Shown: positions 1 through 64,000 of the stretch, one piece after another
Numbering within the stretch: position 1 is the stretch's first letter
How the letters are laid out: the number at the start of each line of letters is the position of its first letter
NCBI GenBank assembly: GCA_902763185.1
Contig: CACWQT010000001.1
Location: forward strand, 3,406-67,405
Length of the DNA: 64,000 nucleotides
Reading direction: 5' to 3'
Origin: an uncultured Rhodospirillales bacterium
Lineage (GTDB): Bacteria > Pseudomonadota > Alphaproteobacteria > RF32 > CAG-239
Notes under the pieces: generated by a model
What the model saw: the letters and a program-made list of their open reading frames with translations, nothing else
What the model was told of the DNA's origin: nothing
The model's database searches: none
Position numbers and translations under genes: made by a program

Positions 1-840
1 TTCCGGATTTTCCGGCAACATAGCCAGTTGCAATTTCATCCTTGTTAAAGGAGTGCGTAGATCATGCGAAACACCGGCTAACATCTGTGTGCGCTCAGAG
101 ATTTGCTTCAAGATACGCTCTTTCATCTTAATAAAAGCTATACCGGCCTTACGCACTTCCGACGAACCATAGGGCTTAAAAGGCGAATCAATACCTTTAC
201 CAAAATCTTCCGCCACTTGCGCCAACGTAGCGATAGAACGCACTTGTATACGTAAAAACAGTGTTGCTACAATAAATAAGAGTAATGATGTGCCAATCAT
301 CCACGCCACAAAGCCAAAAATAGATGTGCTAAAGATATTTTTGGTCGGCGTTTTAAAACGGTATAACCCGTCATTTCTTTCAATTAAAATTATAAGGTCA
401 TTGCGCCCGTTTTCCAGATAAACTGAGGTCATAGAATTCGGAAACTTTTGATGCAATGACTTTTCCAAAAAGCCCGTTACTATCTTATAATCTTTGCCAT
501 AATGTGTGCTGGTTTTAACAGCCAATTGTTCGTCACCCGTGATTTTTTCAAACTCAATACCGTAAGTATTGTTGTATATTTTTTGCATCTCAGAAAGCAT
601 ATCCGGATGTTCACTTGTTAATTCCACCGCATTTACAATATTATTGGTCAAATTGTTAGACAATCTCTTGCCAACCTTTTCCCAGTTGCCGTTAAAGAAT
701 GCCACAACAGATACCACTTGCACCATAATCAATGGAATAAAAATCAATAGCATAGTGCGGAAAAAGAGCTTGCTGGGCAATAACTTTAATTTTAGGTATT
801 GCAATAACCTGTTTGCTTTTTCTGGAAGTGTAATATGCAT
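1..840 (-). CDS. Sensor histidine kinase, EnvZ-like (N-terminal part; 3' end runs off the window)
   Basis: Absent from the ORF track because it is truncated by the window edge. My translation of the minus strand from the ATG at 840-838 gives MHITLPEKANRLLQYLKLKLLPSKLFFRTMLLIFIPLIMVQVV (TM helix). Positions 1-126 read in the same frame as ...RTQMLAGVSHDLRTPLTRMKLQLAMLPENPE (H-box). GGAG at 848-851 serves as RBS. It lies directly downstream of the OmpR-type regulator. Confidence 0.8.
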   Translation of the reverse strand, partial: MHITLPEKANRLLQYLKLKLLPSKLFFRTMLLIFIPLIMVQVVSVVAFFNGNWEKVGKRLSNNLTNNIVNAVELTSEHPDMLSEMQKIYNNTYGIEFEKITGDEQLAVKTSTHYGKDYKIVTGFLEKSLHQKFPNSMTSVYLENGRNDLIILIERNDGLYRFKTPTKNIFSTSIFGFVAWMIGTSLLLFIVATLFLRIQVRSIATLAQVAEDFGKGIDSPFKPYGSSEVRKAGIAFIKMKERILKQISERTQMLAGVSHDLRTPLTRMKLQLAMLPENPE

Positions 841-851
841 TATTTTTCTCC

Positions 852-1541
852 TTATTCTGAAATTAACATATATCCTTTGCCGCGTATGGTTTGTAAGTAG
901 CGCGGATTTTTAGTATCTTGTTCAATTTTTTTGCGTAAGCGCGTAATTTGCACATCCACCGTGCGTAAGCTCTCGGGGCTGCCTAAAACCTCAGCCAATT
1001 CTTCACGTGTATGAACTTCGCCTGTTTTTTTGCCCAATAGATTTAACAAGGTTCTTTCGACGGGGGTAATGTGTATCACTTCGCCTGTTTTATTTATAAG
1101 CTCTCCTTTTGATAAATCATAGGAAACTTGATAAAATGTAAGCTTATTGGCTTGTTCTTTTTTCTCTTCGGTTCTTTTTAAGATATTATTGATACGCAAG
1201 ACCAACTCCCTTGGTTCAAAGGGTTTTGCCACGTAGTCATCTGCGCCGGTTTCCAGCCCTGTTATCCGGTCTTCCGGATCGCCCATTGCCGTTAGCAAAA
1301 TAACAGGAATATTGTTGCCCTCATGTCTGATATTGCGCAAAAACTCCGTGCCGGTAACACGTGGCATCATAATATCTACAATCAGCAAATCAAAAACATA
1401 AATATCTAAAAAAGATTTTGCAACATCTGCATCTTTTGCCGCTGTTGCTAAGAAGCCTTGTTCTCTTAAGTAGCGTTGCAGAAGACTTCTTAACCTTGTA
1501 TCGTCATCCACGACAAGTATGTGCTTTTGTGCTTCTGCCAT
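852..1541 (-). CDS. OmpR-family response regulator (receiver + winged-helix)
   Basis: The receiver motifs ILVVDDD ... DLLIVDIMMP ... ADDYVAKPF are present, and the C-terminus is OmpR/PhoB-like (RTVDVQITRLRKKIE ... IQTIRGKGY). It is paired with the downstream kinase. Confidence 0.9.
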   Translation of the reverse strand: MAEAQKHILVVDDDTRLRSLLQRYLREQGFLATAAKDADVAKSFLDIYVFDLLIVDIMMPRVTGTEFLRNIRHEGNNIPVILLTAMGDPEDRITGLETGADDYVAKPFEPRELVLRINNILKRTEEKKEQANKLTFYQVSYDLSKGELINKTGEVIHITPVERTLLNLLGKKTGEVHTREELAEVLGSPESLRTVDVQITRLRKKIEQDTKNPRYLQTIRGKGYMLISE

Positions 1542-1550
1542 GACAACACC

Positions 1551-2210
1551 CTATTTTTTAGATTTTGCACTTTTTTTCGGTGTTTTTTTGCTGTTTTCAG
1601 ATTTGATATATTCGATACTTTTCTCAAAATATTGGTAACCGGTCACAAAAGTTAAAACGCCCGCAACCCAAAGCAAGATTTCGCCTAAACCACCCCAAAT
1701 AAACCAACCTTTGAAGAAGAGCATAGACAATGCCACCATTTGAAAACCGGTTTTCCATTTTGCTAAGCGCGTTACCGGCAAGCCGACATTTACTTCACGC
1801 AAAAATTCACGAAGCCCAGAAACGAGCAATTCACGACACAAAATGACAAATACCGGAATGTAGCTTATTTTAGAAATAATCGCCACATCTTCACCACCGA
1901 TTTTTACATGCTTAACCAAAATAACAACTAATGCTGTTGCAACCAATAACTTATCTGCAATCGGATCAAGCAAACGACCAAAAGCCGAAACCTCGCCGCG
2001 CGCACGCGCCAATTTACCGTCATAATAATCGGTAACAGACGCGGCAATAAATAAAACACCGGCAAAATAGTTTACAAAACAGAAGTTTGAGTAAGCTGAC
2101 AAAAAAATCAACGGAATGACCGCTATTCTTGATAAGGTCAATATATTAGGCAAATTATACACGACATTTCCCCCATAAAATAGTCTAAATTTATGTAAAT
2201 AATAACTCAT
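1551..2210 (-). CDS. pgsA: CDP-diacylglycerol--glycerol-3-phosphate 3-phosphatidyltransferase
   Basis: CDP-alcohol phosphatidyltransferase motif DYYDGKLAR...G..LDPIADK, polytopic membrane profile, and a Lys-rich C-terminal tail. Confidence 0.85.
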   Translation of the reverse strand: MSYYLHKFRLFYGGNVVYNLPNILTLSRIAVIPLIFLSAYSNFCFVNYFAGVLFIAASVTDYYDGKLARARGEVSAFGRLLDPIADKLLVATALVVILVKHVKIGGEDVAIISKISYIPVFVILCRELLVSGLREFLREVNVGLPVTRLAKWKTGFQMVALSMLFFKGWFIWGGLGEILLWVAGVLTFVTGYQYFEKSIEYIKSENSKKTPKKSAKSKK

Positions 2211-2214
2211 TTTT

Positions 2215-4020
2215 TTATTTATGGAAGAAATTATATATGTTTTCAGCCGTTTTTTTATTTATTCCTGCGACTTTAGCAATGTCATCAACCGACGCATCTT
2301 TGATTGCCTCAACAGAACCGAAGTGATTGAGTAAATCTTTGCGGCGTTTTGCCCCTACCCCATCTATTTCGCTTAAAACTGATTTTACCATTGATTTGGC
2401 GCGTTTTTTACGGTGTGTGCCAATCGCAAAACGGTGCGCTTCATCGCGAAGATTTTGCAAATAAAAAGCTATTGCCGAACGATAAGGTAGTGCAAAGCTT
2501 TCTTTGCCGATTTGGTGATAAAATTCTTTTCCGGCATTGCGGTCAACGCCTTTTGATATTGCTATAATGTTAATGTTGCTTAAATCATAGTCTTTTAAGC
2601 ACTCATGCACAGCGTGGAGTTGCCCCAAGCCACCATCTAACAATATCACATCCGGACGATTTTCTTCTGTCATACCGTCGAATCGGCGTGTTAAAACCTC
2701 TTTCATCATCGCAAAGTCATCATTGGTAATATCTGGATCTTTAATATTAAAAGTGCGATAAGATTTTTTATCAAGCCCCTCAGGGGTTGCTACAACCATC
2801 GCTCCAACGGCATACGAGCCCTGATTATGCGAGTTGTCATAGATTTCTATGCGCTTTGGCAGACATGGCAAGTCAAAATATTGCTGCATTTCTTTTAAGT
2901 TTTCGTGTATACTCTTATTTTCTGCCAAACGCCGCTCTATGGCCGCTGTTGCGTTTTTAACTGCGTTTTCAATCAGTTTATGCTTATCTCCCTTGCTAAA
3001 AGTTTTGATTTTAGTATTTAGGGCTGTTTCCAAAAATTCTTTACCTTCTAAATTTTCGGATATGAATATCTCTTTGGGAACCAAGTGATTGGTATAAAAA
3101 TCGCTTAAAAAAGCTTCTAAAACTTCTGCAGGCGTTGCTTCCTCGGTGCGTTTGATGAAGTATGGGGCATTACCGCAGTTCTGTCCACCGCGCACAAAAA
3201 ATATCTCAATACAACACCAGTTGTCTTTTTCAGCAATACCGATAATGTCAACTGACTGCAAACCGGAATATTCTAAATTTGCATGTGTTTGTATGCCGGT
3301 TAAGGCACGAATCCGCTCGCGGAAGAGAATCGCTTGTTCAAAATTTTCGTCATCACTCGCCTGTTGCATTTTTTTTGATAATTCTGCTTGGATATTGGTG
3401 TTTTTCCCCTCTAAAAAATCTATTACTTCTTTAACTGTTTCGCGATAATCTGCTTTTTTAATTTTACCAACGCAAGGTGCCGAGCAGCGTTTAATCTGAT
3501 ATAGCAGACAAGGGCGTTCACGATTGCTAAAAACATTGTTTCGGCAACTTCTCAGCTGAAATACTTTTTGGATAATGTCCAGAACTTCATTAACCGCCGT
3601 AGCACTGGCATAAGGGCCAAAATATTTGGCATGACCGCTACGATTGCCTCTGAATTTTCTTAAAGCCGGAAATTCCTCATCCAAATTAAGCATTAGATGC
3701 GGGTATGATTTATCGTCTTTGAGCAAAATATTATATTTAGGATGAAGCTTTTTGATCAGCTCATTTTCGACAATCAGCGCCCTATTCTCATTTTCAACTA
3801 TAATAAACTCCATGCGTCTGACTTCCGCCACCATACGTTGAAGTCTTGTTGTTAGTTGCTCTATTCGCGTGTAGGCAACAATACGTTTTTTGATATTTTT
3901 CGCTTTGCCGACATATAAGACCTCGTCATTTTCATTAAGCATACGATAAACACCGGGGGCTTCAGGTGCTATTTTAACATTTTGTTGTAAGATACTTAGT
4001 CCTAATTTGATATCAAACAT
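2215..4020 (-). CDS. uvrC: Excinuclease ABC subunit C
   Basis: GIY-YIG N-terminus (PGVYRMLNENDEVLYVGKAKNIKKR), UvrC central region, and C-terminal HhH (GVGAKRRKDLLNHFGSVEAIKDASVDDIAKVAGI). The ORF extends to 4041, but the ATG at 4020 (MFDIKLG...) sits just after the upstream stop and fits UvrC N-termini better. Confidence 0.93.
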   Translation of the reverse strand: MFDIKLGLSILQQNVKIAPEAPGVYRMLNENDEVLYVGKAKNIKKRIVAYTRIEQLTTRLQRMVAEVRRMEFIIVENENRALIVENELIKKLHPKYNILLKDDKSYPHLMLNLDEEFPALRKFRGNRSGHAKYFGPYASATAVNEVLDIIQKVFQLRSCRNNVFSNRERPCLLYQIKRCSAPCVGKIKKADYRETVKEVIDFLEGKNTNIQAELSKKMQQASDDENFEQAILFRERIRALTGIQTHANLEYSGLQSVDIIGIAEKDNWCCIEIFFVRGGQNCGNAPYFIKRTEEATPAEVLEAFLSDFYTNHLVPKEIFISENLEGKEFLETALNTKIKTFSKGDKHKLIENAVKNATAAIERRLAENKSIHENLKEMQQYFDLPCLPKRIEIYDNSHNQGSYAVGAMVVATPEGLDKKSYRTFNIKDPDITNDDFAMMKEVLTRRFDGMTEENRPDVILLDGGLGQLHAVHECLKDYDLSNINIIAISKGVDRNAGKEFYHQIGKESFALPYRSAIAFYLQNLRDEAHRFAIGTHRKKRAKSMVKSVLSEIDGVGAKRRKDLLNHFGSVEAIKDASVDDIAKVAGINKKTAENIYNFFHK

Positions 4021-4022
4021 CG

Positions 4023-5501
4023 TTAATCCATATACTTCCACTCTTTACCGTTATAAACGCAATAATGCTTTTGATATTGCGGTTTTAAGATATGTAAGTC
4101 CCCCAATCCGGTATAATCATAATATGTGTTGATTAAAGCTGAATCTATTTGATGAACAGGGATACTTTTGCCACGTTGTTCCCAATATGTATTCCAAAAT
4201 ACGCCGGCTGAAACAAGTTTAGGCAGTTTTGTGCGCACTAATTCATTCAAATTATCTTTAGGTGCAACACCAACCTTCTCGCCCAAAACGTCTATTTGCC
4301 CCAGTAATATTGAATAATATCCGGCATCTTTGGCTTTAAGATTATATGTCGCATAATAGCCGTTAATAGCATAATCGCATGGCGTTAAAACATTAAAGGC
4401 ATATTCGTGTCCGGTTTTAGATAATCTGTTTTTTGCTTCCACCGCGTATGTCGTATGATAATTATAAAATACCATAAAGAGCAGATATAAACATAGCAAT
4501 CCGTAACAAGCCTCTTTTCCTTTAGGTAATTTATTTATCAGCATAAATGTCAACATAATCGAAAGCATCAACCAAAAGATGATATAATGCAGAAATGCCG
4601 AAAAATAAAAGAGCTTAAAACAGGCTTCAACAATAAACATTAGGCTATATGTCCGCTCTAATATATTTCCTTTGAATAAAAAATAAAGAGTGGCGATGGC
4701 TGCTATCGGTATAAATATATAATATTCTATGTATTCGGTCGGCGGGTAAACAATACGCTGCTTTTCAAATATCTTCGGAATATACTGATTAAAGATAAAA
4801 TTAGACCGCCAGTAAAGCTCTATCATTTGATGATGATGTAACCACAAGAGAAACAGGCTCAAGCCTATCAGTGGTGCAATTATTGCCTTCATAAACTGTT
4901 TTACTGTGATTTTTTTTATCATCAACCAATAAATAACCAACATTGCCGGCACAATTAAGTGCATTAAAATTTTTTGGGTAAACATAAAGCCAAAGAAAAA
5001 GGCTAAAAAACTTATATTAAGAGATTTTTGGCTTGATGTTTTATCAAATTTAAACAGATAATACAGTCCTATGAAAAAGCACACAAACATAAATGTATCC
5101 GGTCGATAATCCGTTGACCACAAGAGCGAATAAGATGATACGGTTACCGCAGCCACAAACAGTGCTGAAATTTTATCATTTTGATCCAGTAAAAAGATTT
5201 TATAATGATAATATGCAATCAGATAGAGCATAAACACGCCCAAAATATTAAATATTGCAAAAATATGCGGGTTATTTATTAACGCTGCAACAAAAGGGGC
5301 AGATAAATACCATGTTAAAGGATTATGGTGTTGAAAAAAGTCTTTATACGGTATTTTTCCTTGCCAGACCAACCATGAAGTATGCAAGTGTTCCACATTA
5401 TCGCCATTAGCATTAACCACTATTCCATAAATATGGCAACCTACCAAAAACATGGCGATGATATAAAACCACAAAAAGCGGCTTAACCACTTAGTCAACA
5501 T
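4023..5501 (-). CDS. Polytopic membrane protein, putative GT-C fold glycosyltransferase (ArnT/PMT_2-like), paralog 1
   Basis: More than 10 predicted TM helices. The first-loop motif NGDNVEHLHTSWLVWQGKIPYKDFFQHHNPL resembles the D/E-containing loop followed by PY.D....PPL in GT39/GT83-type enzymes, and there is a soluble Cys-containing C-terminal domain. The ORF extends to 5555. The ATG at 5501 (MLTKWLSRF...) gives an 11-nt overlap with the upstream paralog. Confidence 0.55.
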   Translation of the reverse strand: MLTKWLSRFLWFYIIAMFLVGCHIYGIVVNANGDNVEHLHTSWLVWQGKIPYKDFFQHHNPLTWYLSAPFVAALINNPHIFAIFNILGVFMLYLIAYYHYKIFLLDQNDKISALFVAAVTVSSYSLLWSTDYRPDTFMFVCFFIGLYYLFKFDKTSSQKSLNISFLAFFFGFMFTQKILMHLIVPAMLVIYWLMIKKITVKQFMKAIIAPLIGLSLFLLWLHHHQMIELYWRSNFIFNQYIPKIFEKQRIVYPPTEYIEYYIFIPIAAIATLYFLFKGNILERTYSLMFIVEACFKLFYFSAFLHYIIFWLMLSIMLTFMLINKLPKGKEACYGLLCLYLLFMVFYNYHTTYAVEAKNRLSKTGHEYAFNVLTPCDYAINGYYATYNLKAKDAGYYSILLGQIDVLGEKVGVAPKDNLNELVRTKLPKLVSAGVFWNTYWEQRGKSIPVHQIDSALINTYYDYTGLGDLHILKPQYQKHYCVYNGKEWKYMD

Positions 5502-6975
5502 ACATCCACTCCTTTGCAACTTTATCATATACACAATTATGGTGCCGATATTCATATTTCAGCAAATAAAAATCAGGAAATGATGAAGGCATATAATATT
5601 TTTCGATAATATTCGGCGAAATCCGTTGAATTTCCTCAAAATACCCATGATGTTCGGCATAACTGCTTTTATACACACCTCCGAATATTATTTTCGGCAA
5701 ATACTTTACAACCAAATCATCCATTACCGGATGCGGTGCAATACCTAGTTCTTCCCCTACCATATCAACATGCCCAAACATTGACCAATAGTAATGCGGA
5801 TCTTTGTTCATTATAGATTGATTGCCGAAATAACTGCTTAAAACATAATCACAAGGTTTTACATTACGGTCAAGAAGACGGGCGAAACTTCTGTCTTGTC
5901 CTCGCGTGCCATGATAATTCGGCACTGACGTATAGGCATAATATCCGCCAACCACGATAAAAACAAGCAACACATATGGGGCTTTTTCTCTAATCTTCTC
6001 AATTAAAACGCTGTTTAAGCACACCGCATATATCATCAGCGGCAGCATATAATACGGTGCAATTGAAAAATAAAAACAACGTAAAGGCAATTCCACAGCA
6101 AATAAAAATGAAATAACCTTAAAATACGGATTTGCGCTCTTAAAAAAGAAAATAATACTGATAGCTGATAGGCTTATGGAGAAAAACAATGTTTCATGAT
6201 TCATCACATCTATCTTCTTAAATCCATAATATTTTTGCATAATCACATTAAACGGGTAATTAGATTGCCAATAGAGCTTTAAGGTGTCATAGTGATAAAG
6301 CAATGCTACAAATAACAACAAGCAAACAGCAGGCAATATCAATGCGGTTAAAATATCTTTTACAGGACTTTTTTGTTTATAGAAAACACCTAAGCTTGCC
6401 AACCCTAAGAAAAACAGCGGCATAAGTATTTTTTGGGTAAACATAAAGGCAATAAAAAAGCTCATAAAAGCAACACACAGCGCAAATAACTTCATTTCCT
6501 GCCAATAGATAAAGAGAAAATACAGTCCCACAGCATAGAAAAGTGCCATAAACGTATCGGGATTGAAGTTAAAGCAATAGATATAAAAGTATGGCGGACA
6601 AAGAATAAGCAATGAGATTAACGCACTTATTCCACCCACAAAAAAGCGCGCCGCAATTTTATAAACCACCCAAAATGTTGCCACACCTCCCACGATTGAC
6701 ACGGCATGTGCAAAATCAAGCAATCTTAAAAGACTGGTAAAATGTCGGACAATCGGGGCAAAGACATACCATAAAAGCGGATTATGGTGTTGAAAAAAGT
6801 CTTTATACGGCACAGAGCCATAAGCCACGAGCCATGTGGCGTGCAGATGTTCTACATTATCGCCGTTGCCGGTTTCGGTTGCCATAACTGTCCACACACC
6901 AAAGCCTAAGCCATAAATAAGCAAGCTGCAGACAGCAAACCATAAAAAATATTTATAACTGTTTTTTAATGTCAT
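5491..6975 (-). CDS. Polytopic membrane protein, putative GT-C fold glycosyltransferase, paralog 2
   Basis: Clear paralog of 4023-5501: NGDNVEHLHATWLVAYGSVPYKDFFQHHNPL, FMFTQKILMxL, and a C-terminal CDY...YY...VD(M/V)(V/L)GE(E/K)(L/V)G(I/V)AP...NCVY(N/D). The ORF extends to a TTG at 7017. The ATG at 6975 is preceded by GAGGG. Confidence 0.55.
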   Translation of the reverse strand: MTLKNSYKYFLWFAVCSLLIYGLGFGVWTVMATETGNGDNVEHLHATWLVAYGSVPYKDFFQHHNPLLWYVFAPIVRHFTSLLRLLDFAHAVSIVGGVATFWVVYKIAARFFVGGISALISLLILCPPYFYIYCFNFNPDTFMALFYAVGLYFLFIYWQEMKLFALCVAFMSFFIAFMFTQKILMPLFFLGLASLGVFYKQKSPVKDILTALILPAVCLLLFVALLYHYDTLKLYWQSNYPFNVIMQKYYGFKKIDVMNHETLFFSISLSAISIIFFFKSANPYFKVISFLFAVELPLRCFYFSIAPYYMLPLMIYAVCLNSVLIEKIREKAPYVLLVFIVVGGYYAYTSVPNYHGTRGQDRSFARLLDRNVKPCDYVLSSYFGNQSIMNKDPHYYWSMFGHVDMVGEELGIAPHPVMDDLVVKYLPKIIFGGVYKSSYAEHHGYFEEIQRISPNIIEKYYMPSSFPDFYLLKYEYRHHNCVYDKVAKEWMYVD

Positions 6976-7040
6976 TTTTCCCTCATAAGGGGATATTAGC
7001 AACAGATTTGCTGTCAATCAAGCAGAAAATTATCCGCACA

Positions 7041-7073
7041 CAAAAAATCCCCGCCTAATTCATAGGCAGGGAT
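7041..7073 (-). terminator. Rho-independent terminator downstream of the pyrE-like gene
   Basis: Hairpin ATCCCCGCCT / AGGCAGGGAT (one mismatch, 7-nt loop). On the minus strand it is followed by TTTTTTG. Confidence 0.6.
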
Positions 7074-7097
7074 AAAACTTTTTAGTTTTCAAGAGCG

Positions 7098-7739
7098 TTA
7101 GCGGTACTGTTGGCAGAAGGCCTCGATGGCCGGTCTGACATCCTCGGAGAGGAACCCGTATTCAAAGCCGTAGTCAATCACCTCTTGGAATTTGACCAGC
7201 GAATACTTCTTTACCCCGACCGAGATAAACTTCTCGTTCACGGCAGGGAAATCCCAGTCAAAAATTGTGCAGAGAGCTACGACCTCGGCACGCTTGCCAT
7301 TTTCACCCTTACGCAGTGCCTCAACTACCTTCAACGCATTAATACCTGACGTGATAGCATCGTCGACAATCAACACTCTTGTGCCATCTTCGGATAATTC
7401 GCCCTCAATTTGATTGAAGAGTCCGAATTTCTTCGGCTCGCTATGGACCCTAATGAGTGGCAGGGCGCGGCTGTTGGCAATGTTTGATGCCCAGCTTATG
7501 CCCCCGGAAACGACACCGGCAACGGCGTCAAAGTCATGATTGTGTGTGAGGAGGATATGTAGGGCTGAAGCTATGCTACTCCTTGTGCCAAAGTCATTTT
7601 CAAGCACACCCACATTAAACCACAACGGCGATTTGATGTCACCTTTCAGTGTAAAACTGTCTACAACGTTCACACGCACCGCGTTCTGCTGATACATCAG
7701 CTCGCACACACGGTTCTTCGTCTCTTTGATAAAATCCAT
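7098..7739 (-). CDS. Orotate phosphoribosyltransferase-like type I PRTase (Bacillus-type PyrE-like)
   Basis: PRPP-binding motif VLIVDDAITSGINA. It aligns from memory with B. subtilis-type PyrE at IKSPLWFNVG, AGVVSGGISWA and NQIEGEL. The flexible-loop lysines are only partly conserved (SEPKKFGLFN). G+C is markedly elevated (hand count 55/100 at 7098-7197 and 52/100 at 7401-7500). Confidence 0.7.
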   Translation of the reverse strand: MDFIKETKNRVCELMYQQNAVRVNVVDSFTLKGDIKSPLWFNVGVLENDFGTRSSIASALHILLTHNHDFDAVAGVVSGGISWASNIANSRALPLIRVHSEPKKFGLFNQIEGELSEDGTRVLIVDDAITSGINALKVVEALRKGENGKRAEVVALCTIFDWDFPAVNEKFISVGVKKYSLVKFQEVIDYGFEYGFLSEDVRPAIEAFCQQYR

Positions 7740-7920
7740 AATTATTTAAAAAATTTAGTTAATAAAAATACAAATTTCGTTATTTATACCATTTTTTGAG
7801 GGCACTGTCAACTGTTTATCTCAACAAAATTTAAATTATTTAATCCTGACACGGCGATTTTGCGTAATTTTTCCGTTTAAAATCATTTTGGCATCAAAAT
7901 CGCTTCAAAAAATCAGTTTT

Positions 7921-7955
7921 TTTAAATACGCTGTTTAAATACTTTGTTTAAATAC
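7921..7955. repeat. Three direct copies of TTTAAATAC at 13-bp spacing
   Basis: Copies at 7921-7929, 7934-7942 and 7947-7955. A further direct copy lies at 8168-8176 and an inverted copy (GTATTTAAA) at 8111-8119, all in the 530-bp non-coding region upstream of the autotransporter gene. Confidence 0.7.
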
Positions 7956-8126
7956 AGTGACTCTTTAGACGAGTCCCAGCCTATCGTTTAGTGTTTTTCG
8001 TTGATAAAAAGCAAAAATTTAACCACGCTTTAACTCCTTATGTTATATTTTTATCATTGTAGACGTGTAATAAGCGTCTGCACTCGCCAAAATCATTTGG
8101 CTAACGTGTTGTATTTAAACAATTTT

Positions 8127-8156
8127 ATCGGTGCGCACCGATTCGGCAAATTTGCC
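8127..8156. promoter_or_regulatory. Two adjacent perfect palindromes (candidate operator or hairpins)
   Basis: ATCGGTGCGCACCGAT (8127-8142, 16 bp) and GGCAAATTTGCC (8145-8156, 12 bp), read directly from the sequence, about 120 bp upstream of the autotransporter start. Confidence 0.4.
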
Positions 8157-8273
8157 ACAAAAAACACTTTAAATACACCGTTAAAAACCAAAGAAAAGCG
8201 AGATTATTGTAAGAGAGAGTAAATGAGTATGTGTATTAAAATATACTGTTTATTTAAGGAGATAAGCCTTAAG

Positions 8274-9594
8274 ATGGGTAATATGTCTTATACCCTTCCG
8301 CTCACTCTTACACATCAAATCAAACAGATAGCCAAGCAAACAGTTCGTTCTCTCTCTGCTGTAACGTTAGCGATTCTGTTAGCAAGCCCGTCTATTGCAA
8401 ATGCGGATTACACATCGCTGCAAGAAGCGGTTGCAGGCACGACTGTTTCAAATAAAACCTACAATTTAGGTGCAAATGAGAATGTCGGTGCGGATTTAGG
8501 CTCATTAGGCGAAGGCAACCGCACAAGAAATTGCTGAACAAGCCAGCGGTCAGCATTGGGTTGGTGTTGCTGCCGGCGCTTGGGTTGATGGTCCGGAATT
8601 TGCCGATGGACTTCCTGCAAAAGATGTTGCTGACAAATTAGCTGATTTGGCACAAAATGATGCATTTGGTTTGGTTAGAGCAATTAAGACATTGGCTCCA
8701 ACTGAAACGCCTGTTGTTGAAATCAATTCAACCGAAATTACAAGCAGACTATTTAGAAGTATAGATACTTATCTCCGTGGCGAACGTGATCCTATGGGAT
8801 TTGCTTCCGGTGATGATTTAGATGGCGTCAGCATTTGGGGAACTGCTTATGTTGGAGAATCTAAAATTGGCGATCGCGGCAGAATTGCAGGATTTAATGC
8901 TGATAGTCGTGGGGTTATTTTGGGATGGGAAAAGAAACTTAATCGCTGTATGAAGGTTGGTGCCGGTCTACAATTTGATTCCACCGATATCAGTGCCTAT
9001 GGGCGCAATATTGATACAAACTCTGTTACAGGATTTGCATACAGTAATTATCAACCTAATCGTTGGTTTATTGATTGGATATTGGCATATGGCGGCTCCA
9101 ATTATGATGAGAAAAAATATGCTCTAGGCTCTCGTTATAAGGCTGAATATGATGTTCATACCGCTTCTGTTGCGATGATGACCGGTTATCAGTTTAAGTA
9201 TTTCACACCTGAGCTTGGGTTCAGATACTATCATATTAAACAAAACGCTTACCAAGACACGGCAAATCAGCAAGTTGGCGATGAAAAATTTGATCTCTTG
9301 CGTACTGTTGCTGGCGTGCGCTTTACAAAGAGTTTCGGCATGTTCCGTCCGGATATTTACTTTGGTCTCACTTATGATTTACTTAGTGATAAGGGCAATA
9401 CATCTGTTCGTTTGGCAAACGGAACCGGCTATTTTGTTCCAGGAAAGCGCTTACATCGTTTAGGATACGAAGCAAGCACGACCTTCAACGCCTATATTAC
9501 AGAACATATCAGTGCCTCTATTTCGTATATGGGAGCATATCGCAAAGATTATCAAGAACATACAGGTATGTTGAATTTAAGATATAGCTTCTAG
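8274..9594 (+). pseudogene. Autotransporter (type Va) with a very short passenger, interrupted by a frameshift near 8509-8537
   Basis: AAGGAG RBS at 8256-8261 and ATG at 8274. The signal peptide is ...AVTLAILLASPSIANA. Frame 0 stops at 8535-8537. Frame +1 is open from 8509 (AKATAQEIAEQASGQHWVGVAAGAW...) and runs into the 8647-9594 ORF, which is a beta-barrel translocator domain ending in ...LNLRYSF. The 8647 ORF alone has no signal peptide. Confidence 0.6.
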
Positions 9595-9600
9595 AAATAA

Positions 9601-9630
9601 AAAAGAGGGTGTAATCACACCCTTTTTTTA
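9601..9630. terminator. Bidirectional rho-independent terminator
   Basis: AAAAGA-GGGTGT-aatc-ACACCC-TTTTTTT between the convergent autotransporter and secF genes. Confidence 0.75.
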
Positions 9631-9651
9631 GGTTACAAACGGTTGATTTTA

Positions 9652-10587
9652 TTAACCGATAGAACCAAAGTAATTATTGTCATCTCTATGCTCTACGGCG
9701 CGTAAATCAAACAAATTTAAAAACGCGGTGCAAACATAAATAGATGAATATGTCCCGACAATCAAACCGGCTAAAATTGTAAACGAGAAGCTTTTAAGTG
9801 CATCTCCGCCCCAGAAATATAAGGGGGTTACCGCAACAAGTGTCGTAATACCGGTTAAAATTGTTCTGGAGAAAATGTCATTAATACTCTTATTTAACAA
9901 ATCTAACTGCGGCATTTTGCGATATTTCTTAAGATTTTCGCGAATACGGTCGTATGTTACTACCGTATCGTTAATTGAATAACCGACGAGGGTTAAAATC
10001 GCCGCAACTGTTGTTAAACTGAAATCAAAGTGGAAGAATGACAACAACCCCACGGTGATGATAATATCATGGAATAAACCGATTAATGCTCCAAGAGCAA
10101 ATTGCCACTCAAAACGAATCCAAATATAAATTGCAATCGCAAGCATTGCCAAACAAGATGCTACAATACCTGCGGTTTTTAATTCATCACCAACTTGCGG
10201 ACCAACGTTTTCTACACGACGGTATTCATAGCTGTTACCCAGAATTTGTTTAATATCAACAACTGCTTTGCGCGATGCTTCTTCATTGGCGTTCTCGGCT
10301 TGAGCTCTTATCATCAGTTCGTCTCCGTTCTCGCCAATGGTTTGCAGATTTAATTCATCCAACTTCAAAACACTTAATTTTGAGCGGATTTCTTCAACAT
10401 TTATCGGTCGTTCTGATTTGATTTCCATCAGCACACCGCCCGAAAAGTCAATACCGAAATTAAATCCCTTAAAATACATACTTAGACACGCCAGTATGAT
10501 GAGGGTTGCTGAAAGGGCATAGGTTACAAAACGCCCTTTCATAAAGTTGATATTGGTATCTTTAGTTATCCATTTTAACATTGTCAT
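9652..10587 (-). CDS. secF: Protein translocase subunit SecF
   Basis: SecF topology and motifs (GIDFSGG, YSINDTVVTYDRIREN). It lies immediately downstream of secD. Confidence 0.93.
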   Translation of the reverse strand: MTMLKWITKDTNINFMKGRFVTYALSATLIILACLSMYFKGFNFGIDFSGGVLMEIKSERPINVEEIRSKLSVLKLDELNLQTIGENGDELMIRAQAENANEEASRKAVVDIKQILGNSYEYRRVENVGPQVGDELKTAGIVASCLAMLAIAIYIWIRFEWQFALGALIGLFHDIIITVGLLSFFHFDFSLTTVAAILTLVGYSINDTVVTYDRIRENLKKYRKMPQLDLLNKSINDIFSRTILTGITTLVAVTPLYFWGGDALKSFSFTILAGLIVGTYSSIYVCTAFLNLFDLRAVEHRDDNNYFGSIG

Positions 10588-10605
10588 TTTCTTTATCCTC
10601 TTTCA

Positions 10606-12150
10606 TTAAATCGGTAATGCTTTGGGTTTATAGTGGTTATACCACGCGGTAATAATCAACCTGGTTACTGTCACAGATGTAAAGAGCGAAGTCGCAATAC
10701 CAACTGCTAATGTAACGGCAAATCCTCTAACCGGACCACTACCGAAATAGAATAAAACTGCAGCAGCAATTAAGGTTGTGAGGTTTGAGTCAATAATTGT
10801 TCCCCAAGCAAATGAGAAACCTGTTTCTATGGCATCTTTAATAGAACGTCCTGATTTAACTTCTTCACGCATACGCTCAAAAATCAACACATTGGCGTCT
10901 ACTGCCATGCCGATGGTTAAGATGATACCCGCAATACCCGGAAGGGTTAAGGTTGCACCGATAAGACTTAAAGCACCCAACATCAAGAACAAGTTTAAGA
11001 ATACCGTAATTGATGTAAATAGTCCAAACAAGCCATACGCTAAAAGCAAGAAAATCAAAACGCCGGCAAATCCGATAAGTGAGGCAAAAACGCCAGCCTT
11101 AATGGAGTCAGCACCTAATCCTGCGCCAACCGTTCTTTCTTCTAAGATATTCAACGGCGCAGGTAAAGCACCGGAACGAAGCAACAAGGCCAATTCTTGT
11201 GCGCTTTCCGAGCTATAGTTACCTGTAATCACACCAGAACCGCCGGTAATTGCTGACTGAATTGTCGGAGCAGAAATAACTTCATCATCCAAAACAATGG
11301 CCAATTGTTCACCAACATGATCTTTGGTAACATCGCCAAACTTTTTAGCACCTAAATTATTAAATTTGAAGCTAACTGCGGCAGCGCCATCTTGGAAAGA
11401 TACACCGGCATCAGTTAATGTTTCACCGCCAACAGCCGGTCTTTTGATGATGACGTATTGTTCGCCGCCGGAACCTCTGATAATGCGAGATGACGATTTT
11501 AACTTACCGCGTTTTGCCTCAGCAACCGTTGTAGAGCTATCAACAAGGTGGAAAGTCATTTTTGCGGTTTTACCTAACAGAACTTTAACTTCTTCAGGAT
11601 TTTGCACACCAGGTAATTGAACAAGAATACGGCCAGAACCTTGACTTTGAATAATCGGCTCATTAGTGCCATATTCATCAATACGCTTACGAACAATCTC
11701 AATAGATTGATCAACCAGTTTGGCTTTGATATTGTTTAATGACATTTCATCATAATTTACCACCAAAACGCCGTCTTGCTCTGTTACTTTCAAGCCTTCA
11801 TCCATTTTTCTTAAAGGTGTAATTGCTTTACTTCTGGCATTAGCATCGTCAATTTTCACCTTTAAACCATCAGCATCAGAACTGATTTTTTGATAGCGAA
11901 CACGAACATCTTTTAAGGCAGCACGAGCAGAATCTTCTAAGCTCTGCATTCTGTCTTTAAGAGCTGCAGAAATATCTACTTCTAGCAAAAGGCTTGATCC
12001 ACCTTGAAGGTCTAAACCTAAATTAACAGGTTGCCACCAAGAAGGTAAAGTTGTTTTAGGATTTTTAACGAAGTTTGGAACGGCATAAAACACGCCGATT
12101 AAACAAACCGCTAAAATCATAATTATTCTTTGTAATGATAGTTTATACAT
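10606..12150 (-). CDS. secD: Protein translocase subunit SecD
   Basis: LGLDLQGG motif, a large periplasmic domain, and a C-terminal 6-TM region with GMAVDANVLIFERMREE. Confidence 0.94.
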   Translation of the reverse strand: MYKLSLQRIIMILAVCLIGVFYAVPNFVKNPKTTLPSWWQPVNLGLDLQGGSSLLLEVDISAALKDRMQSLEDSARAALKDVRVRYQKISSDADGLKVKIDDANARSKAITPLRKMDEGLKVTEQDGVLVVNYDEMSLNNIKAKLVDQSIEIVRKRIDEYGTNEPIIQSQGSGRILVQLPGVQNPEEVKVLLGKTAKMTFHLVDSSTTVAEAKRGKLKSSSRIIRGSGGEQYVIIKRPAVGGETLTDAGVSFQDGAAAVSFKFNNLGAKKFGDVTKDHVGEQLAIVLDDEVISAPTIQSAITGGSGVITGNYSSESAQELALLLRSGALPAPLNILEERTVGAGLGADSIKAGVFASLIGFAGVLIFLLLAYGLFGLFTSITVFLNLFLMLGALSLIGATLTLPGIAGIILTIGMAVDANVLIFERMREEVKSGRSIKDAIETGFSFAWGTIIDSNLTTLIAAAVLFYFGSGPVRGFAVTLAVGIATSLFTSVTVTRLIITAWYNHYKPKALPI

Positions 12151-12168
12151 TGAACTCTCTCTTTTTAA

Positions 12169-12516
12169 TTAGTCTTTTTTAACAGGGGTTTTAGATATTT
12201 TTTCACGCACACTACTGCGAGAGACTTTAACTTCCACACCTTTAGCGATTTCAACCATTAAAGTATCTGCGTCAGCTTTAACCACGCGTCCATATACGCC
12301 ACCGCCAGTTATGATTTCATCTCTTAAATCAATAGCTTTTAGCATATTATCGCGTTCTTCTTCTTTCTTTTTCATCGGACGAATCAGCAAAATATAGAAG
12401 ATACCAAAAACAAGGATTAATTGAATAAGAAACCCTGTCATCGGACTGGCTTCCACTGCCGGAGCGGCCGCCTCAGTTGCTGCAATAGCTTCTGTGATAA
12501 ACATATTTTTCTCCAT
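12169..12516 (-). CDS. yajC: Preprotein translocase subunit YajC
   Basis: Single TM helix followed by RPMKKKEEER...GGVYGRV, in yajC-secD-secF order. Confidence 0.88.
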   Translation of the reverse strand: MEKNMFITEAIAATEAAAPAVEASPMTGFLIQLILVFGIFYILLIRPMKKKEEERDNMLKAIDLRDEIITGGGVYGRVVKADADTLMVEIAKGVEVKVSRSSVREKISKTPVKKD

Positions 12517-12634
12517 TAAAATTAAATTTGTGGCTGAAGTTTAAGGCAAAAAATAAGCTGTTACAACAGAAAACTCTGAGATTTACCACGAAAATTTGCT
12601 TTTATGGGCTTAAAAATTGTTTTATTTAAATATG

Positions 12635-13558
12635 TTATGGGAGATAGGCGCGCGGATTGACTGCCTTTTTGCCGGCACGAACTTCAAAATGCAGTTGCGG
12701 TGTATTGACACTGCCGGTGGTGCCAACGGTCGCAATTTTTTCACCACGTAAAACCTTTTGCCCCTTTTTAACATATAATTTGGCATTATGTGCGTAGGCT
12801 GTGATGTAGCCGTCAGCATGCTTGATTAAAACCAAATTACCAAACCCTTTCAACTCATTTCCGGCATAAGCAACCACACCTTTATCGGCAGCTTTTACAT
12901 TGGTACCCAATGCCGCTTTAATATTTATGCCGTCGTTACGTCTGCCTTTGCCTGCCCAGCCAAAATTTGAAACAACCGAGCCATTAACCGGCCAAATAAA
13001 TTTGTTTTTACGATATGCTGATACGGTTTTAACCGTTGAAGATTGAGTTGCCTGTTTATTGCTCGTGGCAACTTTAGTATTGTTTCCTTTATTGGTTGTT
13101 GTGGGCGCGACTGGTTTAGAAGAGGTATTAGATGCATATGCTTTTGAGGCGGATTGATGTCCTGACAAGCCATCAGGCAAAGCCAGCTCTTGTCCAACTT
13201 TTACAATATATGGAGCTTTTATATTATTTATTTGCGCCAAAGTTTTAACATCCACATGGTTTTTCCTGGCAATTCCATAAAGTGTATCCCCTTTGGCAAC
13301 GATGTAGGTTGAATTTCCCGGCAATCTTAAAATTTGTCCGACATTTAAGGTGTAGGGCTCTGATAAATCGTTTTCCTCGATCAAATCCAACATGGAAACA
13401 TCGTATTTTTTTGATATGCTATAAAGCGTATCGCCTCTTTTAACTTCTACCTTATTTGCGCCATAGTTGTCACTACCAAACCACGGAAATCCTCCGTGTC
13501 TGGCATAGCAACCCGTCATAAGCGGCAATAAAAGTATTATCGTTAAAATCTTTTTCAT
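12635..13558 (-). CDS. LysM-domain / M23-peptidase-family lipoprotein (NlpD-like)
   Basis: Lipobox LLPLMTGC, two LysM repeats (VKRGDTLYSISKKY..., VAKGDTLYGIARKN...), and a C-terminal M23 domain (FGNLVLIKHADGYITAYAHN...PQLHFEVR). The HxxxD metal site appears degenerate (NDGINI), as in NlpD-type activators. The ORF extends to 13579. The ATG at 13558 (MKKILT...) fits the signal peptide. Confidence 0.85.
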   Translation of the reverse strand: MKKILTIILLLPLMTGCYARHGGFPWFGSDNYGANKVEVKRGDTLYSISKKYDVSMLDLIEENDLSEPYTLNVGQILRLPGNSTYIVAKGDTLYGIARKNHVDVKTLAQINNIKAPYIVKVGQELALPDGLSGHQSASKAYASNTSSKPVAPTTTNKGNNTKVATSNKQATQSSTVKTVSAYRKNKFIWPVNGSVVSNFGWAGKGRRNDGINIKAALGTNVKAADKGVVAYAGNELKGFGNLVLIKHADGYITAYAHNAKLYVKKGQKVLRGEKIATVGTTGSVNTPQLHFEVRAGKKAVNPRAYLP

Positions 13559-13690
13559 AGCCATTCCTCTAATTAGCATTTTGATTATAAACCAAAATAA
13601 CTAAAGATTCGTTAAATTGGCGATATAACGGGCTTGATTTTTAGAACTTCATGGCTTATAAATGCACTAAATTTAAAAGAGGTTAAGGAT

Positions 13691-15136
13691 ATGAGTAACA
13701 AACCACAAATTGAAGATGAAAGCGGTGATAAATATAAATTCGGCTTTATAACCGATATTGCCGCCGATGTCGCACCCAAAGGTTTAAGTGAAGATATTAT
13801 CCGCCTTATTTCAAAAAAGAAAAATGAACCAGATTGGCTTTTAGACTCAAGGCTTAGGGCTTATCGCCATTGGTTGACAATGACCGAGCCGACATGGGCA
13901 AAAGTAACCTATGATAAGATTGATTATCAGGATTTATACTATTATTCCGCCCCAAAACAGATCGTTAAGCCCAAGAGCCTTGACGAAGTAGACCCAAAAA
14001 TATTAGAAACATACAATAAATTGGGAATTCCCCTAAAAGAACAAGAAGCTCTTGCCGGCGTGGTAGCAGTTGATGCGGTGTTTGACAGTGTGTCGGTCGC
14101 AACTACTTATAAAGCACAGCTTAAAAAACAAGGAATTATCTTTTGTTCCATATCCGAGGCGGTTAAAGATTATCCCGATTTAGTGAAGCAATATCTTGGC
14201 TCGGTGGTGCCTTATACAGATAACTTTTTTGCTGCGCTTAATTCAGCGGTTTTTACCGACGGCTCGTTTGTGTATATACCCAAAGGCGTTAAATGCCCGA
14301 TGGAACTTTCCACCTATTTTAGGATTAATGCGCAAAATACCGGACAGTTTGAGCGCACATTGATTGTGGCTGATGAAGAGAGTTATGTTTCGTATCTTGA
14401 GGGGTGCACTGCCCCGCAAAGAGATGAAAACCAGCTTCATGCGGCAATTGTTGAGATTGTTGTTAAAAAAGATGCGGAAGTAAAGTATTCCACCGTGCAA
14501 AACTGGTATCCGGGGGATAAAGACGGCAAAGGTGGCGTATATAATTTCGTAACTAAACGCGCACTTTGTGACGGCGAAAATGCCAAAGTTTCGTGGACAC
14601 AAGTGGAAACAGGCTCTGCCGTTACTTGGAAATATCCATCGTGCGTCTTAAAGGGTGATAACTCTAAAGGTGAATTTTATTCAGTGGCCCTCACAAACAA
14701 TCATCAGCAGGCTGACACCGGCACAAAGATGATACATTTGGGCAAAAACACAACATCAAGGATTATCTCTAAAGGTATTTCTGCCGGATTTTCTGATCAG
14801 ACTTATCGTGGGCTGGTTAAAGTCGGCAAAAATGCGACAGGTGCGCGTAATTATTCGCAATGTGACAGCCTACTTATCGGGCAAACTTGCGGATCGCACA
14901 CTGTTCCGTATATAGAAAATGCCTGTAAATCTGCCATTTTGGAGCATGAGGCGACAACCTCAAAAATCAGCGATGAACAGTTGTTTTATTGCAAACAGCG
15001 GGGCCTTTCAGAAGAAGATGCCGTTAGCCTTATCGTCAACGGTTTTTGCAAAGAAGTGATGCAAAAGTTACCGATGGAATTTGCCATTGAAGCGGCAAAG
15101 CTGATAGATATATCGCTTGAAGGAAGTGTCGGTTAG
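13691..15136 (+). CDS. sufB: Fe-S cluster assembly scaffold protein SufB
   Basis: Full-length SufB-like sequence (...[21 protein letters not shown]...[19 protein letters not shown]...). The ATG at 13691 is preceded by AAGAGG. The ORF track starts earlier, at a TTG at 13634. Confidence 0.93.
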
Positions 15137-15269
15137 TTTCAAGGGCAAAATTTTGGTTAATGGTTTTTATTAAATAGAATCTATTTGCTTTTTAAAATCA
15201 GCTCGTTTAAGCTTGCGGCTGAAATTTATTACTATCTCTATATATGTTAAATTAAAAAAATTATTATTT

Positions 15270-15884
15270 ATGAACTCAGAAACAAAAACTTTAATTTTTA
15301 CTGGCAAGCACTTCAAAGACGAAGAAGTGTGTGATTATCTCATTCAGCATGACTACAAACTGCCTTTACCCCTGCTCTATCTTACAAAAGATGGGGGGCT
15401 GATAACCAGAGATTTTGAACCAACAAAGAAAGATAAACTGACTGCAATCTTGCTTGATGAAAATACAGTTGTTTATTTGAGAGCACTAAATAAGGAAATT
15501 TTCATGTTGATGTATGAAAATATGCCTGTTTATGATGTGTCGGAAATTAATGTTCAGGCTTGGGTCAAAAGTCAATTTACCAATTTTTTAAATGTGCGTG
15601 CTGCATCGGAAAAAGACATCGAATTGCTCGAAAAAAAGCGCTCTGATTTTTTTATCACTTTAGAGTGTCTGAGGCATTTTCATGTTGATGTTCCTAATCT
15701 TTCGCGCGGTTATCTCGGATGGATTGATAAAGGTGCCCACAATATCAGACACAGTCACGGTGAAGCGAGAATCTATTATTATCTCGAACATAATGGCGAC
15801 CTGCTCATATTTTCTAATTATTCGGAAAATGAACTGGTTAAGGCGGCTGTTCGTCATGACTTCTTTCAATCCGCAGAGCAATAG
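15270..15884 (+). CDS. Hypothetical protein (about 204 aa, no recognisable family)
   Basis: Intact ORF with its own terminator. It starts at the ATG at 15270 (MNSETKTLIF...). No signal peptide, TM helix or motif that I recognise. Confidence 0.5.
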   Translation: MNSETKTLIFTGKHFKDEEVCDYLIQHDYKLPLPLLYLTKDGGLITRDFEPTKKDKLTAILLDENTVVYLRALNKEIFMLMYENMPVYDVSEINVQAWVKSQFTNFLNVRAASEKDIELLEKKRSDFFITLECLRHFHVDVPNLSRGYLGWIDKGAHNIRHSHGEARIYYYLEHNGDLLIFSNYSENELVKAAVRHDFFQSAEQ

Positions 15885-15899
15885 CTTTGCGGATTTTTT
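15868..15899 (+). terminator. Rho-independent terminator
   Basis: AATCCGCAGAG-caatag-CTTTGCGGATT followed by TTTT. The stop codon lies in the loop. Confidence 0.65.
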
Positions 15900-15936
15900 A
15901 TGCCTTTAACTCCATCTTTAACCTTAAAAAGTTATT

Positions 15937-18387
15937 CTATTTGCCGTTATCAATAACCTTTATTGCGTCGTCTAATGTGATTTCACCACCGCGGAGACCT
16001 GCCGGAATCCGATAATTAGTATTACCGCATTTGATGTATTGACCATAACGCCCGACGGCTAATTGAACTTCTTGCTTTAGGCGCGGATGAATACCCAAAA
16101 CCTTTGATTCTGCTTTTGGTTTGGCTCCTTTAAGCAATTCTTCAGCATGCTCTTTGGTGATATTAAAGATATTATCGCTACCTGTTAAAGAGCAAGATTT
16201 GTTGTCTTGTTTAATATATTGCCCAAATTTACCGATGTTAACCGTTATACCGTCACCCAAGTCATAAGGTAAAGAGGCTAATCTTTCTGCCTCGGCAAAG
16301 GTAACTTCTTCCGGATTTAAAAACTTCGGCAAAGCAATGCGCTTAGGCTTTTCGGTGGTTGCCGTTGCATCTTCGCCTAATTGAATATAAAAACCGTAAG
16401 GACCTTTTTTAAGATAGACGTTTAAGCCGTCATGTGTGCCTAAGAGCTTATCTTCGGGAGCCGGTGCACGCTCGGTTGATTGTTCTTCTTCGTCTTTAAT
16501 ATCCATTAAAGGTTTAGTGTATTTGCACTCCGGATAATTGGAGCAACCTAGAAATGCACCAAACTTACCGAGTTTTATGCTTAAATGACCTTTATGGCAC
16601 TCCGGACATTCGCGCGGATCAGAGCCATCTTCTTTTGCCGGAAACAGGTGATATGATAAAACTTCATCTATTTTATCAATAACTTCGCTTACCTGTAAGG
16701 GCTGAACTGCTTGAATGTTTTTGAAGAATTTAACCCAGAAACCGGATAAGAGCTTTTTCCATTCCATTTCGCCTGCGGAGACATCATCCAAAAATTCTTC
16801 CATTTGCGCGGTAAAATCATATTCTACATATTTCTTAAAGAAGTTCTCTAAGAATATAGTCACAATACGTCCCCTATCCTCAGGAATAAAGCGCATTTTA
16901 TCTACTTTAACATATTTACGCTCTTGTAACACGGCAATAATGGATGCATATGTTGACGGACGTCCGATGCCAAGCTCTTCCAGCTTTTTAACAAGACTTG
17001 CTTCGGTAAAGCGCGGCGGCGGTGTGGTAAAGTGTTGTTCAGGTTTAATTGCCTTTTTTGAAACATCTTCACCCTCTTTTACATTCGGCAAAACGCGATT
17101 ATCTTCGTCTTCTTCATCATCTTTGCCTTCTTGGTATAATTTCAAGAAGCCGTCAAAGGCAATAACCTGCCCATTGGCACGGAGTAAAATCTTTTTATCT
17201 TGAGATAGCGAATCTATGACTACTCTATCTAAAACAGCCGGTTCCATTTGACAGGCGACAGTGCGCTTCCAGATCAATTCATAGAGCTTATGCGAATCGG
17301 AATCCAGCTTCTCTTCCAGTTTCTTTGGCGTATTCATCACATCTGCCGGACGAATCGCCTCATGGGCTTCTTGCGCATTTTTAGATTTGGTCTTGTATTC
17401 CTTAGGAGTTTTAGGCAAATACTGCTCACCAAAATATTTAACAATCGCCTCGCGACAAGCGGCAATCGCCTCTTCTGATAAGTTAACTGCGTCCGTTCTC
17501 ATATAGGTAATAAGGCCGGATTCATAAAGTTTTTGAGCCACCTGCATGGTCTTTTTGGCAGGAAAACGCAACTTACGTGCCGCTTCCTGTTGGAGAGTTG
17601 AAGTGGTAAACGGCGGCGCCGGATAACGATTGGCTTTTTTACGTTCAATCTTTGAGATTTGGAATTCTTGAGCCTCAATTTTTACCTTAGCGTCTTCTGC
17701 CTTTTCTTTGGTATTGATATCAAATTTATCTAACTTCTTACCGTCAAGATTAATTAAGTGTGACGGTATCAGCGAATCGTCTTTGGTTGCTAAGTCAACA
17801 TCAATGGTCCAATATTCTTCGGGTTTGAACTTCTCTATTTCCATTTCGCGTTCGCAAATCAAACGCAAAGCAACGGATTGCACGCGACCGGCTGATTTGG
17901 AACCGGGGAGTTTGCGCCACAAAACCGGTGACAAGGTAAAGCCTACTAAATAATCCAATGCTCGGCGCGCCATATATGCTGAAACCAAATTATCATCAAT
18001 CTGGCGCGGATTTTTAATCGCCTCGGTAACGGCTTTTTTGGTAATTTCATGAAAGACGACGCGCTCAATCTTTTTATCTTTTAATTTCTTTTTTGATGAC
18101 AGTTCTTCCAAAATATGCCAAGCGATGGCTTCTCCTTCTCTATCCGGGTCGGAGGCGAGGACTAACGTGTCACAATCTTTTAGAGCGGTTATGATGTCGT
18201 TTAAGCGTTTTTTGCCGCCGGAACTCAATTCCCAAACCATTTTAAAATCTTCATCAGGAGAAACAGAGCCGTCTTTGCTCGGTAAATCGCGAATATGCCC
18301 GTAACTTGCCAAAACCTTATAGTCTTTACCTAAGTATTTATTTATCGTTTTGGCTTTAGCAGGAGATTCAACAACAACTAATTTCAT
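15937..18387 (-). CDS. topA: DNA topoisomerase I
   Basis: TOPRIM N-terminus MKLVVVESPAKAKTINKYLG, the active-site region, and C-terminal zinc-ribbon motifs (CPECHKGHL...GCSNYPECKY). Confidence 0.95.
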   Translation of the reverse strand: MKLVVVESPAKAKTINKYLGKDYKVLASYGHIRDLPSKDGSVSPDEDFKMVWELSSGGKKRLNDIITALKDCDTLVLASDPDREGEAIAWHILEELSSKKKLKDKKIERVVFHEITKKAVTEAIKNPRQIDDNLVSAYMARRALDYLVGFTLSPVLWRKLPGSKSAGRVQSVALRLICEREMEIEKFKPEEYWTIDVDLATKDDSLIPSHLINLDGKKLDKFDINTKEKAEDAKVKIEAQEFQISKIERKKANRYPAPPFTTSTLQQEAARKLRFPAKKTMQVAQKLYESGLITYMRTDAVNLSEEAIAACREAIVKYFGEQYLPKTPKEYKTKSKNAQEAHEAIRPADVMNTPKKLEEKLDSDSHKLYELIWKRTVACQMEPAVLDRVVIDSLSQDKKILLRANGQVIAFDGFLKLYQEGKDDEEDEDNRVLPNVKEGEDVSKKAIKPEQHFTTPPPRFTEASLVKKLEELGIGRPSTYASIIAVLQERKYVKVDKMRFIPEDRGRIVTIFLENFFKKYVEYDFTAQMEEFLDDVSAGEMEWKKLLSGFWVKFFKNIQAVQPLQVSEVIDKIDEVLSYHLFPAKEDGSDPRECPECHKGHLSIKLGKFGAFLGCSNYPECKYTKPLMDIKDEEEQSTERAPAPEDKLLGTHDGLNVYLKKGPYGFYIQLGEDATATTEKPKRIALPKFLNPEEVTFAEAERLASLPYDLGDGITVNIGKFGQYIKQDNKSCSLTGSDNIFNITKEHAEELLKGAKPKAESKVLGIHPRLKQEVQLAVGRYGQYIKCGNTNYRIPAGLRGGEITLDDAIKVIDNGK

Positions 18388-18401
18388 ATCATACCCTCGT
18401 T

Positions 18402-19505
18402 TTAAGCTTTCGCTATTTTATTGCCCGGCAGGCGAATAATTTTATTATCTAATTCCAGTTCCACTATCATCGTTAAAACCTGCTCGGCAGGCAACTCCAT
18501 ATGGCGGATAACCGCGTCTATGCTCTCTCCCTTTTCGGAAAGAAGTGATAGTAAAACAGAATAGTTATCTTGTTCTGAAATATCAGAATTATTTTCTTGA
18601 TTGTCAAGCGAATATTCAAATAAGTCTGCCGTTTCAAGATTTTTGCTTTGACGCGCCGTAAATTTCATAGGTGTAAAAGTAAAATTATTTATAACGTCCT
18701 CGGCATTTTCTACTAAAAGAGCCCCTTCCCTTAAAAGTTTATTGCATCCGGCACATCTATCATCATAGGGCGCTCCCGGAACAGCATAAACATCCCGCCC
18801 TTGGTCTAGGGCTTGGTGCGCGGTAATAAGCGACCCGGAACGGAGACTTGCTTCTATCACTAAAGTCCCCTTACTTAAACCGGAAACAATGCGATTACGA
18901 CGCGGAAAATGTGAGGCTTGCGCTTTGGTATGAAATGGAAATTCAGATATGATAAGACCATTTTGAGCCATATCTTCATATAACTTTTGATTTTCTTTAG
19001 GGTAAACAACATCAATTCCTGTCCCCAATACGGCTATTGTATTACCATTAGCCGATAATGCGCCGGAATGTGCGGCGGCATCTATACCACGTGCAAGTCC
19101 TGAGACAACCACAATATTTTTTAATGACAAATCAGTAGCAAGTTTCTCTGCTAAACGACAAGCACTAATTGAAGCATTACGTGAGCCAACCATTGCCACC
19201 GCATTATCATTTTTTAATAAATCTATATTACCCAGAGCATAGAGAATCGGCGGATAATCTTCTATCTGTTTTAAATTATAGGGATACTCTTTATCCTCCA
19301 TAGTGATGATCTTGACGTGCTTGATTTCGGCGGTCATCAGCTCAGCTTCCGCCTGAGATAAAGAGCAAACTTCTCTTTTTTTTGCCAGTTCGCTTAATGC
19401 CGTATCTGCATCCCCGTATCTCGCCATAAGTTTCTTAAATCCAATCGGACCAATTCCCGGCGTATTAATTAATCTAATGTATGATAAAAGTTTTTGCTTG
19501 TTCAT
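18402..19505 (-). CDS. dprA: DNA-processing protein DprA (Smf)
   Basis: SGLARGIDAAAH, VLGTGIDVVYPKEN and FPRRNRIVSGLS motifs, followed by a C-terminal winged-helix-like tail. Confidence 0.9.
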   Translation of the reverse strand: MNKQKLLSYIRLINTPGIGPIGFKKLMARYGDADTALSELAKKREVCSLSQAEAELMTAEIKHVKIITMEDKEYPYNLKQIEDYPPILYALGNIDLLKNDNAVAMVGSRNASISACRLAEKLATDLSLKNIVVVSGLARGIDAAAHSGALSANGNTIAVLGTGIDVVYPKENQKLYEDMAQNGLIISEFPFHTKAQASHFPRRNRIVSGLSKGTLVIEASLRSGSLITAHQALDQGRDVYAVPGAPYDDRCAGCNKLLREGALLVENAEDVINNFTFTPMKFTARQSKNLETADLFEYSLDNQENNSDISEQDNYSVLLSLLSEKGESIDAVIRHMELPAEQVLTMIVELELDNKIIRLPGNKIAKA

Positions 19506-19507
19506 TT

Positions 19508-20125
19508 TTATTTCTTTAATTTTATTTTGCTTTCTTCACCTTTTATTAGGCGTTTGATGTTGGCATGATGGCGCACAACAACAAGCAATGTAATGCACAA
19601 ATAAAACCACGTATATTGTGGTGTTGGCGCAAAAAAGTATGATGCAATCGGAACAAATATTGCTGCAGTCAATGCAGATAATGAGGAATATTTAAAAGTA
19701 AAAGCCATTATAAGCCAAACAAGTAAGGCAATTAAAGCTACCGGCCAGCAAGTCGCTAAAATAAAGCCGAACGTTGATGCGACTCCTTTTCCTCCTTTAA
19801 ATTTTAACCAAACAGGAAAATTATGCCCTAAAACACCGCATGCACCGGCAATCAATGCAACTGTTATGGAATCAGCCACACCACCTCCCCAAATGGCACG
19901 AGCGACTATAGCGGCAACACCTGCCTTAGAAGCGTCAAACAAAACCGTCAAAAGGGCCAAAGTTTTATTACCCGTCCGCAATACATTTGTCGCACCTATA
20001 TTGCCGGAACCGATTTTACGAATATCCCCATACCCTGCCATTTTGGTTAAAATCAAACCAAACGGAATTGAGCCGATAAAGTAACCGAATATTGCGCTTA
20101 AGGCATAAGTTAGTTCCGCAGACAT
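19508..20125 (-). CDS. plsY: Glycerol-3-phosphate acyltransferase PlsY
   Basis: GSGNIGATNVLRTG and HNFPVWLKFKGGKGVA motifs in a small polytopic membrane protein. Confidence 0.92.
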   Translation of the reverse strand: MSAELTYALSAIFGYFIGSIPFGLILTKMAGYGDIRKIGSGNIGATNVLRTGNKTLALLTVLFDASKAGVAAIVARAIWGGGVADSITVALIAGACGVLGHNFPVWLKFKGGKGVASTFGFILATCWPVALIALLVWLIMAFTFKYSSLSALTAAIFVPIASYFFAPTPQYTWFYLCITLLVVVRHHANIKRLIKGEESKIKLKK

Positions 20126-20269
20126 TAGATGTTCTCCTAAAAAAATTGATGTGTTTATGTTAATAAAAAGAGTTAAAATTTCAACTTATTTTCATCTTCG
20201 TGTGTATTTTATCTTGCATTAACGATTTATTTCTATATTATACCTTCTAATGGTGCTGTGGAGAGAGAT

Positions 20270-20980
20270 ATGACTAAACCATATAAACGTATTCTGTTAA
20301 AATTATCCGGCGAGGGACTTATGGGTAAGCAATCCGTCGGAATTGATGAGAATGTATTGGACACTGTTACAGAAGGTATTAAAAAGATTTACAAAAATGG
20401 TATTTCTTTATGTATCGTTATCGGTGGAGGCAATTTTTATCGTGGCATTAACAATAAAAACAAAGCCGTCAGTAGACCTGTTGCCGACCAAGCCGGTATG
20501 CTTGCAACCATTATCAATGCTCTATTTTTAAGAAGCACATTAATACAAAAAGGAATCCCCACAGAAGTTCTTTCCGGCTTGAGTGTGCCACAAGTGGCTG
20601 AAACGTATTCTTATCGGAGAGCACAAGAATTGCTAAGCAAAGGGAATGTTATTATTTTCGCCGGCGGAACAGGGAATCCTTATTTTACAACCGATACAGG
20701 TTCAACATTGCGTGCTTTAGAATCCGGTTGCGATGCTTTATTTAAGGCCACCCAAGTTGACGGCGTTTATGATAGTGATCCGAAAAAGAATCCGAAAGCA
20801 AAGCGTTATAAAACCGTTTCTTATGACGAGGTTATTGCTAAAGAGCTAAAAGTTATGGATATGACAGCCATTTCAATGGCAAGAGAGAATCGTCTGCCAA
20901 TTATCGTTTTCAAGCAGGAGGATGAGAACTCTCTTATAAATGTTTTGAGTGGCAAAGGGAATTTTACAATAATTAAGTGA
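20270..20980 (+). CDS. pyrH: UMP kinase
   Basis: YKRILLKLSGE, VIGGGNFYRG and FAGGTGNPYFTTD motifs. The ATG at 20270 follows GGAGAGAG. The ORF track begins at a GTG at 20258. Confidence 0.94.
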   Translation: MTKPYKRILLKLSGEGLMGKQSVGIDENVLDTVTEGIKKIYKNGISLCIVIGGGNFYRGINNKNKAVSRPVADQAGMLATIINALFLRSTLIQKGIPTEVLSGLSVPQVAETYSYRRAQELLSKGNVIIFAGGTGNPYFTTDTGSTLRALESGCDALFKATQVDGVYDSDPKKNPKAKRYKTVSYDEVIAKELKVMDMTAISMARENRLPIIVFKQEDENSLINVLSGKGNFTIIK

Positions 20981-20986
20981 GGTAAT

Positions 20987-21550
20987 ATGTCAGATTTTAA
21001 TGAAATAAAACAAGATACCGAAACGCGTATGGAAAAAACTCTTGATACGCTTAAAGGTGATTTTGGCGGTTTAAGAGCCGGACGTGCTCATGCCAGCCTT
21101 TTAGATAACATTATGGTAGAGGCATATGGCTCCCCCACACCCATTGCGCAGGTGGGAACTATCAGCGTTCCTGATGCACGCACTTTATCTGTCAGTGTTT
21201 GGGATAAAGGATTGGCCAAATCGGTTGAAAAAGCTTTAAGAGAATCCGATTTAGGGCTTAACCCTGTTTCAGACGGACAGCTTATCCGTATTCCAATTCC
21301 GCCACTTTCAGAAGAACGCAGAAAAGAATTAGTTAAAATTGCCGGAAAATATGCGGAACAAAATAAAATTGCTATTCGAAACATCCGTAGAGATGCTTTG
21401 GATGAAATTAAAAAACTCAAAAAGGATAATCTCATCTCTGAAGATGATGAAAAAAGATTTAGCAACGAAATTCAAAAGTTAACAGACGATTCAATCAAAA
21501 AAATTGATGACTTGTTGAGCCAAAAAGAAAAAGATATTTTGCAAGTATAG
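20987..21550 (+). CDS. frr: Ribosome recycling factor
   Basis: Typical Frr length and sequence (GRAHASLLDNIMVEAYGSPTPI...IRNIRRDA), in pyrH-frr order. Confidence 0.94.
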   Translation: MSDFNEIKQDTETRMEKTLDTLKGDFGGLRAGRAHASLLDNIMVEAYGSPTPIAQVGTISVPDARTLSVSVWDKGLAKSVEKALRESDLGLNPVSDGQLIRIPIPPLSEERRKELVKIAGKYAEQNKIAIRNIRRDALDEIKKLKKDNLISEDDEKRFSNEIQKLTDDSIKKIDDLLSQKEKDILQV

Positions 21551-21554
21551 GATT

Positions 21555-22259
21555 ATGAACACATCAGATTGTAAACATATTGCCATTATTATGGACGGAA
21601 ACAGGCGTTGGGCGAAGAAACACGGGTTGCCACAAAGTTTCGGACATAAAAAAGGTGCTGAGAATGTGGTCAACATTACACGGGCGATGAAGGAATCCGG
21701 TGTTAAATATCTGACACTTTATGCTTTTTCAACTGAAAATTGGCAACGTTCTCAAGATGAAGTCGATACTTTAATGCAGCTTTTGCGCGATTACCTCGAT
21801 AAAGAATTCAAAGAAATCATGGAAAACAATGTGCGCATTATCTTTATCGGTGAAAGAAATATGCTTACAGAGGATATTCAAGAGAAGATGGCAAGAATCG
21901 AAAAAGAATCGGCAAATAATAAAGACTTAACATTATGTATTGCTTTATCTTACGGTTCCAGACAAGAGATTTTAGCCGCAGTAAAAAAAGCAATAAAGCT
22001 TGCCACAGATAAAGAACTTACACCTAATGATATGACGTCAGAGAAATTTTCTTCGTTGCTCTATACTGCAAATATTCCAGATCCGGACATTTTAATCAGA
22101 ACCAGCGGTGAGCAACGTATCAGCAACTATCTATTATGGCAATTAGCTTATACAGAGCTGTTTTTTACAGATACTTTATGGCCTGATTTTGATAAGACAG
22201 AATTGATGAATATTATACAAAAATTTAGCACTCGGGAGAGAAGATATGGAAAATGCTAA
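21555..22259 (+). CDS. uppS: Undecaprenyl diphosphate synthase
   Basis: HIAIIMDGNRRWAKK, LYAFSTENW and IRTSGEQRISNYLLWQ motifs. Confidence 0.94.
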   Translation: MNTSDCKHIAIIMDGNRRWAKKHGLPQSFGHKKGAENVVNITRAMKESGVKYLTLYAFSTENWQRSQDEVDTLMQLLRDYLDKEFKEIMENNVRIIFIGERNMLTEDIQEKMARIEKESANNKDLTLCIALSYGSRQEILAAVKKAIKLATDKELTPNDMTSEKFSSLLYTANIPDPDILIRTSGEQRISNYLLWQLAYTELFFTDTLWPDFDKTELMNIIQKFSTRERRYGKC

Positions 22260-23085
22260 TTTTACCACATTACAAAAGAGAGTTTTGACCTCGTTAATCA
22301 TGATTCCTTTGGTTATCGGGGCGCTACGATCAGGGCATCCTTATGTTGATATTCTCGTTTATTTTGTCGGTATAATGCTTTCTTGGGAATGGTCTGCAAT
22401 GACACCCAATAAAAAAGCTGATGTTTATGCGGTATGTTATGCTTTTGCTTTAGGTTGTTCCATTTTAGTCCAAGACAGAAATGTGTTACTTTTGACTATT
22501 GTTGCTACAACGGCTTTTGTTTATATTAAAGCCAAAGACGAAGAGCATCGCAAATTATTAACATTAGGTGTTCCATATATATCTATCGGCGTAGGGGCAT
22601 TAGATTGGATGTATTATCTTTTTGATGCCTTTGGCAGTATCCCCGGCGAAAAGGGCAGTTTTGTGATGACTTTATGGTTTATTTTAATGGTATGGAGTGT
22701 TGATATCGGCGGATATATTATCGGGACATCTTTAAGAGGTCCAAAGTTAGCTCCTAAAATAAGTCCTAATAAAACTTGGTCCGGTTTAATCGGGGGAGTT
22801 ATTTTAGCAGTGGCGGTCAGCTCCATATATATGTATGCCACAAAAAATATATTTAAATTACCCTTGCCATTGAATGAGCAATTAAAATATGCTCAACTAG
22901 GTGCATTTATTGCTTTTGTTGCACAAATCGGGGATTTGATAGAATCGGCAATTAAACGTCATTTACAAATTAAAGACAGTAGCAAACTTATCCCCGGTCA
23001 TGGCGGAGTGTTTGACCGTATTGACGGTTTGATTTTTGCAGCACCGATTGTTTATTGTCTTTTTACATTATTTTCATTCGAATAA
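22246..23085 (+). CDS. cdsA: Phosphatidate cytidylyltransferase
   Basis: C-terminal signature SAIKRHLQIKDSSKLIPGHGGVFDRIDG in a polytopic membrane protein. It overlaps uppS by 14 nt. Confidence 0.9.
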   Translation: MENANFTTLQKRVLTSLIMIPLVIGALRSGHPYVDILVYFVGIMLSWEWSAMTPNKKADVYAVCYAFALGCSILVQDRNVLLLTIVATTAFVYIKAKDEEHRKLLTLGVPYISIGVGALDWMYYLFDAFGSIPGEKGSFVMTLWFILMVWSVDIGGYIIGTSLRGPKLAPKISPNKTWSGLIGGVILAVAVSSIYMYATKNIFKLPLPLNEQLKYAQLGAFIAFVAQIGDLIESAIKRHLQIKDSSKLIPGHGGVFDRIDGLIFAAPIVYCLFTLFSFE

Positions 23086-23103
23086 AAAGGAAGGTATTAA
23101 ATT

Positions 23104-24240
23104 ATGGAGTGGTTAATTAATACGATTTATTATGTTTTGCCGTTTCTAATATTACTTGGTATTTTAATTTTTGTGCATGAATTCGGACACTTTATCGTGG
23201 CACGTAAACTAGGTGTCAGCGTTAGCGCCTTTTCCATAGGATTTGGCAAAACCTTATGGAGCACAACCGATAAACAAGGCACAGTTTGGAAATTATCAGC
23301 TATTCCTTTGGGCGGATATTGCCAATTTTTAGGTGATGCAGACGAATCGTCATCAACATCTGATGTTGATTTAAGCAAGTTTAGCGAAGAAGAAAAAAAG
23401 CATCTATTTGTTACGCAGGCACCTTCTAAAAAATTGGCAATAGCGTTTGCCGGTCCGTTTTTCAATTATCTGTTTGCATTTGTGGTTTATTTCGGATTGT
23501 TCTTCTTTTTAGGGAGTTATGATATACCTTCTGTTGTTTCCGAAGTTCTACCGGATAGCCCGGCACAAAGGGCGGGTATTATGGCAAATGATAAGGTCGT
23601 TGAAATTAACGGAAAAGCCATTGAAACATGGGATGACATAACGTTTGAAATGGGAGCGGCTATTGATCAGGCTACGGTTAAAGTCGAGCGTAATGGCCAG
23701 ATTTTATCTTTTGATATGCCGCTTGAAGAAATGGAATATGCCTTTGATGAAACAGAAAAGCCGATGAAACGGCGCATGATTGGCATCAAAGGTGAAGCCA
23801 AACATTTTCACTTGGTTAAGGATAATTTTAAATTTGGCGAATCTATTGTTAAGTCAGCAAAAGAAATATACGGTGTAACGGCTTTAACTTTGCGCGGTGT
23901 CGGGCAAATGATTGCCGGTCGCCGTTCAGGAGAAGATGTTGGTGGTATTATTCGTATCGCTGAAATGTCTGGAGATATCTCTAAATCAAGGAGTTTCTGG
24001 GACTTTTTAGCTTTTATGGCCCTTCTCTCCATAAACTTGGGATTAATAAACTTATTCCCAATCCCCCTATTAGATGGTGGACATGTAATAATTTATTTGT
24101 TAGAAATAATATCAAGGCGTGAATTGAATACCAAGGTAAAAGATGGTTTATTCAAGGTAGGGCTTGGTTTAATCGTTGCTTTGATGGTGTTTGCGACATG
24201 GAATGATGTCCGGCACCTGATAACAAGATGGTTTGAATAG
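23104..24240 (+). CDS. rseP: Site-2 zinc metalloprotease RseP
   Basis: HEFGH motif in TM1, a PDZ region, and a C-terminal NLFPIPLLDGGH motif. Confidence 0.93.
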   Translation: MEWLINTIYYVLPFLILLGILIFVHEFGHFIVARKLGVSVSAFSIGFGKTLWSTTDKQGTVWKLSAIPLGGYCQFLGDADESSSTSDVDLSKFSEEEKKHLFVTQAPSKKLAIAFAGPFFNYLFAFVVYFGLFFFLGSYDIPSVVSEVLPDSPAQRAGIMANDKVVEINGKAIETWDDITFEMGAAIDQATVKVERNGQILSFDMPLEEMEYAFDETEKPMKRRMIGIKGEAKHFHLVKDNFKFGESIVKSAKEIYGVTALTLRGVGQMIAGRRSGEDVGGIIRIAEMSGDISKSRSFWDFLAFMALLSINLGLINLFPIPLLDGGHVIIYLLEIISRRELNTKVKDGLFKVGLGLIVALMVFATWNDVRHLITRWFE

Positions 24241-24261
24241 CTTAGTTTTAAGGATTATAAA

Positions 24262-26517
24262 ATGAAGTTTAAATTAGCGGGAATTTCGTTGTTAGCTTTA
24301 GCTATATCTTCTAATGCAACAGCAGATACTATTAAAAACATCAGCATAAACGGTCTTCAGCGTGTAGAAAGAGAAACAGCTCTATCTTATGCAGGAATCG
24401 ACACAAAGAAGCCGGTTTCTTCTGATGATTTAAATGCAGCATTAAAGCGCTTATATGATACAGAGTTGTTTAGCGACATCAGCTTTGATACTAAAGGAAC
24501 CGAGTTAATTATCAATGTTACAGAGAATCCGGTTATCGGCGTAAGAGCTTTTGACGGAAACGATAAAATTGATGATAAAATTTTAGAGGCGGAAGTTCAG
24601 TCAGCACCACGTTCTGTGTTCAGTAAAGCAAAAGTCCAACAAGATGTGCAACGAATCCTTGATGTTTATAAGCGTGCCGGTCGTTATGGCGTGTCCGTAG
24701 AGCCGAAAATCATTAAAAAGCCAGAGAATCGAGTAGATTTGATTTTTGAGATTGAAGAAGGTCCTGAAGCTAAGATTGATACGATTAACTTTATCGGTAA
24801 TAAGCACTATACCAGCACCGATTTACAAGGCGAAATTATGAGTAAAGAAAGCCGTTGGTATAGAATTTTCTCAAGTGCTGAAACTTTTGACCGCGAGAAA
24901 ATGAATTATGACCAAGAGCTCTTAAGACGTTTTTATAACCGTCACGGTTACGCAGATTTTGCTGTTGTTTCTGCCATTGCAGAATTATCTCGTGATAAAA
25001 CATCGTTTGTTTTGACTTTCACCATTGATGAAGGTGTCCGCTATAAAGTTAATGACATTCAGATTAAATCCTCTGTTCCGGATGTTGATGCTAATGATTG
25101 GTATAAATACGTTACATTTAAGACCGGAGATTGGTATAATTCCGATGAAATCGAAAAGACCGTTAGCGAATTAACAGAAGAGTTGGCCAAGAAAGGCTTT
25201 GTTTTTGTTGAAGTTGTTCCCAATATTCATAAAGACAGAGAGACCGGCAAACTCAGTGTTGTATTTGACATCAAAGAAAATGCTAAAGTGTTTGTAAACC
25301 GTATTAACATTACAGGTAACACCAGAACATTAGATGAAGTCATTCGTCGTGAATTCCGCCTTTCTGAAGGTAGTGTATTTAATGTAGCAAAGATTAGAGA
25401 ATCCAGACGCAATATTGAACGCTTAAATTACTTTAGCAAGGTTGACATTGATTCTGAGCGAGTAGATTATGACAAAGCTGACATTAATGTTAATGTAGAA
25501 GAAAAATCCACCGGTTATTTCAATGTCGGTGTCGGATACTCCACAGTTAACGGAGCGCTTATTCGTGCAGGCATTACCGAAAATAACTTTATGGGTAAAG
25601 GTCAGCAAATCAGCTTAAATGCCGGCAAGTCACAAAAGACAACCGACTATGGATTTAGCTTCACCGAGCCCTACTTTATGGGGAGACGGTTAAGTGCCGG
25701 TACGGACTTATTCTATCAGACAGAAGACTACCAAGATGAAAGTAACTATGATATGGATACCGTAGGCGGTAGAGTTCGTTTCGGGTGGAATTATACGGAT
25801 GATTTGAGCCAATATCTACGCTATACCTTAAAAGAAGATAAAATTAAAAACGTTAACACAGCTTCTAATTATATCAGACGTGAAAAAGGTAAATTTGTTG
25901 ACTCAGTTATCGGCCAAACCCTTGTATATGATAAACGCGATAATACTTTAAAACCGCGTGAAGGTTACTACTTATCATTTGGTAATGACATTTCTGGTCT
26001 TGGCGGTGATGATAAGTACTTGAAGTTTGACGCTAAAGCTTATAAATTCTATACAATCTCTGACTACTATACATTTAAATTCTTTATCAATGGTGGTTAT
26101 GTTGAGGGCTATGGTGGTAAAGATGTGCGCTTGGCACAAAGATACTTCCTCGGCGGCAATACTATGCGCGGCTTTGAATCCGGAGGTATCAGTGCACGCG
26201 ATAAAAGAACCAATGATGCTATTGGCGGCAACTGGATGGTTTGGGGTGGTGCTGAAATGGCCTTCCCACTTGGTTTAGACGAGCTGGGAATCCGCGGCAG
26301 AACCTTTGTTGATGTCGGAACAACCGGAAAACCGGATAAAGTAGATAACATCAACGATCCTATTAACTATTCATCCAGTCCGCGTGTTTCTGTCGGCTTC
26401 GGTTTCGAATGGACTTCGCCAATGGGTAAAATTGATATAGACTTCGGTTTCCCTGTTGTTAAAGAGAAATATGATGAGACAGAAGTATTCCGTTTGAACT
26501 TCGGTACAAGTTTATAG
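24262..26517 (+). CDS. bamA: Outer membrane protein assembly factor BamA
   Basis: Signal peptide, POTRA repeats (I.I.GL.RV...), and an Omp85 barrel ending ...FRLNFGTSL. It sits between rseP and lpxD. Confidence 0.93.
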
Positions 26518-26533
26518 TATAAGGAAGTTTCAA

Positions 26534-27547
26534 ATGGCAGATAATATATTTTATATCTACAAAGGAAAAAAATCTCTTAAAGACATTGCTCAGCTTATTC
26601 AAGCTGAGCTTGTCGCTTCTGATAAAGCTAACGAAATTATTGAAAATGTTTGCTCTATCGAAAGTGCCGGAACAGAGGATATTTGTTTTTTTTATGATAA
26701 AAAGAATAAAGCTCTGGCACAACAAATTAAGGCTAAAGCTTGTGTTACCACAAAAGAATTAGCACCTTTGGTTCCTGATGGTGTCGCAGTGCTTATTTCA
26801 GAAAATCCGAAACTTGCTTTTATTACGCTTGTTTCAGCATTTTATGAAGAGCATAAACCGTCACCTAAAATAGAATCCGACTCTCATATTTCAAAGTCTG
26901 CACAAATCGGTAAAAATTGTTATATCGGTCATAATGCAGTAATAGAAGATGACGTGGTTATCGGGGATAATTGTGTGATTGAGGCAAATGTTGTTATAGC
27001 TCACGGTTGTAAAATCGGTAACAACTGCCGCATAGCAAACAATGCCAGTATTGCCTATTGCCTGATGGGCAACGATTGTTATATCTATACCGGTGCCAGA
27101 ATTGGGCAAGATGGTTTTGGATTTTCGGTTGTAGACGGTCGGCATAAGCGAATTCCGCAAATCGGACGAGTTATTATCGGTAACGATGTTGAAGTCGGGG
27201 CAAACACCTGTATTGACCGCGGCGCCTTAGATGATACCATTATCGGGGACGGTACCCGAATCGATAATTTGGTTCAACTTGCTCATAATGATAAAACAGG
27301 GAAATGTTGTATTTTGGTGGCACAAACCGGTATCGCCGGCAGTTGCACATTGGGTGATTATGTTGTTTGTGGCGGTCAGGCAGGATTGGCTGACCATCTG
27401 ACTGTTGGTAGCGGTGCGCAAATTGCAGCTCAATCCGGTGTAATGAGAGATATCGAACCGGGTGCCATTGTTATGGGAACACCAACCGTTCCATTTAAGG
27501 ATTTTATGCGTCAAGTCGCATTTTTACAAAAAAACAGTAAGAAGTAA
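26534..27547 (+). CDS. lpxD: UDP-3-O-acylglucosamine N-acyltransferase
   Basis: Left-handed beta-helix hexapeptide repeats, LpxD length, and bamA-lpxD-fabZ context. Confidence 0.9.
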
Positions 27548-27564
27548 TTATAAGGAGATTGTTT

Positions 27565-28017
27565 ATGTCTGAAGAAAACAAAATTTATCCGATTGAAGAA
27601 ATAATGAAAATGTTGCCACACAGATATCCTTTTTTGTTATTGGATCGTTTGATTGTGGAAGTTCCGGGCGAAAAAGGAATTGGGATAAAAAATGTAACAA
27701 TGAACGAAGAATTTTTCCAAGGGCATTTTCCAAATAATCCTGTTATGCCAGGTGTTTTGCAAATTGAGGCTATGGCTCAGACAGCCGGCGCTGTGGTTAT
27801 TTCTCAAGATGAAGATTATGCCAATAAAAAGCGCAATGTTCTGTTTATGGGTATTGACGGGGTTAAATTTAGAAAGCAAGTTAAGCCTGGCGACCAATTG
27901 CAAATGCATGTTGAAAAGATTAAAGCTCGTCGCAATATTTTTGTTTTTAAGGGAACGGCTATGGTTGATGGACAAGTTGCCTCTGAGGCGGAATTAACCG
28001 CGATGATTTTAGAATAA
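27565..28017 (+). CDS. fabZ: 3-hydroxyacyl-ACP dehydratase FabZ
   Basis: LPHRYPFLLLDR and FQGHFPNNPVMPGVLQIEAMAQ motifs. AAGGAG lies 7 nt upstream of the ATG at 27565. Confidence 0.94.
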   Translation: MSEENKIYPIEEIMKMLPHRYPFLLLDRLIVEVPGEKGIGIKNVTMNEEFFQGHFPNNPVMPGVLQIEAMAQTAGAVVISQDEDYANKKRNVLFMGIDGVKFRKQVKPGDQLQMHVEKIKARRNIFVFKGTAMVDGQVASEAELTAMILE

Positions 28018-28050
28018 AATAAGCTTTTTTACTCTTGATTTTAGGGGTTG

Positions 28051-28090
28051 AAAAAATTAGAGATAAGTTTTATCTTATCTCTAATTTTTT
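28051..28090 (+). terminator. Strong rho-independent terminator (perfect 13-bp stem)
   Basis: AATTAGAGATAAG (28055-28067) pairs with CTTATCTCTAATT (28074-28086). It is flanked by an A-run and a T-run. Confidence 0.8.
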
Positions 28091-28103
28091 AAGGTAACTG
28101 AAA

Positions 28104-29321
28104 ATGTTTAATGCCAATGATATAAGAAAAGACTTTCCGGCTCTGTCAAGATTGGTTGACGGCAGACGTAATACGTATATGGACACAGCGGCTTCCGCAC
28201 AAAAGCCTTTAGCTGTATTAAATCGTATTCAAAAGATGTATATTGAAGAATATGCCAATGTGCATCGTGGAAGTTATTGGCTTTCAGAAAGAGCCACGGA
28301 AAACTACGAAAGAGCTCGTCAAACGGTTGCTCAGTTTATCAATGCTAAAGATAAACGCGAAATCATATTTACCAGAAATGCAACGGAAGGTATCAATCTT
28401 GTTGCAGCAACTTGGGGGCAATATAATTTAAAAGCCGGCGATGAAGTGCTACTCTCTCGAGCCGAACATCATGCAAATTTGGTTACTTGGCAGCAATGGG
28501 CATTAAAAACCGGTGCAATTTTAAGGTATTTTGATTTAGCTGAAGATGGCAGCTTTATCTTTGAAAACTTCAAAAATGCCTTATCTGAAAGAACAAAAAT
28601 TGTAGCGGTTACGGCAATGTCTAATGTTTTAGGGACACTGTTTCCGGTTAAACAAATTTCGACAGAAGCACACAAAGTTGGCGCAAAAGTTTTGATTGAT
28701 GCCTGTCAGTTTGCCGTGCATAAAAAAATTGATGTTGCAGATTTTGATTGTGACTTTCTGGCTTTTTCAGGGCACAAGGTTTATGGACCGACGGGAATCG
28801 GCGTTTTATACGGCAAATATGATTTATTAGCAGAAATGTCTCCTTATCAGTTTGGCGGCGACATGATTGAGCACGTCAGCTATGATAAGACAACTTTTGC
28901 GTTGCCTCCGGCGCGATTTGAAGCAGGAACGCCTGCTATTGTGCAGGCTGTCGGTCTTGGTGCAGCTTTAGAATATGTTATGCAATACGATTTTAACGAT
29001 ATAGAGGCTTATGAAAAAGAGTTAATCAATTATACGACAGATAAGTTATCTAATATTCCCAACCTCAAGATTATCGGCACGGCGTCCGATAAAGGCGGCG
29101 TATTTTCTTTTGATATCAAAGGTATTCACCCTCAAGACTTGGCTTTTGTGTTAGGTAAAGAAGGTGTCGCTATTCGCACCGGTCATTTTTGTGCTGAGCC
29201 GATCGTAAACCTCTTGGGATATAATTCCTTAGCTCGCGCGTCACTTGGCATTTACACCACAAAAGAAGATGTTGATGAGTTTATAAACGCACTAAATAAA
29301 GCAATAAATTTTTTTAAGTAA
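28104..29321 (+). CDS. sufS: Cysteine desulfurase SufS (group II)
   Basis: PLP-lysine region FSGHKVYGPTGIGVLYG and the active-site Cys loop RTGHFCAEP. Confidence 0.92.
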   Translation: MFNANDIRKDFPALSRLVDGRRNTYMDTAASAQKPLAVLNRIQKMYIEEYANVHRGSYWLSERATENYERARQTVAQFINAKDKREIIFTRNATEGINLVAATWGQYNLKAGDEVLLSRAEHHANLVTWQQWALKTGAILRYFDLAEDGSFIFENFKNALSERTKIVAVTAMSNVLGTLFPVKQISTEAHKVGAKVLIDACQFAVHKKIDVADFDCDFLAFSGHKVYGPTGIGVLYGKYDLLAEMSPYQFGGDMIEHVSYDKTTFALPPARFEAGTPAIVQAVGLGAALEYVMQYDFNDIEAYEKELINYTTDKLSNIPNLKIIGTASDKGGVFSFDIKGIHPQDLAFVLGKEGVAIRTGHFCAEPIVNLLGYNSLARASLGIYTTKEDVDEFINALNKAINFFK

Positions 29322-29327
29322 GAAAAA

Positions 29328-29783
29328 ATGAGTGATACGGTTAAACAAAATACAGCTGAAGAGTTGAATGATTTAGACGATGTTGAAGCGCAACTTCTCT
29401 CAGCCATGAGTATTGATGATACGGAAGAATTGCCTGTTTATAAAGCATGCGCGGGTAGTAATTTGAGTAACAATACAGCTCTTGCTGAAATGCATGATAT
29501 TGTGGAAGCACTTAAAACGGTTTTTGACCCAGAAATACCTATCAACATTTATGATTTAGGCTTGATTTATAAAATAGACCAACAAGATAACGGTGACATT
29601 CATATTGATATGTCACTTACAGCTCCCGGTTGTCCCGTGGCCGGAATTTTACCACAACAAATTGCTGATGCCGTGGCAACAATTGATGGCGTCGGCAAAG
29701 TAGATGTAGAAGTTGTTTGGGAACCTGCATGGAGCATTGAACGCTTAAGCGAAGATGCTAAAATGATGTTGGAAATGCTTTAG
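29328..29783 (+). CDS. DUF59 / SufT-like Fe-S assembly protein
   Basis: VFDPEIPINIYDLGLIY ... SLTAPGCPVAG, typical of the MIP18/SufT family. There is an acidic N-terminal extension. Confidence 0.8.
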   Translation: MSDTVKQNTAEELNDLDDVEAQLLSAMSIDDTEELPVYKACAGSNLSNNTALAEMHDIVEALKTVFDPEIPINIYDLGLIYKIDQQDNGDIHIDMSLTAPGCPVAGILPQQIADAVATIDGVGKVDVEVVWEPAWSIERLSEDAKMMLEML

Positions 29784-29793
29784 GGAATACACT

Positions 29794-30201
29794 ATGCAAA
29801 TAGATGAATTAATTGATAATTTTTCTTTTTTTGATGGATGGGAAGATAAGTATAAATATTTAATTGAGCTCGGAAATAAGCTTCCGCATTTGTCTGATGA
29901 TAAAAAAACCGCAGAGTGGAAAGTCCCCGGTTGCCAATCGCAAGTCTGGATAATCCCTCACTATGAAAAGCAGCATATTTATTTTGAAGGTGACAGCGAT
30001 GCCATTATTGTGCGTGGTATCATTGCAGTTGTTTTTATTATTTTTCAAGATAAGTCTGCACAAGAAATTTTAAATATTGATGTTGAAGAAATTTTTGATA
30101 AACTGGGATTGAGGGATAATATTACGCAAAACAGGCGTAGCGGTATGCTCTCTATGGTTGATAAAATTCGGTATTATGCCACTCAATCTTTGGGAAAGTG
30201 A
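29794..30201 (+). CDS. sufE: Cysteine desulfuration protein SufE
   Basis: SufE length and the sulfur-acceptor motif VPGCQSQVWI. Confidence 0.88.
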   Translation: MQIDELIDNFSFFDGWEDKYKYLIELGNKLPHLSDDKKTAEWKVPGCQSQVWIIPHYEKQHIYFEGDSDAIIVRGIIAVVFIIFQDKSAQEILNIDVEEIFDKLGLRDNITQNRRSGMLSMVDKIRYYATQSLGK

Positions 30202-30202
30202 T

Positions 30203-31411
30203 ATGAATATTTATGAATATCAGGCAAAAGGTATTTTCAAAAAATTCGGAGTAAATGTGCCCAGTGGCTTGATTGCCTATACGCCTATGGAAGCACAAAA
30301 TGTTGCCCAAAAATTATCCCCGGAGGGCCCATGGATTGTTAAGGCGCAGGTACGTGCAGGGGGACGTAATATTGGTAAATTTATGGATAAGCGTGCCGGT
30401 AAAAAAGGCGGTATTCGCCTTTCTAAAACACCTGAAGAAGTTTATAACAATGCAGAAGAAATGATAGAAAACAGGCTAATTACAGCACAAACCAGTAACA
30501 GAGGGATGTTGGTTAGCCGCGTTTATATTGAAGAGTATATTAAAACTTTTCAAAAATTTTATTTTAGTTTAGTTGTTAACGGCGCCACCGCTTCAGTGAT
30601 GTTGCTTTTAGCTCCTGTTACCCCAAACGGTGATGATGATATTGTAGAAATGGCGACACATATGCCTTCTCAAATACTAAAAATTGATTTAGGCTTTGAG
30701 AAATCTATTCATGCGGAAGCTCTTTCTCGAATTGCAGATTTTATGCAATTCCACGGCAAAAAATCACAGCTGAAATCTTTTATTAACAAGCTCTTAGATA
30801 TTTTTTACAATTACGATGCCACAAAATTAGAAATAAACCCTATCGGTATTGATAAAAATGACACTCTATGGGCTCTGGACGCCAAAATTATTTTTGATGA
30901 TAATGCTCTTTATCGCCATCCCGATATTCTGCGCCTGCGCCCTATGGCAGAAATTGAAGAAAGAGAAGTTGTGGTTGCAAAATTCGGTTTTGATTACAAG
31001 GAATTAAATACCGGAATCGGTATTATTACCAATGGTAACGGCGTCGCCTTAAATATCATTACAGAAGCGCAAAAATGTGATGCGGATATTGCCTGTTCTC
31101 TTAATATCAAAGGTGGTGTTGACAGAGATAAAATTGCTGCCAGTATTAAGCTTATTATGACAAACCCCAGTGTTGACGGTATTTTTATTGATATTGTCGG
31201 CGGGTTCACGCGGTGTAATCTTGTTGCCGATGGAATTATTGCGGTGGCAAATGATTTAGGATTAAACATTCCGATTGTGGTGAGATTTGAAGGAACAAAT
31301 AAAGATGAAGCCGTTAATATTCTTAATGCTTCTCAGTTGCCAATTCAAATTGCAGACAGCACTTATTCGGGGATAATGCTTGCTAAAGCAGCCATAGCGG
31401 AGGACTTATAA
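30203..31411 (+). CDS. Succinyl-CoA ligase beta-subunit-like protein (divergent ATP-grasp)
   Basis: MNIYEYQAKGIFKKFGV..., VKAQVRAGGR and LEINPIG resemble SucC. An insertion follows AGGR, and NGAGLAM is replaced by NGNGVAL. The start lies 1 nt after the sufE stop. The ORF track starts earlier, at 30158. Confidence 0.7.
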   Translation: MNIYEYQAKGIFKKFGVNVPSGLIAYTPMEAQNVAQKLSPEGPWIVKAQVRAGGRNIGKFMDKRAGKKGGIRLSKTPEEVYNNAEEMIENRLITAQTSNRGMLVSRVYIEEYIKTFQKFYFSLVVNGATASVMLLLAPVTPNGDDDIVEMATHMPSQILKIDLGFEKSIHAEALSRIADFMQFHGKKSQLKSFINKLLDIFYNYDATKLEINPIGIDKNDTLWALDAKIIFDDNALYRHPDILRLRPMAEIEEREVVVAKFGFDYKELNTGIGIITNGNGVALNIITEAQKCDADIACSLNIKGGVDRDKIAASIKLIMTNPSVDGIFIDIVGGFTRCNLVADGIIAVANDLGLNIPIVVRFEGTNKDEAVNILNASQLPIQIADSTYSGIMLAKAAIAEDL

Positions 31412-32277
31412 TGGCGGTTCTGGTTGATAAAAATACAAAAGTTATCGTTCAGGGGATTACCGGAACACAAGCCTCTTTCCATACCCCAAGGGCTATCCAA
31501 TACGGTACTAAGATTGTTGCAGGCGTTGTGCCTAATAAAAAGGACAATATGCATTTGGGTATTCCCTTATTTAATACTGTTAAAGAAGCCAAGCAAAAAA
31601 CTGGTGCGACTGCCTCTATGGTGTTTGTTCCGGCTCAATTTGCAAAAGCAGCCATTTCAGAAGCTATCGATGCCGATTTAGAATTGGTTGTCGCTATTAC
31701 TTCCGGAATTCCTGTCAGTGATATGCTGGAAATCAGGCAAAAACTAAAAAACTCAAAAACTATTCTTATCGGACCAAATACACCGGGGATTATAACACCT
31801 CAAGAGGCTTATATGGGAACTTACCCTGATAATATTCATAAATCCGGCGATATAGGGATTATTTCCCGTTCTTCAACACTTACTTATGAAGTCGTTTTAG
31901 AAATAAATAAGGCAGGGTTCGGCGAATCTACGGTTGTCGGCTTGGGGGATGACCTTATTATAGGCACCGGTTATACTGAAATTATCAAAAAATTTAATGA
32001 AGACAAAAAAACAAAGGCAATTGTCCTTATCGGCGGGAGCCAAGGAAGTCATGAAATAGAGGCCGCAATCGCGTATCGAAAAATAGCTAAAGCAAAACCG
32101 ATTATTGCTTTAATGATAGATAAACCGTTATCTTTTTCTGAAAACGACAGTTTGGCTTCAGAAATTTTATGTGGTGGTGTCACGTCAACTGCAGAAAAAA
32201 AGCAACTTCTAAAAGAATCTGGAATAACTGTTGTGGACAGCCTAAGTGATTTAATTCATGAATTATCAAAACTATGA
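31411..32277 (+). CDS. Succinyl-CoA ligase alpha-subunit-like protein lacking the catalytic histidine
   Basis: VDKNTKVIVQGITGTQ, SRSSTLTYE and GPNTPGIITP match SucD. In an ungapped alignment with E. coli SucD (from memory), the MGHAGAI segment reads DSLASEI (His to Leu) and GEIGG reads GGSQG. A TAATG overlap couples it to the upstream gene. Confidence 0.7.
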   Translation: MAVLVDKNTKVIVQGITGTQASFHTPRAIQYGTKIVAGVVPNKKDNMHLGIPLFNTVKEAKQKTGATASMVFVPAQFAKAAISEAIDADLELVVAITSGIPVSDMLEIRQKLKNSKTILIGPNTPGIITPQEAYMGTYPDNIHKSGDIGIISRSSTLTYEVVLEINKAGFGESTVVGLGDDLIIGTGYTEIIKKFNEDKKTKAIVLIGGSQGSHEIEAAIAYRKIAKAKPIIALMIDKPLSFSENDSLASEILCGGVTSTAEKKQLLKESGITVVDSLSDLIHELSKL

Positions 32278-32996
32278 TACGTTGGCTAAAGAAGTTTATT
32301 AATTTAATTTTACCACCGCGTTGTTTAATCTGTGGCAAGATTATCGAAAACGATAATGCATTGTGTCCGGAGTGCTTTAACCATATCACTTTTATTACGA
32401 AACCTTATTGTTTACATTGCGGAAGACCGCTCTCTTTTACAAATTTAGATAAGGATTTATGTTGCCCTAAATGTTTAACTAAAAAAGATTCTGTTTTTTA
32501 TTTATCTCGTTCTGCAATTGAATATGATGAATATTCTAAAAAGCTTATTTTAGATTTTAAGTTCTCTGACCATCTTGAAAACAGATATTTACTTACTCAA
32601 TGGCTTATTTTTGCTGGAAAAGATATTTTTGATACCCATCCCGATATTATTCTGCCTGTCCCATTACATTATTCAAGATTATTTCAGCGTAAGTATAATC
32701 AATCTGCTATTTTAGTGCGTGAATTATCCAAGAAAACCCATATTCCCGCTTATTATAATATCTTAAAAAAATGTCGCTACACCAAACCGCAGGTTATTTG
32801 TAACGGCAAACAGCGACGCAAAAATATTAAAGATGCTTTTATAATCACAAATCCCGATTTTGTAAAAAATAAAAACATCATTTTGGTTGATGATGTTTAT
32901 ACAACCGGTTCTACCCTAAAAGAGTGTGCCAAAGTGCTTAAAAAGTGTGGTGCCAAGAATATCAGCACATTAACTGTTGCCAGAGTTATCGAATAA
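32274..32996 (+). CDS. comF: ComF family protein (phosphoribosyltransferase-like, N-terminal zinc ribbon)
   Basis: CxxC...CxxC N-terminus and a C-terminal PRT motif ILVDDVYTTGSTL. Confidence 0.85.
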   Translation: MIRWLKKFINLILPPRCLICGKIIENDNALCPECFNHITFITKPYCLHCGRPLSFTNLDKDLCCPKCLTKKDSVFYLSRSAIEYDEYSKKLILDFKFSDHLENRYLLTQWLIFAGKDIFDTHPDIILPVPLHYSRLFQRKYNQSAILVRELSKKTHIPAYYNILKKCRYTKPQVICNGKQRRKNIKDAFIITNPDFVKNKNIILVDDVYTTGSTLKECAKVLKKCGAKNISTLTVARVIE

Positions 32997-33000
32997 ACGA

Positions 33001-33231
33001 TTATTTTTGCATTGAAAGCAGTTTTGTATATTTTTGCAAGATACACTCAGCAATCCCCGAAAGTTCCCTTGCTTCTGTTAAATCAAAAAAGCTTCCTTCA
33101 ATAAGCATATCAGGCGTTAATTCAAACACATCACCGCTAAAATCTTTTACGCAGAATTTTTTGCCTTTGGTTTCGATCACACTCTGCCGAATTGTTTCTG
33201 TTATTTCATCAGGTTTCTTTTTCATAGGCAT
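33001..33231 (-). CDS. Hypothetical small protein (76 aa)
   Basis: ORF 9 nt downstream of tolC on the same strand. No recognisable motif, and its coding status is uncertain. Confidence 0.35.
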   Translation of the reverse strand: MPMKKKPDEITETIRQSVIETKGKKFCVKDFSGDVFELTPDMLIEGSFFDLTEARELSGIAECILQKYTKLLSMQK

Positions 33232-33239
33232 TAACCTTT

Positions 33240-34598
33240 TTATTTTTTAATATCCGTGGACAACCATTTGCCGCTTGTTTCTTTATATTTAGCATTTGCA
33301 TCATATAAATCAACCTTTAAATTCAAATCTTTAGCGGTTAATTTACCCATTTCCTGAAGAAGCGTTAACCCTGCCACATAATAATCGTGACGTGTGGTTA
33401 CTTCTTCCACCTTAGAATTTAACAGATATTGATATTGGTTTAACACATCTAAAACCGTTCGATTACCTAAAGATTCTTCTTCGCGAACACCATCTAAAGC
33501 GACTTTGTAAGCTTTTGTTTGCGCTTCAACTGAACTTATTTTGGCTTTATTTGCGCATAAATATTCCCATGCTTTTGTTAAGCCGGAATGTAAGGCATCC
33601 TCGGTATTAAGCAAATCTTCTTGTGCTTGCCAACGATAATACTTACTTTGACGGATTTTGGCTCGGCTGGAACCTGCGTTGTATATCGGCATACTGAAAT
33701 TTACACCCAATTCAACATCATTGCTGGTCGGATTTTTTTCATACATATAGTTCTCTGATTTTATTCTGCCTGCTTTAGCATAAGCATTAACAGAAGGCAA
33801 CAGTTCTCCTTTATTAGTGCTTACATCATATTTTTTGGCTTTTAAATTATGTCTTGCGGCTTGTAATTCATAGCTATGGTCTTTGGCATAATCAAATGCT
33901 TCTTCCAGACTTTTGGGGAATAATTTTTCGATATTTTTCGGGTCGCTTAAATTTTTAGGCTCAACACCTATTACCTGCTTATAAATAGCCTGCGAAGCTT
34001 TTAGATTACCCTCTGCGGATATTCTCTGTGATTGGGCAGAGGCATAGCTTGCTTTTGCTTGTGACACGTCAGTTGTAGTTACTTCCCCTACCTTAAAGCG
34101 TTCATTTGTTTCATCCAGTTCTTTTTTCAGTAATTGTTCATTGTTTTTTTGCAACTTAACAATTGCTTCGTCTTGTAAAACATCTAAATAAGCCCGTGCT
34201 GCTTGCAATAAAACATTTTGCTCAGTTGCCATTAAAACGGCTTGAGAAGCCTTTGCATAGCTCTTGGCTGATTTTACGGAATTTACGGTTTTGAACCCGC
34301 TAAATATCGGTTGGGAAATGGTTGCCGTTAATGAACGATTATACCCATCAGTCGGCCTTATCGGTGCATTAGTATTTATTTTTGTATCTGAATACCCGCC
34401 ATCAACAGATAATTTGGGACGATACCCTGATTTTGCAATCGCAACATTTTCATCTGTAGCCTGTGTTCCGGCGCGTGCCGCCTTTAATGAGGGGTTATAT
34501 TCATATGCTTTTGTTAAGGCGTTTTCTAAAGTATCTGCAGAAGCAGAAATTGCTGTCAGTAGTGTGATTATAAATGCTGCTATGTTTTGTCTTTTCAT
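33240..34598 (-). CDS. tolC: TolC family outer membrane channel
   Basis: Signal peptide. The start of the mature protein, TLENALTKAYEYNPSLKAARA, and the two-repeat architecture are typical of alphaproteobacterial TolC. Confidence 0.9.
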   Translation of the reverse strand: MKRQNIAAFIITLLTAISASADTLENALTKAYEYNPSLKAARAGTQATDENVAIAKSGYRPKLSVDGGYSDTKINTNAPIRPTDGYNRSLTATISQPIFSGFKTVNSVKSAKSYAKASQAVLMATEQNVLLQAARAYLDVLQDEAIVKLQKNNEQLLKKELDETNERFKVGEVTTTDVSQAKASYASAQSQRISAEGNLKASQAIYKQVIGVEPKNLSDPKNIEKLFPKSLEEAFDYAKDHSYELQAARHNLKAKKYDVSTNKGELLPSVNAYAKAGRIKSENYMYEKNPTSNDVELGVNFSMPIYNAGSSRAKIRQSKYYRWQAQEDLLNTEDALHSGLTKAWEYLCANKAKISSVEAQTKAYKVALDGVREEESLGNRTVLDVLNQYQYLLNSKVEEVTTRHDYYVAGLTLLQEMGKLTAKDLNLKVDLYDANAKYKETSGKWLSTDIKK

Positions 34599-34773
34599 CT
34601 TTTTCCCTCTGTCTCTTAAATAAAATATATGTATTTTTTACGCGACAATTTGTTAAAAAATTATCAAACATTGTTTTCATTTGTAAAATTTATCTTATAT
34701 TATTAACGAAAATTCAAACTATTTTTCTTAGGTTTTGTGAATACTAGGGTATGTTTATTTAGGAGATTATGCT

Positions 34774-37281
34774 TTGAAAAAAAGTAATTTAGAAATCAGT
34801 GATGAAATGAAAAAGGCTCGCCTCAAGCTTGCTATTGAACATTATATCAAATACTTTATCGGAAAAAGAATTTGTGAAGTAACAAAAGAGGAAGCCCTGT
34901 ATGCAACTTGTTTGGCTGTTCGCGAATTTGCTATGGATGAAATGTATAAAACCATGGCTCGATATAATAAAAAATCATCTAAAAGAGTTTATTATTTATC
35001 CATTGAATATTTAATCGGTCGCTCTCTTGAGAATAATTTGCATAATCTCGGCCTATTTGAACTCATTAAAGAAATTAAACTTGATGATTTTCCGGACTTA
35101 TCTCTAGAAGAAATTTTTGATACCGAATACGATCCGGCACTTGGCAATGGTGGTTTAGGCAGATTAGCCTCTTGTTATCTTGATTCTATGGCCTCATTAG
35201 GTTTACCGGGATTTGGCTATGGTATCAACTATCAATTCGGCTTATTTAAGCAAAAATTTGAAAACGGTTGGCAAGTAGAGCAAGCCGATGACTGGGACGC
35301 AGAGCTTTCACCTTGGGAATTGGCTCGTCCTGACAGACAAGTAATCATTCCACTATACGGGCATGTAGAAACATATAAGAATGCCAGTGGTAAAGATACT
35401 TATGTTTGGGCAAATACGAAGAAACTGTATGGCGTTCCTTACGACTTTCCGATTGTCGGATATAACGGAAAAGCTGTGAATTATTTGCGTTTATTTGCAG
35501 CTAAAAGTGATGACCAATTTGATATTGATATCTTTAACAATGGCGGTTACATTAAGGCGGTTGAAGATAAAATCAAAAAAGAAACCATCTCAAAAGTGCT
35601 TTATCCGTCTGATGCCATTGAGCAAGGTAAAGCCTTGCGGTTAGCCCAACAATACTTCTTTGTGTCTTGTGCTATTCAAGATATTGTCCGTCGTTTCTTA
35701 GAAAAAAATAACGATTTTAATAAATTACCGAATGAAGTCTGTGTTCAATTAAATGATACCCATCCGGCTCTTGCTATTGTTGAGCTGATGAGATTGTTGA
35801 TTGATGTTTATGGCCAAGAATGGGAAAATGCTTGGAATATCGTTACCAAGGTATTTGCCTATACTAACCACACATTATTGCCAGAGGCTCTAGAAACATG
35901 GTCATCTAAATTTTTTGCCCAAATGCTTCCCAGACATCTGCAAATTATTTATGAAATCAATCGTCGTTTCATTGAATTTGCTAAAAAGAAATTTGGCGAA
36001 AGAAGTGAAAAGCTTGCAAAACTTTCCATTGTTTCAGGGGAAGGTGATAATCAGATTATTCGCATGGCAAATCTTTCCATAGTCGGATCTTTTTCTGTTA
36101 ACGGAGTTGCAAAAATTCACTCAGAGCTTATCAAAACCAATCTTGTTCCTGAGTTTTATGAACTTTGGCCTGAAAAATTTACCAATGTAACTAACGGTAT
36201 TACTCCCAGACGTTGGCTTTTGCATGCAAACACCAACCTTTCAACGCTTATTTCCGATAAAATCGGAAAAGATTGGATAAGCAATCTGGCTTTATTGGAA
36301 AAAATTGCCGATTTTGTTGATGATGATGATTTTGTGCATAAATTTGCTAAAATTAAAAAAGCTAACAAAGAGATTTTACGTCATGAAATCTTTAAGCGCA
36401 CCAATGTTGCAGTTACAACAAACAGCATGTTTGTTGTGCAAGCCAAGCGAATCCACGAATATAAACGTCAGCTTATGGCAATTTTGCAGGTTATAGGCGA
36501 GTATTTGTCAATTGTTCGTGACCATGAGCATCCTATTTGTCCTAAAACATATATTTTTGCCGGAAAGGCTGCCCCTTCTTACACATTTGCTAAACTTATC
36601 ATTAAATTGATTAACAATGTCGCAAATGTTGTAAATAACGATCCGAGGGTTGGCGATGCATTAAAAGTCGTATTCATGCCTGATTATAAAGTGTCTTTGG
36701 CCGAAATGCTAATGCCTGCAGCAGATGTTAGCTTACAAATATCCACCGCCGGTTTTGAAGCCTCGGGTACAGGCAATATGAAATTTGCCTTAAACGGCGC
36801 TTTGACTGTCGGAACATATGACGGCGCAAATATTGAAATTCGTGAGGCAGTGGGTGAGGATAATTTCTTCCTCTTTGGCTTAAAAGAAGACGAAATCCAA
36901 GCGCTGCGTCCGATTTATAATCCTCACAAAATATATGAAGAATCTGAATACGTTAAACGTATATTAAATGCCATTAATTCCAATATGTTTTGTGAGCAGG
37001 ATAACCCGACATTGTTTAAGCCGATATTTGATGCGCTTTTAAGCAACGATTATTTCTTTGTATTGGCTGATTTGGAAGCCTTTAATCAAGCTATGAAGCA
37101 GGCCTCTGAGATCTATAAAAAGAAAGATGCTTGGGTTAAAAAAGCAATTTATAATGTCGCCCGTATCGGCTATTTCTCCAGCGATAGGTCTGTTATGGAA
37201 TATGCTAAGAATATTTGGCATATTAAACCTGTTGATGATAAAAAAGCTGATCTTGAGTATGAAATGGCTCAATCGGCCTAA
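34774..37281 (+). CDS. glgP: Glycogen/maltodextrin phosphorylase
   Basis: GLGNGGLGRLA, and the PLP site EASGTGNMKFALNGALTVGTYDGANIEI. A TTG start is preceded by AGGAGA. Confidence 0.94.
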   Translation: MKKSNLEISDEMKKARLKLAIEHYIKYFIGKRICEVTKEEALYATCLAVREFAMDEMYKTMARYNKKSSKRVYYLSIEYLIGRSLENNLHNLGLFELIKEIKLDDFPDLSLEEIFDTEYDPALGNGGLGRLASCYLDSMASLGLPGFGYGINYQFGLFKQKFENGWQVEQADDWDAELSPWELARPDRQVIIPLYGHVETYKNASGKDTYVWANTKKLYGVPYDFPIVGYNGKAVNYLRLFAAKSDDQFDIDIFNNGGYIKAVEDKIKKETISKVLYPSDAIEQGKALRLAQQYFFVSCAIQDIVRRFLEKNNDFNKLPNEVCVQLNDTHPALAIVELMRLLIDVYGQEWENAWNIVTKVFAYTNHTLLPEALETWSSKFFAQMLPRHLQIIYEINRRFIEFAKKKFGERSEKLAKLSIVSGEGDNQIIRMANLSIVGSFSVNGVAKIHSELIKTNLVPEFYELWPEKFTNVTNGITPRRWLLHANTNLSTLISDKIGKDWISNLALLEKIADFVDDDDFVHKFAKIKKANKEILRHEIFKRTNVAVTTNSMFVVQAKRIHEYKRQLMAILQVIGEYLSIVRDHEHPICPKTYIFAGKAAPSYTFAKLIIKLINNVANVVNNDPRVGDALKVVFMPDYKVSLAEMLMPAADVSLQISTAGFEASGTGNMKFALNGALTVGTYDGANIEIREAVGEDNFFLFGLKEDEIQALRPIYNPHKIYEESEYVKRILNAINSNMFCEQDNPTLFKPIFDALLSNDYFFVLADLEAFNQAMKQASEIYKKKDAWVKKAIYNVARIGYFSSDRSVMEYAKNIWHIKPVDDKKADLEYEMAQSA

Positions 37282-37300
37282 TTATTTATAACTCTAAGTA

Positions 37301-37329
37301 AAAATCCCAGAGGCTTCTTTGGGATTTTT
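37301..37329. terminator. Bidirectional rho-independent terminator
   Basis: AAAATCCCA-gaggcttct-TTGGGATTTTT between glgP and the convergent 37328 ORF. Confidence 0.7.
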
Positions 37330-38140
37330 ACTTTGTCCACTCATTTTCTCCATATTTGCGAATGATAAAATCTTTTACATTAATTATTGCTTTATCAAAA
37401 CGAGCTCTTTCAGCTTTAGCTTCGTTTGCTACACTCTTATAATCTGCGCTTAAATTCGTGGCGCATTTATCTATTTCATTATATAAGTCTCGTTTTAGCC
37501 TAAATTTAAATGTTCTGGGATATTTTTTGGGTGTTAAACAATCAACTAATTTTATACTTTTTTGGTATAGTTCTAATTTTTCGGGGCAAGGGGTAATATT
37601 TTTTATTTCTTCCCCTTTCATAACCTTTTTTAGAAAATAGTATGCCTTACGCGCACACTCTTCCGCATCTAAATCCCCTCGTTTTTTTGGTTTTCTTTTA
37701 TATATACTTGACGCTTCTTCTAAACAATCTTTTAGCGTAAAAAAGTCTTTATATTCAGGAAGATACCTCTTTACATACTCTGATATTGTTTCACTAACTA
37801 TCTGATTGTCTGGGGTTAAAACATTTTTATATTTATCTAATGCTAATGCCAATTCGCGGTAGTTTTCTTCTGATAAATAATCATTTTTTGCATCAACGTC
37901 CAATGTTTCTCTATAACTCTCTAGAGTATTTAGAAACCTACGAACTTCTTTTAGCTCTTGAGGTAAAACAGGCCTTTCTTCAAAAACATCTATTTGAGGA
38001 TTGTTTTTAAGGCGTTCTTGGTATTTTTTGGTAAAAATATTTATTTCGGAACTCGCAGAGACATCTATTCCTTTTCTCCAATTAGAAAAAGCACGATTGA
38101 TTATTTGATATAAATCCTTGCTGCTTATCCCTTCAGCCAT
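37328..38140 (-). CDS. Hypothetical protein (about 270 aa, predicted all-helical, Lys/Glu-rich)
   Basis: The ATG at 38140 (MAEGISSKDLYQ...) is preceded by GAGGAG. The ORF track starts at 38236. No family recognised. Confidence 0.5.
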   Translation of the reverse strand: MAEGISSKDLYQIINRAFSNWRKGIDVSASSEINIFTKKYQERLKNNPQIDVFEERPVLPQELKEVRRFLNTLESYRETLDVDAKNDYLSEENYRELALALDKYKNVLTPDNQIVSETISEYVKRYLPEYKDFFTLKDCLEEASSIYKRKPKKRGDLDAEECARKAYYFLKKVMKGEEIKNITPCPEKLELYQKSIKLVDCLTPKKYPRTFKFRLKRDLYNEIDKCATNLSADYKSVANEAKAERARFDKAIINVKDFIIRKYGENEWTK

Positions 38141-38244
38141 GGTATATCTCCTCTTTATTTTAGGATTATACCATAAAATTTTCCTTTTTGCAAAGAAAAA
38201 GGGCAAACTTTTTAGGTTTGCCCTATCTTTAGTCATTAAACTAA

Positions 38245-38688
38245 TTATTGATTTGCATTTTCGGTTTCCAAGATGATTTCACCGGTTTTTTGTAAAACAA
38301 TCTTGTCCAATACCCATTTATTGATTTGTTTTAATTTTTCGCTATCAACATTAACTTTTTCAGCTACATCAATAATAAAATCAATTTCTCTATCATCTAA
38401 GCCGGTATCTGAGTTTGCTAAATAGCATAATTCTTTAATTAGGTGTAATGCCTTAGAACGCTCGGTTATTTGACCGATTTTTTCCATTGTTGTATCTTTG
38501 TTCATTCCTTTTAGAATGGTCACAATCTCTTGCTCTGCAACGCCAAATTGCTTACCGATTGTTTTTAAGAATTCAATCTCTTCTTTGGCTACAACACCGT
38601 CCATATACACCATGCAACAGAAGCTTTCTACAAATATTCTTTTCTCTTCTGGTGTTAATGTTGCTATATAATCGTATTCATGATCCAT
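38245..38688 (-). CDS. TerB-like domain protein (putative)
   Basis: Two copies of a helical pattern (VVAKEEIEFLKTIGKQFGV... and LDDREIDFIIDVAEKVNV...) are reminiscent of the TerB / DjlA N-terminal domain. Assigned from pattern memory only. Confidence 0.4.
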   Translation of the reverse strand: MDHEYDYIATLTPEEKRIFVESFCCMVYMDGVVAKEEIEFLKTIGKQFGVAEQEIVTILKGMNKDTTMEKIGQITERSKALHLIKELCYLANSDTGLDDREIDFIIDVAEKVNVDSEKLKQINKWVLDKIVLQKTGEIILETENANQ

Positions 38689-38804
38689 TATTTTTCTCCA
38701 AAATAAACTTCTTCGTTGCTATACTATAAGCATTTGTTTAACATCTGGTAAACATTTTACAGAAAATAATAAACAACAAATTTGCGCCCTTTTCAAAAAA
38801 ATTA

Positions 38805-38833
38805 TTGACGACAGGAAAAACTTACTGTAAATA
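38805..38833 (+). promoter_or_regulatory. Sigma-70-type promoter for tRNA-Ser
   Basis: TTGACG (38805-38810), a 17-nt spacer, then TAAATA (38828-38833), about 12 nt upstream of the tRNA 5' end. Confidence 0.65.
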
Positions 38834-38845
38834 GAGTTCGTCTGT

Positions 38846-38933
38846 GGAGTGTTGGCAGAGCGGTAATGCAGCGGATTGCTAATCCGTCATCCTGAATAGG
38901 GATGCACAGGTTCGAGTCCTGTACACTCCGCCA
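38846..38933 (+). tRNA. tRNA-Ser (anticodon GCU)
   Basis: Hand-folded cloverleaf. The acceptor is GGAGTGT/ACACTCC, the anticodon loop is TTGCTAA, there is a long variable arm (CATCC...GGATG), the T-arm is ACAGG-TTCGAGT-CCTGT, and CCA is encoded. Confidence 0.92.
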
Positions 38934-38942
38934 GTTATTAAA

Positions 38943-38968
38943 AGTCGCCTAAATGGCGGCTTTTTTTT
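38943..38968 (+). terminator. Rho-independent terminator after tRNA-Ser
   Basis: AGTCGCC-taaat-GGCGGCT followed by TTTTTTT. Confidence 0.75.
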
Positions 38969-39055
38969 GTTATGAAAACAAAAACTTCTTGCAAATCACA
39001 CCGAATTTTATATATTCATCGGTGAGATTAAATAATAATTTTTAAGGAGAATAAT

Positions 39056-40096
39056 ATGCCTTTAGTTTCTATGCGTCAGATTTTAGATCACGCAGCTGAG
39101 AACAATTATGGTGTTCCGGCATTTAACATTAACGATATGGAGCAAATTATTGCCGTTTGTGAAGCAGCAAAAGAGGTTAATGCGCCAGTCATTATTCAAA
39201 CATCTACCGGTGCACGTAAATTTGCCGGTGACCCGATGATTCGTCATATGATTGCCGCCGCGATTGAAATGTATCCGGAGTTACCGATTTGTTTGCACCA
39301 AGACCATGGTGCAACTGTTGATATTTGCCAATCTGCATTGGTTAACGGCTATTCTTCGGTGATGATGGACGGCTCTCTAGAAGCTGATGGTAAGACACCT
39401 TCTTCTTTTGAATATAACGTCAGAGTTACTAAAGAAGTTGTGGCACGTGCTCATGCTGTCGGCGCTTCGGTTGAAGCCGAGCTTGGCGTTATCGGCTCTT
39501 TGGAAACAGGTAAAGGCGATAAAGAGGACGGGCATGGCGCAGAGGGCGTTATTGATAGAAAGCGTTTGGTAACAGACCCTGATGAAGCGGCAAAATTTGT
39601 TGCAGAAACAAATATTGATGCTTTAGCGGTTGCTGTTGGCACATCACACGGTGCTTATAAATTTACACGTAAGCCGACCGGCGATATCTTGGCGATTGAC
39701 GTGATTGAGAAAATCCATGCTAAACTTCCTAATACCCATATGGTTATGCACGGTTCTTCTTCTGTTCCGCAAGAATTGCAAGATTTGATTAATGCATATG
39801 GTGGCGCTATTCCGCAGACATTCGGTGTGCCGGTAGAAGATATTGTTCGCGGTATTAAAGCTGGTGTGCGCAAAGTTAATGTGGATACAGACTGCCGTAT
39901 GGCGATTACCGGTGCTATCCGCAAATTATTTGCCGAGAATCCGAAAGAATTTGACCCACGCAAGTACTTAAAACCGGCCATTGAAGAGATGAAAAAGGTT
40001 TGTATTGCACGTTATACCGCTTTTGGTGCTGCCGGTCATGCGGATAAAATTAAGCCTATTCCGTTGTCTGTTATGGCAAAAAGATATAGCGCTTAA
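39056..40096 (+). CDS. fba: Fructose-bisphosphate aldolase, class II
   Basis: MPLVSMRQILDHAAENNYGVPAFNINDMEQ, LHQDHG and HGSSSVP motifs of class II FBA. Confidence 0.92.
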   Translation: MPLVSMRQILDHAAENNYGVPAFNINDMEQIIAVCEAAKEVNAPVIIQTSTGARKFAGDPMIRHMIAAAIEMYPELPICLHQDHGATVDICQSALVNGYSSVMMDGSLEADGKTPSSFEYNVRVTKEVVARAHAVGASVEAELGVIGSLETGKGDKEDGHGAEGVIDRKRLVTDPDEAAKFVAETNIDALAVAVGTSHGAYKFTRKPTGDILAIDVIEKIHAKLPNTHMVMHGSSSVPQELQDLINAYGGAIPQTFGVPVEDIVRGIKAGVRKVNVDTDCRMAITGAIRKLFAENPKEFDPRKYLKPAIEEMKKVCIARYTAFGAAGHADKIKPIPLSVMAKRYSA

Positions 40097-40115
40097 TTTC
40101 CGTTTCAGGTAAAAG

Positions 40116-40148
40116 AAAAGGCTCAGAGTTAAACCCTGAGCCTTTTTT
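40116..40148. terminator. Bidirectional rho-independent terminator
   Basis: AAAAGGCTCAG-agttaaacc-CTGAGCCTTTTTT between the convergent fba and infC genes. Confidence 0.75.
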
Positions 40149-40163
40149 ATAGCTTATTTTGCT

Positions 40164-40715
40164 TTATGCCGGAGAGACCATCATAAACATTTGTTTGCCT
40201 TCGAGTTTTGGGGCGGCATCTACTTTGCAAATACCCTCCAAATCCTCTATCAGTTTGTTTAGGACTTCTTTTCCCATATCATTGGCACTTAATTCGCGCC
40301 CCTTAAAGCGCATGGTAAATTTAACTTTGTCCCCTTGAGCCAAAAATTTCTTTGCTTGCTTGAGCTTAACTTCATAATCATGCGTATCAATCATCGGGCG
40401 AAGTTTTAATTCTTTAATACTGACAACCTTTTGATTTTTCTTGGCTTCATTTTTCTTTTTCTGCTGTTCGTATTTATATTTTCCATAATCTAAAACTTTA
40501 CAAACAGGGGGATTAACTTGCGGAGAAATTTCTATCAAATCCAAACCGACATCTTCGGCAATATGCAAGGCTTCTTTTAGTGAAACGACGCCTAAATTTT
40601 CTCCATTATAATTGATTAAACGAACTTCTTTTGCTTTTATATCTTGGTTAATGCGCGGTCCATCACCATCACGTACTGGCGCATTTGTGTTCTCTGTAGC
40701 TATTGTTACCTCCAA
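40164..40715 (-). CDS. infC: Translation initiation factor IF-3
   Basis: INQDIKAKEVRLI...GVVSLKEALHIAEDVGLDLIEISP...PPVCKVLDYGKYKYE, typical of IF-3. The ORF-track start is a TTG at 40715. GGAGG at 40712-40708 followed by ATA at 40703-40701 suggests a non-AUG start. Confidence 0.93.
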   Translation of the reverse strand: MEVTIATENTNAPVRDGDGPRINQDIKAKEVRLINYNGENLGVVSLKEALHIAEDVGLDLIEISPQVNPPVCKVLDYGKYKYEQQKKKNEAKKNQKVVSIKELKLRPMIDTHDYEVKLKQAKKFLAQGDKVKFTMRFKGRELSANDMGKEVLNKLIEDLEGICKVDAAPKLEGKQMFMMVSPA

Positions 40716-40864
40716 TTAAAATTAAATTTACAGGGGGTATTTTACCTAAAAATATTATACTTCGCAAGCAAAATATTTAGGCATGTCGCATTTAATTGCG
40801 CGTATCCTGATTTTTTTATAGCATGTTCTTGAGGATATTGTTATATTTGTTTTAGTTGATTTAG

Positions 40865-43724
<2,860 letters not shown>

Positions 43725-45925
43725 TCGGATCGTAGTCTATGCCAAGTTTAGATAGAATATCCTCATTTTCGTCTGAACGTTGCGCCACAATCCAATCCGG
43801 AACATTCGGCGATGCTGGCAATGCTGCTTGAGCTTTCATTTTTTTATCCAAATACCAACGAGGAGAATCCGCCATAATCGGCGTTTCAATATAACCTTGC
43901 ATCAAAACAACCTGCTTTAACATGGGTAAACTCAACAATTCGTTGGTACTAATAGCTGAAACAGCTTGTAACTGATAACTTACATTTTTAGCAAAAGGAT
44001 TGAACTCTTTATTGCTAATGCCGCCTTCGTTACGTGAATATGAGGTGACTTGAACGGTTTTATTACCAATCATTTTAGAGAAACGTTGGGCGGTTTGCTC
44101 GTTGTTTTGGGATAAAATAACCTTGCAAGCAGTAGTAGAAATAACCGTTTCAAGGTCATCTTTACCGTATTTACCGGAAATTTGGCCTAAATCTTGTCCA
44201 ATCAGTAAATATGACACTTTTTGACCACGACCAACCGCCGGTCCGTCAATAACAGCTTTTAACTTAGGCATTTGCGGAAACTCGTCAAGCACGAACAATG
44301 TCGGGAACGGCCCCATTTTACCATCAGTTTTATTTACAAAATTCGGTGGATTCGAAATCAAATATGCACTCATTAAGTCCACAAATACAGCACTAATCGG
44401 GTTTAAGGCTTGTGCATCGGTCTGGTTAACAGATAGGTAGACAGATATTGGCTTCCACTCACCGGTTACAGGGTCTTTCATACCGCGCAAATCTTTAAAC
44501 TTCAAATCAGAGAAACTGGTTCGTGCCACCACCGCGGCGTTTTTAAAGATACGAATACCATTGAAGGCTGTAGAAAGTACGGAGCCACGCTCTTTATCCG
44601 GTTTAGCACTCAAACCGCTCAATTCAGTGATACAACGACGTGAATATCCATAGTCATTGGCTTCATTAACCGCGGCATCCAACAAATCGCGCATTAAATC
44701 TGCCATAGCTGCCATTTGATCACCTTCATCCAAACGACGCTTAATCTCATTACTTTGTTCAATTTGGGCGGCAGTAATCCATTCCAAAATCATCGCCATA
44801 CAAGCTTCATGATTTACCCATCTGTCAGGAAATGAGTTCCATGTGCCGACCGGTAAGTAATTTTCTATGGTTAGATTATCGTTTTGCAGATCTTGCAAAG
44901 CTCTTGCTGCATTTGCACGCAGATTACCTTCTTGCATCTCTTCATATAAATTGGTTAATTCCGCTTTATCTGCGGCAGTCATTGAGCCTTCACTGATTTT
45001 TTGGATAAATTTTTCATTTGCTAAGGCTTTTTCGCATTTGGATGCCACAAAGTGTATCAATCCGCATAAGGCACCACGACCTGCTTGTGACCAATATTGG
45101 TCACCACCACCTTTAGGATCTTCCACAAGCGTATTGCACATAGAGTCAATATACAAATCGCGCTCAGGCCCTGGTGCCGGCAGAGCTCCCGGAGAAAGCG
45201 GATTCCAGCTCGGATAATATTCACCTGTTTCTGGATTATCTTCTTTACCCCAGTTAATAACGAACACCGGTCCGACTTTGTTTCTGGCACCTGTGGTTTT
45301 ATAACATAACTCCGGTTTCGGGTCGTTCACGATAATACTCATCCCTTCGGAGTTAAAAATTGTCGGAATAACAATACCAACAGTTTTACCGGTTCCCGGA
45401 GGTGCGCAACATAAGGTGGATAGCGTTTCTTTTAGTTTTAAGAGCTTTCCTTGGAATTTGCCAACAACCATGCAAAAACCGTCAAAACCTAACAATTCCA
45501 TTCTTTGAATATCACGAAGTGTAGCAATATGTGCCGAACCGTGAACATTTGATTGGAATTTATACGGACATTTAATGGCACCGACAAACATTATTACCGG
45601 AAAAATTATCAGAGGCAAAGCCGGTATCCATAAACTCAGCTTAAATGAACCGTTATAACTCATCATCTTTTTTATCCACGAAATATAACGGCTATATAAA
45701 AATTCCGGTTGGTCAAAAGATTTTTTTATAAATTTTGCAGCAATGTCTACGTTTTCTTTAGAAATACCTTTTTGTAACAAAAAAGCAAGCGGCTGTGAAA
45801 TGTATGCGAAGAAAACTGTAAATACCACAGATAAAATAAACGTCGTTGCCATCCAACGCACCGCTTTATCATACTCTTCCCACTCTTTTCCTCTTTCTTT
45901 TACCATTCTTCCCTCTATAAAATGT

Positions 45926-47191
45926 TTATGCTAGACTGTGTATCAGTTTTTTCAATTTTTCAAAAGAACTCTTATCTGCCTTTTCTTCGCAGGTCTCAAG
46001 TGACTTTGAAAACAGCTGTATCTCTTTTGGACTACCACGGTTAATTCGAGTTACATTTATCCCCATATGGTTCCATACTTCGAACATATCTTCAGCATTG
46101 ATAATGTTTCCGCCTTGGATGATAACATAAGGAACAATTTCATAGTTCATATCCGCCACAGCTAATTTTGTTTTTAGGATATCTCGAGCGATATCAATTT
46201 TGCGCACCGGAGAAATACGATGACTGCTTTCAGAGAACCACAATGGCTCTTCATCATTAAATTTCTCTTCATCCGCCAACCAATCCCCTACTTCTTTATC
46301 TACTAAGCAAAGCATTATTTGGTTGCGACTAACGGCAACGTAGTCAATCGTTGTCTTCTTAATTATGGCAGACATAATGACATCATATCCCTTTTGTTTA
46401 AGCACATCTAATACAGGTGTATGAGATTCTTTTGGTGCTATTTCAGCTCCTTTAGGCTTTGATGCTATATCTCTTGTTGCCGGCTGTTTAACTTTATGCT
46501 GCTCGGCGGCGGTATCTTTTTCCGGTTTGACCTCTATGGGTTTCGGTTCATCCGCCACTAATGCAGAAGGTATAGATTCTTCTTGTTTTTTCTCTTTTTT
46601 ATCAAAATCAAAATCTAAGTCAAAATCGTCATCATCAAAATTAAATAGTGCATGTTCAGTTAAAGGTTCCGGATTCTTTTTGCTTGCGGCATATGGTGAT
46701 GATGTTGTTCTATTTGCCGCTGAAACATTGCTGTTTATATTGGATTGCATTAATGCAACCGAAGGCAAAACAGGACGTTTAACAGGTGCTTTTTTGATTA
46801 TCGGCGTCTTTTGTATTTGTGTCTTTTCTTCAGTAATTGATTTCTTTTTCACAACCACTGGCGCTTTTTTATTTAAGGTCAATTTTCTATAAAGATAAAC
46901 CGGACTTAAAATAATTTTCTTTAACCAGCTTTCCCATTTCATTAAGCACAACCCGACCCATCCGGCAAGCCACAAAGGCACAGAACTGACCAGTATTAAG
47001 AAAAAGGCTATTTCAGAGCGACTAACCGCCTCGCCACTGTTCCATTTTTCTTTTAAGAGTTGCCAGTGTTCTCCAGTAAATATATCAAAGTGCCAATTTA
47101 TCAACAAAACAACCCTTATGCCGTCTATGAAAACAATAGTCCACAGATAGCCAATAATAAGTGTTTTGAGTATAATTAGCAGTGGTTTCAA
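45926..47191 (-). CDS. Hypothetical membrane-anchored protein: WHFDI two-TM module, charged linker, NERD-like C-terminal domain
   Basis: The N-terminus is paralogous to the 47248 ORF (LINWHFDIF...PVYLYRKLT). The linker is low-complexity and carries a DDDDFDLDFDFD run. The C-terminus, IDYVAVSRNQIMLCLVDKEVGDW...PLWF...SPVRKIDIAR...VPYVIIQGG, resembles the NERD / PD-(D/E)xK layout, assigned from pattern memory only. Confidence 0.5.
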   Translation of the reverse strand: MKPLLIILKTLIIGYLWTIVFIDGIRVVLLINWHFDIFTGEHWQLLKEKWNSGEAVSRSEIAFFLILVSSVPLWLAGWVGLCLMKWESWLKKIILSPVYLYRKLTLNKKAPVVVKKKSITEEKTQIQKTPIIKKAPVKRPVLPSVALMQSNINSNVSAANRTTSSPYAASKKNPEPLTEHALFNFDDDDFDLDFDFDKKEKKQEESIPSALVADEPKPIEVKPEKDTAAEQHKVKQPATRDIASKPKGAEIAPKESHTPVLDVLKQKGYDVIMSAIIKKTTIDYVAVSRNQIMLCLVDKEVGDWLADEEKFNDEEPLWFSESSHRISPVRKIDIARDILKTKLAVADMNYEIVPYVIIQGGNIINAEDMFEVWNHMGINVTRINRGSPKEIQLFSKSLETCEEKADKSSFEKLKKLIHSLA

Positions 47192-47247
47192 ATTTTTCTC
47201 CGTTATTTTTATTTTTTGATTATAATCACTGATTAGTTAACAAGATA

Positions 47248-47739
47248 TTATTGTTTTTCGTTTTCCTCTATTTTTAATGAAATTTGTTTGCGCAAATCAC
47301 GCACGACATGCGCAGATCCTTTATCCTGCCCTTGTTCTTTTATTTTATCAGAAATGATTTCATCCAATGTTTTATCTTTTCCTCCCAAATTTTTGATTTT
47401 AACATGCTCCATTTCCATATTTTTTGGCCGTGTTAGTTTGTGATATAACCAAACAATCGGATAAAAGATAAATTTCCAAAAGCCAAACTTATAAATTTTA
47501 CGGCTTAACATTATCCAAACTACAGGAATCAGAAGAAATGTCAGCCCAAAACACCAGTCACTAAAGGAATTATAAACGCCACCCTGTTCCCAAAATTCAG
47601 ACATGACACGATAGGCTTTTTTATCCAATATATCAAAATGCCATATCAGCTTAAAGATAATTTGAAAAATAAATATAACTGGCACCAAAACTACTACGCT
47701 TATTGCGCAAAAGCGCCCGATTTTTTTTAGTTTCTTCAT
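47248..47739 (-). CDS. Hypothetical small membrane protein with WHFDI two-TM module
   Basis: LIWHFDILDKK...W..GG...TM...IVWLYHKLT, paralogous to the N-terminus of the next gene. The ATGA start/stop overlap with the upstream 524-aa gene implies translational coupling. Confidence 0.55.
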   Translation of the reverse strand: MKKLKKIGRFCAISVVVLVPVIFIFQIIFKLIWHFDILDKKAYRVMSEFWEQGGVYNSFSDWCFGLTFLLIPVVWIMLSRKIYKFGFWKFIFYPIVWLYHKLTRPKNMEMEHVKIKNLGGKDKTLDEIISDKIKEQGQDKGSAHVVRDLRKQISLKIEENEKQ

Positions 47740-49310
47740 CTTTTCATTCCAATTTGATTGATAAATCCTCTTACATCCATATCATTTAAAATTGTTTTTG
47801 GAGCTTTGGAATTTCGATTATTTTTAGTAACATTTACGTTGCACATTGTATTTTCTGCATACTGAACAGCATTTTGTGCATTTTCCTTGGTATTACCAAA
47901 ATTCTTAATACCATAGTTACGTAAAAGCCATATTGAATTTAAATCTTTTTTCACTCTTTTTGCAGCTTCTAATTGGCTTTCATTTATTTTTTGCAAGTAT
48001 TTATCTTTTTCAGCGCTTGCACGTTCCGGATCCGTTTCATATTCTTTGTCTATAAGGTTTAAATTTTTTGTGATTGTTTCACCAAATGTTGCTGCGTCTT
48101 GCTTTAATTTTTGTTTGATTGGATGAATTTCTTTTATGACCAAAAGTTTTTCCATCATAGATTTTCTGTTACATCCCGGTATAGTAAGCGCTTCTGAAAA
48201 TTTATTTAAATTCTCGTTTATTTCTGAATTTATAGGAGTATCCGCTGTTGTATGTGTGCGAACCTCCTTTATTTTTTCAACCACTCCTGCTTTAATTTCA
48301 GCATCTTTTAATTTGGGATTTGTGATAATTTCTTCCATTTCTTTTAATGCTTTAGTAATTTCAACAGGCAATGGTTCAACTTCTGTCGTATTTATTGACA
48401 ATGCAGCATGATGAACTGCAAAGTTTGCTACATCTGTTTGGCGTGCAATTGTTTCAATAGCTTTACGCGGAATATCCTTAAATTCAGCCCATTCGCCAGC
48501 TTCTGGAGAATTCGGATCAGCATCCGCTTTATTTTTTATTTCAACTAAATGATTAAAACACTGTGGTTCATGTCCTTGCCACACACGCCACTTAGGCTTT
48601 TGCCCATTTTGAGCAGCCTCTACATTTTCCATTAGCTCTTTGTGGTGCAACAAAACACTTTTTACCAGCTCTTTGCCTTTTTCTGTATTCTCGGCAATCA
48701 TTTCATCAGCATAATCAAAAACTGTTTTTTCTTTATTTTTATCCGGCTTCTTTTCTGAGGACTTGCTACTGCTTAATGGGCCAAATAAAATCCAATCAAA
48801 TATATCTAAAGTCAAATCAACTGTTAAATCTATTGCTCCGGCATATGCAGCCACAACAATTTCATTATAACAGGCTTGTAAAAAATTGCTACTGCTTCCC
48901 GGTTTGTAACCATCTTTTTTCCGTTCCGGAGCTTTTGCAGGCGCGCTATGATGTTTGGCAGGAGGATCTTTTTTTTCTTTAGCCATTTTTCCCAAGCCAT
49001 AAGCATTAGATTCAAACGCCATTGCTGTATCATATTCTTCTGTTGGTGTGTCCGGTTGAGAAGGCGGTGGCGGATTTTGACCTGCATCCGGAGTTCCGGA
49101 ACCTTCTGAATTACCGCCATTTTCCGGCGGTGTCGGAGCGGTTCCTCCGGTTGTACCCGCATCAGGTTTATTATCCGGCTTATTATCAGCTTTGCCGGTT
49201 AATCTTTTCTTTTGTTCTTCTAACTTTTCTTTGAATGCCTTTGATTTGGCTTCATGGCTTTCTCTGCCAGTTATCGAGGAACTTGTGTTATCTGCCATTT
49301 TCTTCTCCAT
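47736..49310 (-). CDS. Hypothetical protein (about 520 aa) with a Pro/Gly/Asn-rich disordered N-terminus and a helical C-terminal body
   Basis: Long intact ORF. The N-terminal ~130 aa are low-complexity (NKPDNKPDAGTTGGTAPTPPENGGNSEGSGTPDAGQNPPPPSQPDTP). The alternative ATG at 49298 is preceded by GGAGAAG. No family recognised. Confidence 0.55.
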   Translation of the reverse strand: MEKKMADNTSSSITGRESHEAKSKAFKEKLEEQKKRLTGKADNKPDNKPDAGTTGGTAPTPPENGGNSEGSGTPDAGQNPPPPSQPDTPTEEYDTAMAFESNAYGLGKMAKEKKDPPAKHHSAPAKAPERKKDGYKPGSSSNFLQACYNEIVVAAYAGAIDLTVDLTLDIFDWILFGPLSSSKSSEKKPDKNKEKTVFDYADEMIAENTEKGKELVKSVLLHHKELMENVEAAQNGQKPKWRVWQGHEPQCFNHLVEIKNKADADPNSPEAGEWAEFKDIPRKAIETIARQTDVANFAVHHAALSINTTEVEPLPVEITKALKEMEEIITNPKLKDAEIKAGVVEKIKEVRTHTTADTPINSEINENLNKFSEALTIPGCNRKSMMEKLLVIKEIHPIKQKLKQDAATFGETITKNLNLIDKEYETDPERASAEKDKYLQKINESQLEAAKRVKKDLNSIWLLRNYGIKNFGNTKENAQNAVQYAENTMCNVNVTKNNRNSKAPKTILNDMDVRGFINQIGMKR

Positions 49311-49379
49311 ACAAACAATTTATATGCTTCATTTTAACAGAAAAACTAACATTTGTCTACTTTAAAAAAGATAAAAATA

Positions 49380-50588
49380 TCAGACTTTTAATTTTTTTAC
49401 AAAGGCACCGATTTTTTGATTTGCTTTTACACCATCTTCCGGTGTTACTTTAATTAAACCAAAAAACTTAGGCTTAATTTTTTCCATTTGAATTGGTGAG
49501 AACATTGCCGGATTTTTTACTAGTGCTTCAAAAGAGCCATCCGCATCCTTTTGCGCTGCTCGAAAATAATTATTTATCAGGCGATCCACATCTATTGGAA
49601 AATTTTTCTCTTTTAATTTGGCAATAAATAATTTCTTACGTTCTTGTAATTCCATATACTCTTCATAAAGTTCTCTCTTTATTCTGTTTTTTATCATAAG
49701 CTCTTTCTTTTGTTCATAGCTTACTTCACAAATTTCTATGTCTATCAGTATCTCCACATATGAAATAATCGCTAACTGCAAATCTGTATCATTTAGGGTT
49801 TCAGCGAATGACAAATAGCCTTCATCATCAGCATCAGGTGCCAATCTTTTCATATCTTCCGGTGCATATTTATTGATTATATCCCAACAAGCAAGTAAAT
49901 ATTCGGCAATTTTTTTGCCAATACTCGGCTTATAATTAGGAATTAACATATCCGGCACATAGTCCGTTTGTGGTAGCTTTAGATTTTTTTTCATAGATAT
50001 TACTGTCATACTATCTTGAAAATTCTTAATTTTTTGCGCCAATTCATACTCTTCTTCTTTTAGTCCGCGCTCTTCTGCCGCTGGCTCTGCTTCCGGCGTG
50101 ACAAGACCATCTAATCCTCCATTTATTCCAGCTTGAGAATCATCCTCGGGGGTTACCAACTCATCCAGACTTCCTGATGTGCTTGGCGTAGGGGCTGATA
50201 CTAAATCGTCTAATCCACCTGCTGACTGTTCTGTTGTTTCTTGGGTTACAAATCCGTCTAATCCACCGGTAGGTTCTGTTGTAGAAGAAGAAACATAATT
50301 ATCAAGCCCTCCTGTTGATGTCGAAGATGTTTCTGTTACAAAACCATCTAACCCCTCTGTCGAAGCCGGCTGATTTTGCGATGTCATTAAATTATCAAGC
50401 GAGCTATCTGTTAAAGAAGAAGTTTCTGTTGGCTTTGGACTGCCTTGATTTACAAAATCGTTGAGTAATTTTGCAAATTCATCCTCCAAATTAATACCTA
50501 CGCCAGCATTTTGTTCCTTATTTTCAGTATTTTGGTTATTATCTTCGGGAGTTAGAAAGGAATCTAATCCGCTATTTTCATTTGCCAT
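49380..50588 (-). CDS. Hypothetical protein with eight [GS]LDxhh[TS] motif repeats in an acidic N-terminal half and a helical C-terminal domain
   Basis: The motif copies are GLDSFLT, SLDNLMT, GLDGFVT, GLDNYVS, GLDGFVT, GLDDLVS, SLDELVT and GLDGLVT, all within aa 7-164. The C-terminus is basic (...GAFVKKLKV). First gene of the block. Confidence 0.55.
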   Translation of the reverse strand: MANENSGLDSFLTPEDNNQNTENKEQNAGVGINLEDEFAKLLNDFVNQGSPKPTETSSLTDSSLDNLMTSQNQPASTEGLDGFVTETSSTSTGGLDNYVSSSTTEPTGGLDGFVTQETTEQSAGGLDDLVSAPTPSTSGSLDELVTPEDDSQAGINGGLDGLVTPEAEPAAEERGLKEEEYELAQKIKNFQDSMTVISMKKNLKLPQTDYVPDMLIPNYKPSIGKKIAEYLLACWDIINKYAPEDMKRLAPDADDEGYLSFAETLNDTDLQLAIISYVEILIDIEICEVSYEQKKELMIKNRIKRELYEEYMELQERKKLFIAKLKEKNFPIDVDRLINNYFRAAQKDADGSFEALVKNPAMFSPIQMEKIKPKFFGLIKVTPEDGVKANQKIGAFVKKLKV

Positions 50589-50673
50589 TATGCTCTCCTT
50601 GATGTTTTTTAATATCTGCTTGATTTAATTTCACCCTTAATTTATGTTAGTTTAAGGTAAAATATATGAAAAT

Positions 50674-51675
50674 ATGTTTAATATGACAAATTTGATTGAA
50701 GAAAATAATAATTTTTTTTATACGGCGCCGGTTTCAAAAGAACAAGCTAGAACTCGGATAGATAAATTTATTGCCGATAGTATCCCTCAATTTTCACGCG
50801 CACAAATACAACGTTTGCTTGAAAGCGGCTGTGTTTTTGCTGATGATTTACTCATTACGGATAAAAATTTCAAAACGCGCGAAGGTGATATTTACCAAAT
50901 TATCGTACCAGAACCGGAAGAAGCAACGCCTGTGGCTCAGAATATTCCTCTTGATATCTTGTATGAAGATGAGGATTTGGTTGTGGTTAATAAACCGGCA
51001 GGGATGACCGTTCATCCGGCGGCAGGTTGCTCGAGCGATACTTTAGTCAATGCACTGTTATATCATTGCAAAGAATCTTTATCCGGTATCGGCGGTGTAG
51101 CACGTCCGGGAATTGTTCACCGTATAGATAGAAATACAAGTGGTGTCTTGGTTGTGGCAAAAAATGATATTACACACAGAGGTCTTGCTGAGCAATTTTT
51201 TGTTCATTCTATTGAGCGCACATACTATGCCGTTGTTTACAATGTCGCAAATCCACTTAGCGGGACAATTGAAGCAAATCTTGCACGCAGCCCCTATGAC
51301 CGCAAAAAGATGGCTATTATTAAAACAGGCGGAAAAACTGCCATCACACACTATCAAACCATAGAGAACTATAAAAATGCCGCATCGCTCATCAAGTGCA
51401 ATCTAGAAACAGGGCGCACCCACCAAATTCGCGTTCATTTATCCAGCATCGGCTGCCATTTAATTGGTGATGATGTTTATGCGCAGCCCCATAAAAATTC
51501 TATCTTACTGCCAGTAGAGATTAAAAAATATGTCAATTCTTTTCCACGGCAAGCTTTACATGCTTTTTCTCTAGGCTTTATTCACCCGAAAACAGGTAAA
51601 AAACTTTATTTTGAAGCAGATTATCCCAGCGATATGAAGGAATTGATAAATAAACTCCGCGAATATAGACTTTAG
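50674..51675 (+). CDS. rluD: 23S rRNA pseudouridine synthase, RluD family
   Basis: S4 domain (R.DKFIA...SR..IQRL), the catalytic motif HRIDRNTSGVLVVAK, and GRTHQIRVH. Confidence 0.9.
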   Translation: MFNMTNLIEENNNFFYTAPVSKEQARTRIDKFIADSIPQFSRAQIQRLLESGCVFADDLLITDKNFKTREGDIYQIIVPEPEEATPVAQNIPLDILYEDEDLVVVNKPAGMTVHPAAGCSSDTLVNALLYHCKESLSGIGGVARPGIVHRIDRNTSGVLVVAKNDITHRGLAEQFFVHSIERTYYAVVYNVANPLSGTIEANLARSPYDRKKMAIIKTGGKTAITHYQTIENYKNAASLIKCNLETGRTHQIRVHLSSIGCHLIGDDVYAQPHKNSILLPVEIKKYVNSFPRQALHAFSLGFIHPKTGKKLYFEADYPSDMKELINKLREYRL

Positions 51676-51793
51676 TTCTATAACGCGCTGATAATTCTAA
51701 ATATTTACTTAAAATATCTAAAACCAATGTCTAGGTTGTGGAAAACTTTTTTATATATAAAATTGGCTAATGTCAATTTTTAGGAGAAAGAAA

Positions 51794-52669
51794 ATGAAAT
51801 CACAACTTACTCTAAATGAACTTGACTTTACGCCCGAAGAAAATCTTTCGCGTTATTTACAATCTATCAAAAAATTTCCGATTTTATCCTCTGATGAAGA
51901 ATATGACTTAGCGGTAAAATACCAAAAAACCAGAGATAAGGATTTAGCTTATAAGCTTATCACCTCGCACTTAAGGTTGGTGGTCAAGGTTGTTTCTAAA
52001 TATCGTGGTTACGGATTACCCATAGCTGAAATGATTTCAGAAGGTAATATCGGTCTTTTGTATGCTGTTGATAAATTTGAGCCAGAAAAAGGATTTAGAT
52101 TTTCGACTTATGCTTTATGGTGGATAAAAGCATCCGTGCAAAAATATATCTTAAACTCATGGTCTTTGGTAAAACTTGGAACGACTGCTGCACAAAAGAA
52201 ATTATTTTTTAATTTGCGCAAAATTAAAAATCAGCTTAATCTTATTGATGATCGTGAACTCTCTCAAAAAGTGCTGGCAGATATTGCTCAATCATTAGAT
52301 GTCAGTGTGCAAGAAGTTACTGATATGAATATGCGGCTTAAATCACATGATGGCTCGCTTAATACCATTATAGACGGTAATTCTGACGGCACTACCGAAT
52401 GGATGGATTTTATTTCCGATAATAAACCAAACCAAGAAGAAGTATTAGCACATTCCGAAACATTGCATTATCGCAAAAAAATGTTTAATAAAGCTCTCTA
52501 TGTCTTAAATAAGCGTGAAAAAGATATTCTATTTAAGCGGCGACTTTATGAAAAAAGCATCACACTAGACGATTTAAGCAAACTCTATAATATATCTAAA
52601 GAGCGCGTGCGACAAATAGAACTCAATTCTATAAGAAAAATATCTAAAGCAATAGAACTTATGCAATAG
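51794..52669 (+). CDS. rpoH: RNA polymerase sigma-32 factor RpoH
   Basis: Regions 2-4 of the sigma-70 family plus the RpoH box AQKKLFFNLRK. AGGAGA RBS precedes the ATG at 51794. The ORF track starts at 51770. Confidence 0.92.
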   Translation: MKSQLTLNELDFTPEENLSRYLQSIKKFPILSSDEEYDLAVKYQKTRDKDLAYKLITSHLRLVVKVVSKYRGYGLPIAEMISEGNIGLLYAVDKFEPEKGFRFSTYALWWIKASVQKYILNSWSLVKLGTTAAQKKLFFNLRKIKNQLNLIDDRELSQKVLADIAQSLDVSVQEVTDMNMRLKSHDGSLNTIIDGNSDGTTEWMDFISDNKPNQEEVLAHSETLHYRKKMFNKALYVLNKREKDILFKRRLYEKSITLDDLSKLYNISKERVRQIELNSIRKISKAIELMQ

Positions 52670-52735
52670 GGGGTTGAATTATCATCTTTCCTTATTATCT
52701 ATGGTCTACATCATTTTATCAATAAGGAAAAAGAC

Positions 52736-53854
52736 ATGAAAAAACAATTTATCTATATCCTTTTAGGCATAATTATCGGCATCGTTTTGTTATGGAGCGG
52801 TTTTACATGGATAAAAAAGACTTTTTTTAATCCAGCTGCTTTAGCAAAAACAGAGATAATCCACCTGAAAGTAAAGCCGATTACCGCTCAAGATATAACG
52901 ATAAACAGAGAATATATCGGCTATGTTGAAGCCATTCATCAAGTGCAAATTGTGCCATATATCAGCGGTTATCTGAAGGATATCTTAATAACTCCAGGAC
53001 AAATGGTCAAACAAGGAGAGCCTTTGGTAACAATAAATGATGCAGAATATAAGGCAAAGCTTGATGCGGCAGAAGCCAATGTGCAACAAGAAAAATCTTC
53101 CTTAGAATACAACAAAAATTATTATGAACGTGTGCAAAAATCCGGAAAAAGAGCTTTTTCTCAAACAGAAATAGATAATGCTAAAAATAATTTTCAGCAA
53201 GCAGAGGCTCAACTTAAAAATGCCCTTGCTAATGAAGAATTTGCGCGCATCAATTATAATTATACTAAAATTAATGCGCCTATTAGCGGGCTCATCGGTA
53301 ATTTTACTTTAAGTTCCGGCGATTATGTTGCGCCCCAAGCAAGTTATTTGCTGAATATTGTGCAAATCAACCCCATTCGCGTCGTTTTCTCGCTTACAGA
53401 TAAGGAATATTTAGAATTTACCGAAGATAAGAACAGTTTTAGCAACACAGTGATAAAACTTAAGATGGCTAATGGTTCTTTGTATGAATATGACGGTGAA
53501 TTTAAATACACCGACAATCAAATTAACAAGCAAACCAATACGATTGCCGTATATGCCTATTTTAAGAATGATAAGAATAAATTATTACCTAATGAATTTG
53601 TTACAGTAGAGGTTTTTAAGCTATTTAAAGACAGTGTTTTGATTGGTAAAGATTTAGTAGTTATGCGCCCTGATGGTAACTTTGTTATGATTTACAGAAA
53701 CGGATTACCTTCAGATGTTTCTGTCCAAATCATTAGTGAAACAGATAAATTTTACGTGGTCAAAAACACCTTTAATAAGGACGATTTAATTATTTTAACG
53801 CCAAATTCTATACCACCAACTTTCAATTCTTCTGATGTAAAAACTGAGGAATAA
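52736..53854 (+). CDS. RND efflux periplasmic adaptor (membrane fusion protein)
   Basis: N-terminal anchor, lipoyl/hairpin motifs (G.V....V..G..V..G..L...D), [10 protein letters not shown], and a position immediately upstream of the RND pump. Confidence 0.88.
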
Positions 53855-53856
53855 GC

Positions 53857-56800
53857 ATGTTTTCTAAATTTTTTATAGATAGGCCGCGATTTGCCATTGT
53901 TATTTCGCTTATTATGATTATTTTAGGCGGGTTGGCAATTAAAGTTTTGCCCATATCACAATTTCCAAATATAACCCCACCGCAAATAAGCATAAAAACG
54001 ACTTATCTCGGTGCAAACGCTCAAGTGCTGACAGATACGGTTTCTGTTCCGATAGAAAATGAGATAAACGGTGTTGAAGATATGATTTATATGTCGTCTT
54101 CTGCCGATGACAGCGGTTCCTATACGCTTAATGTTACTTTTGATATCGGGACGGATCCTGATATTGCTCAAGTTAAGGTGCAAAACCGCTTACAACAGGT
54201 TAACAGCGAATTGCCGGCAGAAGTTATTCAAAACGGTATAGATGTTTCAACGGAAAATGCCGATATGTTGGCGATGATTGCTCTTCGCTCACCTAAAGGT
54301 TCTTATGATGATTTGTTTTTAAGCAACTTTGCTTATACGCATATTAAAAATCCTCTTGCACGCTTGGCCGGTGTGGGCAATGTGCAAATATTCGGCCCTC
54401 AATACAGTATGCGAATTTGGCTTAATAATGATAAAATTAATGCCTTAGGCCTTAATTATAATGATGTTATCGAGGCTGTTAAAAATCAAAACGTGCAGGC
54501 AGCGATTGGTAGTATCGGTGGCGCGCCCAGCGCAAAAGGTTCTGATTTGGTACTTAACCTTACAGCCAAAGGATTACTGAACAGCGTTGAAGATTTTTCT
54601 AATATTGTTGTGGCGACCTCTTCTAACGGAAGTATTGTTTATCTTAAAGATGTTGCCAAAGTTGAACTTGGCAGAGACTTATATAATCTCAGCTCACATT
54701 ATGATAATGCACCTGCTGTTGTTATTGCGCTTAACCAAACACCAAATACCAACGCCTTAAAAACGATGGATTCTGTTCGTTTAGCTCTTAAAGAATTATC
54801 CAAAACCTTTCCTGATGATATAGACATCCAAATAGCTTATGACTCTACTGATTATGTCAGAGCTTCTATTGAGGCTATTGTGGACACGTTGTTTATTACT
54901 TTTGGATTAGTGATTTTGGTAACATATCTCTTTTTACAAAGTGTCAAAACAACTCTTATTCCGCTCATTACTATTCCCGTATCGCTGGTTGCGACGTTTA
55001 TTATCCTTTTTATACTTGGTTTCGATATTAATATTTTAACATTATTTGCAATGATTTTAGTTATCGGCTTGGTCGTTGATGATGCCATTATTGTGGTTGA
55101 GCGCGTGCAATACCTGATGAATAAAGAAAATCTTGATGCTCATACTGCCACAATCAAGGCTATGCAACAAATCAGCAGTGCTATTATTGCTACTACTTTT
55201 GTTTTGTTAGCTATTTTTGTGCCGGTAGGATTAATGGCCGGTATCACCGGAAAGATTTATCAGCAATTTGCTGTGGCAATTTCTGCTGCGATTGTTTTTT
55301 CATCATTTAATGCATTAACGTTAAGCCCAGCTTTATGCGCTATTTTTCTTAAAGAGGAAAGAAAAGCAAAAGTTTGTAAATTTTTTGAGTTTTTCAATAT
55401 TTTCTTGAATAAATTTCATCTTATTTATTCCAAATCCGTTGCTTTTTTTACCACACACATCTATCGCTCGGTTTTAGTTATACTTTGCTGTTTTTTTATT
55501 GTAGGAATTTATTTTAAGTTTACTGCAGATTCCTTTATTCCTGAAGATGACCAAGGAATTGTTTTTGCAGATATTCAACTTAAGAGCACAGATAGCATAA
55601 ATAAAACTAATTCTTTATTAAAACAAATGAGCAATGAAATCTTAAAGATGAACGGGGTTAAATATGTTATAACCGTTGCCGGATACAGTATGCTCGGCGG
55701 AAAAGGGGAAAATGTTGCATTAGGCGTTGTCGGGCTTACCGATTGGGCAAAAAGGAAAAAGAAATCTCTTTCTGCATTAAATTTGATTGAAACATTCAAT
55801 CATAAATTCAAATCAAATTCAGCGCAAATTAACTTTTTTGCGCCACCTTCTGTCCCCGGTATTGGGCAAAGTAACGGTCTTTCTTTAGAACTGATTACAA
55901 CCAATCCTGATTTTACACCTTTTGATTTAGAATACTCACTTAATAAATATTTAGCGGCTCTTAATCAAAGTAAGCTTATCGCTTATGCATTTAGCACTTT
56001 TAGAGCTGATACCCCGCATATTTACCTTAATATTGATCGAACTAAGCTTCAGTATTATCATATTCCGGTAGCGGAATTGTTTGCTACCCTGCAAAGCAAT
56101 TTAGGTTCAAATTACATTAACAATATCACTCTTAACGGATTGATTAATCGCGTTATTTTACAAGCGGACTTCAAATATCGCAAGAACATTGAAGATATCA
56201 AAAATCTTTACGCCAAAAACACAAAAAATAATCTCATTAAAATCGGCAGTTTTACTGATATTTCAACGGAAATATCACCTAAAATCTTGTATAGATATAA
56301 TTTATACCCTGCTGCAGCCATTACTGCCCAAGCAGCGCCAGGGGCCAGCACCGGAGAGGCCATGGACACCCTTGAACAAATTGCTCAACAGCTTTTACCT
56401 AAAGGATTTACCATCAATTGGACTGCTTTGTCGCTACAAGAAGCTGAAACAAGAGGTCTCATTGTGGTTTTGGTTTCGTTATCCGTTGTCTTTTGCTATT
56501 TATTTTTGGTTGCTTTGTATGAAAGTTGGATGCTTGCTTTTGCTGTTATGTTTTCAACTGTATTTGCTGTTTTAGGGGCTTTTTCAGGTCTGCATTTGTT
56601 TCACCTGCCTTTGAGCATTTATGCGCAACTCGGTGTGGTTTTGCTGATTGGATTAGCGGCTAAAAACGCTATTTTGATTGTTGACTTTAATAAACATTAT
56701 CGCGCACAAGGGTTTTCTATTGTTGACGCAGCCCAAAAAGGTGCTGATGAACGTTTTAGAGCAGTATTGATGACCGCCATGACTTTTATTTTAGGTGTTT

Positions 56801-57006
56801 TTCCAATGATTATTGCCACAGGCCCCGGGGCAAATTCCCAAATATCAATCGGAGTAACGGTATTTTTCGGGATGATTTTTGCCACATTTATAGGCATTAT
56901 ATTTGTGCCGACAATGTTTGCTTTATTTGAAAGTATTAAAGAGCATTTTTATCCTGTAAATACTGCTTATTCAACTGCTAACTCAGAGGAGCAGGCCAAT
57001 GTATAA
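53857..57006 (+). CDS. RND multidrug efflux transporter, AcrB/MexB family
   Basis: 1049 aa with 12 TM helices. N-terminus [30 protein letters not shown] and [11 protein letters not shown] motifs. Confidence 0.93.
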
Positions 57007-58438
57007 ATTGTTGTCATTCTTCTTAATTTTCGGGCTAGTCGCCTGTCGTGTCGGGAATGAGACTCAAATTCCCGATTTCATTCCTGAAAAAGATGTTCAA
57101 CAAACTTTAAATCTCTCAAAACAGAATAACAAACCTCTAAATACATTAAGTGATATTTTCCATAACAAGGATTTAAATACACTGCTCACTTTAGCCTATA
57201 CCAATAATCTGGATATAAAACAAGGAGTAGAGCGTTTGCAACAATCTCGTTATGCATTTTTAATAAATTCAAGCCAAACGCTACCAATGCTTGATGCAAA
57301 GGGTAGTTATGATTTTTCCAAAGCAAATAATTCCCGTGACATTATGTTAAAATCAAATACGTTTAAAGTCGGGTTTGACGCTTCTTGGGAACTGGATATA
57401 TGGGGAAAAGGTTATTATATTTCAAGGCAATATTTTGAACTGATGAAAAATGCCGAATACTCCCTTTTTAATCTTCATGTTTCGTTATTTGCAGAGGTCG
57501 CTCAAGATTATTTCAATCTCCTAAAATCCTTAGAATTGCTAAGAATTACAAAGCAAAATTTGCGCTTGCAGAATGATATTTTGCAGATTGTTCGTGATAA
57601 GCATAAATCCGGTGTTGCTGATGATTTAGCGCTCAATCAGGCAGAATTTCGCGTGGCTCAAACAAAATCTTTATTGCCTCCGCTTGAGTTTCAAATAGAA
57701 AATTATAAAAACTCGTTGGCTGTTTTATTAAACATTTTGCCGGATAAATTACCGATATCTTTTAATTCCAAGCATCAACGTCTGGTTTCCACTCCTTTTA
57801 AATACAGTGTTAAAAATTTATATAATTTACCTTTATCGGTTCTTCGCTCCAGACCGGATGTTATGATGACAGAAGCCTTGCTTCGCAGTAAAAGTGCGGC
57901 TCTCAATGTGGCAATTACCAATCTTTATCCTTCAATTTCTTTGTCTGCTGCCTTTTCCTATCTTAGTAACAGTGGAACAGCTTTATTGCAAACCGATAAT
58001 CAATATTACGGATATTCTGTAAACATTTTACAACCAATTTGGCATTGGAGGCAACTCGTCAATAACATTGAATTACAAAAGCATATTCAGCAGGAATATC
58101 TATACCAATATAATGAAGTTCTGCTAACCGCTTTAATAGAGATAAAAAATGCTATAATCAATATTGATAAAACCTATCAAACCAGTATGAGATTACGTCA
58201 AGCTGAGAATAAAATGAGTCAAATTTTCCTCCTTACTTTAGAGAAATATAAAAATGGTTTGATTGATTTCACAGATGTTGCCGAAGCTGAAGAAAATTTC
58301 CTTTCAGCGCAAAATAAAGTTGTATCCAGCAATACTGATGTTCTTTTGGCGCTCACATCTTTTTATAAGGCTATCGGCGGAGAATATTGTGACATTACTT
58401 CGGATAAGTACCATTATCCAACGGAACATCCTGATTAA
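56999..58438 (+). CDS. RND efflux outer membrane factor lipoprotein (NodT/OprM family)
   Basis: Lipobox LVAC and two TolC-like repeats. It overlaps the pump gene by 8 nt. Confidence 0.88.
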
Positions 58439-58859
58439 CACTTTGAGGTTTATATACAAACAAATTACTGGCTTCGGGAATATCTGAAGTTCTCTCTACA
58501 TAGCCCTTATTTAACATACATTTTTGATATTTACTCGGACTACTATCGGAATCATCTCTTACTGAGTTAACCATCACGGGCATTGCCCCCGGATAAGGAA
58601 CAAAACTTGCCCAAATGCCGTGGTCCTTGTGCCATTTTACAACCGTATCGTATCTTTGTTCTTCGGTATAAAACCAGCTCTTAAAGCTCGGCCAAAATTT
58701 AAATGCTTCTGCCTTACGCATACATTCTGAATGATCTCTGGCAAATTTTATTCCACCAGTATTATATCTGTCCCAATGAAAAACGACCTGCCCTTTTTTG
58801 CTACTACAAGAGCTCAAAAGTAAAACCAGTATGAAACAAAGAAACTTTTTCATCTTCAA
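58395..58859 (-). CDS. Hypothetical lipoprotein
   Basis: Signal peptide with lipobox LLLSSC. ATGA overlap with the upstream GST gene. The 3' end overlaps the convergent OMF gene by 44 nt. Confidence 0.6.
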   Translation of the reverse strand: MKMKKFLCFILVLLLSSCSSKKGQVVFHWDRYNTGGIKFARDHSECMRKAEAFKFWPSFKSWFYTEEQRYDTVVKWHKDHGIWASFVPYPGAMPVMVNSVRDDSDSSPSKYQKCMLNKGYVERTSDIPEASNLFVYKPQSVNQDVPLDNGTYPK

Positions 58860-59521
58860 AAATCCAAATTTGTATAATTTGCTGATGGGGCGATGCCTTT
58901 GATGTTGTCTTTTAGCAAATCCTTAAAACTCGGTCTGGATTTTATTTTAGCATACCAAATTTTGGCATTTTTATACTCAGACCACGGAATATCTCCCAAA
59001 TAATCTATAACAGATAAATGTGCTGCTGCGGTCAAGTCAGCCAAACTCAGCGACTTGCCTGCAATATAATTGTTTCTATCTGTCAGATACTCAATATATT
59101 CCATATGATATTTGAGATTATTCAGTCCAGCTTTTAATATTTTAGAATTAGGAGCTTCTTTAAGACGAAATCTTTTTATAATTTTTTCTGTTACAATATA
59201 TTTGTAAACTTCATTATAAAATTTCATATCAAACCAATCAGCAATACGTCTTACTTCTGCACGTTCTTTTACATCTGTCGGTAAAAGCTTATATTGAGGA
59301 TTACTTTCTTCCAAATATTCAGTTATTGCATAATTTCCGGCAATCACATTGCCATCAAAAATAAGCACTGGCAATTCCCCTGCAGGATTTATTTTAAGAA
59401 TATCCGGAGATATATTCCATGGCTCCTCTTCTTTTAAGACAAACAGCATTTTCTTTTCCGCCATAATCAAGCGAATCTTACGCGATTGCGGCGATATGCT
59501 ATGATGTACCAACAGAACCAT
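58856..59521 (-). CDS. Glutathione S-transferase family protein
   Basis: Thioredoxin-like N-terminal domain (SPQSRKIRL...GELPVL...I..YL) followed by a helical C-terminal domain of GST length. Confidence 0.75.
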   Translation of the reverse strand: MVLLVHHSISPQSRKIRLIMAEKKMLFVLKEEEPWNISPDILKINPAGELPVLIFDGNVIAGNYAITEYLEESNPQYKLLPTDVKERAEVRRIADWFDMKFYNEVYKYIVTEKIIKRFRLKEAPNSKILKAGLNNLKYHMEYIEYLTDRNNYIAGKSLSLADLTAAAHLSVIDYLGDIPWSEYKNAKIWYAKIKSRPSFKDLLKDNIKGIAPSANYTNLDF

Positions 59522-59564
59522 TTAATCCCTCCTAAAATCTTTCAGTATGCTATACTTATATTTT

Positions 59565-60539
59565 CTAATTTTCAAGTTTTTGTTCATCTTCTGTCGGGTT
59601 TTCATTTTCCTGCTCTGATGAAGAAATTTCTCTTGTATATGTCGGGGGAACAATGCCTTCCGTATTCTTTCTATAAATATCAACCAGTTCATCAAGTGTT
59701 TCTTTAACGGCTTTCCGATACTGAGAGCTTTTTAAGTAATCTGACAAATCTTCTACATGCTTATTCCTTAATACTTCAGGGCGCACGCGTATAAATAGCG
59801 GCATTTTCCAAACCGGATTTTTGCTATATGTCACATAATTTCTTATCCCCTGTTTATAACTTTCCAACAAACTAGGATAATAGCTTGCTGCAATAAAATC
59901 AATTTCTCCGGTTAACAGTTGCTTATATGCCTCGTTATAATTATCTACGCTGTTTATTCCAAGATTGGCAAAATCGTTTAAGATGTTATCTGCAATTCTG
60001 TCTTGTTTAACATAGATGCCTTTATATTTTTTGAGATCATTTCTTTCTTTTAAATCTAATTTGGTTTGTGCAGCTGTTATAATATGGACATTATTAACAA
60101 AGAAAGCCGGATAAATCTCTTTATTTCTGGAATAAATATGTTCTTTATACGGCGCACCAAAAATAGCATTTATATGGTGTCCAGAAGTATCCCATTGACT
60201 TTCAATTTTTCCACCGCGCTCCATGTGTAAAACTTGGTCTTGAAATCCTTTTGATAAGGAAGTGATTATAATTTTGATTCCGTATTCTTCTTTTAAGTTT
60301 TCAAAAATTTTATTAAAAATCGAGCCTTGTTCATAAGAAGAAACAGGAAAATTATCTTCATCTGCAATAGCAATAATAGCTAATCGTATTCCTCGTAATG
60401 TTTCTATATCATTGATGGTTTCATCTCTATATCTTGGGATATCAAAACCATATGTATCTTTTCCAAACATCTCTATTGTATAGGCATTAACATTGGTGGC
60501 AAAAAACAAACTCAAAATGAGTGAAGCAATAAGTTTCAT
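59565..60539 (-). CDS. Secreted protein, periplasmic substrate-binding-protein-like (family 3-like), acidic C-terminal tail
   Basis: Signal peptide ...ATNVNA. A weak SBP-type pattern (LTGEIDFIAASYYP). No transporter genes lie nearby, so the assignment is tentative. Confidence 0.4.
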   Translation of the reverse strand: MKLIASLILSLFFATNVNAYTIEMFGKDTYGFDIPRYRDETINDIETLRGIRLAIIAIADEDNFPVSSYEQGSIFNKIFENLKEEYGIKIIITSLSKGFQDQVLHMERGGKIESQWDTSGHHINAIFGAPYKEHIYSRNKEIYPAFFVNNVHIITAAQTKLDLKERNDLKKYKGIYVKQDRIADNILNDFANLGINSVDNYNEAYKQLLTGEIDFIAASYYPSLLESYKQGIRNYVTYSKNPVWKMPLFIRVRPEVLRNKHVEDLSDYLKSSQYRKAVKETLDELVDIYRKNTEGIVPPTYTREISSSEQENENPTEDEQKLEN

Positions 60540-60648
60540 TGGTAACTCCTAAAAAGAATCTTTGCTATTTAAAAGTATAGTTGTTATTATATTAAAAAAT
60601 TATTGCATTTATGCAACATATTAAATCTATCTTGTTAATGGAGGGATT

Positions 60649-61455
60649 GTGTCAGAAAATCTTAATGCTGTATATAAGCAGTTATTTTTGGATAAAGAGA
60701 AAACACAAAATATTTCTGTTTTGTTGGCCGGTGCCGAGCATATAGGTGTATCTTGGTGTTCATTAACTTTGGCTCATGCCCTTAATCTCTCAAAGCAAAA
60801 AGTTTTACTTATTGACGGCAATGGTAATTTTTCTAATATAAGCACTTATATTTTATTGCAGAATCCTCTGTATTTGGATGATTATTTCCAAGAAAATAAA
60901 ACGCTTAATCAGTTAATTACAGCTTACAGAAATAAAGATTTCAATATTTTAACAGCAAAACCGGGAAATAATTATTTGGAAACCAATCCTCTCGGGCGAA
61001 TCCACATACTGATTAATGATTTAATAAATTTGATTGAGCCGTATAATCATACCTTAGTAGATATCGGGGCAGACGTTAATGAAAAAAATATAGCCTTTTG
61101 CCATATTGCCAGTAATTTAATTTTTATTTTATCGCAAAAAAATTCTGACCTTATTAAGACCTTTGAAACTATCAATTTTTTACATAAAAGCGGCATTAAA
61201 GCTAAGTATAATTTAATAATTAATAAGGTAAATTCTTTCGAAGATGGATACAAAATATTTAAGGAGCTATCTAAAGCAACGGATAAAAATAATCTGCCTA
61301 TATTGCATCTGTTGGGTATTATACGTAATGACACTCGAGTGCGTGATACAATCAGAAACAAAGAATTACTGCTTTCACGATACCCGACATCGGAGGCAGC
61401 TGTTGATATTAAAAATATAGCTCAAAAACTTATAGGAGAGCAAAGCAATGGTTAA
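60649..61455 (+). CDS. ParA/MinD/FlhG-like protein with degenerate Walker A
   Basis: It aligns with the MinD/FlhG layout (VLLIDGNGNFSN ... TLVDIGAD ... ILSQKNSDLIKTFETINFL). The deviant Walker A position reads LLAGAEHIGVSW instead of xxSGKGGVGKS/T. GTG start preceded by GGAGGG. Confidence 0.6.
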   Translation: MSENLNAVYKQLFLDKEKTQNISVLLAGAEHIGVSWCSLTLAHALNLSKQKVLLIDGNGNFSNISTYILLQNPLYLDDYFQENKTLNQLITAYRNKDFNILTAKPGNNYLETNPLGRIHILINDLINLIEPYNHTLVDIGADVNEKNIAFCHIASNLIFILSQKNSDLIKTFETINFLHKSGIKAKYNLIINKVNSFEDGYKIFKELSKATDKNNLPILHLLGIIRNDTRVRDTIRNKELLLSRYPTSEAAVDIKNIAQKLIGEQSNG

Positions 61456-62596
61456 AACTTCTTTTGATGCACTCAGCTATTATAAAATACTTAATGTCAG
61501 ACCCGATGCTGATGATGAAACCATCCGGCAAAAATATCGTGAGCTTGCCAAATTTTGGCACCCGGATCACAATAGTGATGAGAAAGCCGTTGATATGTTT
61601 CAAAAAATTTCTGTTGCTTATGATATTTTAAAAGACAACAAATTACGATTAAAATATGACTTGCTGTCCATTATTTATTCAACGGTAAATTTTCCAGATA
61701 TGAATGCCTTGAGCCTTATTCGCAATATGCATGGACAAGAAGATATGAATTTAAGAGCTTTTCATTTGACGGAAATTACCGGTAAAGGAATTGGACATAA
61801 GTGCATTGATAAGGTTTATTATTGCAGCCAATATGAGGCATCCGGTATAATAAAAAGCATTACTAAACATAATTGGACTTACGGCTTTTTAGGTATCACA
61901 GCTATTTTTGCCAATATTAAGGCCATTATACAAAATATCACACGTGTTGGTAATAAAAAAGACAATCTGCTGTTATCTATCCATAATTCCCTTGTTTATG
62001 TAGCTGAAGGAAAAAATCAAGAAGCAGCTACTTTGGCTGTTTTAGCGCGCGAATTTGCGGATAATGACGCTAAAAATATTATAAATAGGTATATAGACAG
62101 CCTTAATCAAACTTCTTTATACAGCCTCAAGCCGTGGAATTTTTCAACTTTTCGTCATCAACAATTGCTTTATCCTGTTGGTTTAGTGGGTGCTGTGGCG
62201 CTTCTTTTAGGCTTTTGGAGCGCTCATACTTATTACAAGAAAGCTCGTTTTGATACCGGCGTTAAGAAAGTCGTTGTATTTAATGACGGTAAAGAGGTTT
62301 ATAGTGATGTTGCAGTCGCTCGAATTTTTGATATTCCTGTTGACGTTTATGATACAAACCAGTTATATCATGTTACCGAAAAGACAGACGCATTGCATGG
62401 CGCGGATGAAAGCTTTGATGTTTATAAACCCATTGACGAAGGCACAACTGTTCGGGTAACCGGACACACATTGGATGAAAAGTGGTTTCGTGTGATGTTC
62501 GATAATGGTGAAATGGCGTTTATTAAAGCCAAGTATTTAGACAAGGGAATCGGCAAGGAAATTCCTATTTGGAGTAAAATTTATAAAGAAAGATAA
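61448..62596 (+). CDS. J-domain membrane protein with C-terminal SH3-like domain
   Basis: J-domain YYKILNVRPDADDETIRQKYRELAKFWHPDHN (HPD present), hydrophobic segments near aa 145-165 and 245-265, and a C-terminal TVRVTGHTLDEKWFRVMFDNGEMAFIKAKYL resembling bacterial SH3. It overlaps the upstream gene by 8 nt. Confidence 0.7.
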   Translation: MVKTSFDALSYYKILNVRPDADDETIRQKYRELAKFWHPDHNSDEKAVDMFQKISVAYDILKDNKLRLKYDLLSIIYSTVNFPDMNALSLIRNMHGQEDMNLRAFHLTEITGKGIGHKCIDKVYYCSQYEASGIIKSITKHNWTYGFLGITAIFANIKAIIQNITRVGNKKDNLLLSIHNSLVYVAEGKNQEAATLAVLAREFADNDAKNIINRYIDSLNQTSLYSLKPWNFSTFRHQQLLYPVGLVGAVALLLGFWSAHTYYKKARFDTGVKKVVVFNDGKEVYSDVAVARIFDIPVDVYDTNQLYHVTEKTDALHGADESFDVYKPIDEGTTVRVTGHTLDEKWFRVMFDNGEMAFIKAKYLDKGIGKEIPIWSKIYKER

Positions 62597-63730
<1,134 letters not shown>

Positions 63731-63732
63731 TT

Positions 63733-64000
63733 ATGGCAAAAAAGAGTGTCTGTAATGATAAAGACGAGCTTCTTTCCGCTTTTATCAAAGAAAATAAGAA
63801 AAACGGTATCCGTGTTTTTGTGGCTGGCGGTTCGCGTAGCGGTAATAATCCACTTTATGTGCGCGAAACCTATAATCTTGGCAAAAAGATTGTTGAAATG
63901 GGATTTAAGCTTGATTTCGGATTATCTAATTCCGGAATTATGGGGGCTGTGGCACGCGGTGTTATGGACGCATGGAATGCCAAGCAAAATTGCAATACGC
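63733..64000 (+). CDS. LOG family / TIGR00730 Rossmann-fold protein (5' part, truncated by the window end)
   Basis: My translation gives MAKKSVCNDKDELLSAFIKENKKNGIRVFVAGGSRSGNNPLYVRETYNLGKKIVEMGFKLDFGLSNSGIMGAVARGV, which matches the N-terminal GGS...G.MG pattern of LOG proteins. Confidence 0.6.
   Translation, partial: MAKKSVCNDKDELLSAFIKENKKNGIRVFVAGGSRSGNNPLYVRETYNLGKKIVEMGFKLDFGLSNSGIMGAVARGVMDAWNAKQNCNT

Follow-up and report, generated by a model that had tools for sequence, protein, structure and literature searches.

A succinyl-CoA synthetase-like pair without the phospho-histidine is conserved between sufE and comF in an order of uncultured Alphaproteobacteria

In an uncultured alphaproteobacterium of the order RF32 (family CAG-239), the two genes directly downstream of sufE encode relatives of the beta and alpha subunits of succinyl-CoA synthetase (SCS; SucC and SucD) in which the phospho-histidine and its glutamate partner are replaced. 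The SucCD-like pair almost certainly does a job other than that of SCS, because a host without a Krebs cycle keeps a His-less pair that is strongly selected and chained to the sole sufE of the genome. We hold with about even confidence, judging from sequence and gene order, that the pair is a repurposed non-SCS complex, ligand-binding or ATP-using, that works with SufE. The original prediction, a pseudoenzyme or a different chemistry, set the right frame, since both substitutions are real, conserved and kept under purifying selection.

Results

Organization and conservation of the locus

The features of the locus are listed in Table 1, where positions refer to the window, the whole stretch of 64,000 nucleotides that was analysed. 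As predicted, a single base separates the sufE stop codon (TGA, 30199–30201) from the sucC start (ATG at 30203), and the sucC stop and sucD start share the sequence TAATG (31409–31413). The sucD stop and the comF start overlap by 4 nt (ATGA). The resulting chain is sufE-(1 nt)-sucC-(TAATG)-sucD-(ATGA)-comF, and both SucCD-like proteins in it are full-length. Between 27900 and 33400, neither promoter-like matches (24, versus 18.5±4.3 in shuffled sequence) nor terminator-like matches (5, versus 4.2±2.1) are in excess, which fits a single transcription unit.

Table 1. Positions of genes and altered sites at the SucCD-like locus in the window
Feature	Positions	Strand	Basis and remarks
sufS	28104..29321	+	ORF; Pfam Aminotran_5 on the L079 orthologue; one tblastn match in the genome; sole SufS-like cysteine desulfurase found in the genome
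sufT-like gene (DUF59 / FeS_assembly_P)	29328..29783	+	ORF; PF01883 on the orthologue
sufE	29794..30201	+	ORF and translation; PF02657 on the orthologue; one tblastn match; single copy in the genome; active-site motif VPGCQSQVW
SucC-like beta subunit, 402 aa	30203..31411	+	ATP-grasp and CoA-ligase domains
Insert NIGKFMDKRA, in the glycine-rich loop after Arg54-beta	30368..30397	+	Conserved across the order
Remodelled beta segment, ANFLDVGGG to ACSLNIKGG	31094..31111	+	
SucD-like alpha subunit, 288 aa	31411..32277	+	CoA_binding and Ligase_CoA domains (Pfam)
Alpha pocket changes, Gly154 to Ser (SRSSTLTYE) and Gly179 to Asp (GIGGDP to GLGDDL)	31873..31950	+	Order-wide
Gly209 codon, Glu208-alpha position	32035..32037	+	Pairwise and multiple alignment
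Leu248 codon (TTG), phospho-His246-alpha position	32152..32154	+	Pairwise and multiple alignment
comF-family gene	32274..32996	+	Double zinc ribbon and phosphoribosyltransferase; closes the conserved block

All 20 loci compared, which come from the sister family and 15 genera, have the block sufE-sucC-sucD-comF unbroken. What flanks the block differs from locus to locus, and so does the sufT-sufE spacer. In other genera, 1–4 kb of variable cargo, often on the opposite strand, separates sufT from sufE. The pair had been described as part of a sufS-sufT-sufE operon; the sufE-sucC-sucD-comF part of this linkage is conserved, whereas the direct sufS-sufT join is specific to this genus. In three complete genomes from other alphaproteobacterial families, distances of more than 90 kb separate sufE, sucD and comF. 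A Suf accessory factor would be expected to lie with a suf gene, and here such co-location is conserved and selected.

The phospho-histidine and its glutamate partner are replaced

We aligned the SucD-like protein with E. coli SucD (2nu8_A) using phmmer (E=4e-78, residues 3–283 against 2–281); the alignment is gapless in the catalytic stretch. There GKRMGHAGAII reads ENDSLASEILC, so that His246 becomes Leu248, and GEIGGS reads GGSQGS, with Gly209 in place of Glu208. A 61-sequence MAFFT alignment repeats the pairwise register and confirms both the His and the Glu substitutions, as originally proposed. A register shift or a substitute histidine is ruled out: the two alignments agree, and neither shows a conserved substitute His in the C-terminal half of the SucD-like protein. 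The only histidines past residue 143 are H214 and H283, and because both fall in non-conserved columns, no register shift restores a histidine.

The changes extend to the surrounding pocket. In the phospho-His loop, 1 of 13 near-invariant positions is retained; the remaining domains retain 27–48%. The substitutions G154S, G179D, A249D/E and C123T in the alpha subunit are fixed order-wide, and five canonical alpha cysteines are lost; in the protein described here, positions 179 and 249 correspond to Asp180 and Glu251. Alpha Cys254, which is invariant in the genus, is ruled out as a family-wide functional cysteine, as the genera with Tyr at position 246 have Thr or Ser in its place.

At position 246 of the alpha subunit, His is present in 14/14 other alphaproteobacterial families. 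Tyr occupies this position in all 18 sequences from other genera, also in the sister family, and within the genus the residue is Leu, Ile, Val or similar in 43/43 genus mates searched (Leu, Ile, Val or Asp in the 27/27 that were aligned). Position 208 is Glu in 14/14 canonical sequences, Gly in 27/27 of the genus, and Gln, Arg, Ala or Thr elsewhere in the order. As read from these alignments, the loss of the histidine is order-wide and proceeded in two steps, from His to Tyr at the base of the order and from Tyr to Leu, Ile or Val in this genus. The pair descends from within alphaproteobacterial SucCD. Further independent His-less SucD-like representatives were also encountered (P0160, P0183, P0190, P0211, P0248 and P0259); a genome scan of P0183, one such independent lineage, returned only canonical relatives, at no more than 46% identity.

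Remodelling of the beta subunit

The beta subunit retains K46, R54, E99, E197, N199 and D213, which include ATP-grasp Mg/phosphate ligands. Of the six ATP-grasp ligands Lys46, Arg54, Glu99, Glu107, Asn199 and Asp213, five are kept. The exception, Glu107, is invariant in canonical enzymes; it is Lys in 25/26 of the genus and Ile, Thr, Cys or Leu in sister genera, so nucleotide binding may be altered or lost. Of the two glutamates that attend the phospho-histidine at its two stations in SCS, Glu208-alpha is replaced; Glu197-beta is retained, but it is also a generic ATP-grasp ExN residue. Gly53 is Ala or Ser.

An insertion after AGGR and altered glycine-rich loops had been pointed out in the SucC-like protein, and both are present; the insert comprises 10 residues (56–65). 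It is ruled out as part of a histidine-less neofunctionalisation, as one His-bearing relative (G027) has a homologous insert. The remodelled segment contains two new residues found order-wide, a cysteine (N285C, residue 298 here) and a lysine (G290K, residue 303 here). Together with A266D (Asp, Glu or Asn across the order, Asn279 here), D288N and T294D, they are fixed order-wide, and the new cysteine is accompanied by beta-Cys325 (Cys338 here), which is retained. The alignments show that what is predicted to be the former phospho-histidine/succinate pocket now holds new fixed charged residues and a cysteine.

The SCS fold and core residues of the CoA-binding motifs are kept

The SCS-scaffold motifs quoted for the pair were all found in the two translations. 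The Pfam architecture is that of SCS, with CoA_binding and Ligase_CoA in the alpha subunit, and ATP-grasp_2 (6.9e-46) and Ligase_CoA in the beta subunit. The SucC-like protein matches SCS beta chains in the PDB over its full length (E=2e-59; E. coli beta chain, E=5e-57). An AF2 model of the SucD-like protein, with a pLDDT of 75 and poor scores in the pocket loops (124–141, 181–184 and 239–256), was compared by Foldseek with 2SCU and 1JKJ, giving a TM of 0.86–0.87. In the alpha subunit, Q13, G14, T16, G17, Q19, P40, V72, P73, N122, P124 and G125 are retained. The core residues of the CoA-binding Rossmann motifs, QG.TG.Q, P40, VP and GPN.PG, are kept, with Cys123 changed to Thr; across the alpha CoA domain 48% of near-invariant positions are retained, and Gly20 is Ala order-wide. 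Both proteins score below the curated NCBIfam equivalog and subfamily cut-offs (SucC-like: NF001913, 325 versus 370; TIGR01016, 308.5 versus 375.55; SucD-like: TIGR01019, 318.1 versus 353.2; NF004230, 313.1 versus 336). Databases label members of the cluster succinate--CoA ligase.

The host lacks a Krebs cycle

The host is a small-genome gut alphaproteobacterium without a Krebs cycle. A genome search found no second, canonical sucCD, and the pair is the only sucC/sucD in this 100%-complete genome. The original prediction had considered the case of a lone sucCD within an otherwise complete TCA cycle; here the sucCD is alone and the rest of the cycle is missing. We found no sucA, sdhA/frdA, citrate synthase (gltA) or dapD in the genome, and no AcetylCoA_hydro or family-I CoA-transferase or methylmalonyl-CoA mutase; sucA was found in none of 61 genomes of the order, representing 16 genera. 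Energy is conserved from acetyl-CoA through one pyruvate:ferredoxin oxidoreductase (PFOR) and two acetate-kinase genes. A role of the pair as a hydrogenosome-like substrate-level phosphorylation partner of PFOR is unlikely, given the two acetate kinases and the negative search for a succinate CoA-transferase. It is also ruled out that the pair stands in for missing SufC/SufD, as sufC and sufD lie together in the genome (C1:138645-140612) and likewise in 12/12 genus mates.

The pair is under purifying selection

The dN/dS values of sucC and sucD are 0.041 and 0.031 at a dS of ~0.55, comparable to those of the neighbours lpxD (0.018), sufS (0.044) and sufE (0.034). Over three comparisons, dN/dS of the SucCD-like genes ranges from 0.03 to 0.08. 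By this measure, the pair is under strong purifying selection. The frames are unbroken in all 150 genomes with a match. One genome of the order, G057, has no SucD match; it also has no sufE and comF matches. It is uninformative as a natural knock-out, since the joint absence of sufE and comF could reflect an assembly gap or the loss of the whole block.

Discussion

Comparison with known systems

Among the closest known systems is SucCD itself (EC 6.2.1.5; E. coli structures 1SCU, 2SCU, 1JKJ and 2NU8, and the pig and human GTP-SCS). The pair and SucCD share the two-gene layout, collinear full-length homology, the fold and the core residues of the CoA Rossmann motifs. Unlike SucCD, the pair lacks Glu208-alpha and phospho-His246, the latter being Leu here and Tyr in the sister genera. 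The N-termini of the phosphate-binding helices, S153-G154-T155 in alpha and N-G-A-G in beta of SCS, are altered (alpha G154S and beta A266D), as is the beta G-G-G loop (G290K), and GIGGDP and beta DVGGGAT have become GLGDD and NVKGGVD. It also lies between sufE and comF, not by mdh/sucAB, in genomes without a TCA cycle.

The Pat acetyltransferases contain a His-less acyl-CoA-synthetase-like domain that binds acetyl-CoA as a sensor and also mediates oligomerisation (PMC8556138). This domain may be taken as a precedent for a sensing role of a His-less member of the superfamily. The inactive NDP-forming acyl-CoA-synthetase-like domain of Pat/PatZ belongs to the same superfamily as the pair, both lack the catalytic histidine, and the SucD-like protein matches Pat chains weakly in the PDB. 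In Pat, however, the domain shares one polypeptide with a GNAT catalytic domain, whereas the pair consists of stand-alone proteins of 402 and 288 aa with no GNAT domain, derives directly from SucCD and is linked to sufE and comF. An analogy of a different kind is offered by CsdE-CsdL (TcdA) and other partner systems of the SufE family, in which the gene of a SufE-type carrier adjoins that of an ATP-using partner outside the SufBCD scaffold. CsdL is an E1-like enzyme with no homology to the pair, and the SufE described here has no second copy and has to supply SufBCD as well. A literature search found no paper on a histidine-less SucCD or on a link between SufE and SCS, and for RF32/CAG-239 it found community surveys only.

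A proposed role beside SufE

We propose that the product of the two genes is a heterodimer that derives from alphaproteobacterial SCS and is intact and under selection. The SCS reaction would have been lost through the replacement of the phosphate-shuttling His, its Glu partner in alpha and the helix ends that bind phosphate. The complex may still bind a nucleotide and a ligand of the CoA type. Against this reading, about half of the near-invariant positions of the canonical CoA domain have changed. The complex would be made in fixed proportion with SufE and ComF, and SufE would carry sulfur in the one SufS-SufE route by which the cell mobilises it. The complex might assist or regulate that route as a ligand-dependent partner, for instance by tying the supply of sulfur for Fe-S proteins, PFOR among them, to the status of ATP and CoA/acyl-CoA. 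Gene order and translational coupling are the evidence that suggests the link with SufE.

Alternatives

The new fixed pocket and the intact ATP-grasp Mg ligands would suit a new catalysis at least as well as a passive sensor. It is possible, though we think it unlikely, that the pair carries out new chemistry and not sensing: the ATP-grasp domain would use ATP, the rebuilt pocket (alpha Asp179 and Asp/Glu249; beta Asp266, Cys285, Lys290, Asp294 and Cys325) would be a thiol or persulfide active site fed by the SufE cysteine and producing a CoA-linked sulfur species; alternatively, the complex would carry iron or an Fe-S cluster. The order-wide fixation of these residues, which are not relaxed, agrees with this proposal, as do the gain of the beta-285 cysteine beside the kept Cys325 while five alpha cysteines were lost, the retained Mg/phosphate ligands and the tight coupling to sufE. 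A search of 7 genomes of the genus found an A-type Fe-S carrier (PF01521) in none of them, but many control-set anaerobes likewise lack one, and Nfu-type and Mrp/ApbC-type carriers are present, leaving no carrier gap to fill. Moreover, that the new residues share one pocket is deduced from sequence, with low pLDDT in the loops of the model, and the change at alpha-246 from Tyr to Leu, Ile or Val inside the order argues that this position is no catalytic constant. A specific version, in which the SCS scaffold has become an ATP-dependent sulfur-handling enzyme or Fe/S carrier and the SufE persulfide passes to beta Cys298 near Cys338, appears rather doubtful. Cys298 would then lie in a rebuilt, acid-rich pocket beside the bound CoA-type thiol, and would give rise to a sulfur species attached to CoA, or to a cluster stored for delivery, in hosts without A-type carriers.

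Because comF is always in the block, the true partner could be ComF, not SufE. On this account the pair works with ComF or moonlights structurally, has nothing to do with sulfur, and inherited its position behind sufE by chance. The comF neighbour is indeed as constant as sufE and overlaps sucD, and the joint absence of matches in G057 suggests that the block acts as a single unit. Against this, it was specifically in this order of bacteria that three unlinked genes came together as the block, and the block outlived the reshuffling around it, which is hard to explain without selection for co-expressing all four genes, sufE included. We regard a sulfur-unrelated role as quite unlikely.

It is highly unlikely that the pair has remained an acyl-CoA synthetase, with succinate or some other acid as substrate, acting without a phospho-enzyme intermediate or via another residue. 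Its status as the sole SCS-family gene pair in the genome, the kept CoA fold and ATP-grasp ligands, and the database name would all fit such an enzyme. In SCS structures, however, the nucleotide and CoA sites are far apart and bridged only by the swinging phospho-histidine loop. PDB titles describe this loop in both positions. The pair has no conserved replacement His, Leu, Ile or Val cannot carry phosphate, and acidic residues occupy both phosphate-binding helix ends; the searches found no enzyme that makes or uses succinyl-CoA, and ATP formation is accounted for by acetate kinase. That the genes are decaying relics heading for loss is scarcely credible: their sub-threshold profile scores and their somewhat faster evolution than that of their neighbours across the genus (60–69% identity, versus 82–91% for bamA, fabZ and glgP) would agree with decay, but the unbroken frames, the low dN/dS and the order-wide fixation of new residues already contradict it.

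Implications

The database label succinate--CoA ligase carries an impossible TCA step into metabolic reconstructions of these uncultured Alphaproteobacteria, a widespread group from gut and rumen. The family offers a clean natural case of a central-metabolism enzyme that was kept after its pathway vanished: its catalytic residue was apparently stripped in two steps, new residues were fixed, and it was joined to the sole Fe-S sulfur carrier. If the link with SufE is functional, the pair would be a new accessory factor of the Suf pathway and a tractable two-protein system for how pseudoenzymes gain new roles.

Loss of the catalytic residues

The original prediction held that the SucD-like (alpha) subunit lacks the phospho-histidine and the GEIGG-segment glutamate of succinyl-CoA synthetase (SCS). 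In a phmmer search of the PDB, residues 3–283 of the SucD-like protein were aligned with E. coli SucD (E=4e-78). GKRMGHAGAII is paired with ENDSLASEILC, and GEIGGS with GGSQGS. Therefore, the phospho-histidine, His246 (E. coli numbering is used unless stated), is replaced by Leu248 of the window's protein (TTG at 32152–32154) and Glu208 by Gly209, as predicted. The same register was obtained with 61 sequences, of which 27 came from the window's own genus and 18 from other genera of the family; the rest were E. coli, the sister family in the same order, and 14 further alphaproteobacterial families. At position 246, the canonical enzymes of all 14 families have His, the sister family and 18/18 sequences of the other genera have Tyr, and the window's genus has Leu (20), Ile (4), Val (1), or Asp (1). 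Glu208 is present in every canonical sequence; Tyr-type lineages carry Gln, Arg, Ala, or Thr instead, and all 27 genus mates carry Gly. No substitute histidine is conserved in the C-terminal half of the SucD-like protein across the 61 sequences, and neither alignment places one at the catalytic position; the loss therefore does not reflect a register shift. The canonical phospho-histidine mechanism is impossible in this pair.

A remodeled pocket on a retained fold

Near-invariant positions of the canonical enzymes were scored for retention in both lineages of the order. Retention is 48% in each alpha domain, 44% in the beta (SucC-like) ATP-grasp domain, and 27% in the beta C-terminal domain, and falls to 1 of 13 positions in the phospho-His loop. 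The loss is targeted and partly rebuilt: many changed positions are not relaxed but carry one new residue throughout the order. Newly fixed residues include G20A, C123T, G154S, G179D (GIGGDP to GLGDD), and A249D/E in alpha, and A266D (NGAG to NGDG), N285C, D288N, G290K, A293V, and T294D in beta, where the segment ANFLDVGGGAT has become ACFLNVKGGVD order-wide. The beta numbering follows an E. coli SucC sequence that fits the canonical set well in the alignment and places Lys46, Glu197, Asn199, and Asp213 at their known positions. In SCS structures, the phosphoryl group is held by helix ends at alpha residues 153–155 and at the beta NGAG turn, and the succinate/phosphate site is lined by the beta GGG loop. 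The predicted phosphate positions are now occupied by acidic side chains, and the putative old phosphate pocket bears a new, fixed set of residues. Five alpha cysteines conserved in canonical enzymes are gone; in beta, a cysteine was gained order-wide at 285 and Cys325 is retained.

Other features persist. In the alignment, the CoA Rossmann motif residues of alpha are retained, as are Lys46, Arg54, Glu99, Glu197, Asn199, and Asp213 of beta; Glu107 is replaced. A single-chain AF2 model of the SucD-like protein (30 family members) adopts the SCS alpha fold (TM 0.86–0.87 to 2SCU/1JKJ), with low confidence in pocket loops 124–141, 181–184, and 239–256. Thus, the fold and two ligand-site signatures are preserved. 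The NCBIfam models for SucC and SucD cover the proteins over their full length, yet score under every curated cut-off. The top Foldseek match, 9a6e_B, comes from integrative modeling of a GatB-SucD complex, in which canonical SucD is modeled with a protein outside the TCA cycle.

Selection and evolutionary history

Compared with a metagenomic relative at 96% identity (dS about 0.55), sucC and sucD have dN/dS values of 0.041 and 0.031; the neighboring genes lpxD, sufS, and sufE have 0.018, 0.044, and 0.034. In two comparisons over greater distances the values were 0.04–0.08. Each of the 150 genomes in the order that gave a match has one open, full-length copy. These observations show that the pair is under selection and rule out decay.

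Phylogenies were quick maximum-likelihood searches with SH-aLRT support only. In the SucD tree the whole order forms one clade within the alphaproteobacterial SucD sequences (99%, stem 0.5 changes per site), and inside this clade the window's genus is a derived one (100%, stem 0.63). The SucC tree agrees, with stems of 1.33 for the clade of the family (28 rows; this tree omits the sister-family row) and 0.84 for the genus. In the simplest history, change came in two bursts: a single replacement of His by Tyr at the root of the order, followed in the window's genus by a switch from Tyr to an aliphatic residue. Among 1.84 billion cluster representatives searched, the order's signature (G20A, C123T, G154S, G179D) is confined to a handful of clusters at 50% identity. 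Six unrelated, full-length SucD-like representatives outside the order (P0160, P0183, P0190, P0211, P0248, and P0259) have the phospho-His position occupied by Gln, Tyr, Phe, Asn, or Glu, so the histidine seems to have been lost more than once.

The insertion predicted after AGGR in beta is a 10-residue segment following Arg54, conserved across the order with the consensus N-x-G-K/Y-F-x-E/D-K-x-A. A homologous insert, EKGFFKEEKA, is present in a genome of another family (G027) whose SucD has the histidine and a canonical pocket and whose SucC is the nearest outgroup in the SucC tree (88% SH-aLRT, not starred). The insert therefore probably predates the histidine loss. The G027 form may be an intermediate. 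Neither sufE nor comF lies within 3 kb of its sucCD. At this locus (L078, G027:C120:4400-11300), the SucC has odd glycine-loop residues (AEER), and the SucD, while keeping the histidine, has Gly17 changed to Glu.

Linkage to sufE and comF

In the window, a single same-strand run comprises rseP, bamA, lpxD, fabZ, sufS, a sufT-like gene, sufE, the pair, and comF. The junctions read as predicted: the TGA of sufE is separated by one base from the ATG of sucC, and TAATG serves as both stop of sucC and start of sucD. In addition, an ATGA overlap joins sucD to comF. The pair is translationally chained to sufE and comF, and promoter-like and terminator-like matches within the run do not exceed shuffled expectation.

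Coordinates of the genes discussed (window positions unless a locus or genome contig is named; G000 is the window's genome)
Feature	Position	Strand	Basis
sufB	13691-15884		
sufS	28104-29321	+	ORF
DUF59/sufT-like gene	29328-29783	+	ORF
sufE	29794-30201	+	ORF
SucC-like gene, 402 aa	30203-31411	+	Pfam ATP-grasp_2 + Ligase_CoA
SucD-like gene, 288 aa	31411-32277	+	Pfam CoA_binding + Ligase_CoA
comF-family gene	32274-32996	+	ORF
Candidate small gene	32945-33250; L079 7591-7815, L080 6774-7073, L081 4848-5111	-	gene callers
sufD-sufC	G000:C1:138645-140612		
PFOR frame and two acetate/acyl-kinase genes	G000:C13:14086-14778, C4:26455-27627, C8:72184-73362		

The suf linkage is conserved: the order sufE-sucC-sucD-comF is intact in 20/20 loci, which were drawn from 15 genera as well as the sister family. 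Distances of >90 kb separate sufE, sucD, and comF in three complete genomes from other alphaproteobacterial families. The block was therefore assembled in the window's order and has been kept together since. Outside the window's genus the flanks differ. Variable cargo of 1–4 kb separates sufT from sufE, with GNAT-like, VanX-like, M20 peptidase-like, glutamine-amidotransferase-like, and EamA-like frames (by eye), often on the opposite strand, so that sufE starts the unit there. In L041-L053 the spacer holds either a recurring pair of a 225–240-aa GNAT-like gene and a 210-aa VanX/D-Ala-D-Ala-dipeptidase-like gene, or an M20-peptidase-like gene with an opposite-strand 241–268-aa GNAT-like gene (by eye). 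In close relatives, a candidate gene of 74–99 aa with no Pfam hit is called on the minus strand between comF and a TolC-like gene. One genome of genus g24 in the same family (G057, rated 100% complete, 50 contigs) has no match to SucD, SufE, or ComF; the whole block is either missing or unassembled.

The Suf genes occupy three loci: sufB alone 14 kb upstream, sufD-sufC, and sufS-sufT-sufE. The same split of sufC and sufD is seen in 12/12 genus mates. Since sufS and sufE are single-copy and the remaining genes lie elsewhere, SufE of the block is the housekeeping carrier. An A-type Fe-S carrier (SufA/IscA/ErpA, PF01521) was not found in 7/7 genus genomes (G000 and six mates); Nfu-type (PF01106) and Mrp/ApbC-type (PF10609) proteins are present.

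Metabolic context

The pair is the only sucC and sucD in the genome (1.58 Mb, estimated 100% complete). Searches of G000 for 2-oxoglutarate dehydrogenase E1, SdhA/FrdA, citrate synthase, DapD, AcetylCoA_hydro-type or family-I CoA-transferase, and methylmalonyl-CoA mutase found none, and sucA was found in none of 61 high-quality genomes in 16 genera of the order. The pair is therefore the sole SucCD, but not within an otherwise complete TCA cycle. The genome encodes one 1184-residue pyruvate:ferredoxin oxidoreductase (PFOR) frame and two acetate/acyl kinases, and a route from acetyl-CoA to ATP is already in place. The presence of PFOR and kinases, with no TCA enzymes found, suggests that energy metabolism is fermentative and Fe-S-dependent. 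In what looks like an anaerobic fermenter, neither a source of succinyl-CoA nor a use for it is visible.

Functional interpretation

The pair descends from SucCD but lacks the features that define the enzyme: His246, Glu208, the phosphate-binding helix ends, curated-level scores, and the metabolic context. Database sources name its members succinate--CoA ligase, under which the pair should not be filed. Our literature search found no paper on the pair or on any SufE-SCS link.

The main alternative to an accessory function is that the rebuilt pocket would have gained a genuinely new activity dependent on ATP, which might be thiol or persulfide chemistry through the new beta cysteine; sequence alone does not separate it from a sensing or accessory role. 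Replacement of SufC/SufD is ruled out, as sufC-sufD lies outside the window about 100 kb further along the contig. A precedent for the accessory role is found in Pat acetyltransferases: these enzymes are controlled by an acyl-CoA-synthetase-like domain, histidine-less like the pair, to which acetyl-CoA binds at about 0.3 micromolar (PMC8556138). By analogy, we favor a ligand-dependent accessory or regulatory role: the complex would still bind a CoA-type ligand and nucleotide, and would act with SufE in sulfur delivery for Fe-S assembly.

Follow-up and report, generated by a model that had tools for sequence, protein, structure and literature searches.

A conserved pair of predicted membrane proteins encoded beside a VirD4-type coupling protein gene in uncultured gut Alphaproteobacteria

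Two open reading frames lie directly upstream of a gene for a type IV coupling protein (T4CP) in the 64-kb stretch of DNA analysed here, called the window throughout, and the locus raises the question of what their products, p163 and p421, are and whether they work with the coupling protein. Coupling proteins decide which cargo a type IV secretion system (T4SS) exports; to our knowledge their partner subunits are poorly known outside Legionella, a few plasmid relaxosome factors apart. Both frames were found on the minus strand where the preliminary description had placed them, and independent gene calls on public contigs gave identical 163-aa and 421-aa products. The genes considered were as follows.

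49380 to 50588, minus strand: p402, first gene of the operon, with repeats and a conserved C-terminal domain
47736 to 49310, minus strand: p524, between p402 and p163, with a low-complexity head, fast-evolving
47248 to 47739, minus strand: p163, 163 aa, ATG start, from the open reading frame and its translation
45926 to 47191, minus strand: p421, 421 aa, TTG start with GGAG 8 nt upstream, from the open reading frame
43684 to 45906, minus strand: T4CP, 740 aa, VirD4-type, starting 19 nt past the p421 stop
42933 to 43724, minus strand: p263, predicted polytopic membrane protein, from an open reading frame overlapping the T4CP gene by 41 nt

The operon consists of these six co-directional genes, with gaps or overlaps of -4, 56, 19 and -41 nt, the p163 gene overlapping the gene upstream of it by 4 nt. 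It is flanked by housekeeping genes (rpoH, rluD, ligA, infC, fbaA, topA, dprA and secDF). A promoter scan returned counts equal to chance expectation, and no promoter is claimed.

The T4CP was assigned to the VirD4/TraG type on its Pfam domains, Walker motifs and N-terminal transmembrane (TM) stem. It matched the Pfam families T4SS-DNA_transf (6.5e-59), TraG-D_C (2.2e-22) and TrwB_AAD_bind (3.7e-18), gave partial VirD4/TraG matches in NCBIfam, and carries Walker A (PPGTGKT) and Walker B (LFVLDEFPQ) motifs and an acidic C-terminal tail; its N-terminus has two TM segments (hydrophobic stretches 15-45 and 87-117). No sequence relative was found in the PDB at E<=1e-3. Identity was 67-92% across the order, 45-65% to the T4CPs beside p421 relatives in other lineages, and only 31-35% to the best of 4466 plasmid T4CPs. 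The T4CPs paired with p421 relatives thus appear to form a subfamily of their own (45-92% mutual identity), and their level of conservation is close to that of RpoH, which speaks for a core function.

The N-termini of p163 and p421 had been described as two copies of one module.

47428 to 47739, minus strand: N-terminal W-x-F-D module of p163, residues 1-104, homologous to p421 residues 1-106
46874 to 47191, minus strand: N-terminal two-helix membrane module of p421, residues 1-106, from hydrophobic segments and AlphaFold (AF2) helices

This duplication was borne out. All of the strings cited for it were found (NWHFDIF and IWHFDIL, KWNSG and FWEQGG, SPVYLYRKLT and YPIVWLYHKLT), as were DDDDFDLDFDFD, IDYVAVSRNQIMLCLVDKEVGDW, PLWF, SPVRKIDIAR and VPYVIIQGG; the p421 module carries NWHFDIF, HW, KWNSG, PLW and SPVYLYRKLT. 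BLASTP aligned the two proteins over 89 residues at E=4e-6, far below the E of 0.01 above which the preliminary description proposed to treat the similarity as not significant. Comparison of the two family alignments using hhalign gave a probability of 96.3 (E=2e-9, 102 columns), and the p163 family against a 33-member broad family profile gave 98.4 (E=1.1e-14). The similarity exceeds chance, and by sequence comparison the two N-termini are homologous over about 100 residues. W33, F35, W50 and G53 (p421 numbering) are invariant in both paralogue families. Hydropathy analysis gave two hydrophobic segments in each protein (2-31 and 59-84 in p421, 4-39 and 59-82 in p163), and the AF2 models of the modules are helical hairpins at pLDDT 70-89, with helices at 2-52 and 58-106 in p421 (pLDDT 70-83) and at 2-33, 40-51, 59-85 and 87-103 in p163. 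From the distribution of K and R (positive-inside rule), the p421 module is predicted to lie N-in/C-in with a periplasmic loop of about 25 residues.

The module fell outside any known family, as had been supposed. Pfam and NCBIfam were empty, Foldseek with the p163 model returned nothing at E<5 (the best match, at E=5, was to unrelated proteins only), and a profile search with both paralogues recovered only in-clade proteins, a search that relies on shared 5-mers, so that distant relatives may escape it. The same searches gave no match between the module and a known T4SS inner-membrane component (VirB3, VirB6, VirB8 or VirB10). That p163 and p421 are highly diverged forms of such a component (VirB3, VirB6, VirB8 or DotM/TrbA) is accordingly regarded as highly improbable: they are small membrane proteins beside a T4CP, in a gene order resembling dotM-dotL, but neither matched any T4SS family in Pfam or NCBIfam, the top 50 Foldseek matches of p421 contained no T4SS component, and bona fide VirB6 and VirB8 are present separately in relatives.

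DotM (IcmP)/TrbA is the membrane-anchored partner of the DotL/TrbC T4CP in type IVB systems. In Legionella it is part of the coupling complex and recognises charged signals, its Glu-binding domain being basic. Like the gene for DotM, that for p421 lies directly upstream of the T4CP gene, and p421 joins a predicted N-terminal membrane anchor to a predicted cytoplasmic domain; it too is proposed to take part in a coupling complex recognising charged signals. Unlike DotM, it showed neither sequence nor fold similarity (no Pfam or NCBIfam match, and no DotM among the Foldseek matches listed), its predicted cytoplasmic domain is an acidic NERD-like alpha/beta domain, and its T4CP is of the VirD4/TraG rather than the DotL type. 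A Dot/Icm reading (DotM-DotL), suggested by gene order, was rejected on the VirD4/TraG type of the T4CP and the lack of any Dot/Icm family match.

The two paralogues differ behind the shared module. p163 ('A-type') continues into a conserved, predicted cytoplasmic tail of about 60 aa (EHVxIKNLGGKDKTLDEII...), and its family is uniformly about 163 aa long (64 clusters). In p421 ('B-type') the module is followed by a linker predicted to be disordered and then by a NERD-like domain. L090, L094, L095 and L112 have the A and B paralogues in tandem, each at full length; because both are full length in other lineages, p163 is read as a truncated copy, and the tandem arrangement fits a heteromer. The parts of p421 beyond the module are as follows.

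46424 to 46873, minus strand: linker, residues 107-256, low-complexity and predicted disordered, with a basic juxtamembrane stretch (KKKS...RP)
46604 to 46654, minus strand: acidic/aromatic short linear motif HALFNFDDDDFDLDFDF in the linker, residues 180-196, from residue conservation
45929 to 46423, minus strand: C-terminal alpha/beta domain, residues 257-421, from AF2, Foldseek and a borderline Pfam NERD match
46202 to 46288, minus strand: signature segment GDWLADEEKFNDEEPLWFSESSHRISPVR, residues 302-330, more strongly conserved than any other part of the family

The AF2 model has pLDDT <50 across residues 108-256, and the linker varies in length and sequence among relatives, two short motifs excepted. 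Among the unique sequences of the order, H180, L182 and F183 of the linker motif are present in 81/81, F194 in 76/81 and F196 in 73/81; the motif is looser yet recognisable in distant lineages.

The C-terminal domain had been likened to NERD nuclease-related domains with DKE in place of ExK. It was modelled at pLDDT ~85 in the order alpha-beta-beta-beta-alpha-beta-alpha-beta. Against Pfam NERD (PF08378) the window protein scored 16.7 bits (E=0.011), below the gathering threshold of 22.1 bits, with the match covering model positions 10-110 of 111. Pfam NERD also matched 12 of 20 close relatives and 16 of 33 diverse ones (best E 3.4e-5 and 2.9e-5, respectively), and one relative (P0078) has a precomputed PF08378 match. 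A Foldseek search of the PDB with the full-length model returned, as its 15 best matches, PD-(D/E)xK folds, with the exception of 3fov (a domain of unknown function). The best E was 0.013, none reaching E<=1e-3, and TM-scores were low, the full-length protein having served as query. The likeness to the top matches, NucS/EndoMS (C-terminal domain), R2 RLE, Nt.BspD6I and Card1, carried Foldseek probabilities of 0.84-0.99, but with E of only 0.013-0.1, identities of 7-17% and the catalytic lysine missing; Cdn1 was also among the top matches. Sequence searches of the PDB with full-length and C-domain profiles gave low-complexity or chance matches only. A restriction-endonuclease-like fold, the absence of which would have counted against the preliminary description, is what the best Foldseek matches, weak in E, suggest; membership of NERD itself failed. 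With NERD the domain shares the order of secondary structure and the D...(D/E) positions; it differs in having Glu or other residues for the ExK lysine and in a signature of its own, WLADEE..PLWFSE..SPV..N..DM..W. On sequence and model together, it probably derives from the PD-(D/E)xK nuclease fold with loss of the catalytic lysine.

The putative active-site positions of the window protein are D283...D298-K-E300. Within the order the D-K/R-E arrangement occurs in 81/81 unique sequences, with D283, D298, E300 and many other polar residues at 100%; E308, E321, N365, D368 and R382 are further conserved polar residues of the domain. Among 33 diverse members, D283 is kept in 31 and an acidic residue at 298 in 30, E300 in only 18, the other 15 having T, V, S or Q, and in none of the 33 was the canonical ExK lysine found. 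A306, W318, S327, P328 and N365 are invariant in these 33 members, and W304 and E308 are present in 32. In the signature segment, nearly all positions tested within the order are the same in 81/81 (H324 in 80/81). The segment also occurs in unrelated architectures, the same domain being found in fusion with AAA+ ATPases and with TPR-Roc-COR-TIR proteins, and is not specific to T4CP loci. The term nuclease can accordingly stand for the fold class and not for an activity, as the catalytic lysine is absent in all members.

These residues bear on the reading of p421 as an active nuclease, dependent on Mg2+ and tethered to the membrane, that would cleave or trim DNA at the T4CP mouth. It might dimerise with the A-type paralogue, and would replace a relaxase or process strands in T4CP-driven DNA export or import. 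The fold class with its borderline NERD matches, the acidic positions on the expected strands throughout the order and largely across the family, and the other conserved polar residues speak for it, as do the nature of T4CPs as DNA translocases and the operon in which no relaxase gene was seen. BamHI has a D/E/E active site without lysine, and the conservation of D283, D298 and E300 is compatible with a working metal site, so that a catalytic role is possible. The reading is nevertheless considered unlikely, given the missing lysine and the substitutions at position 300. In the A-type paralogue the domain has either degenerated (in L112, N stands in place of D283) or been lost (p163). The context of the operon in relatives suggests delivery of protein toxins rather than transfer of DNA, and the chromosomal system has neither an oriT nor a relaxase or integrase close by. 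Invariance at A306, W318, S327, P328 and N365 without Lys would more usually be expected in an interaction core than at a PD-(D/E)xK active site.

The pairing of p421 with a T4CP had been called unusual, which did not hold: it is no oddity of the window but a conserved, vertically inherited pair. The T4CP gene was directly downstream of the p421 gene in all 79 species-genome loci with sequence at that place (a count leaving out L046, a contig end). From the side of the T4CP, a p421 relative was directly upstream in 62 of 64 metagenome loci having at least 1.4 kb of upstream sequence. In far-diverged lineages the T4CP followed the p421 relative in 5 of 9 (L085, L087, L090, L091 and L093), each pair in a different housekeeping neighbourhood. 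The remaining 4 (L089, L092, L094 and L095) had no adjacent T4CP, and two T4CPs of the subfamily (L096 and L100) had no p421 partner. With the 19-nt gap and these counts, the p421 gene was taken to be co-transcribed with the T4CP gene and conserved beside it.

The four distant loci without the neighbour are one reason for considering that p421 and p163 act independently of the T4CP, for example as a membrane NERD-type stress, defence or DNA-sensing protein, with adjacency a matter of inherited synteny. The fusions to AAA+ ATPases and to TPR-Roc-COR-TIR proteins resemble conflict systems, and NERD domains are often combined with N-terminal TM helices (Pfam description). Such independence is quite improbable, because the adjacency is kept in nearly all genome and metagenome loci and across lineages whose other neighbours differ completely, the intergenic distance is 19 nt, PADLOC gave no match for either protein, and, in contrast to what is typical of defence islands, the gene belongs to the core and is inherited vertically.

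Searches of family distribution recovered 907 clusters related to p421, 312 representative clusters (50% identity) with the C-domain profile at E<=1e-3, and a p421 relative in at least 236 GTDB species representatives. The C-domain had no match among 72,556 plasmids; the family is chromosomal and vertically inherited. A mobile element was rejected (no integrase, relaxase or plasmid match, and housekeeping flanks). An anti-phage defence system was also rejected, PADLOC being negative for p421, p163, p402, p524 and p263 and giving only a weak mad8 match (8.9e-4) for the T4CP. No entry in Pfam, NCBIfam or the PDB describes the p163/p421 family, nor was it described in the literature found on RF32 T4SSs, on NERD with coupling or conjugative proteins, on orphan alphaproteobacterial VirD4, or on YhhZ/YrhA. 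The two would therefore seem to be a previously undescribed T4CP partner pair of uncultured gut Alphaproteobacteria.

Genes of a T4SS were sought around the operon. Using tblastn, VirB8-11 of the closest plasmid system had no match in the window or the 80 genome loci, and no VirB gene was found within the window or the +/-10 kb flanks of these loci; a T4SS in the window's own organism is therefore putative. VirB matches near the operon came from some of the metagenome loci only. In L150 these were two genes for VirB8 (Pfam 3.2e-21 and 2e-10) with a fragment of VirB9, and in L112 a VirB6/TrbL gene (2.4e-10, above cut-off) with a second copy; VirB6-like genes were found in L101, L103, L105, L106, L110 and L133. 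In 34 of 56 loci a toxin/immunity-type gene pair lies directly downstream of the T4CP gene. The first protein is, by hhalign, a homologue of the E. coli YhhZ nuclease domain (probability 98.6, E=6.2e-16), and its best PDB match is the HNH motif of pyocin AP41 DNase; the second is of the YrhA family (NCBIfam NF038335, 61-70 bits against a cut-off of 55). The pair is missing from the window. The putative YhhZ-like HNH toxin, encoded with a YrhA-type putative immunity protein, would be a likely substrate of the T4CP. At their C-termini p402, p524 and the long toxin forms are net-positive, the final 25 residues summing to +3 or +4, and the T4CP tail has a charge of -10.

The reading preferred here, with belief and doubt about evenly balanced, is that p421 and p163 are lineage-specific inner-membrane accessory subunits of the VirD4-type T4CP of a scattered, vertically inherited chromosomal T4SS. 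The two W-x-F-D hairpins would associate within the membrane into an A/B hetero-oligomer and lie packed on the two-helix membrane stem of the hexameric T4CP. The flexible linker of about 150 residues would allow the cytoplasmic NERD-like domain of p421 to reach the ATPase ring, where it might serve as a docking or processing platform for T4CP cargo. A receptor or adaptor role, such as capturing C-terminal secretion signals of positive charge, is favoured over DNA cleavage because of the lost lysine and the invariant acidic/aromatic surface segment (WLADEE..F.DE.PLWFSE..HR.SPV).

A bolder form of this proposal, which we regard as rather doubtful, is that the A/B pair represents a new class of T4CP-bound receptor that hands effectors, for instance the YhhZ-like DNase, to VirD4 by way of their positive C-terminal signals, or else that the domain is catalytic and performs relaxase-independent DNA processing at the T4CP. 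As a receptor it would be a domesticated restriction-nuclease fold, the membrane-tethered, invariant acidic WLADEE/PLWFSE surface doing the capture. DotM binds acidic signals and p421 would bind positive ones, so that each would mirror the other.

Two chromosomal systems invite comparison with the preferred reading of p421 and p163 as accessory subunits. The rvh T4SS of Rickettsiales is a vertically inherited P-type system with genes in scattered islets, duplicated VirB6 and VirB8, and a T4CP gene following virB8-virB11; we know of no p421-like gene described in it. In relatives of the window, too, VirB8 genes occur in duplicate and VirB6-like genes in tandem close to the operon, but the T4CP is in an operon of its own with p421 and the system is carried by lineages of the gut and rumen. 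In the bacteria-killing X-T4SS of Xanthomonadales, VirD4 recruits toxins for which there are partner immunity proteins. The present system resembles it in the chromosomal VirD4 and in the YhhZ-like HNH and YrhA-family genes adjoining the T4CP gene in many relatives, and differs in that no XVIPCD domain was detected and the window has no toxin/immunity pair.

The analysis defines an uncharacterised protein family tied to a single subfamily of VirD4 in gut and rumen Alphaproteobacteria that are abundant but uncultured. If p421 is a T4CP receptor or a T4CP-coupled nuclease, it would be a new type of component for P-type T4SSs and would point to T4SS-mediated antagonism in a little-known gut lineage. 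The p421 family also provides a clean example of a PD-(D/E)xK fold in which the lysine appears to have been lost and an extremely conserved acidic signature gained.

The other genes of the operon were compared among the same loci. p524 and p263 were rejected as conserved components, since their positional analogues in other families have no similarity to them. p524 shows 24-31% identity even inside the close clade and is undetectable in the distant one (BLASTP E=5.9 against the positional analogue in L064). p263, with at least four hydrophobic segments and no match to Pfam or NCBIfam families, was found only in the closer loci and is limited to the window's own family-level clade. p402 has eight acidic GGLDxxVT repeats (residues 6-164) followed by a conserved C-terminal domain of about 220 aa, which is kept throughout the order (33-72%) and also occurs beside p421 relatives in other lineages (L094 and L112).

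Six co-directional genes formed a compact run on the minus strand of the window, in the order p402-p524-p163-p421-T4CP-p263, with junctions of 69, -4, 56, 19 and -41 nt:

49380-50588, minus strand: p402, first gene of the operon
47736-49310, minus strand: p524, between p402 and p163
47248-47739, minus strand: p163, the short paralogue (163 aa)
45926-47191, minus strand: p421, the long paralogue (421 aa)
43684-45906, minus strand: type IV coupling protein (T4CP), 740 aa, with Pfam match
42933-43724, minus strand: p263, membrane protein

The 740-aa protein was identified as a VirD4/TraG-type T4CP by Pfam (T4SS-DNA_transf, 6.5e-59; TraG-D_C, 2.2e-22; TrwB_AAD_bind, 3.7e-18); on NCBIfam it gave only partial VirD4/TraG matches, far under the cut-offs. 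Housekeeping genes bordered the operon, rpoH and rluD at one end and ligA, infC and fbaA at the other, and the remainder of the 64-kb window was chromosomal core (topA, dprA, plsY, secDF, uvrC and an RND efflux operon), with no VirB gene, integrase or relaxase found in it. Elsewhere in the window (4023-7017, minus strand) two tandem paralogues of ~510 aa with weak matches to PMT_2 (dolichyl-phosphate-mannose-type glycosyltransferase) overlapped by 65 nt.

The order rpoH-rluD-p402-(variable gene)-p163-p421-T4CP was retained in all 80 genome loci, and the T4CP followed p421 in each of the 79 that reached far enough. Across these species the T4CP was as conserved (67-92% identity) as RpoH (67-88%) and LigA (78-86%). 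Beyond the order, a T4CP lay directly downstream of the p421 relative at five of nine loci (L085, L087, L090, L091 and L093), the remaining neighbours being unrelated, and none adjoined it at the other four (L089, L092, L094 and L095). These adjoining T4CPs were 45-65% identical to that of the window; among 4466 plasmid T4CPs the best reached 31-35%, the top one lying within a classical virB8-11 cluster. Viewed from the T4CP side in metagenomes, a p421 relative was directly upstream in 62 of the 64 loci with enough upstream sequence. The exceptions, L096 and L100, carried the most divergent T4CPs. At L096 a T4CP belonging to this subfamily (7905-10067; 55% identity to the L087 type) was situated between recF and ndk-like genes. 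Its contig was AT-rich and carried no p421 relative upstream of it, and the pairing is thus not universal in the subfamily. A function of p421 and p163 independent of the T4CP would accommodate the lineages in which adjacency is missing; set beside the pairing seen from both sides, it is considered improbable. The best-supported reading, held with moderate confidence, is that the two proteins serve this VirD4 subfamily as accessory subunits; they would be anchored beside the T4CP membrane stem.

All of the strings quoted in the preliminary description were found in the sequence, and the common N-terminal architecture it proposed for p163 and p421 proved to be homologous (BLASTP E=4e-6; hhalign of the family alignments, probability 96.3, E=2e-9 over 102 columns). 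The p163 family also matched the broad family profile (E=1.1e-14), and W33, F35, W50 and G53 (p421 numbering) were invariant in both paralogue families. Two hydrophobic segments were present in each protein and were modelled as a helical hairpin (pLDDT 70-89). The placement of Lys and Arg residues points to an N-in/C-in topology, with the W-x-F-D and W..G motifs in a periplasmic loop of ~25 residues. Matches to a profile of the membrane module were confined to in-clade proteins.

Two full-length tandem paralogues were present at L090 (384 and 369 aa), L094 (408 and 345 aa), L095 (359 and 521 aa) and L112 (357 and 350 aa), the upstream (A-type) copy being the more divergent of the pair. The A copy of L112 aligned end to end with the family profile (probability 99.7, E=7.6e-27) with degenerate motifs, e.g. 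D283 to N. Since such pairs occur in other lineages, p163 of the window is an A-type copy from which the nuclease-like domain has been lost. The presence of one degenerate partner in a tandem A/B pair points to a heteromer.

The AlphaFold2 model of p421, built from a 20-sequence alignment, had three parts: residues 1-106 formed the hairpin, 108-256 a disordered linker (pLDDT <50) containing the motif HALFNFD.DDFD.DFDF, which is conserved across the order, and 257-421 a confidently modelled alpha-beta-beta-beta-alpha-beta-alpha-beta domain (pLDDT ~85). This last domain had been likened to the nuclease-related domain NERD (Pfam PF08378). Foldseek of the model against the PDB gave nothing at E<=1e-3, and nearly all of its leading matches were PD-(D/E)xK nucleases (NucS/EndoMS, E=0.013, probability 0.99; R2 RLE domains, Nt.BspD6I, Card1 and Cdn1). 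Pfam NERD scored 16.7 bits, under the 22.1 cut-off, in an alignment covering positions 10-110 of the 111 in the model, and also matched 12 of 20 close and 16 of 33 diverse relatives (best 2.9e-5). These scores support a NERD-like fold and not membership of the NERD family.

The expected acids of p421 were D283 in strand 2 and D298-x-E300 in strand 3, all conserved in 81 of 81 sequences within the order. Among 33 diverse family members, D283 was retained in 31 and an acid at 298 in 30; position 300 was Glu in 18 and Lys in none, which bears out the earlier remark that the canonical ExK is replaced. A306, W318, S327, P328 and N365 were invariant family-wide and W304, E308, P316 and W373 nearly so; the invariant and near-invariant residues of the domain fell mostly in GDWLADEEKFNDEEPLWFSESSHRISPVR and in GNIINAEDM..W. 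That the three acids are perfectly conserved within the order would suit an active T4CP-coupled nuclease, as would the D/E/E active site of enzymes such as BamHI; a nuclease of this kind is judged unlikely. A docking or adaptor role is favoured for the domain, because no member has the catalytic Lys and residue 300 varies freely, because conservation is centred on an acidic/aromatic segment, and because putative cargo proteins bear positively charged C-termini. On its long tether the domain would be placed near the ATPase ring.

The C-terminal tails of p402, p524 and p263 were net-positive (+3 to +5); the last 25 codons of the T4CP (43684-43758) encoded a strongly acidic tail (net charge -10). 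Residues 6-164 of p402 (50097-50573, minus strand) consisted of eight acidic repeats, (G/S)(G/S)LDxx(V/L/M)(T/S). After them came a conserved C-terminal domain of ~220 aa that also occurred beside p421 relatives in L094 and L112; p402 had no family match. The interval between p402 and p163 always held a gene of ~500 aa, evolving fast enough that no similarity could be detected between p524 (47736-49310) and its positional analogues in sister families (against L064 8505-10001, BLASTP E=5.9). p524 may act as an effector or adaptor subject to diversifying selection.

In 34 of 56 loci the T4CP gene was followed directly by genes for two conserved proteins, X and Y. Relatives with the pair in this place included:

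L064 14135-15200: X-Y pair
L085 13443-14674: X-Y pair
L090 9846-11372: X-Y pair
L091 13281-14272: X-Y pair
L093 7514-9081: X-Y pair

Protein X had a conserved N-terminus (MWDWS) and the invariant motif EN..H.K.P..GG..F.N..L..P.H...H. Its homology was to the nuclease domain at the C-terminus of E. coli YhhZ, a protein annotated as a 'putative endonuclease' (hhalign probability 98.6, E=6.2e-16), and its best PDB profile match, at E=0.096, was the pyocin AP41 DNase HNH motif. Y belonged to the YrhA family (61-70 bits for NCBIfam NF038335, whose cut-off is 55), with weak SUKH matches, and the E. coli order, yhhZ then yrhA, was that of X then Y. The arrangement is that of a toxin/immunity pair, and delivery of a protein toxin is therefore most likely the job of the T4CP in the relatives carrying it. 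Neither X nor Y was found within the 64-kb window, in whose clade the unrelated p263 fills the slot after the T4CP.

No VirB genes were found in the flanks of the genome-set loci. Some metagenome relatives carried VirB islets upstream, a few kb from the p421-T4CP operon and with housekeeping genes between. At L150 (18-2083), 3.5-7.5 kb upstream, these were a pair of VirB8 genes (Pfam 3.2e-21 and 2e-10) together with a VirB9 fragment, and L112 had a 545-aa VirB6/TrbL protein (1452-3089; 2.4e-10, above cut-off) with a second copy. VirB6-like genes, often in two copies, occurred at six further metagenome loci (L101, L103, L105, L106, L110 and L133), and two weak ones at L090. This scattered layout with duplicated genes is reminiscent of the Rickettsiales rvh T4SS, which has scattered islets and duplicated VirB6 and VirB8.

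Full-length p421 had 907 related 90% clusters. Relatives were encoded by 236 GTDB species representatives, every one an uncultured alphaproteobacterium from gut, rumen or faeces (titles included 'Acetobacter sp. 46_36', 'Azospirillum sp.', 'Proteobacteria bacterium CAG:495' and 'Candidatus Scatocola', the last placed by NCBI in Rhodospirillales). Sequence searches of the PDB returned nothing meaningful for the family, PADLOC gave no match, the C-terminal domain matched nothing in PLSDB plasmids, and no description of the family was found in the literature searched. That p421 and p163 are a diverged known component is considered highly improbable. T4CP partners and NERD-like domains are each of known kinds; their combination, the two-helix W-x-F-D module and the strict pairing with one chromosomal VirD4 subfamily were all undescribed in the resources searched. 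For the study of T4SS in a gut lineage that has received no attention, the finding offers a solid lead that can be extended, with a mechanism that is a proposed one.

An exhaustive profile search with the C-terminal domain alone gave 312 clusters (50% identity) at E<=1e-3 and 127 at E<=1e-10, many of them proteins of 330-500 aa from other lineages with the same three-part architecture. Its signature segment, LADEE.F.DE.PL(W/Y)F.E.SHR.SPV ... N.EDM..W, also occurred, with no Pfam annotation, at the N-terminus of AAA+ ATPases of ~520-560 aa (P0325, P0326 and P0339) and in the middle of TPR-Roc-COR-TIR proteins of ~1500 aa (P0269 and P0282).

Follow-up and report, generated by a model that had tools for sequence, protein, structure and literature searches.

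The coupling complex of the Legionella Dot/Icm system comprises DotL together with DotM, DotN, IcmS-IcmW, LvgA, DotY and DotZ, in which DotM binds Glu-rich signal peptides (PMC7280309, PMC9300119). In the antibacterial T4SS of Xanthomonas, VirD4 reads the XVIPCD, a folded, C-terminal toxin domain of ααβββ topology and ~120 residues (PMC8740702). The Rickettsiales vir homologue (rvh) T4SS is a chromosomal P-type system encoded at scattered loci, with tandem VirB6-like paralogues, the type IV coupling protein (T4CP) as a core gene and no conjugation relaxase (PMC2653234). We analyzed a 64,000-nucleotide stretch of DNA from an uncultured Rhodospirillales bacterium (hereafter, the window), whose T4SS resembles rvh in being chromosomal, P-type and distributed over several loci, in its tandem VirB6-like paralogues and T4CP core gene, and in having no detectable relaxase; it differs in that the T4CP gene belongs to a separate operon of six genes, whose other products are unassigned. 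To our knowledge, no LD-motif protein has been described for rvh, and T4CP substrate recognition and channel linkage are poorly understood outside Legionella Dot/Icm and a few VirD4 systems. In eukaryotes, the paxillin LD motifs (LDxLLxxL) form multivalent arrays of short linear motifs (SLiMs) that bind helical-bundle domains.

The first gene of the T4CP operon encodes A402, a protein carrying eight copies of a 7-residue peptide. On balance, we favor the view that A402, equipped with a multivalent docking motif, is soluble and cytoplasmic and serves the T4CP module as a subunit or adaptor, in a T4SS that is chromosomal, non-conjugative and Rickettsiales-vir-like. As in Dot/Icm, accessory proteins are encoded or associated with the T4CP, and the T4CP genes are separate from those of the channel; the proposed arrangement would likewise combine short acidic peptide signals and flexible cytoplasm-scanning modules with a hexameric ATPase receptor. 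However, the T4CP is VirD4/TraG-like rather than DotL-like, and Pfam, NCBIfam, PADLOC, PDB-profile and Foldseek searches recovered no sequence or fold similarity between A402 and IcmS, IcmW, LvgA, DotN, DotM, DotY, DotZ or any other Dot/Icm subunit. Moreover, the signal in Dot/Icm is a single C-terminal Glu-rich element on the effector, whereas here an internal and N-terminal LDxFΦT array is located on a presumed subunit. The peptide resembles XVIPCD, which is read by a VirD4-type T4CP, as a lineage-specific element common to otherwise unrelated proteins; unlike XVIPCD, it is a disordered, multi-copy 7-residue peptide carried by a membrane protein and by a subunit that the operon encodes, and its binding to VirD4 is putative. 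Neither a BID nor an XVIPCD domain was detected in A402 by Pfam or NCBIfam match or by PDB fold match. With the paxillin motifs, the peptide shares Leu-Asp followed by hydrophobic residues, probable helicity on binding, several copies in a disordered region and presumed avidity; it differs in its bacterial cytoplasmic setting, in showing no homology, and in that its core is hydrophobic at +3 and +4 but not at +7 (+6/+7 being P/S/T/E/Q).

The T4CP operon and its secretion-system context

The operon order A-B-C-D-T4CP-F, with the A402 gene first, was kept in all 20 genomes of the genus that were fetched (Table 1). The A402 start codon is preceded by GGAG at ~8 nt, and M1 is kept in an alignment of 108 homologues. 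Between A402 and B524, which has only 7 database homologues, lies an in-frame gap of 69 nt that contains stops and whose read-through translation is hydrophobic. A homologue of A402 also heads the T4CP operon in the outgroup G025 and at the distant locus L081. A T4CP operon headed by the distant homologue P0170 runs divergently from genes for VirB6/TrbL, for a regulator with a double HTH and for a relative of the 865-aa protein described below. Among the contigs of other distant homologues, three (P0133, P0153 and P0176) are too short and one (P0193) has no T4CP.

Table 1. Features of the T4CP operon and of the A402 gene, in window coordinates
Feature	Position	Strand	Basis or remark
A402 gene, 402 aa, operon gene 1	49380..50588	-	window translation
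B524, 524 aa, operon gene 2	47736..49310	-	fast-evolving, 23-31% identity within genus
Small membrane protein, 163 aa, operon gene 3	47248..47739	-	sequence
D421, 421 aa, operon gene 4: membrane anchor, basic stretch, acidic FNFDDDDFDLDFDFD stretch, C-terminal domain	45926..47191	-	
VirD4/TraG-type T4CP, 740 aa, the only one in the genome	43684..45906	-	profile search
Polytopic membrane protein, 263 aa, operon gene 6	42933..43724	-	sequence
A402 copy 1, GLDSFLT (res 7-13)	50550..50570	-	translation; near-invariant in family (L8, D9, F11)
A402 conserved acidic amphipathic helix, LEDEFAKLLNDFVN (res 34-47)	50448..50489	-	alignment; AlphaFold2 pLDDT ~73
A402 degenerate tandem array, seven units (res 63-172)	50073..50402	-	spacing; AlphaFold2 disordered
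A402 copy 2, SLDNLMT (res 63-69)	50382..50402	-	translation, regex
A402 copy 3, GLDGFVT (res 79-85)	50334..50354	-	translation, regex
A402 copy 4, GLDNYVS (res 94-100)	50289..50309	-	translation, regex
A402 copy 5, GLDGFVT (res 109-115)	50244..50264	-	translation, regex
A402 copy 6, GLDDLVS (res 125-131)	50196..50216	-	translation, regex
A402 copy 7, SLDELVT (res 140-146)	50151..50171	-	translation, regex
A402 copy 8, GLDGLVT (res 158-164)	50097..50117	-	translation, regex
A402 conserved all-helical C-terminal domain (res 172-402)	49383..50075	-	alignment + AlphaFold2

We rejected an orphan T4CP, given the VirB4, TrbI-domain (VirB10), VirB11-like and VirB6-like genes on contig C4, the last present as paralogues. 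The VirB6 assignment is based on one sub-threshold TrbL match together with membrane topology, and on one full TrbL match at L081. Our literature search for RF32 with a T4SS, or for a SLiM with a coupling protein, returned nothing.

Domain architecture of A402 and birth of its motif array

Homologues of A402 comprise more than 100 gut-alphaproteobacterial MAG proteins. The C-terminal domain, with 67 invariant alignment columns and AlphaFold2 pLDDT >90 over most of its length, is the ancient part of the protein; its final ~130 residues mark out a broader family, found at the head of T4CP operons in other lineages. Searches of A402 against Pfam, NCBIfam and PADLOC gave no match, the PDB sequence-profile search gave a single chance match (E=0.36), and Foldseek comparison of the AlphaFold2 model with the PDB and BFVD retrieved nothing with E <0.25 (best PDB match E=0.87). 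The domain presumably anchors A402 to the T4CP complex, a role that is conjecture because the fold has no recognizable relative. In the N-terminal half, residues 1-31 and 50-171 are modeled as disordered, at pLDDT ~35; this disordered region has a net charge of -28 and is 54% S/T/P/G/N/Q. We considered whether the ancestral helix described below belongs to the fold, based on the P0170 segment FDDFIELAPF, and rejected this, as the segment aligns with the C-domain helix 221-241 rather than the N-terminal helix (judged by profile-match position and by eye).

Translation of positions 49380-50588 (- strand) recovers all eight [GS]LDxΦΦ[TS] cores that an earlier note had described at residues 7-164 (nt 50097-50570). 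The note also reported spacers varying in length and sequence around a preserved core. The core is indeed kept and the spacers vary, but the only long gap is the first, with 49 residues between copies 1 and 2 that include the helix at 34-47, whereas copies 2-8 follow at regular intervals of 16, 15, 15, 16, 15 and 18 residues (period 45-54 nt). Each unit of the array thus consists of a core and a Ser/Thr/Pro/Glu spacer of 8-11 residues, spanning 15-18 codons in all. The second half of the helix, LLNDFVN, is patterned like the repeated core.

Across 470 core instances from 113 homologues, the family consensus is [GS]-L-D-[SGDA]-F-[VIL]-[TS], with position-wise frequencies (in %) of G59/S21, L100, D100, S43/G20/D12/A11, F74/L14/M9, V38/I34/L22 and T57/S27, while no residue exceeds 28% at any flanking position. 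A sharp consensus within unconstrained flanks upholds the proposal that the core is under selection, and the homologues keep the cores, which goes against one of the two refutations set out in the earlier note. Copy number ranges from 0 to 8 across homologues and from 2 to 8 inside the genus. In the proteome, taken as all six-frame ORFs of at least 100 aa in the genome, the regular expression matches 8 times within residues 7-164 of A402 (158 residues) versus 15 times in all the rest (~533,000 residues), and a PSSM built from the homologues yields 9 matches at ≥14 bits, 6 of them in A402, compared with 0-2 in shuffled proteomes. The motif is therefore not common in other disordered proteins, as the earlier note had allowed that it might be. 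A402 accordingly presents a short conserved core within a disordered region, as a SLiM array does.

The sequence record also informs the origin of the array. TRF found no DNA tandem repeat over positions 50073-50402 of the window, and identical residues are often encoded by different codons among the copies; those at residues 79 and 109 are identical at 7/7 residues and differ in 4 codons. Such identical cores with synonymous divergence point to purifying selection. In two sister species, however, TRF recovers a period of 45 in the array, with 4.7 copies and 82% matches in G012 and 4.4 copies in G017. Hence, the view that the array does not reflect recent DNA tandem duplication holds for the age of the copies in this genome but not for their origin, since the array did arise via tandem duplication of a 45-nt unit. 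The outgroups retain the same operon and C-domain, with one DDFExLLDDFI helix and no array, and the core equals the second half of this older single helix, which stands in place of the array in the outgroups.

Recurrence of the peptide in other T4SS-linked proteins

The same core occurs in two further families, unrelated to A402, whose genes adjoin VirB6-like genes of this T4SS. Unrelated proteins of one pathway thus share the core, which is near-private in the proteome. An integral membrane protein of 248 aa carries it at the N-terminus in 26 of 30 genus genomes, as xLDx(F/L)Φx at residues ~5-12, and the next ~20 residues vary. In an acidic protein of 865 aa, it forms repeats with a 33-40-aa period, whose periodic copies among orthologues include seven of PSLDTFVGE (G021), three of GGLDSLLGG (G024) and six of SLDDLM (G000); lone loose-motif matches in some orthologues do not exceed chance, at which ~0.3 would be expected per 500 residues. 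At the DNA level, the strict pattern G-L-D-x-F-[VIM]-T gave 21 matches in 31 genus genomes, with 4 for the reversed-pattern control; 17 of the 21 fall in A402 orthologues and one in a 248-aa orthologue, and the match in G044 is probably an A402 orthologue. Within-genome agreement of motif flavor among the three families is hinted at by G000 (Leu at +3) and by G022 (LDNF) but is not consistent in other genomes. Because neither the A nor the 248-aa orthologue of the f2 outgroup G025 carries the motif, the motif in these two families arose together in the lineage.

A proposed docking tag and its alternatives

From sequence, we infer that the motif binds, that it does so as a helix, and which receptor it meets. 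The array is probably a multivalent docking motif, specific to the lineage, that belongs to the coupling complex of a Rickettsiales-like T4SS, and the peptide a docking tag common to the three proteins, read by one receptor, since it also occurs in two unrelated proteins encoded beside VirB6-like genes. Under this scheme, the C-domain would hold A402 on the T4CP complex, while the disordered, strongly acidic N-terminal half would act as a tether displaying the N-terminal copy, the ancestral helix and the seven-unit array. Each copy would fold on binding into a 1.5-turn amphipathic helix and insert into a hydrophobic groove near a basic residue, a mode suggested by Leu(i), Phe/Leu(i+3) and Val/Ile(i+4) with a Gly/Ser cap and an invariant Asp. 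The array would provide avidity, or catch several receptor subunits together. The occurrence of one peptide in three T4SS-linked proteins would imply one receptor common to all three, a conserved cytoplasmic part of the secretion machine; the most likely target would be a hexameric ATPase, with the T4CP ahead of VirB4 or VirB11. Against this scheme, the 36 T4CP residues that are fixed in the motif-bearing genus and different in two outgroups are scattered, with no obvious basic cluster, and the AlphaFold2 model of A402 docks no copy in cis. Of the partners suggested in the earlier note (the T4CP, a chaperone or a host protein), a host protein is the least likely, because an integral membrane protein bears the same peptide at its N-terminus, on the cytoplasmic side.

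That location also bears on whether A402 is instead a translocated T4SS substrate whose motifs bind a target in a recipient cell, be it a eukaryotic host or a rival bacterium. A402 is acidic, disordered and repeat-bearing, has no signal peptide and adjoins the T4CP gene; its C-terminus (...KIGAFVKKLKV) is conserved and positively charged, and the motif resembles the first half of the eukaryotic LD motif. Our search of the genome for a relaxase found none, so this T4SS probably moves proteins. Nevertheless, a TM-anchored protein bearing the same motif on its cytoplasmic side is unlikely to be exported, and the basic C-terminus belongs to a family-wide conserved fold. Effectors are usually variable and scattered, whereas the A402 C-domain is highly conserved, its gene keeps first place in the T4CP operon throughout an order and beyond, and the truly fast-evolving gene is its neighbor B524. 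We therefore regard translocation of A402 as decidedly improbable. Less probable still is that the cores are modification or processing sites (e.g. for phosphorylation or glycosylation of the Ser/Thr at the last core position), or that the region is a neutral acidic entropic spacer. T/S occupies the final position in 84% of core instances, the spacers are Ser/Thr-rich and copy number varies freely; yet a core in which Leu and Asp never vary and Phe and Val/Ile are conserved is typical of a hydrophobic docking face rather than a kinase or glycosyltransferase sequon, the cores persist through synonymous divergence while the spacers change, and neutral drift does not explain recurrence of the motif in two other T4SS-linked families.

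An unlikely though slightly better-placed alternative is a sticker-and-spacer scaffold, in which the acidic LD motifs bind the A402 C-domain and/or basic KKIKRPK(I/V)RP-type motifs of T4SS-linked proteins, giving a higher-order assembly or condensate-like hub on the cytoplasmic side of the T4SS. The multivalent layout with flexible spacers fits, as does the fact that unrelated families combine acidic LD motifs with basic ones: in the 248-aa family the LD motif precedes an invariant RPKLRKIKRPKIRP, distant A homologues begin with KKIIKIKRP or KKVLVKRVKVLVKRPV and that of G025 with KKLKKIKKKKIKRK, the 865-aa protein pairs a 10-Lys run (366-375, after Arg365) with acidic repeats, and D421 has a basic stretch and then DFDLDFDFD. 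On the other hand, the AlphaFold2 model of A402 docks none of the copies onto the C-domain in cis, and so sharp a core, invariant at L and D and with F preferred, speaks for a stereospecific pocket over generic charge pairing. The docking tag remains our preferred reading. A more ambitious reading, which we offer as speculation with a small chance of being right, is that the genus has evolved a private eukaryote-style SLiM "wiring code" for its T4SS, in which an acidic, 45-nt-amplified LDxFΦ[TS] helix motif, perhaps with a basic KKIKRPKΦRP partner, extends over at least three unrelated T4SS proteins that together build a multivalent, possibly condensate-like platform in the cytoplasm around the coupling ATPase.

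We know of few documented prokaryotic examples of the birth of a SLiM array, and here its steps are shown, from a single helix through 45-nt tandem duplications to a diverged array. The resulting 7-residue peptide, conserved, multivalent and common to three T4SS-linked proteins, is a potential bait for its receptor in this gut lineage, which is widespread although uncultured.

The motif array of A402 at the head of the T4CP operon

Translation of A402, the 402-aa product encoded within the window, yields all eight claimed copies of the seven-residue [GS]LDxΦΦ[TS] core (the LD motif), spanning exactly nt 50097-50570. As the earlier note held, its gene comes first in the T4CP block: it heads a six-gene operon (402, 524, 163, 421, 740 and 263 aa) that includes the 740-aa type IV coupling protein (T4CP) and is flanked by rluD and, downstream, a 692-aa ORF. 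All 20 genus genomes fetched keep the operon, and the A402 gene was found in 24/24 drawn. Identity to the genome carrying the window (G000) within the genus is 77-88% for the T4CP, 57-72% for the 421-aa D421, 51-58% for A402 and 23-31% for the 524-aa B524.

B524 evolves far faster than its operon neighbours, ranges from 459 to 710 aa across the genus and has only a hydrophobic FLQACYNEIVVAAYAGAIDLTVDLTLDIFDWILFG segment conserved, at residues ~99-180; candidate roles are those of a substrate or of a protein under diversifying selection. D421 bears an acidic/aromatic stretch, FNFDDDDFDLDFDFD (residues ~184-198), after a basic juxtamembrane region, with DDFDFDFDDGDDDDDFDFDFGDDD in the same place in the outgroup genome G025; the T4CP module may have a further acidic peptide element here.

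Coordinates of the features discussed (L012, a locus on contig C4 of G000; L078, locus of a distant relative)
Feature	Position	Strand
A402 (P0001) ORF, 402 aa	window 49380-50588	minus
Eight LD-motif copies (A402 residue starts)	GLDSFLT(7), SLDNLMT(63), GLDGFVT(79), GLDNYVS(94), GLDGFVT(109), GLDDLVS(125), SLDELVT(140), GLDGLVT(158)	
B524	window 47736-49310	minus
D421	window 45926-47191	minus
T4SS machinery locus	C4 ~50,000-92,000, outside window	
248-aa single-pass membrane protein	L012:2480-3226 = C4:118479-119225	minus
865-aa acidic protein	L012:5068-7665 = C4:121067-123664	minus
Six consecutive polytopic membrane proteins (1055, 324, 181, 438, 459, 427 aa)	L012:8896-17563 = C4:124895-133562	minus
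~211-aa protein family	L078:2057-2692	

In an AlphaFold2 model of A402 built on a 108-sequence alignment, residues 172-402 (the C-domain) form a confident all-helical domain (pLDDT >90 over most), a short helix at 34-47 reaches ~73, and residues 1-31 and 50-171 stay at ~35. The N-terminal 171 residues (the N-half) are 54% S/T/P/G/N/Q, with a net charge of -28. Spacers had been described as differing in length, which is true of the first gap, the only long one, where the conserved helix sits; copies 2-8, however, are regularly spaced (16, 15, 15, 16, 15 and 18 residues), forming a degenerate tandem array of 45-54-nt units.

The motif is not as frequent elsewhere in the proteome: the regular expression matches 8 times in A402 versus 15 times in the other six-frame ORFs of at least 100 aa from the 1.58-Mb genome (~533,000 residues). 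A homologue-derived PSSM gave 9 proteome matches at ≥14 bits, 6 of them in A402, with 0-2 in shuffled proteomes. All 454 database relatives of A402 are unnamed; their sources are gut metagenomes and MAGs with an Alphaproteobacteria label. The core is kept among homologues: of the LDxxΦ instances in 113 non-redundant sequences, 470 lie in the N-half and a single one in the C-domain, and copy number per protein runs from 0 to 8 (mode 3-4). At positions that the search pattern did not force, the consensus is sharp: G 59% and S 21% at -1; F 74%, L 14% and M 9% at +3; T 57% and S 27% at +5; no flanking residue exceeds 28% at any position. The strict back-translated pattern G-L-D-x-F-[VIM]-T matched 21 times in 31 genus genomes (reversed control, 4), with 17 matches in already placed A402 orthologues, one in an orthologue of the 248-aa protein discussed below, and a further one, in G044, probably in the A402 orthologue.

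Origin of the array and the wider family

TRF detects no DNA tandem repeat over the array in the window, and identical residues often carry different codons, so that in G000 the copies are old and the cores have been maintained by selection. The earlier preference for selection over recent DNA duplication therefore stands for this genome, but not as an account of origin: in G012 and G017, two sister species, TRF still picks up the array as a tandem repeat of 45 nt (4.4-4.7 copies, 73-86% identity), so that different species extend it independently, by duplicating a unit of 15 codons. This multivalent array of a short linear motif is genuine and under selection, and the first interpretation is partly supported.

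Searched exhaustively with an HMM, 1.84 billion representatives yielded only 128 relatives. C-domain and operon are also present in the nearer outgroups and in G025, a genome of the same order but a different family; where A402 has the array, these have one acidic helix, e.g. DDFEFDRLLDDFMN or DEFDRLLDDFIS. The A402 equivalent is LEDEFAKLLNDFVN. The repeated core equals the second half of this helix, L-L-[DN]-x-F-[IV]-[NST], so the array amplifies half of an ancestral helix. In relatives more distant still, similarity is confined to the final ~130 residues (FPVDA..LI.NYF...NP..FSPI...FGL.KP...N.K...FLK.LK); many of these relatives open with a basic KKIIKIKRP-like stretch. A ~211-aa family has just the final ~80-130 residues of the C-domain in common with A402, and its gene at L078 has no Pfam-recognisable T4CP adjoining; the C-terminal module may be used outside T4CP operons too.

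Two further T4SS-linked families with the A402 peptide

Adjoining a VirB6-like cluster on C4 are genes for a double-HTH regulator, an 865-aa acidic protein and a 248-aa single-pass membrane protein. The latter begins MMIDDDISLDSLITESE, with one LD motif, SLDSLIT, on the cytoplasmic side; 26/30 genus genomes have xLDx(F/L)Φx at residues ~5-12 of the orthologue (chance expectation of the loose motif in 25 residues, about 0.015), followed by ~20 variable residues and an invariant basic RPKLRKIKRPKIRP. The basic stretch RPKLKKIKRPKVRP is nearly unchanged (RPKL[KR]KIKRPK[IV]R) in most of 30 genus genomes; since KKIIKIKRP-type stretches also open distant A402 homologues, sequence comparison suggests that the T4SS gene set carries a second, basic short linear motif.

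The 865-aa protein has six SLDDLM(S/D)xGLDF repeats of ~40-residue period, and orthologues carry 7x PSLDTFVGE (period 34; G021), 3x GGLDSLLGG (G024) or three copies (G005); single loose matches in some others are within chance. Within the G000 proteome, the loose motif occurs in multiple copies in a polar context only in A402 (8) and in this protein (6). All three G000 carriers have Leu at +3, and an LDNF flavour is matched in G022; such matching is not general across genomes. The 865-aa protein also has a 10-lysine run (366-375) preceded by Arg365, and its A-rich coding tract GAAAGAAAAAAGAAAAAGAAAAAAAAGAAAAAAAAG could be slippage-prone.

At the distant locus L081, an A-family gene heads the T4CP operon; immediately next to it, in divergent orientation, lie genes for TrbL/VirB6, for the same double-HTH regulator and for a homologue of the N-terminal domain of the 865-aa protein. 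In G025 the 248-aa orthologue adjoins VirB11. These neighbourhoods place the three families in one T4SS gene set, and since neither the 248-aa nor the A homologue of G025 has the LD motif, the motif arose in them together within this lineage.

The C4 machinery locus encodes a VirB4 homologue (816 aa), a VirB11-like gene, a TrbI/VirB10 domain ending a 1416-aa protein, three small pilin-like genes and giant secreted proteins of 1989 and 2419 aa. The VirB4, TrbI/VirB10 and VirB11-like genes rule out an orphan T4CP in the window. One of the six polytopic proteins gave a sub-threshold TrbL/VirB6 match (E=1.9e-4), and the group resembles an rvh-style expansion of VirB6 paralogues. Relaxases of PF03432, PF08751 and PF03389 were not found in G000 (scored 100% complete), so the system is unlikely to be conjugative. 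With scattered loci, several VirB6-like paralogues and no relaxase of these families, it is reminiscent of the Rickettsiales rvh T4SS, which is likewise scattered, VirB6-amplified and non-conjugative (PMC2653234).

A predicted receptor and alternative readings

The core runs G/S cap, Leu, invariant Asp, any residue, Phe/Leu, Val/Ile, Thr/Ser; in a short helix, Leu(i), Φ(i+3) and Φ(i+4) share one face, in the register of the ancestral helix. Such a peptide would fold upon binding as an amphipathic motif entering a hydrophobic groove, its Asp pairing with a basic residue, and the ~110-residue flexible acidic tether could provide avidity or multi-subunit capture. Because one T4CP-operon subunit, one membrane protein and one large acidic protein of the T4SS all display the peptide, the simplest model has them share a single cytoplasmic receptor within this machine; a hexameric ATPase would fit best. 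Genus-specific fixed T4CP substitutions are scattered, and no LD copy docks in cis in the AlphaFold2 model of A402.

Three alternatives remain: a self-associating sticker-spacer scaffold, in which acidic LD motifs pair with basic KKIKRPK motifs; a role for A402 as a translocated effector; and cores that serve as modification sites. Precedents for peptide recruitment come from Legionella, where DotM binds Glu-rich signals and the IcmSW module swings (PMC7280309, PMC9300119), and from VirD4, whose all-alpha domain recognises XVIPCD (PMC8740702). A402 belongs to neither the Legionella coupling-complex nor the XVIPCD families by the tests applied; the likeness is functional only, peptide binding by A402 being predicted. 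We class A402 as a putative case of recruitment by peptides at a type IV coupling complex. Also new are the tandem-unit origin, the ancestral helix and the T4SS elsewhere in the genome; the main new result is that the A402 peptide is common to two further T4SS-linked families.
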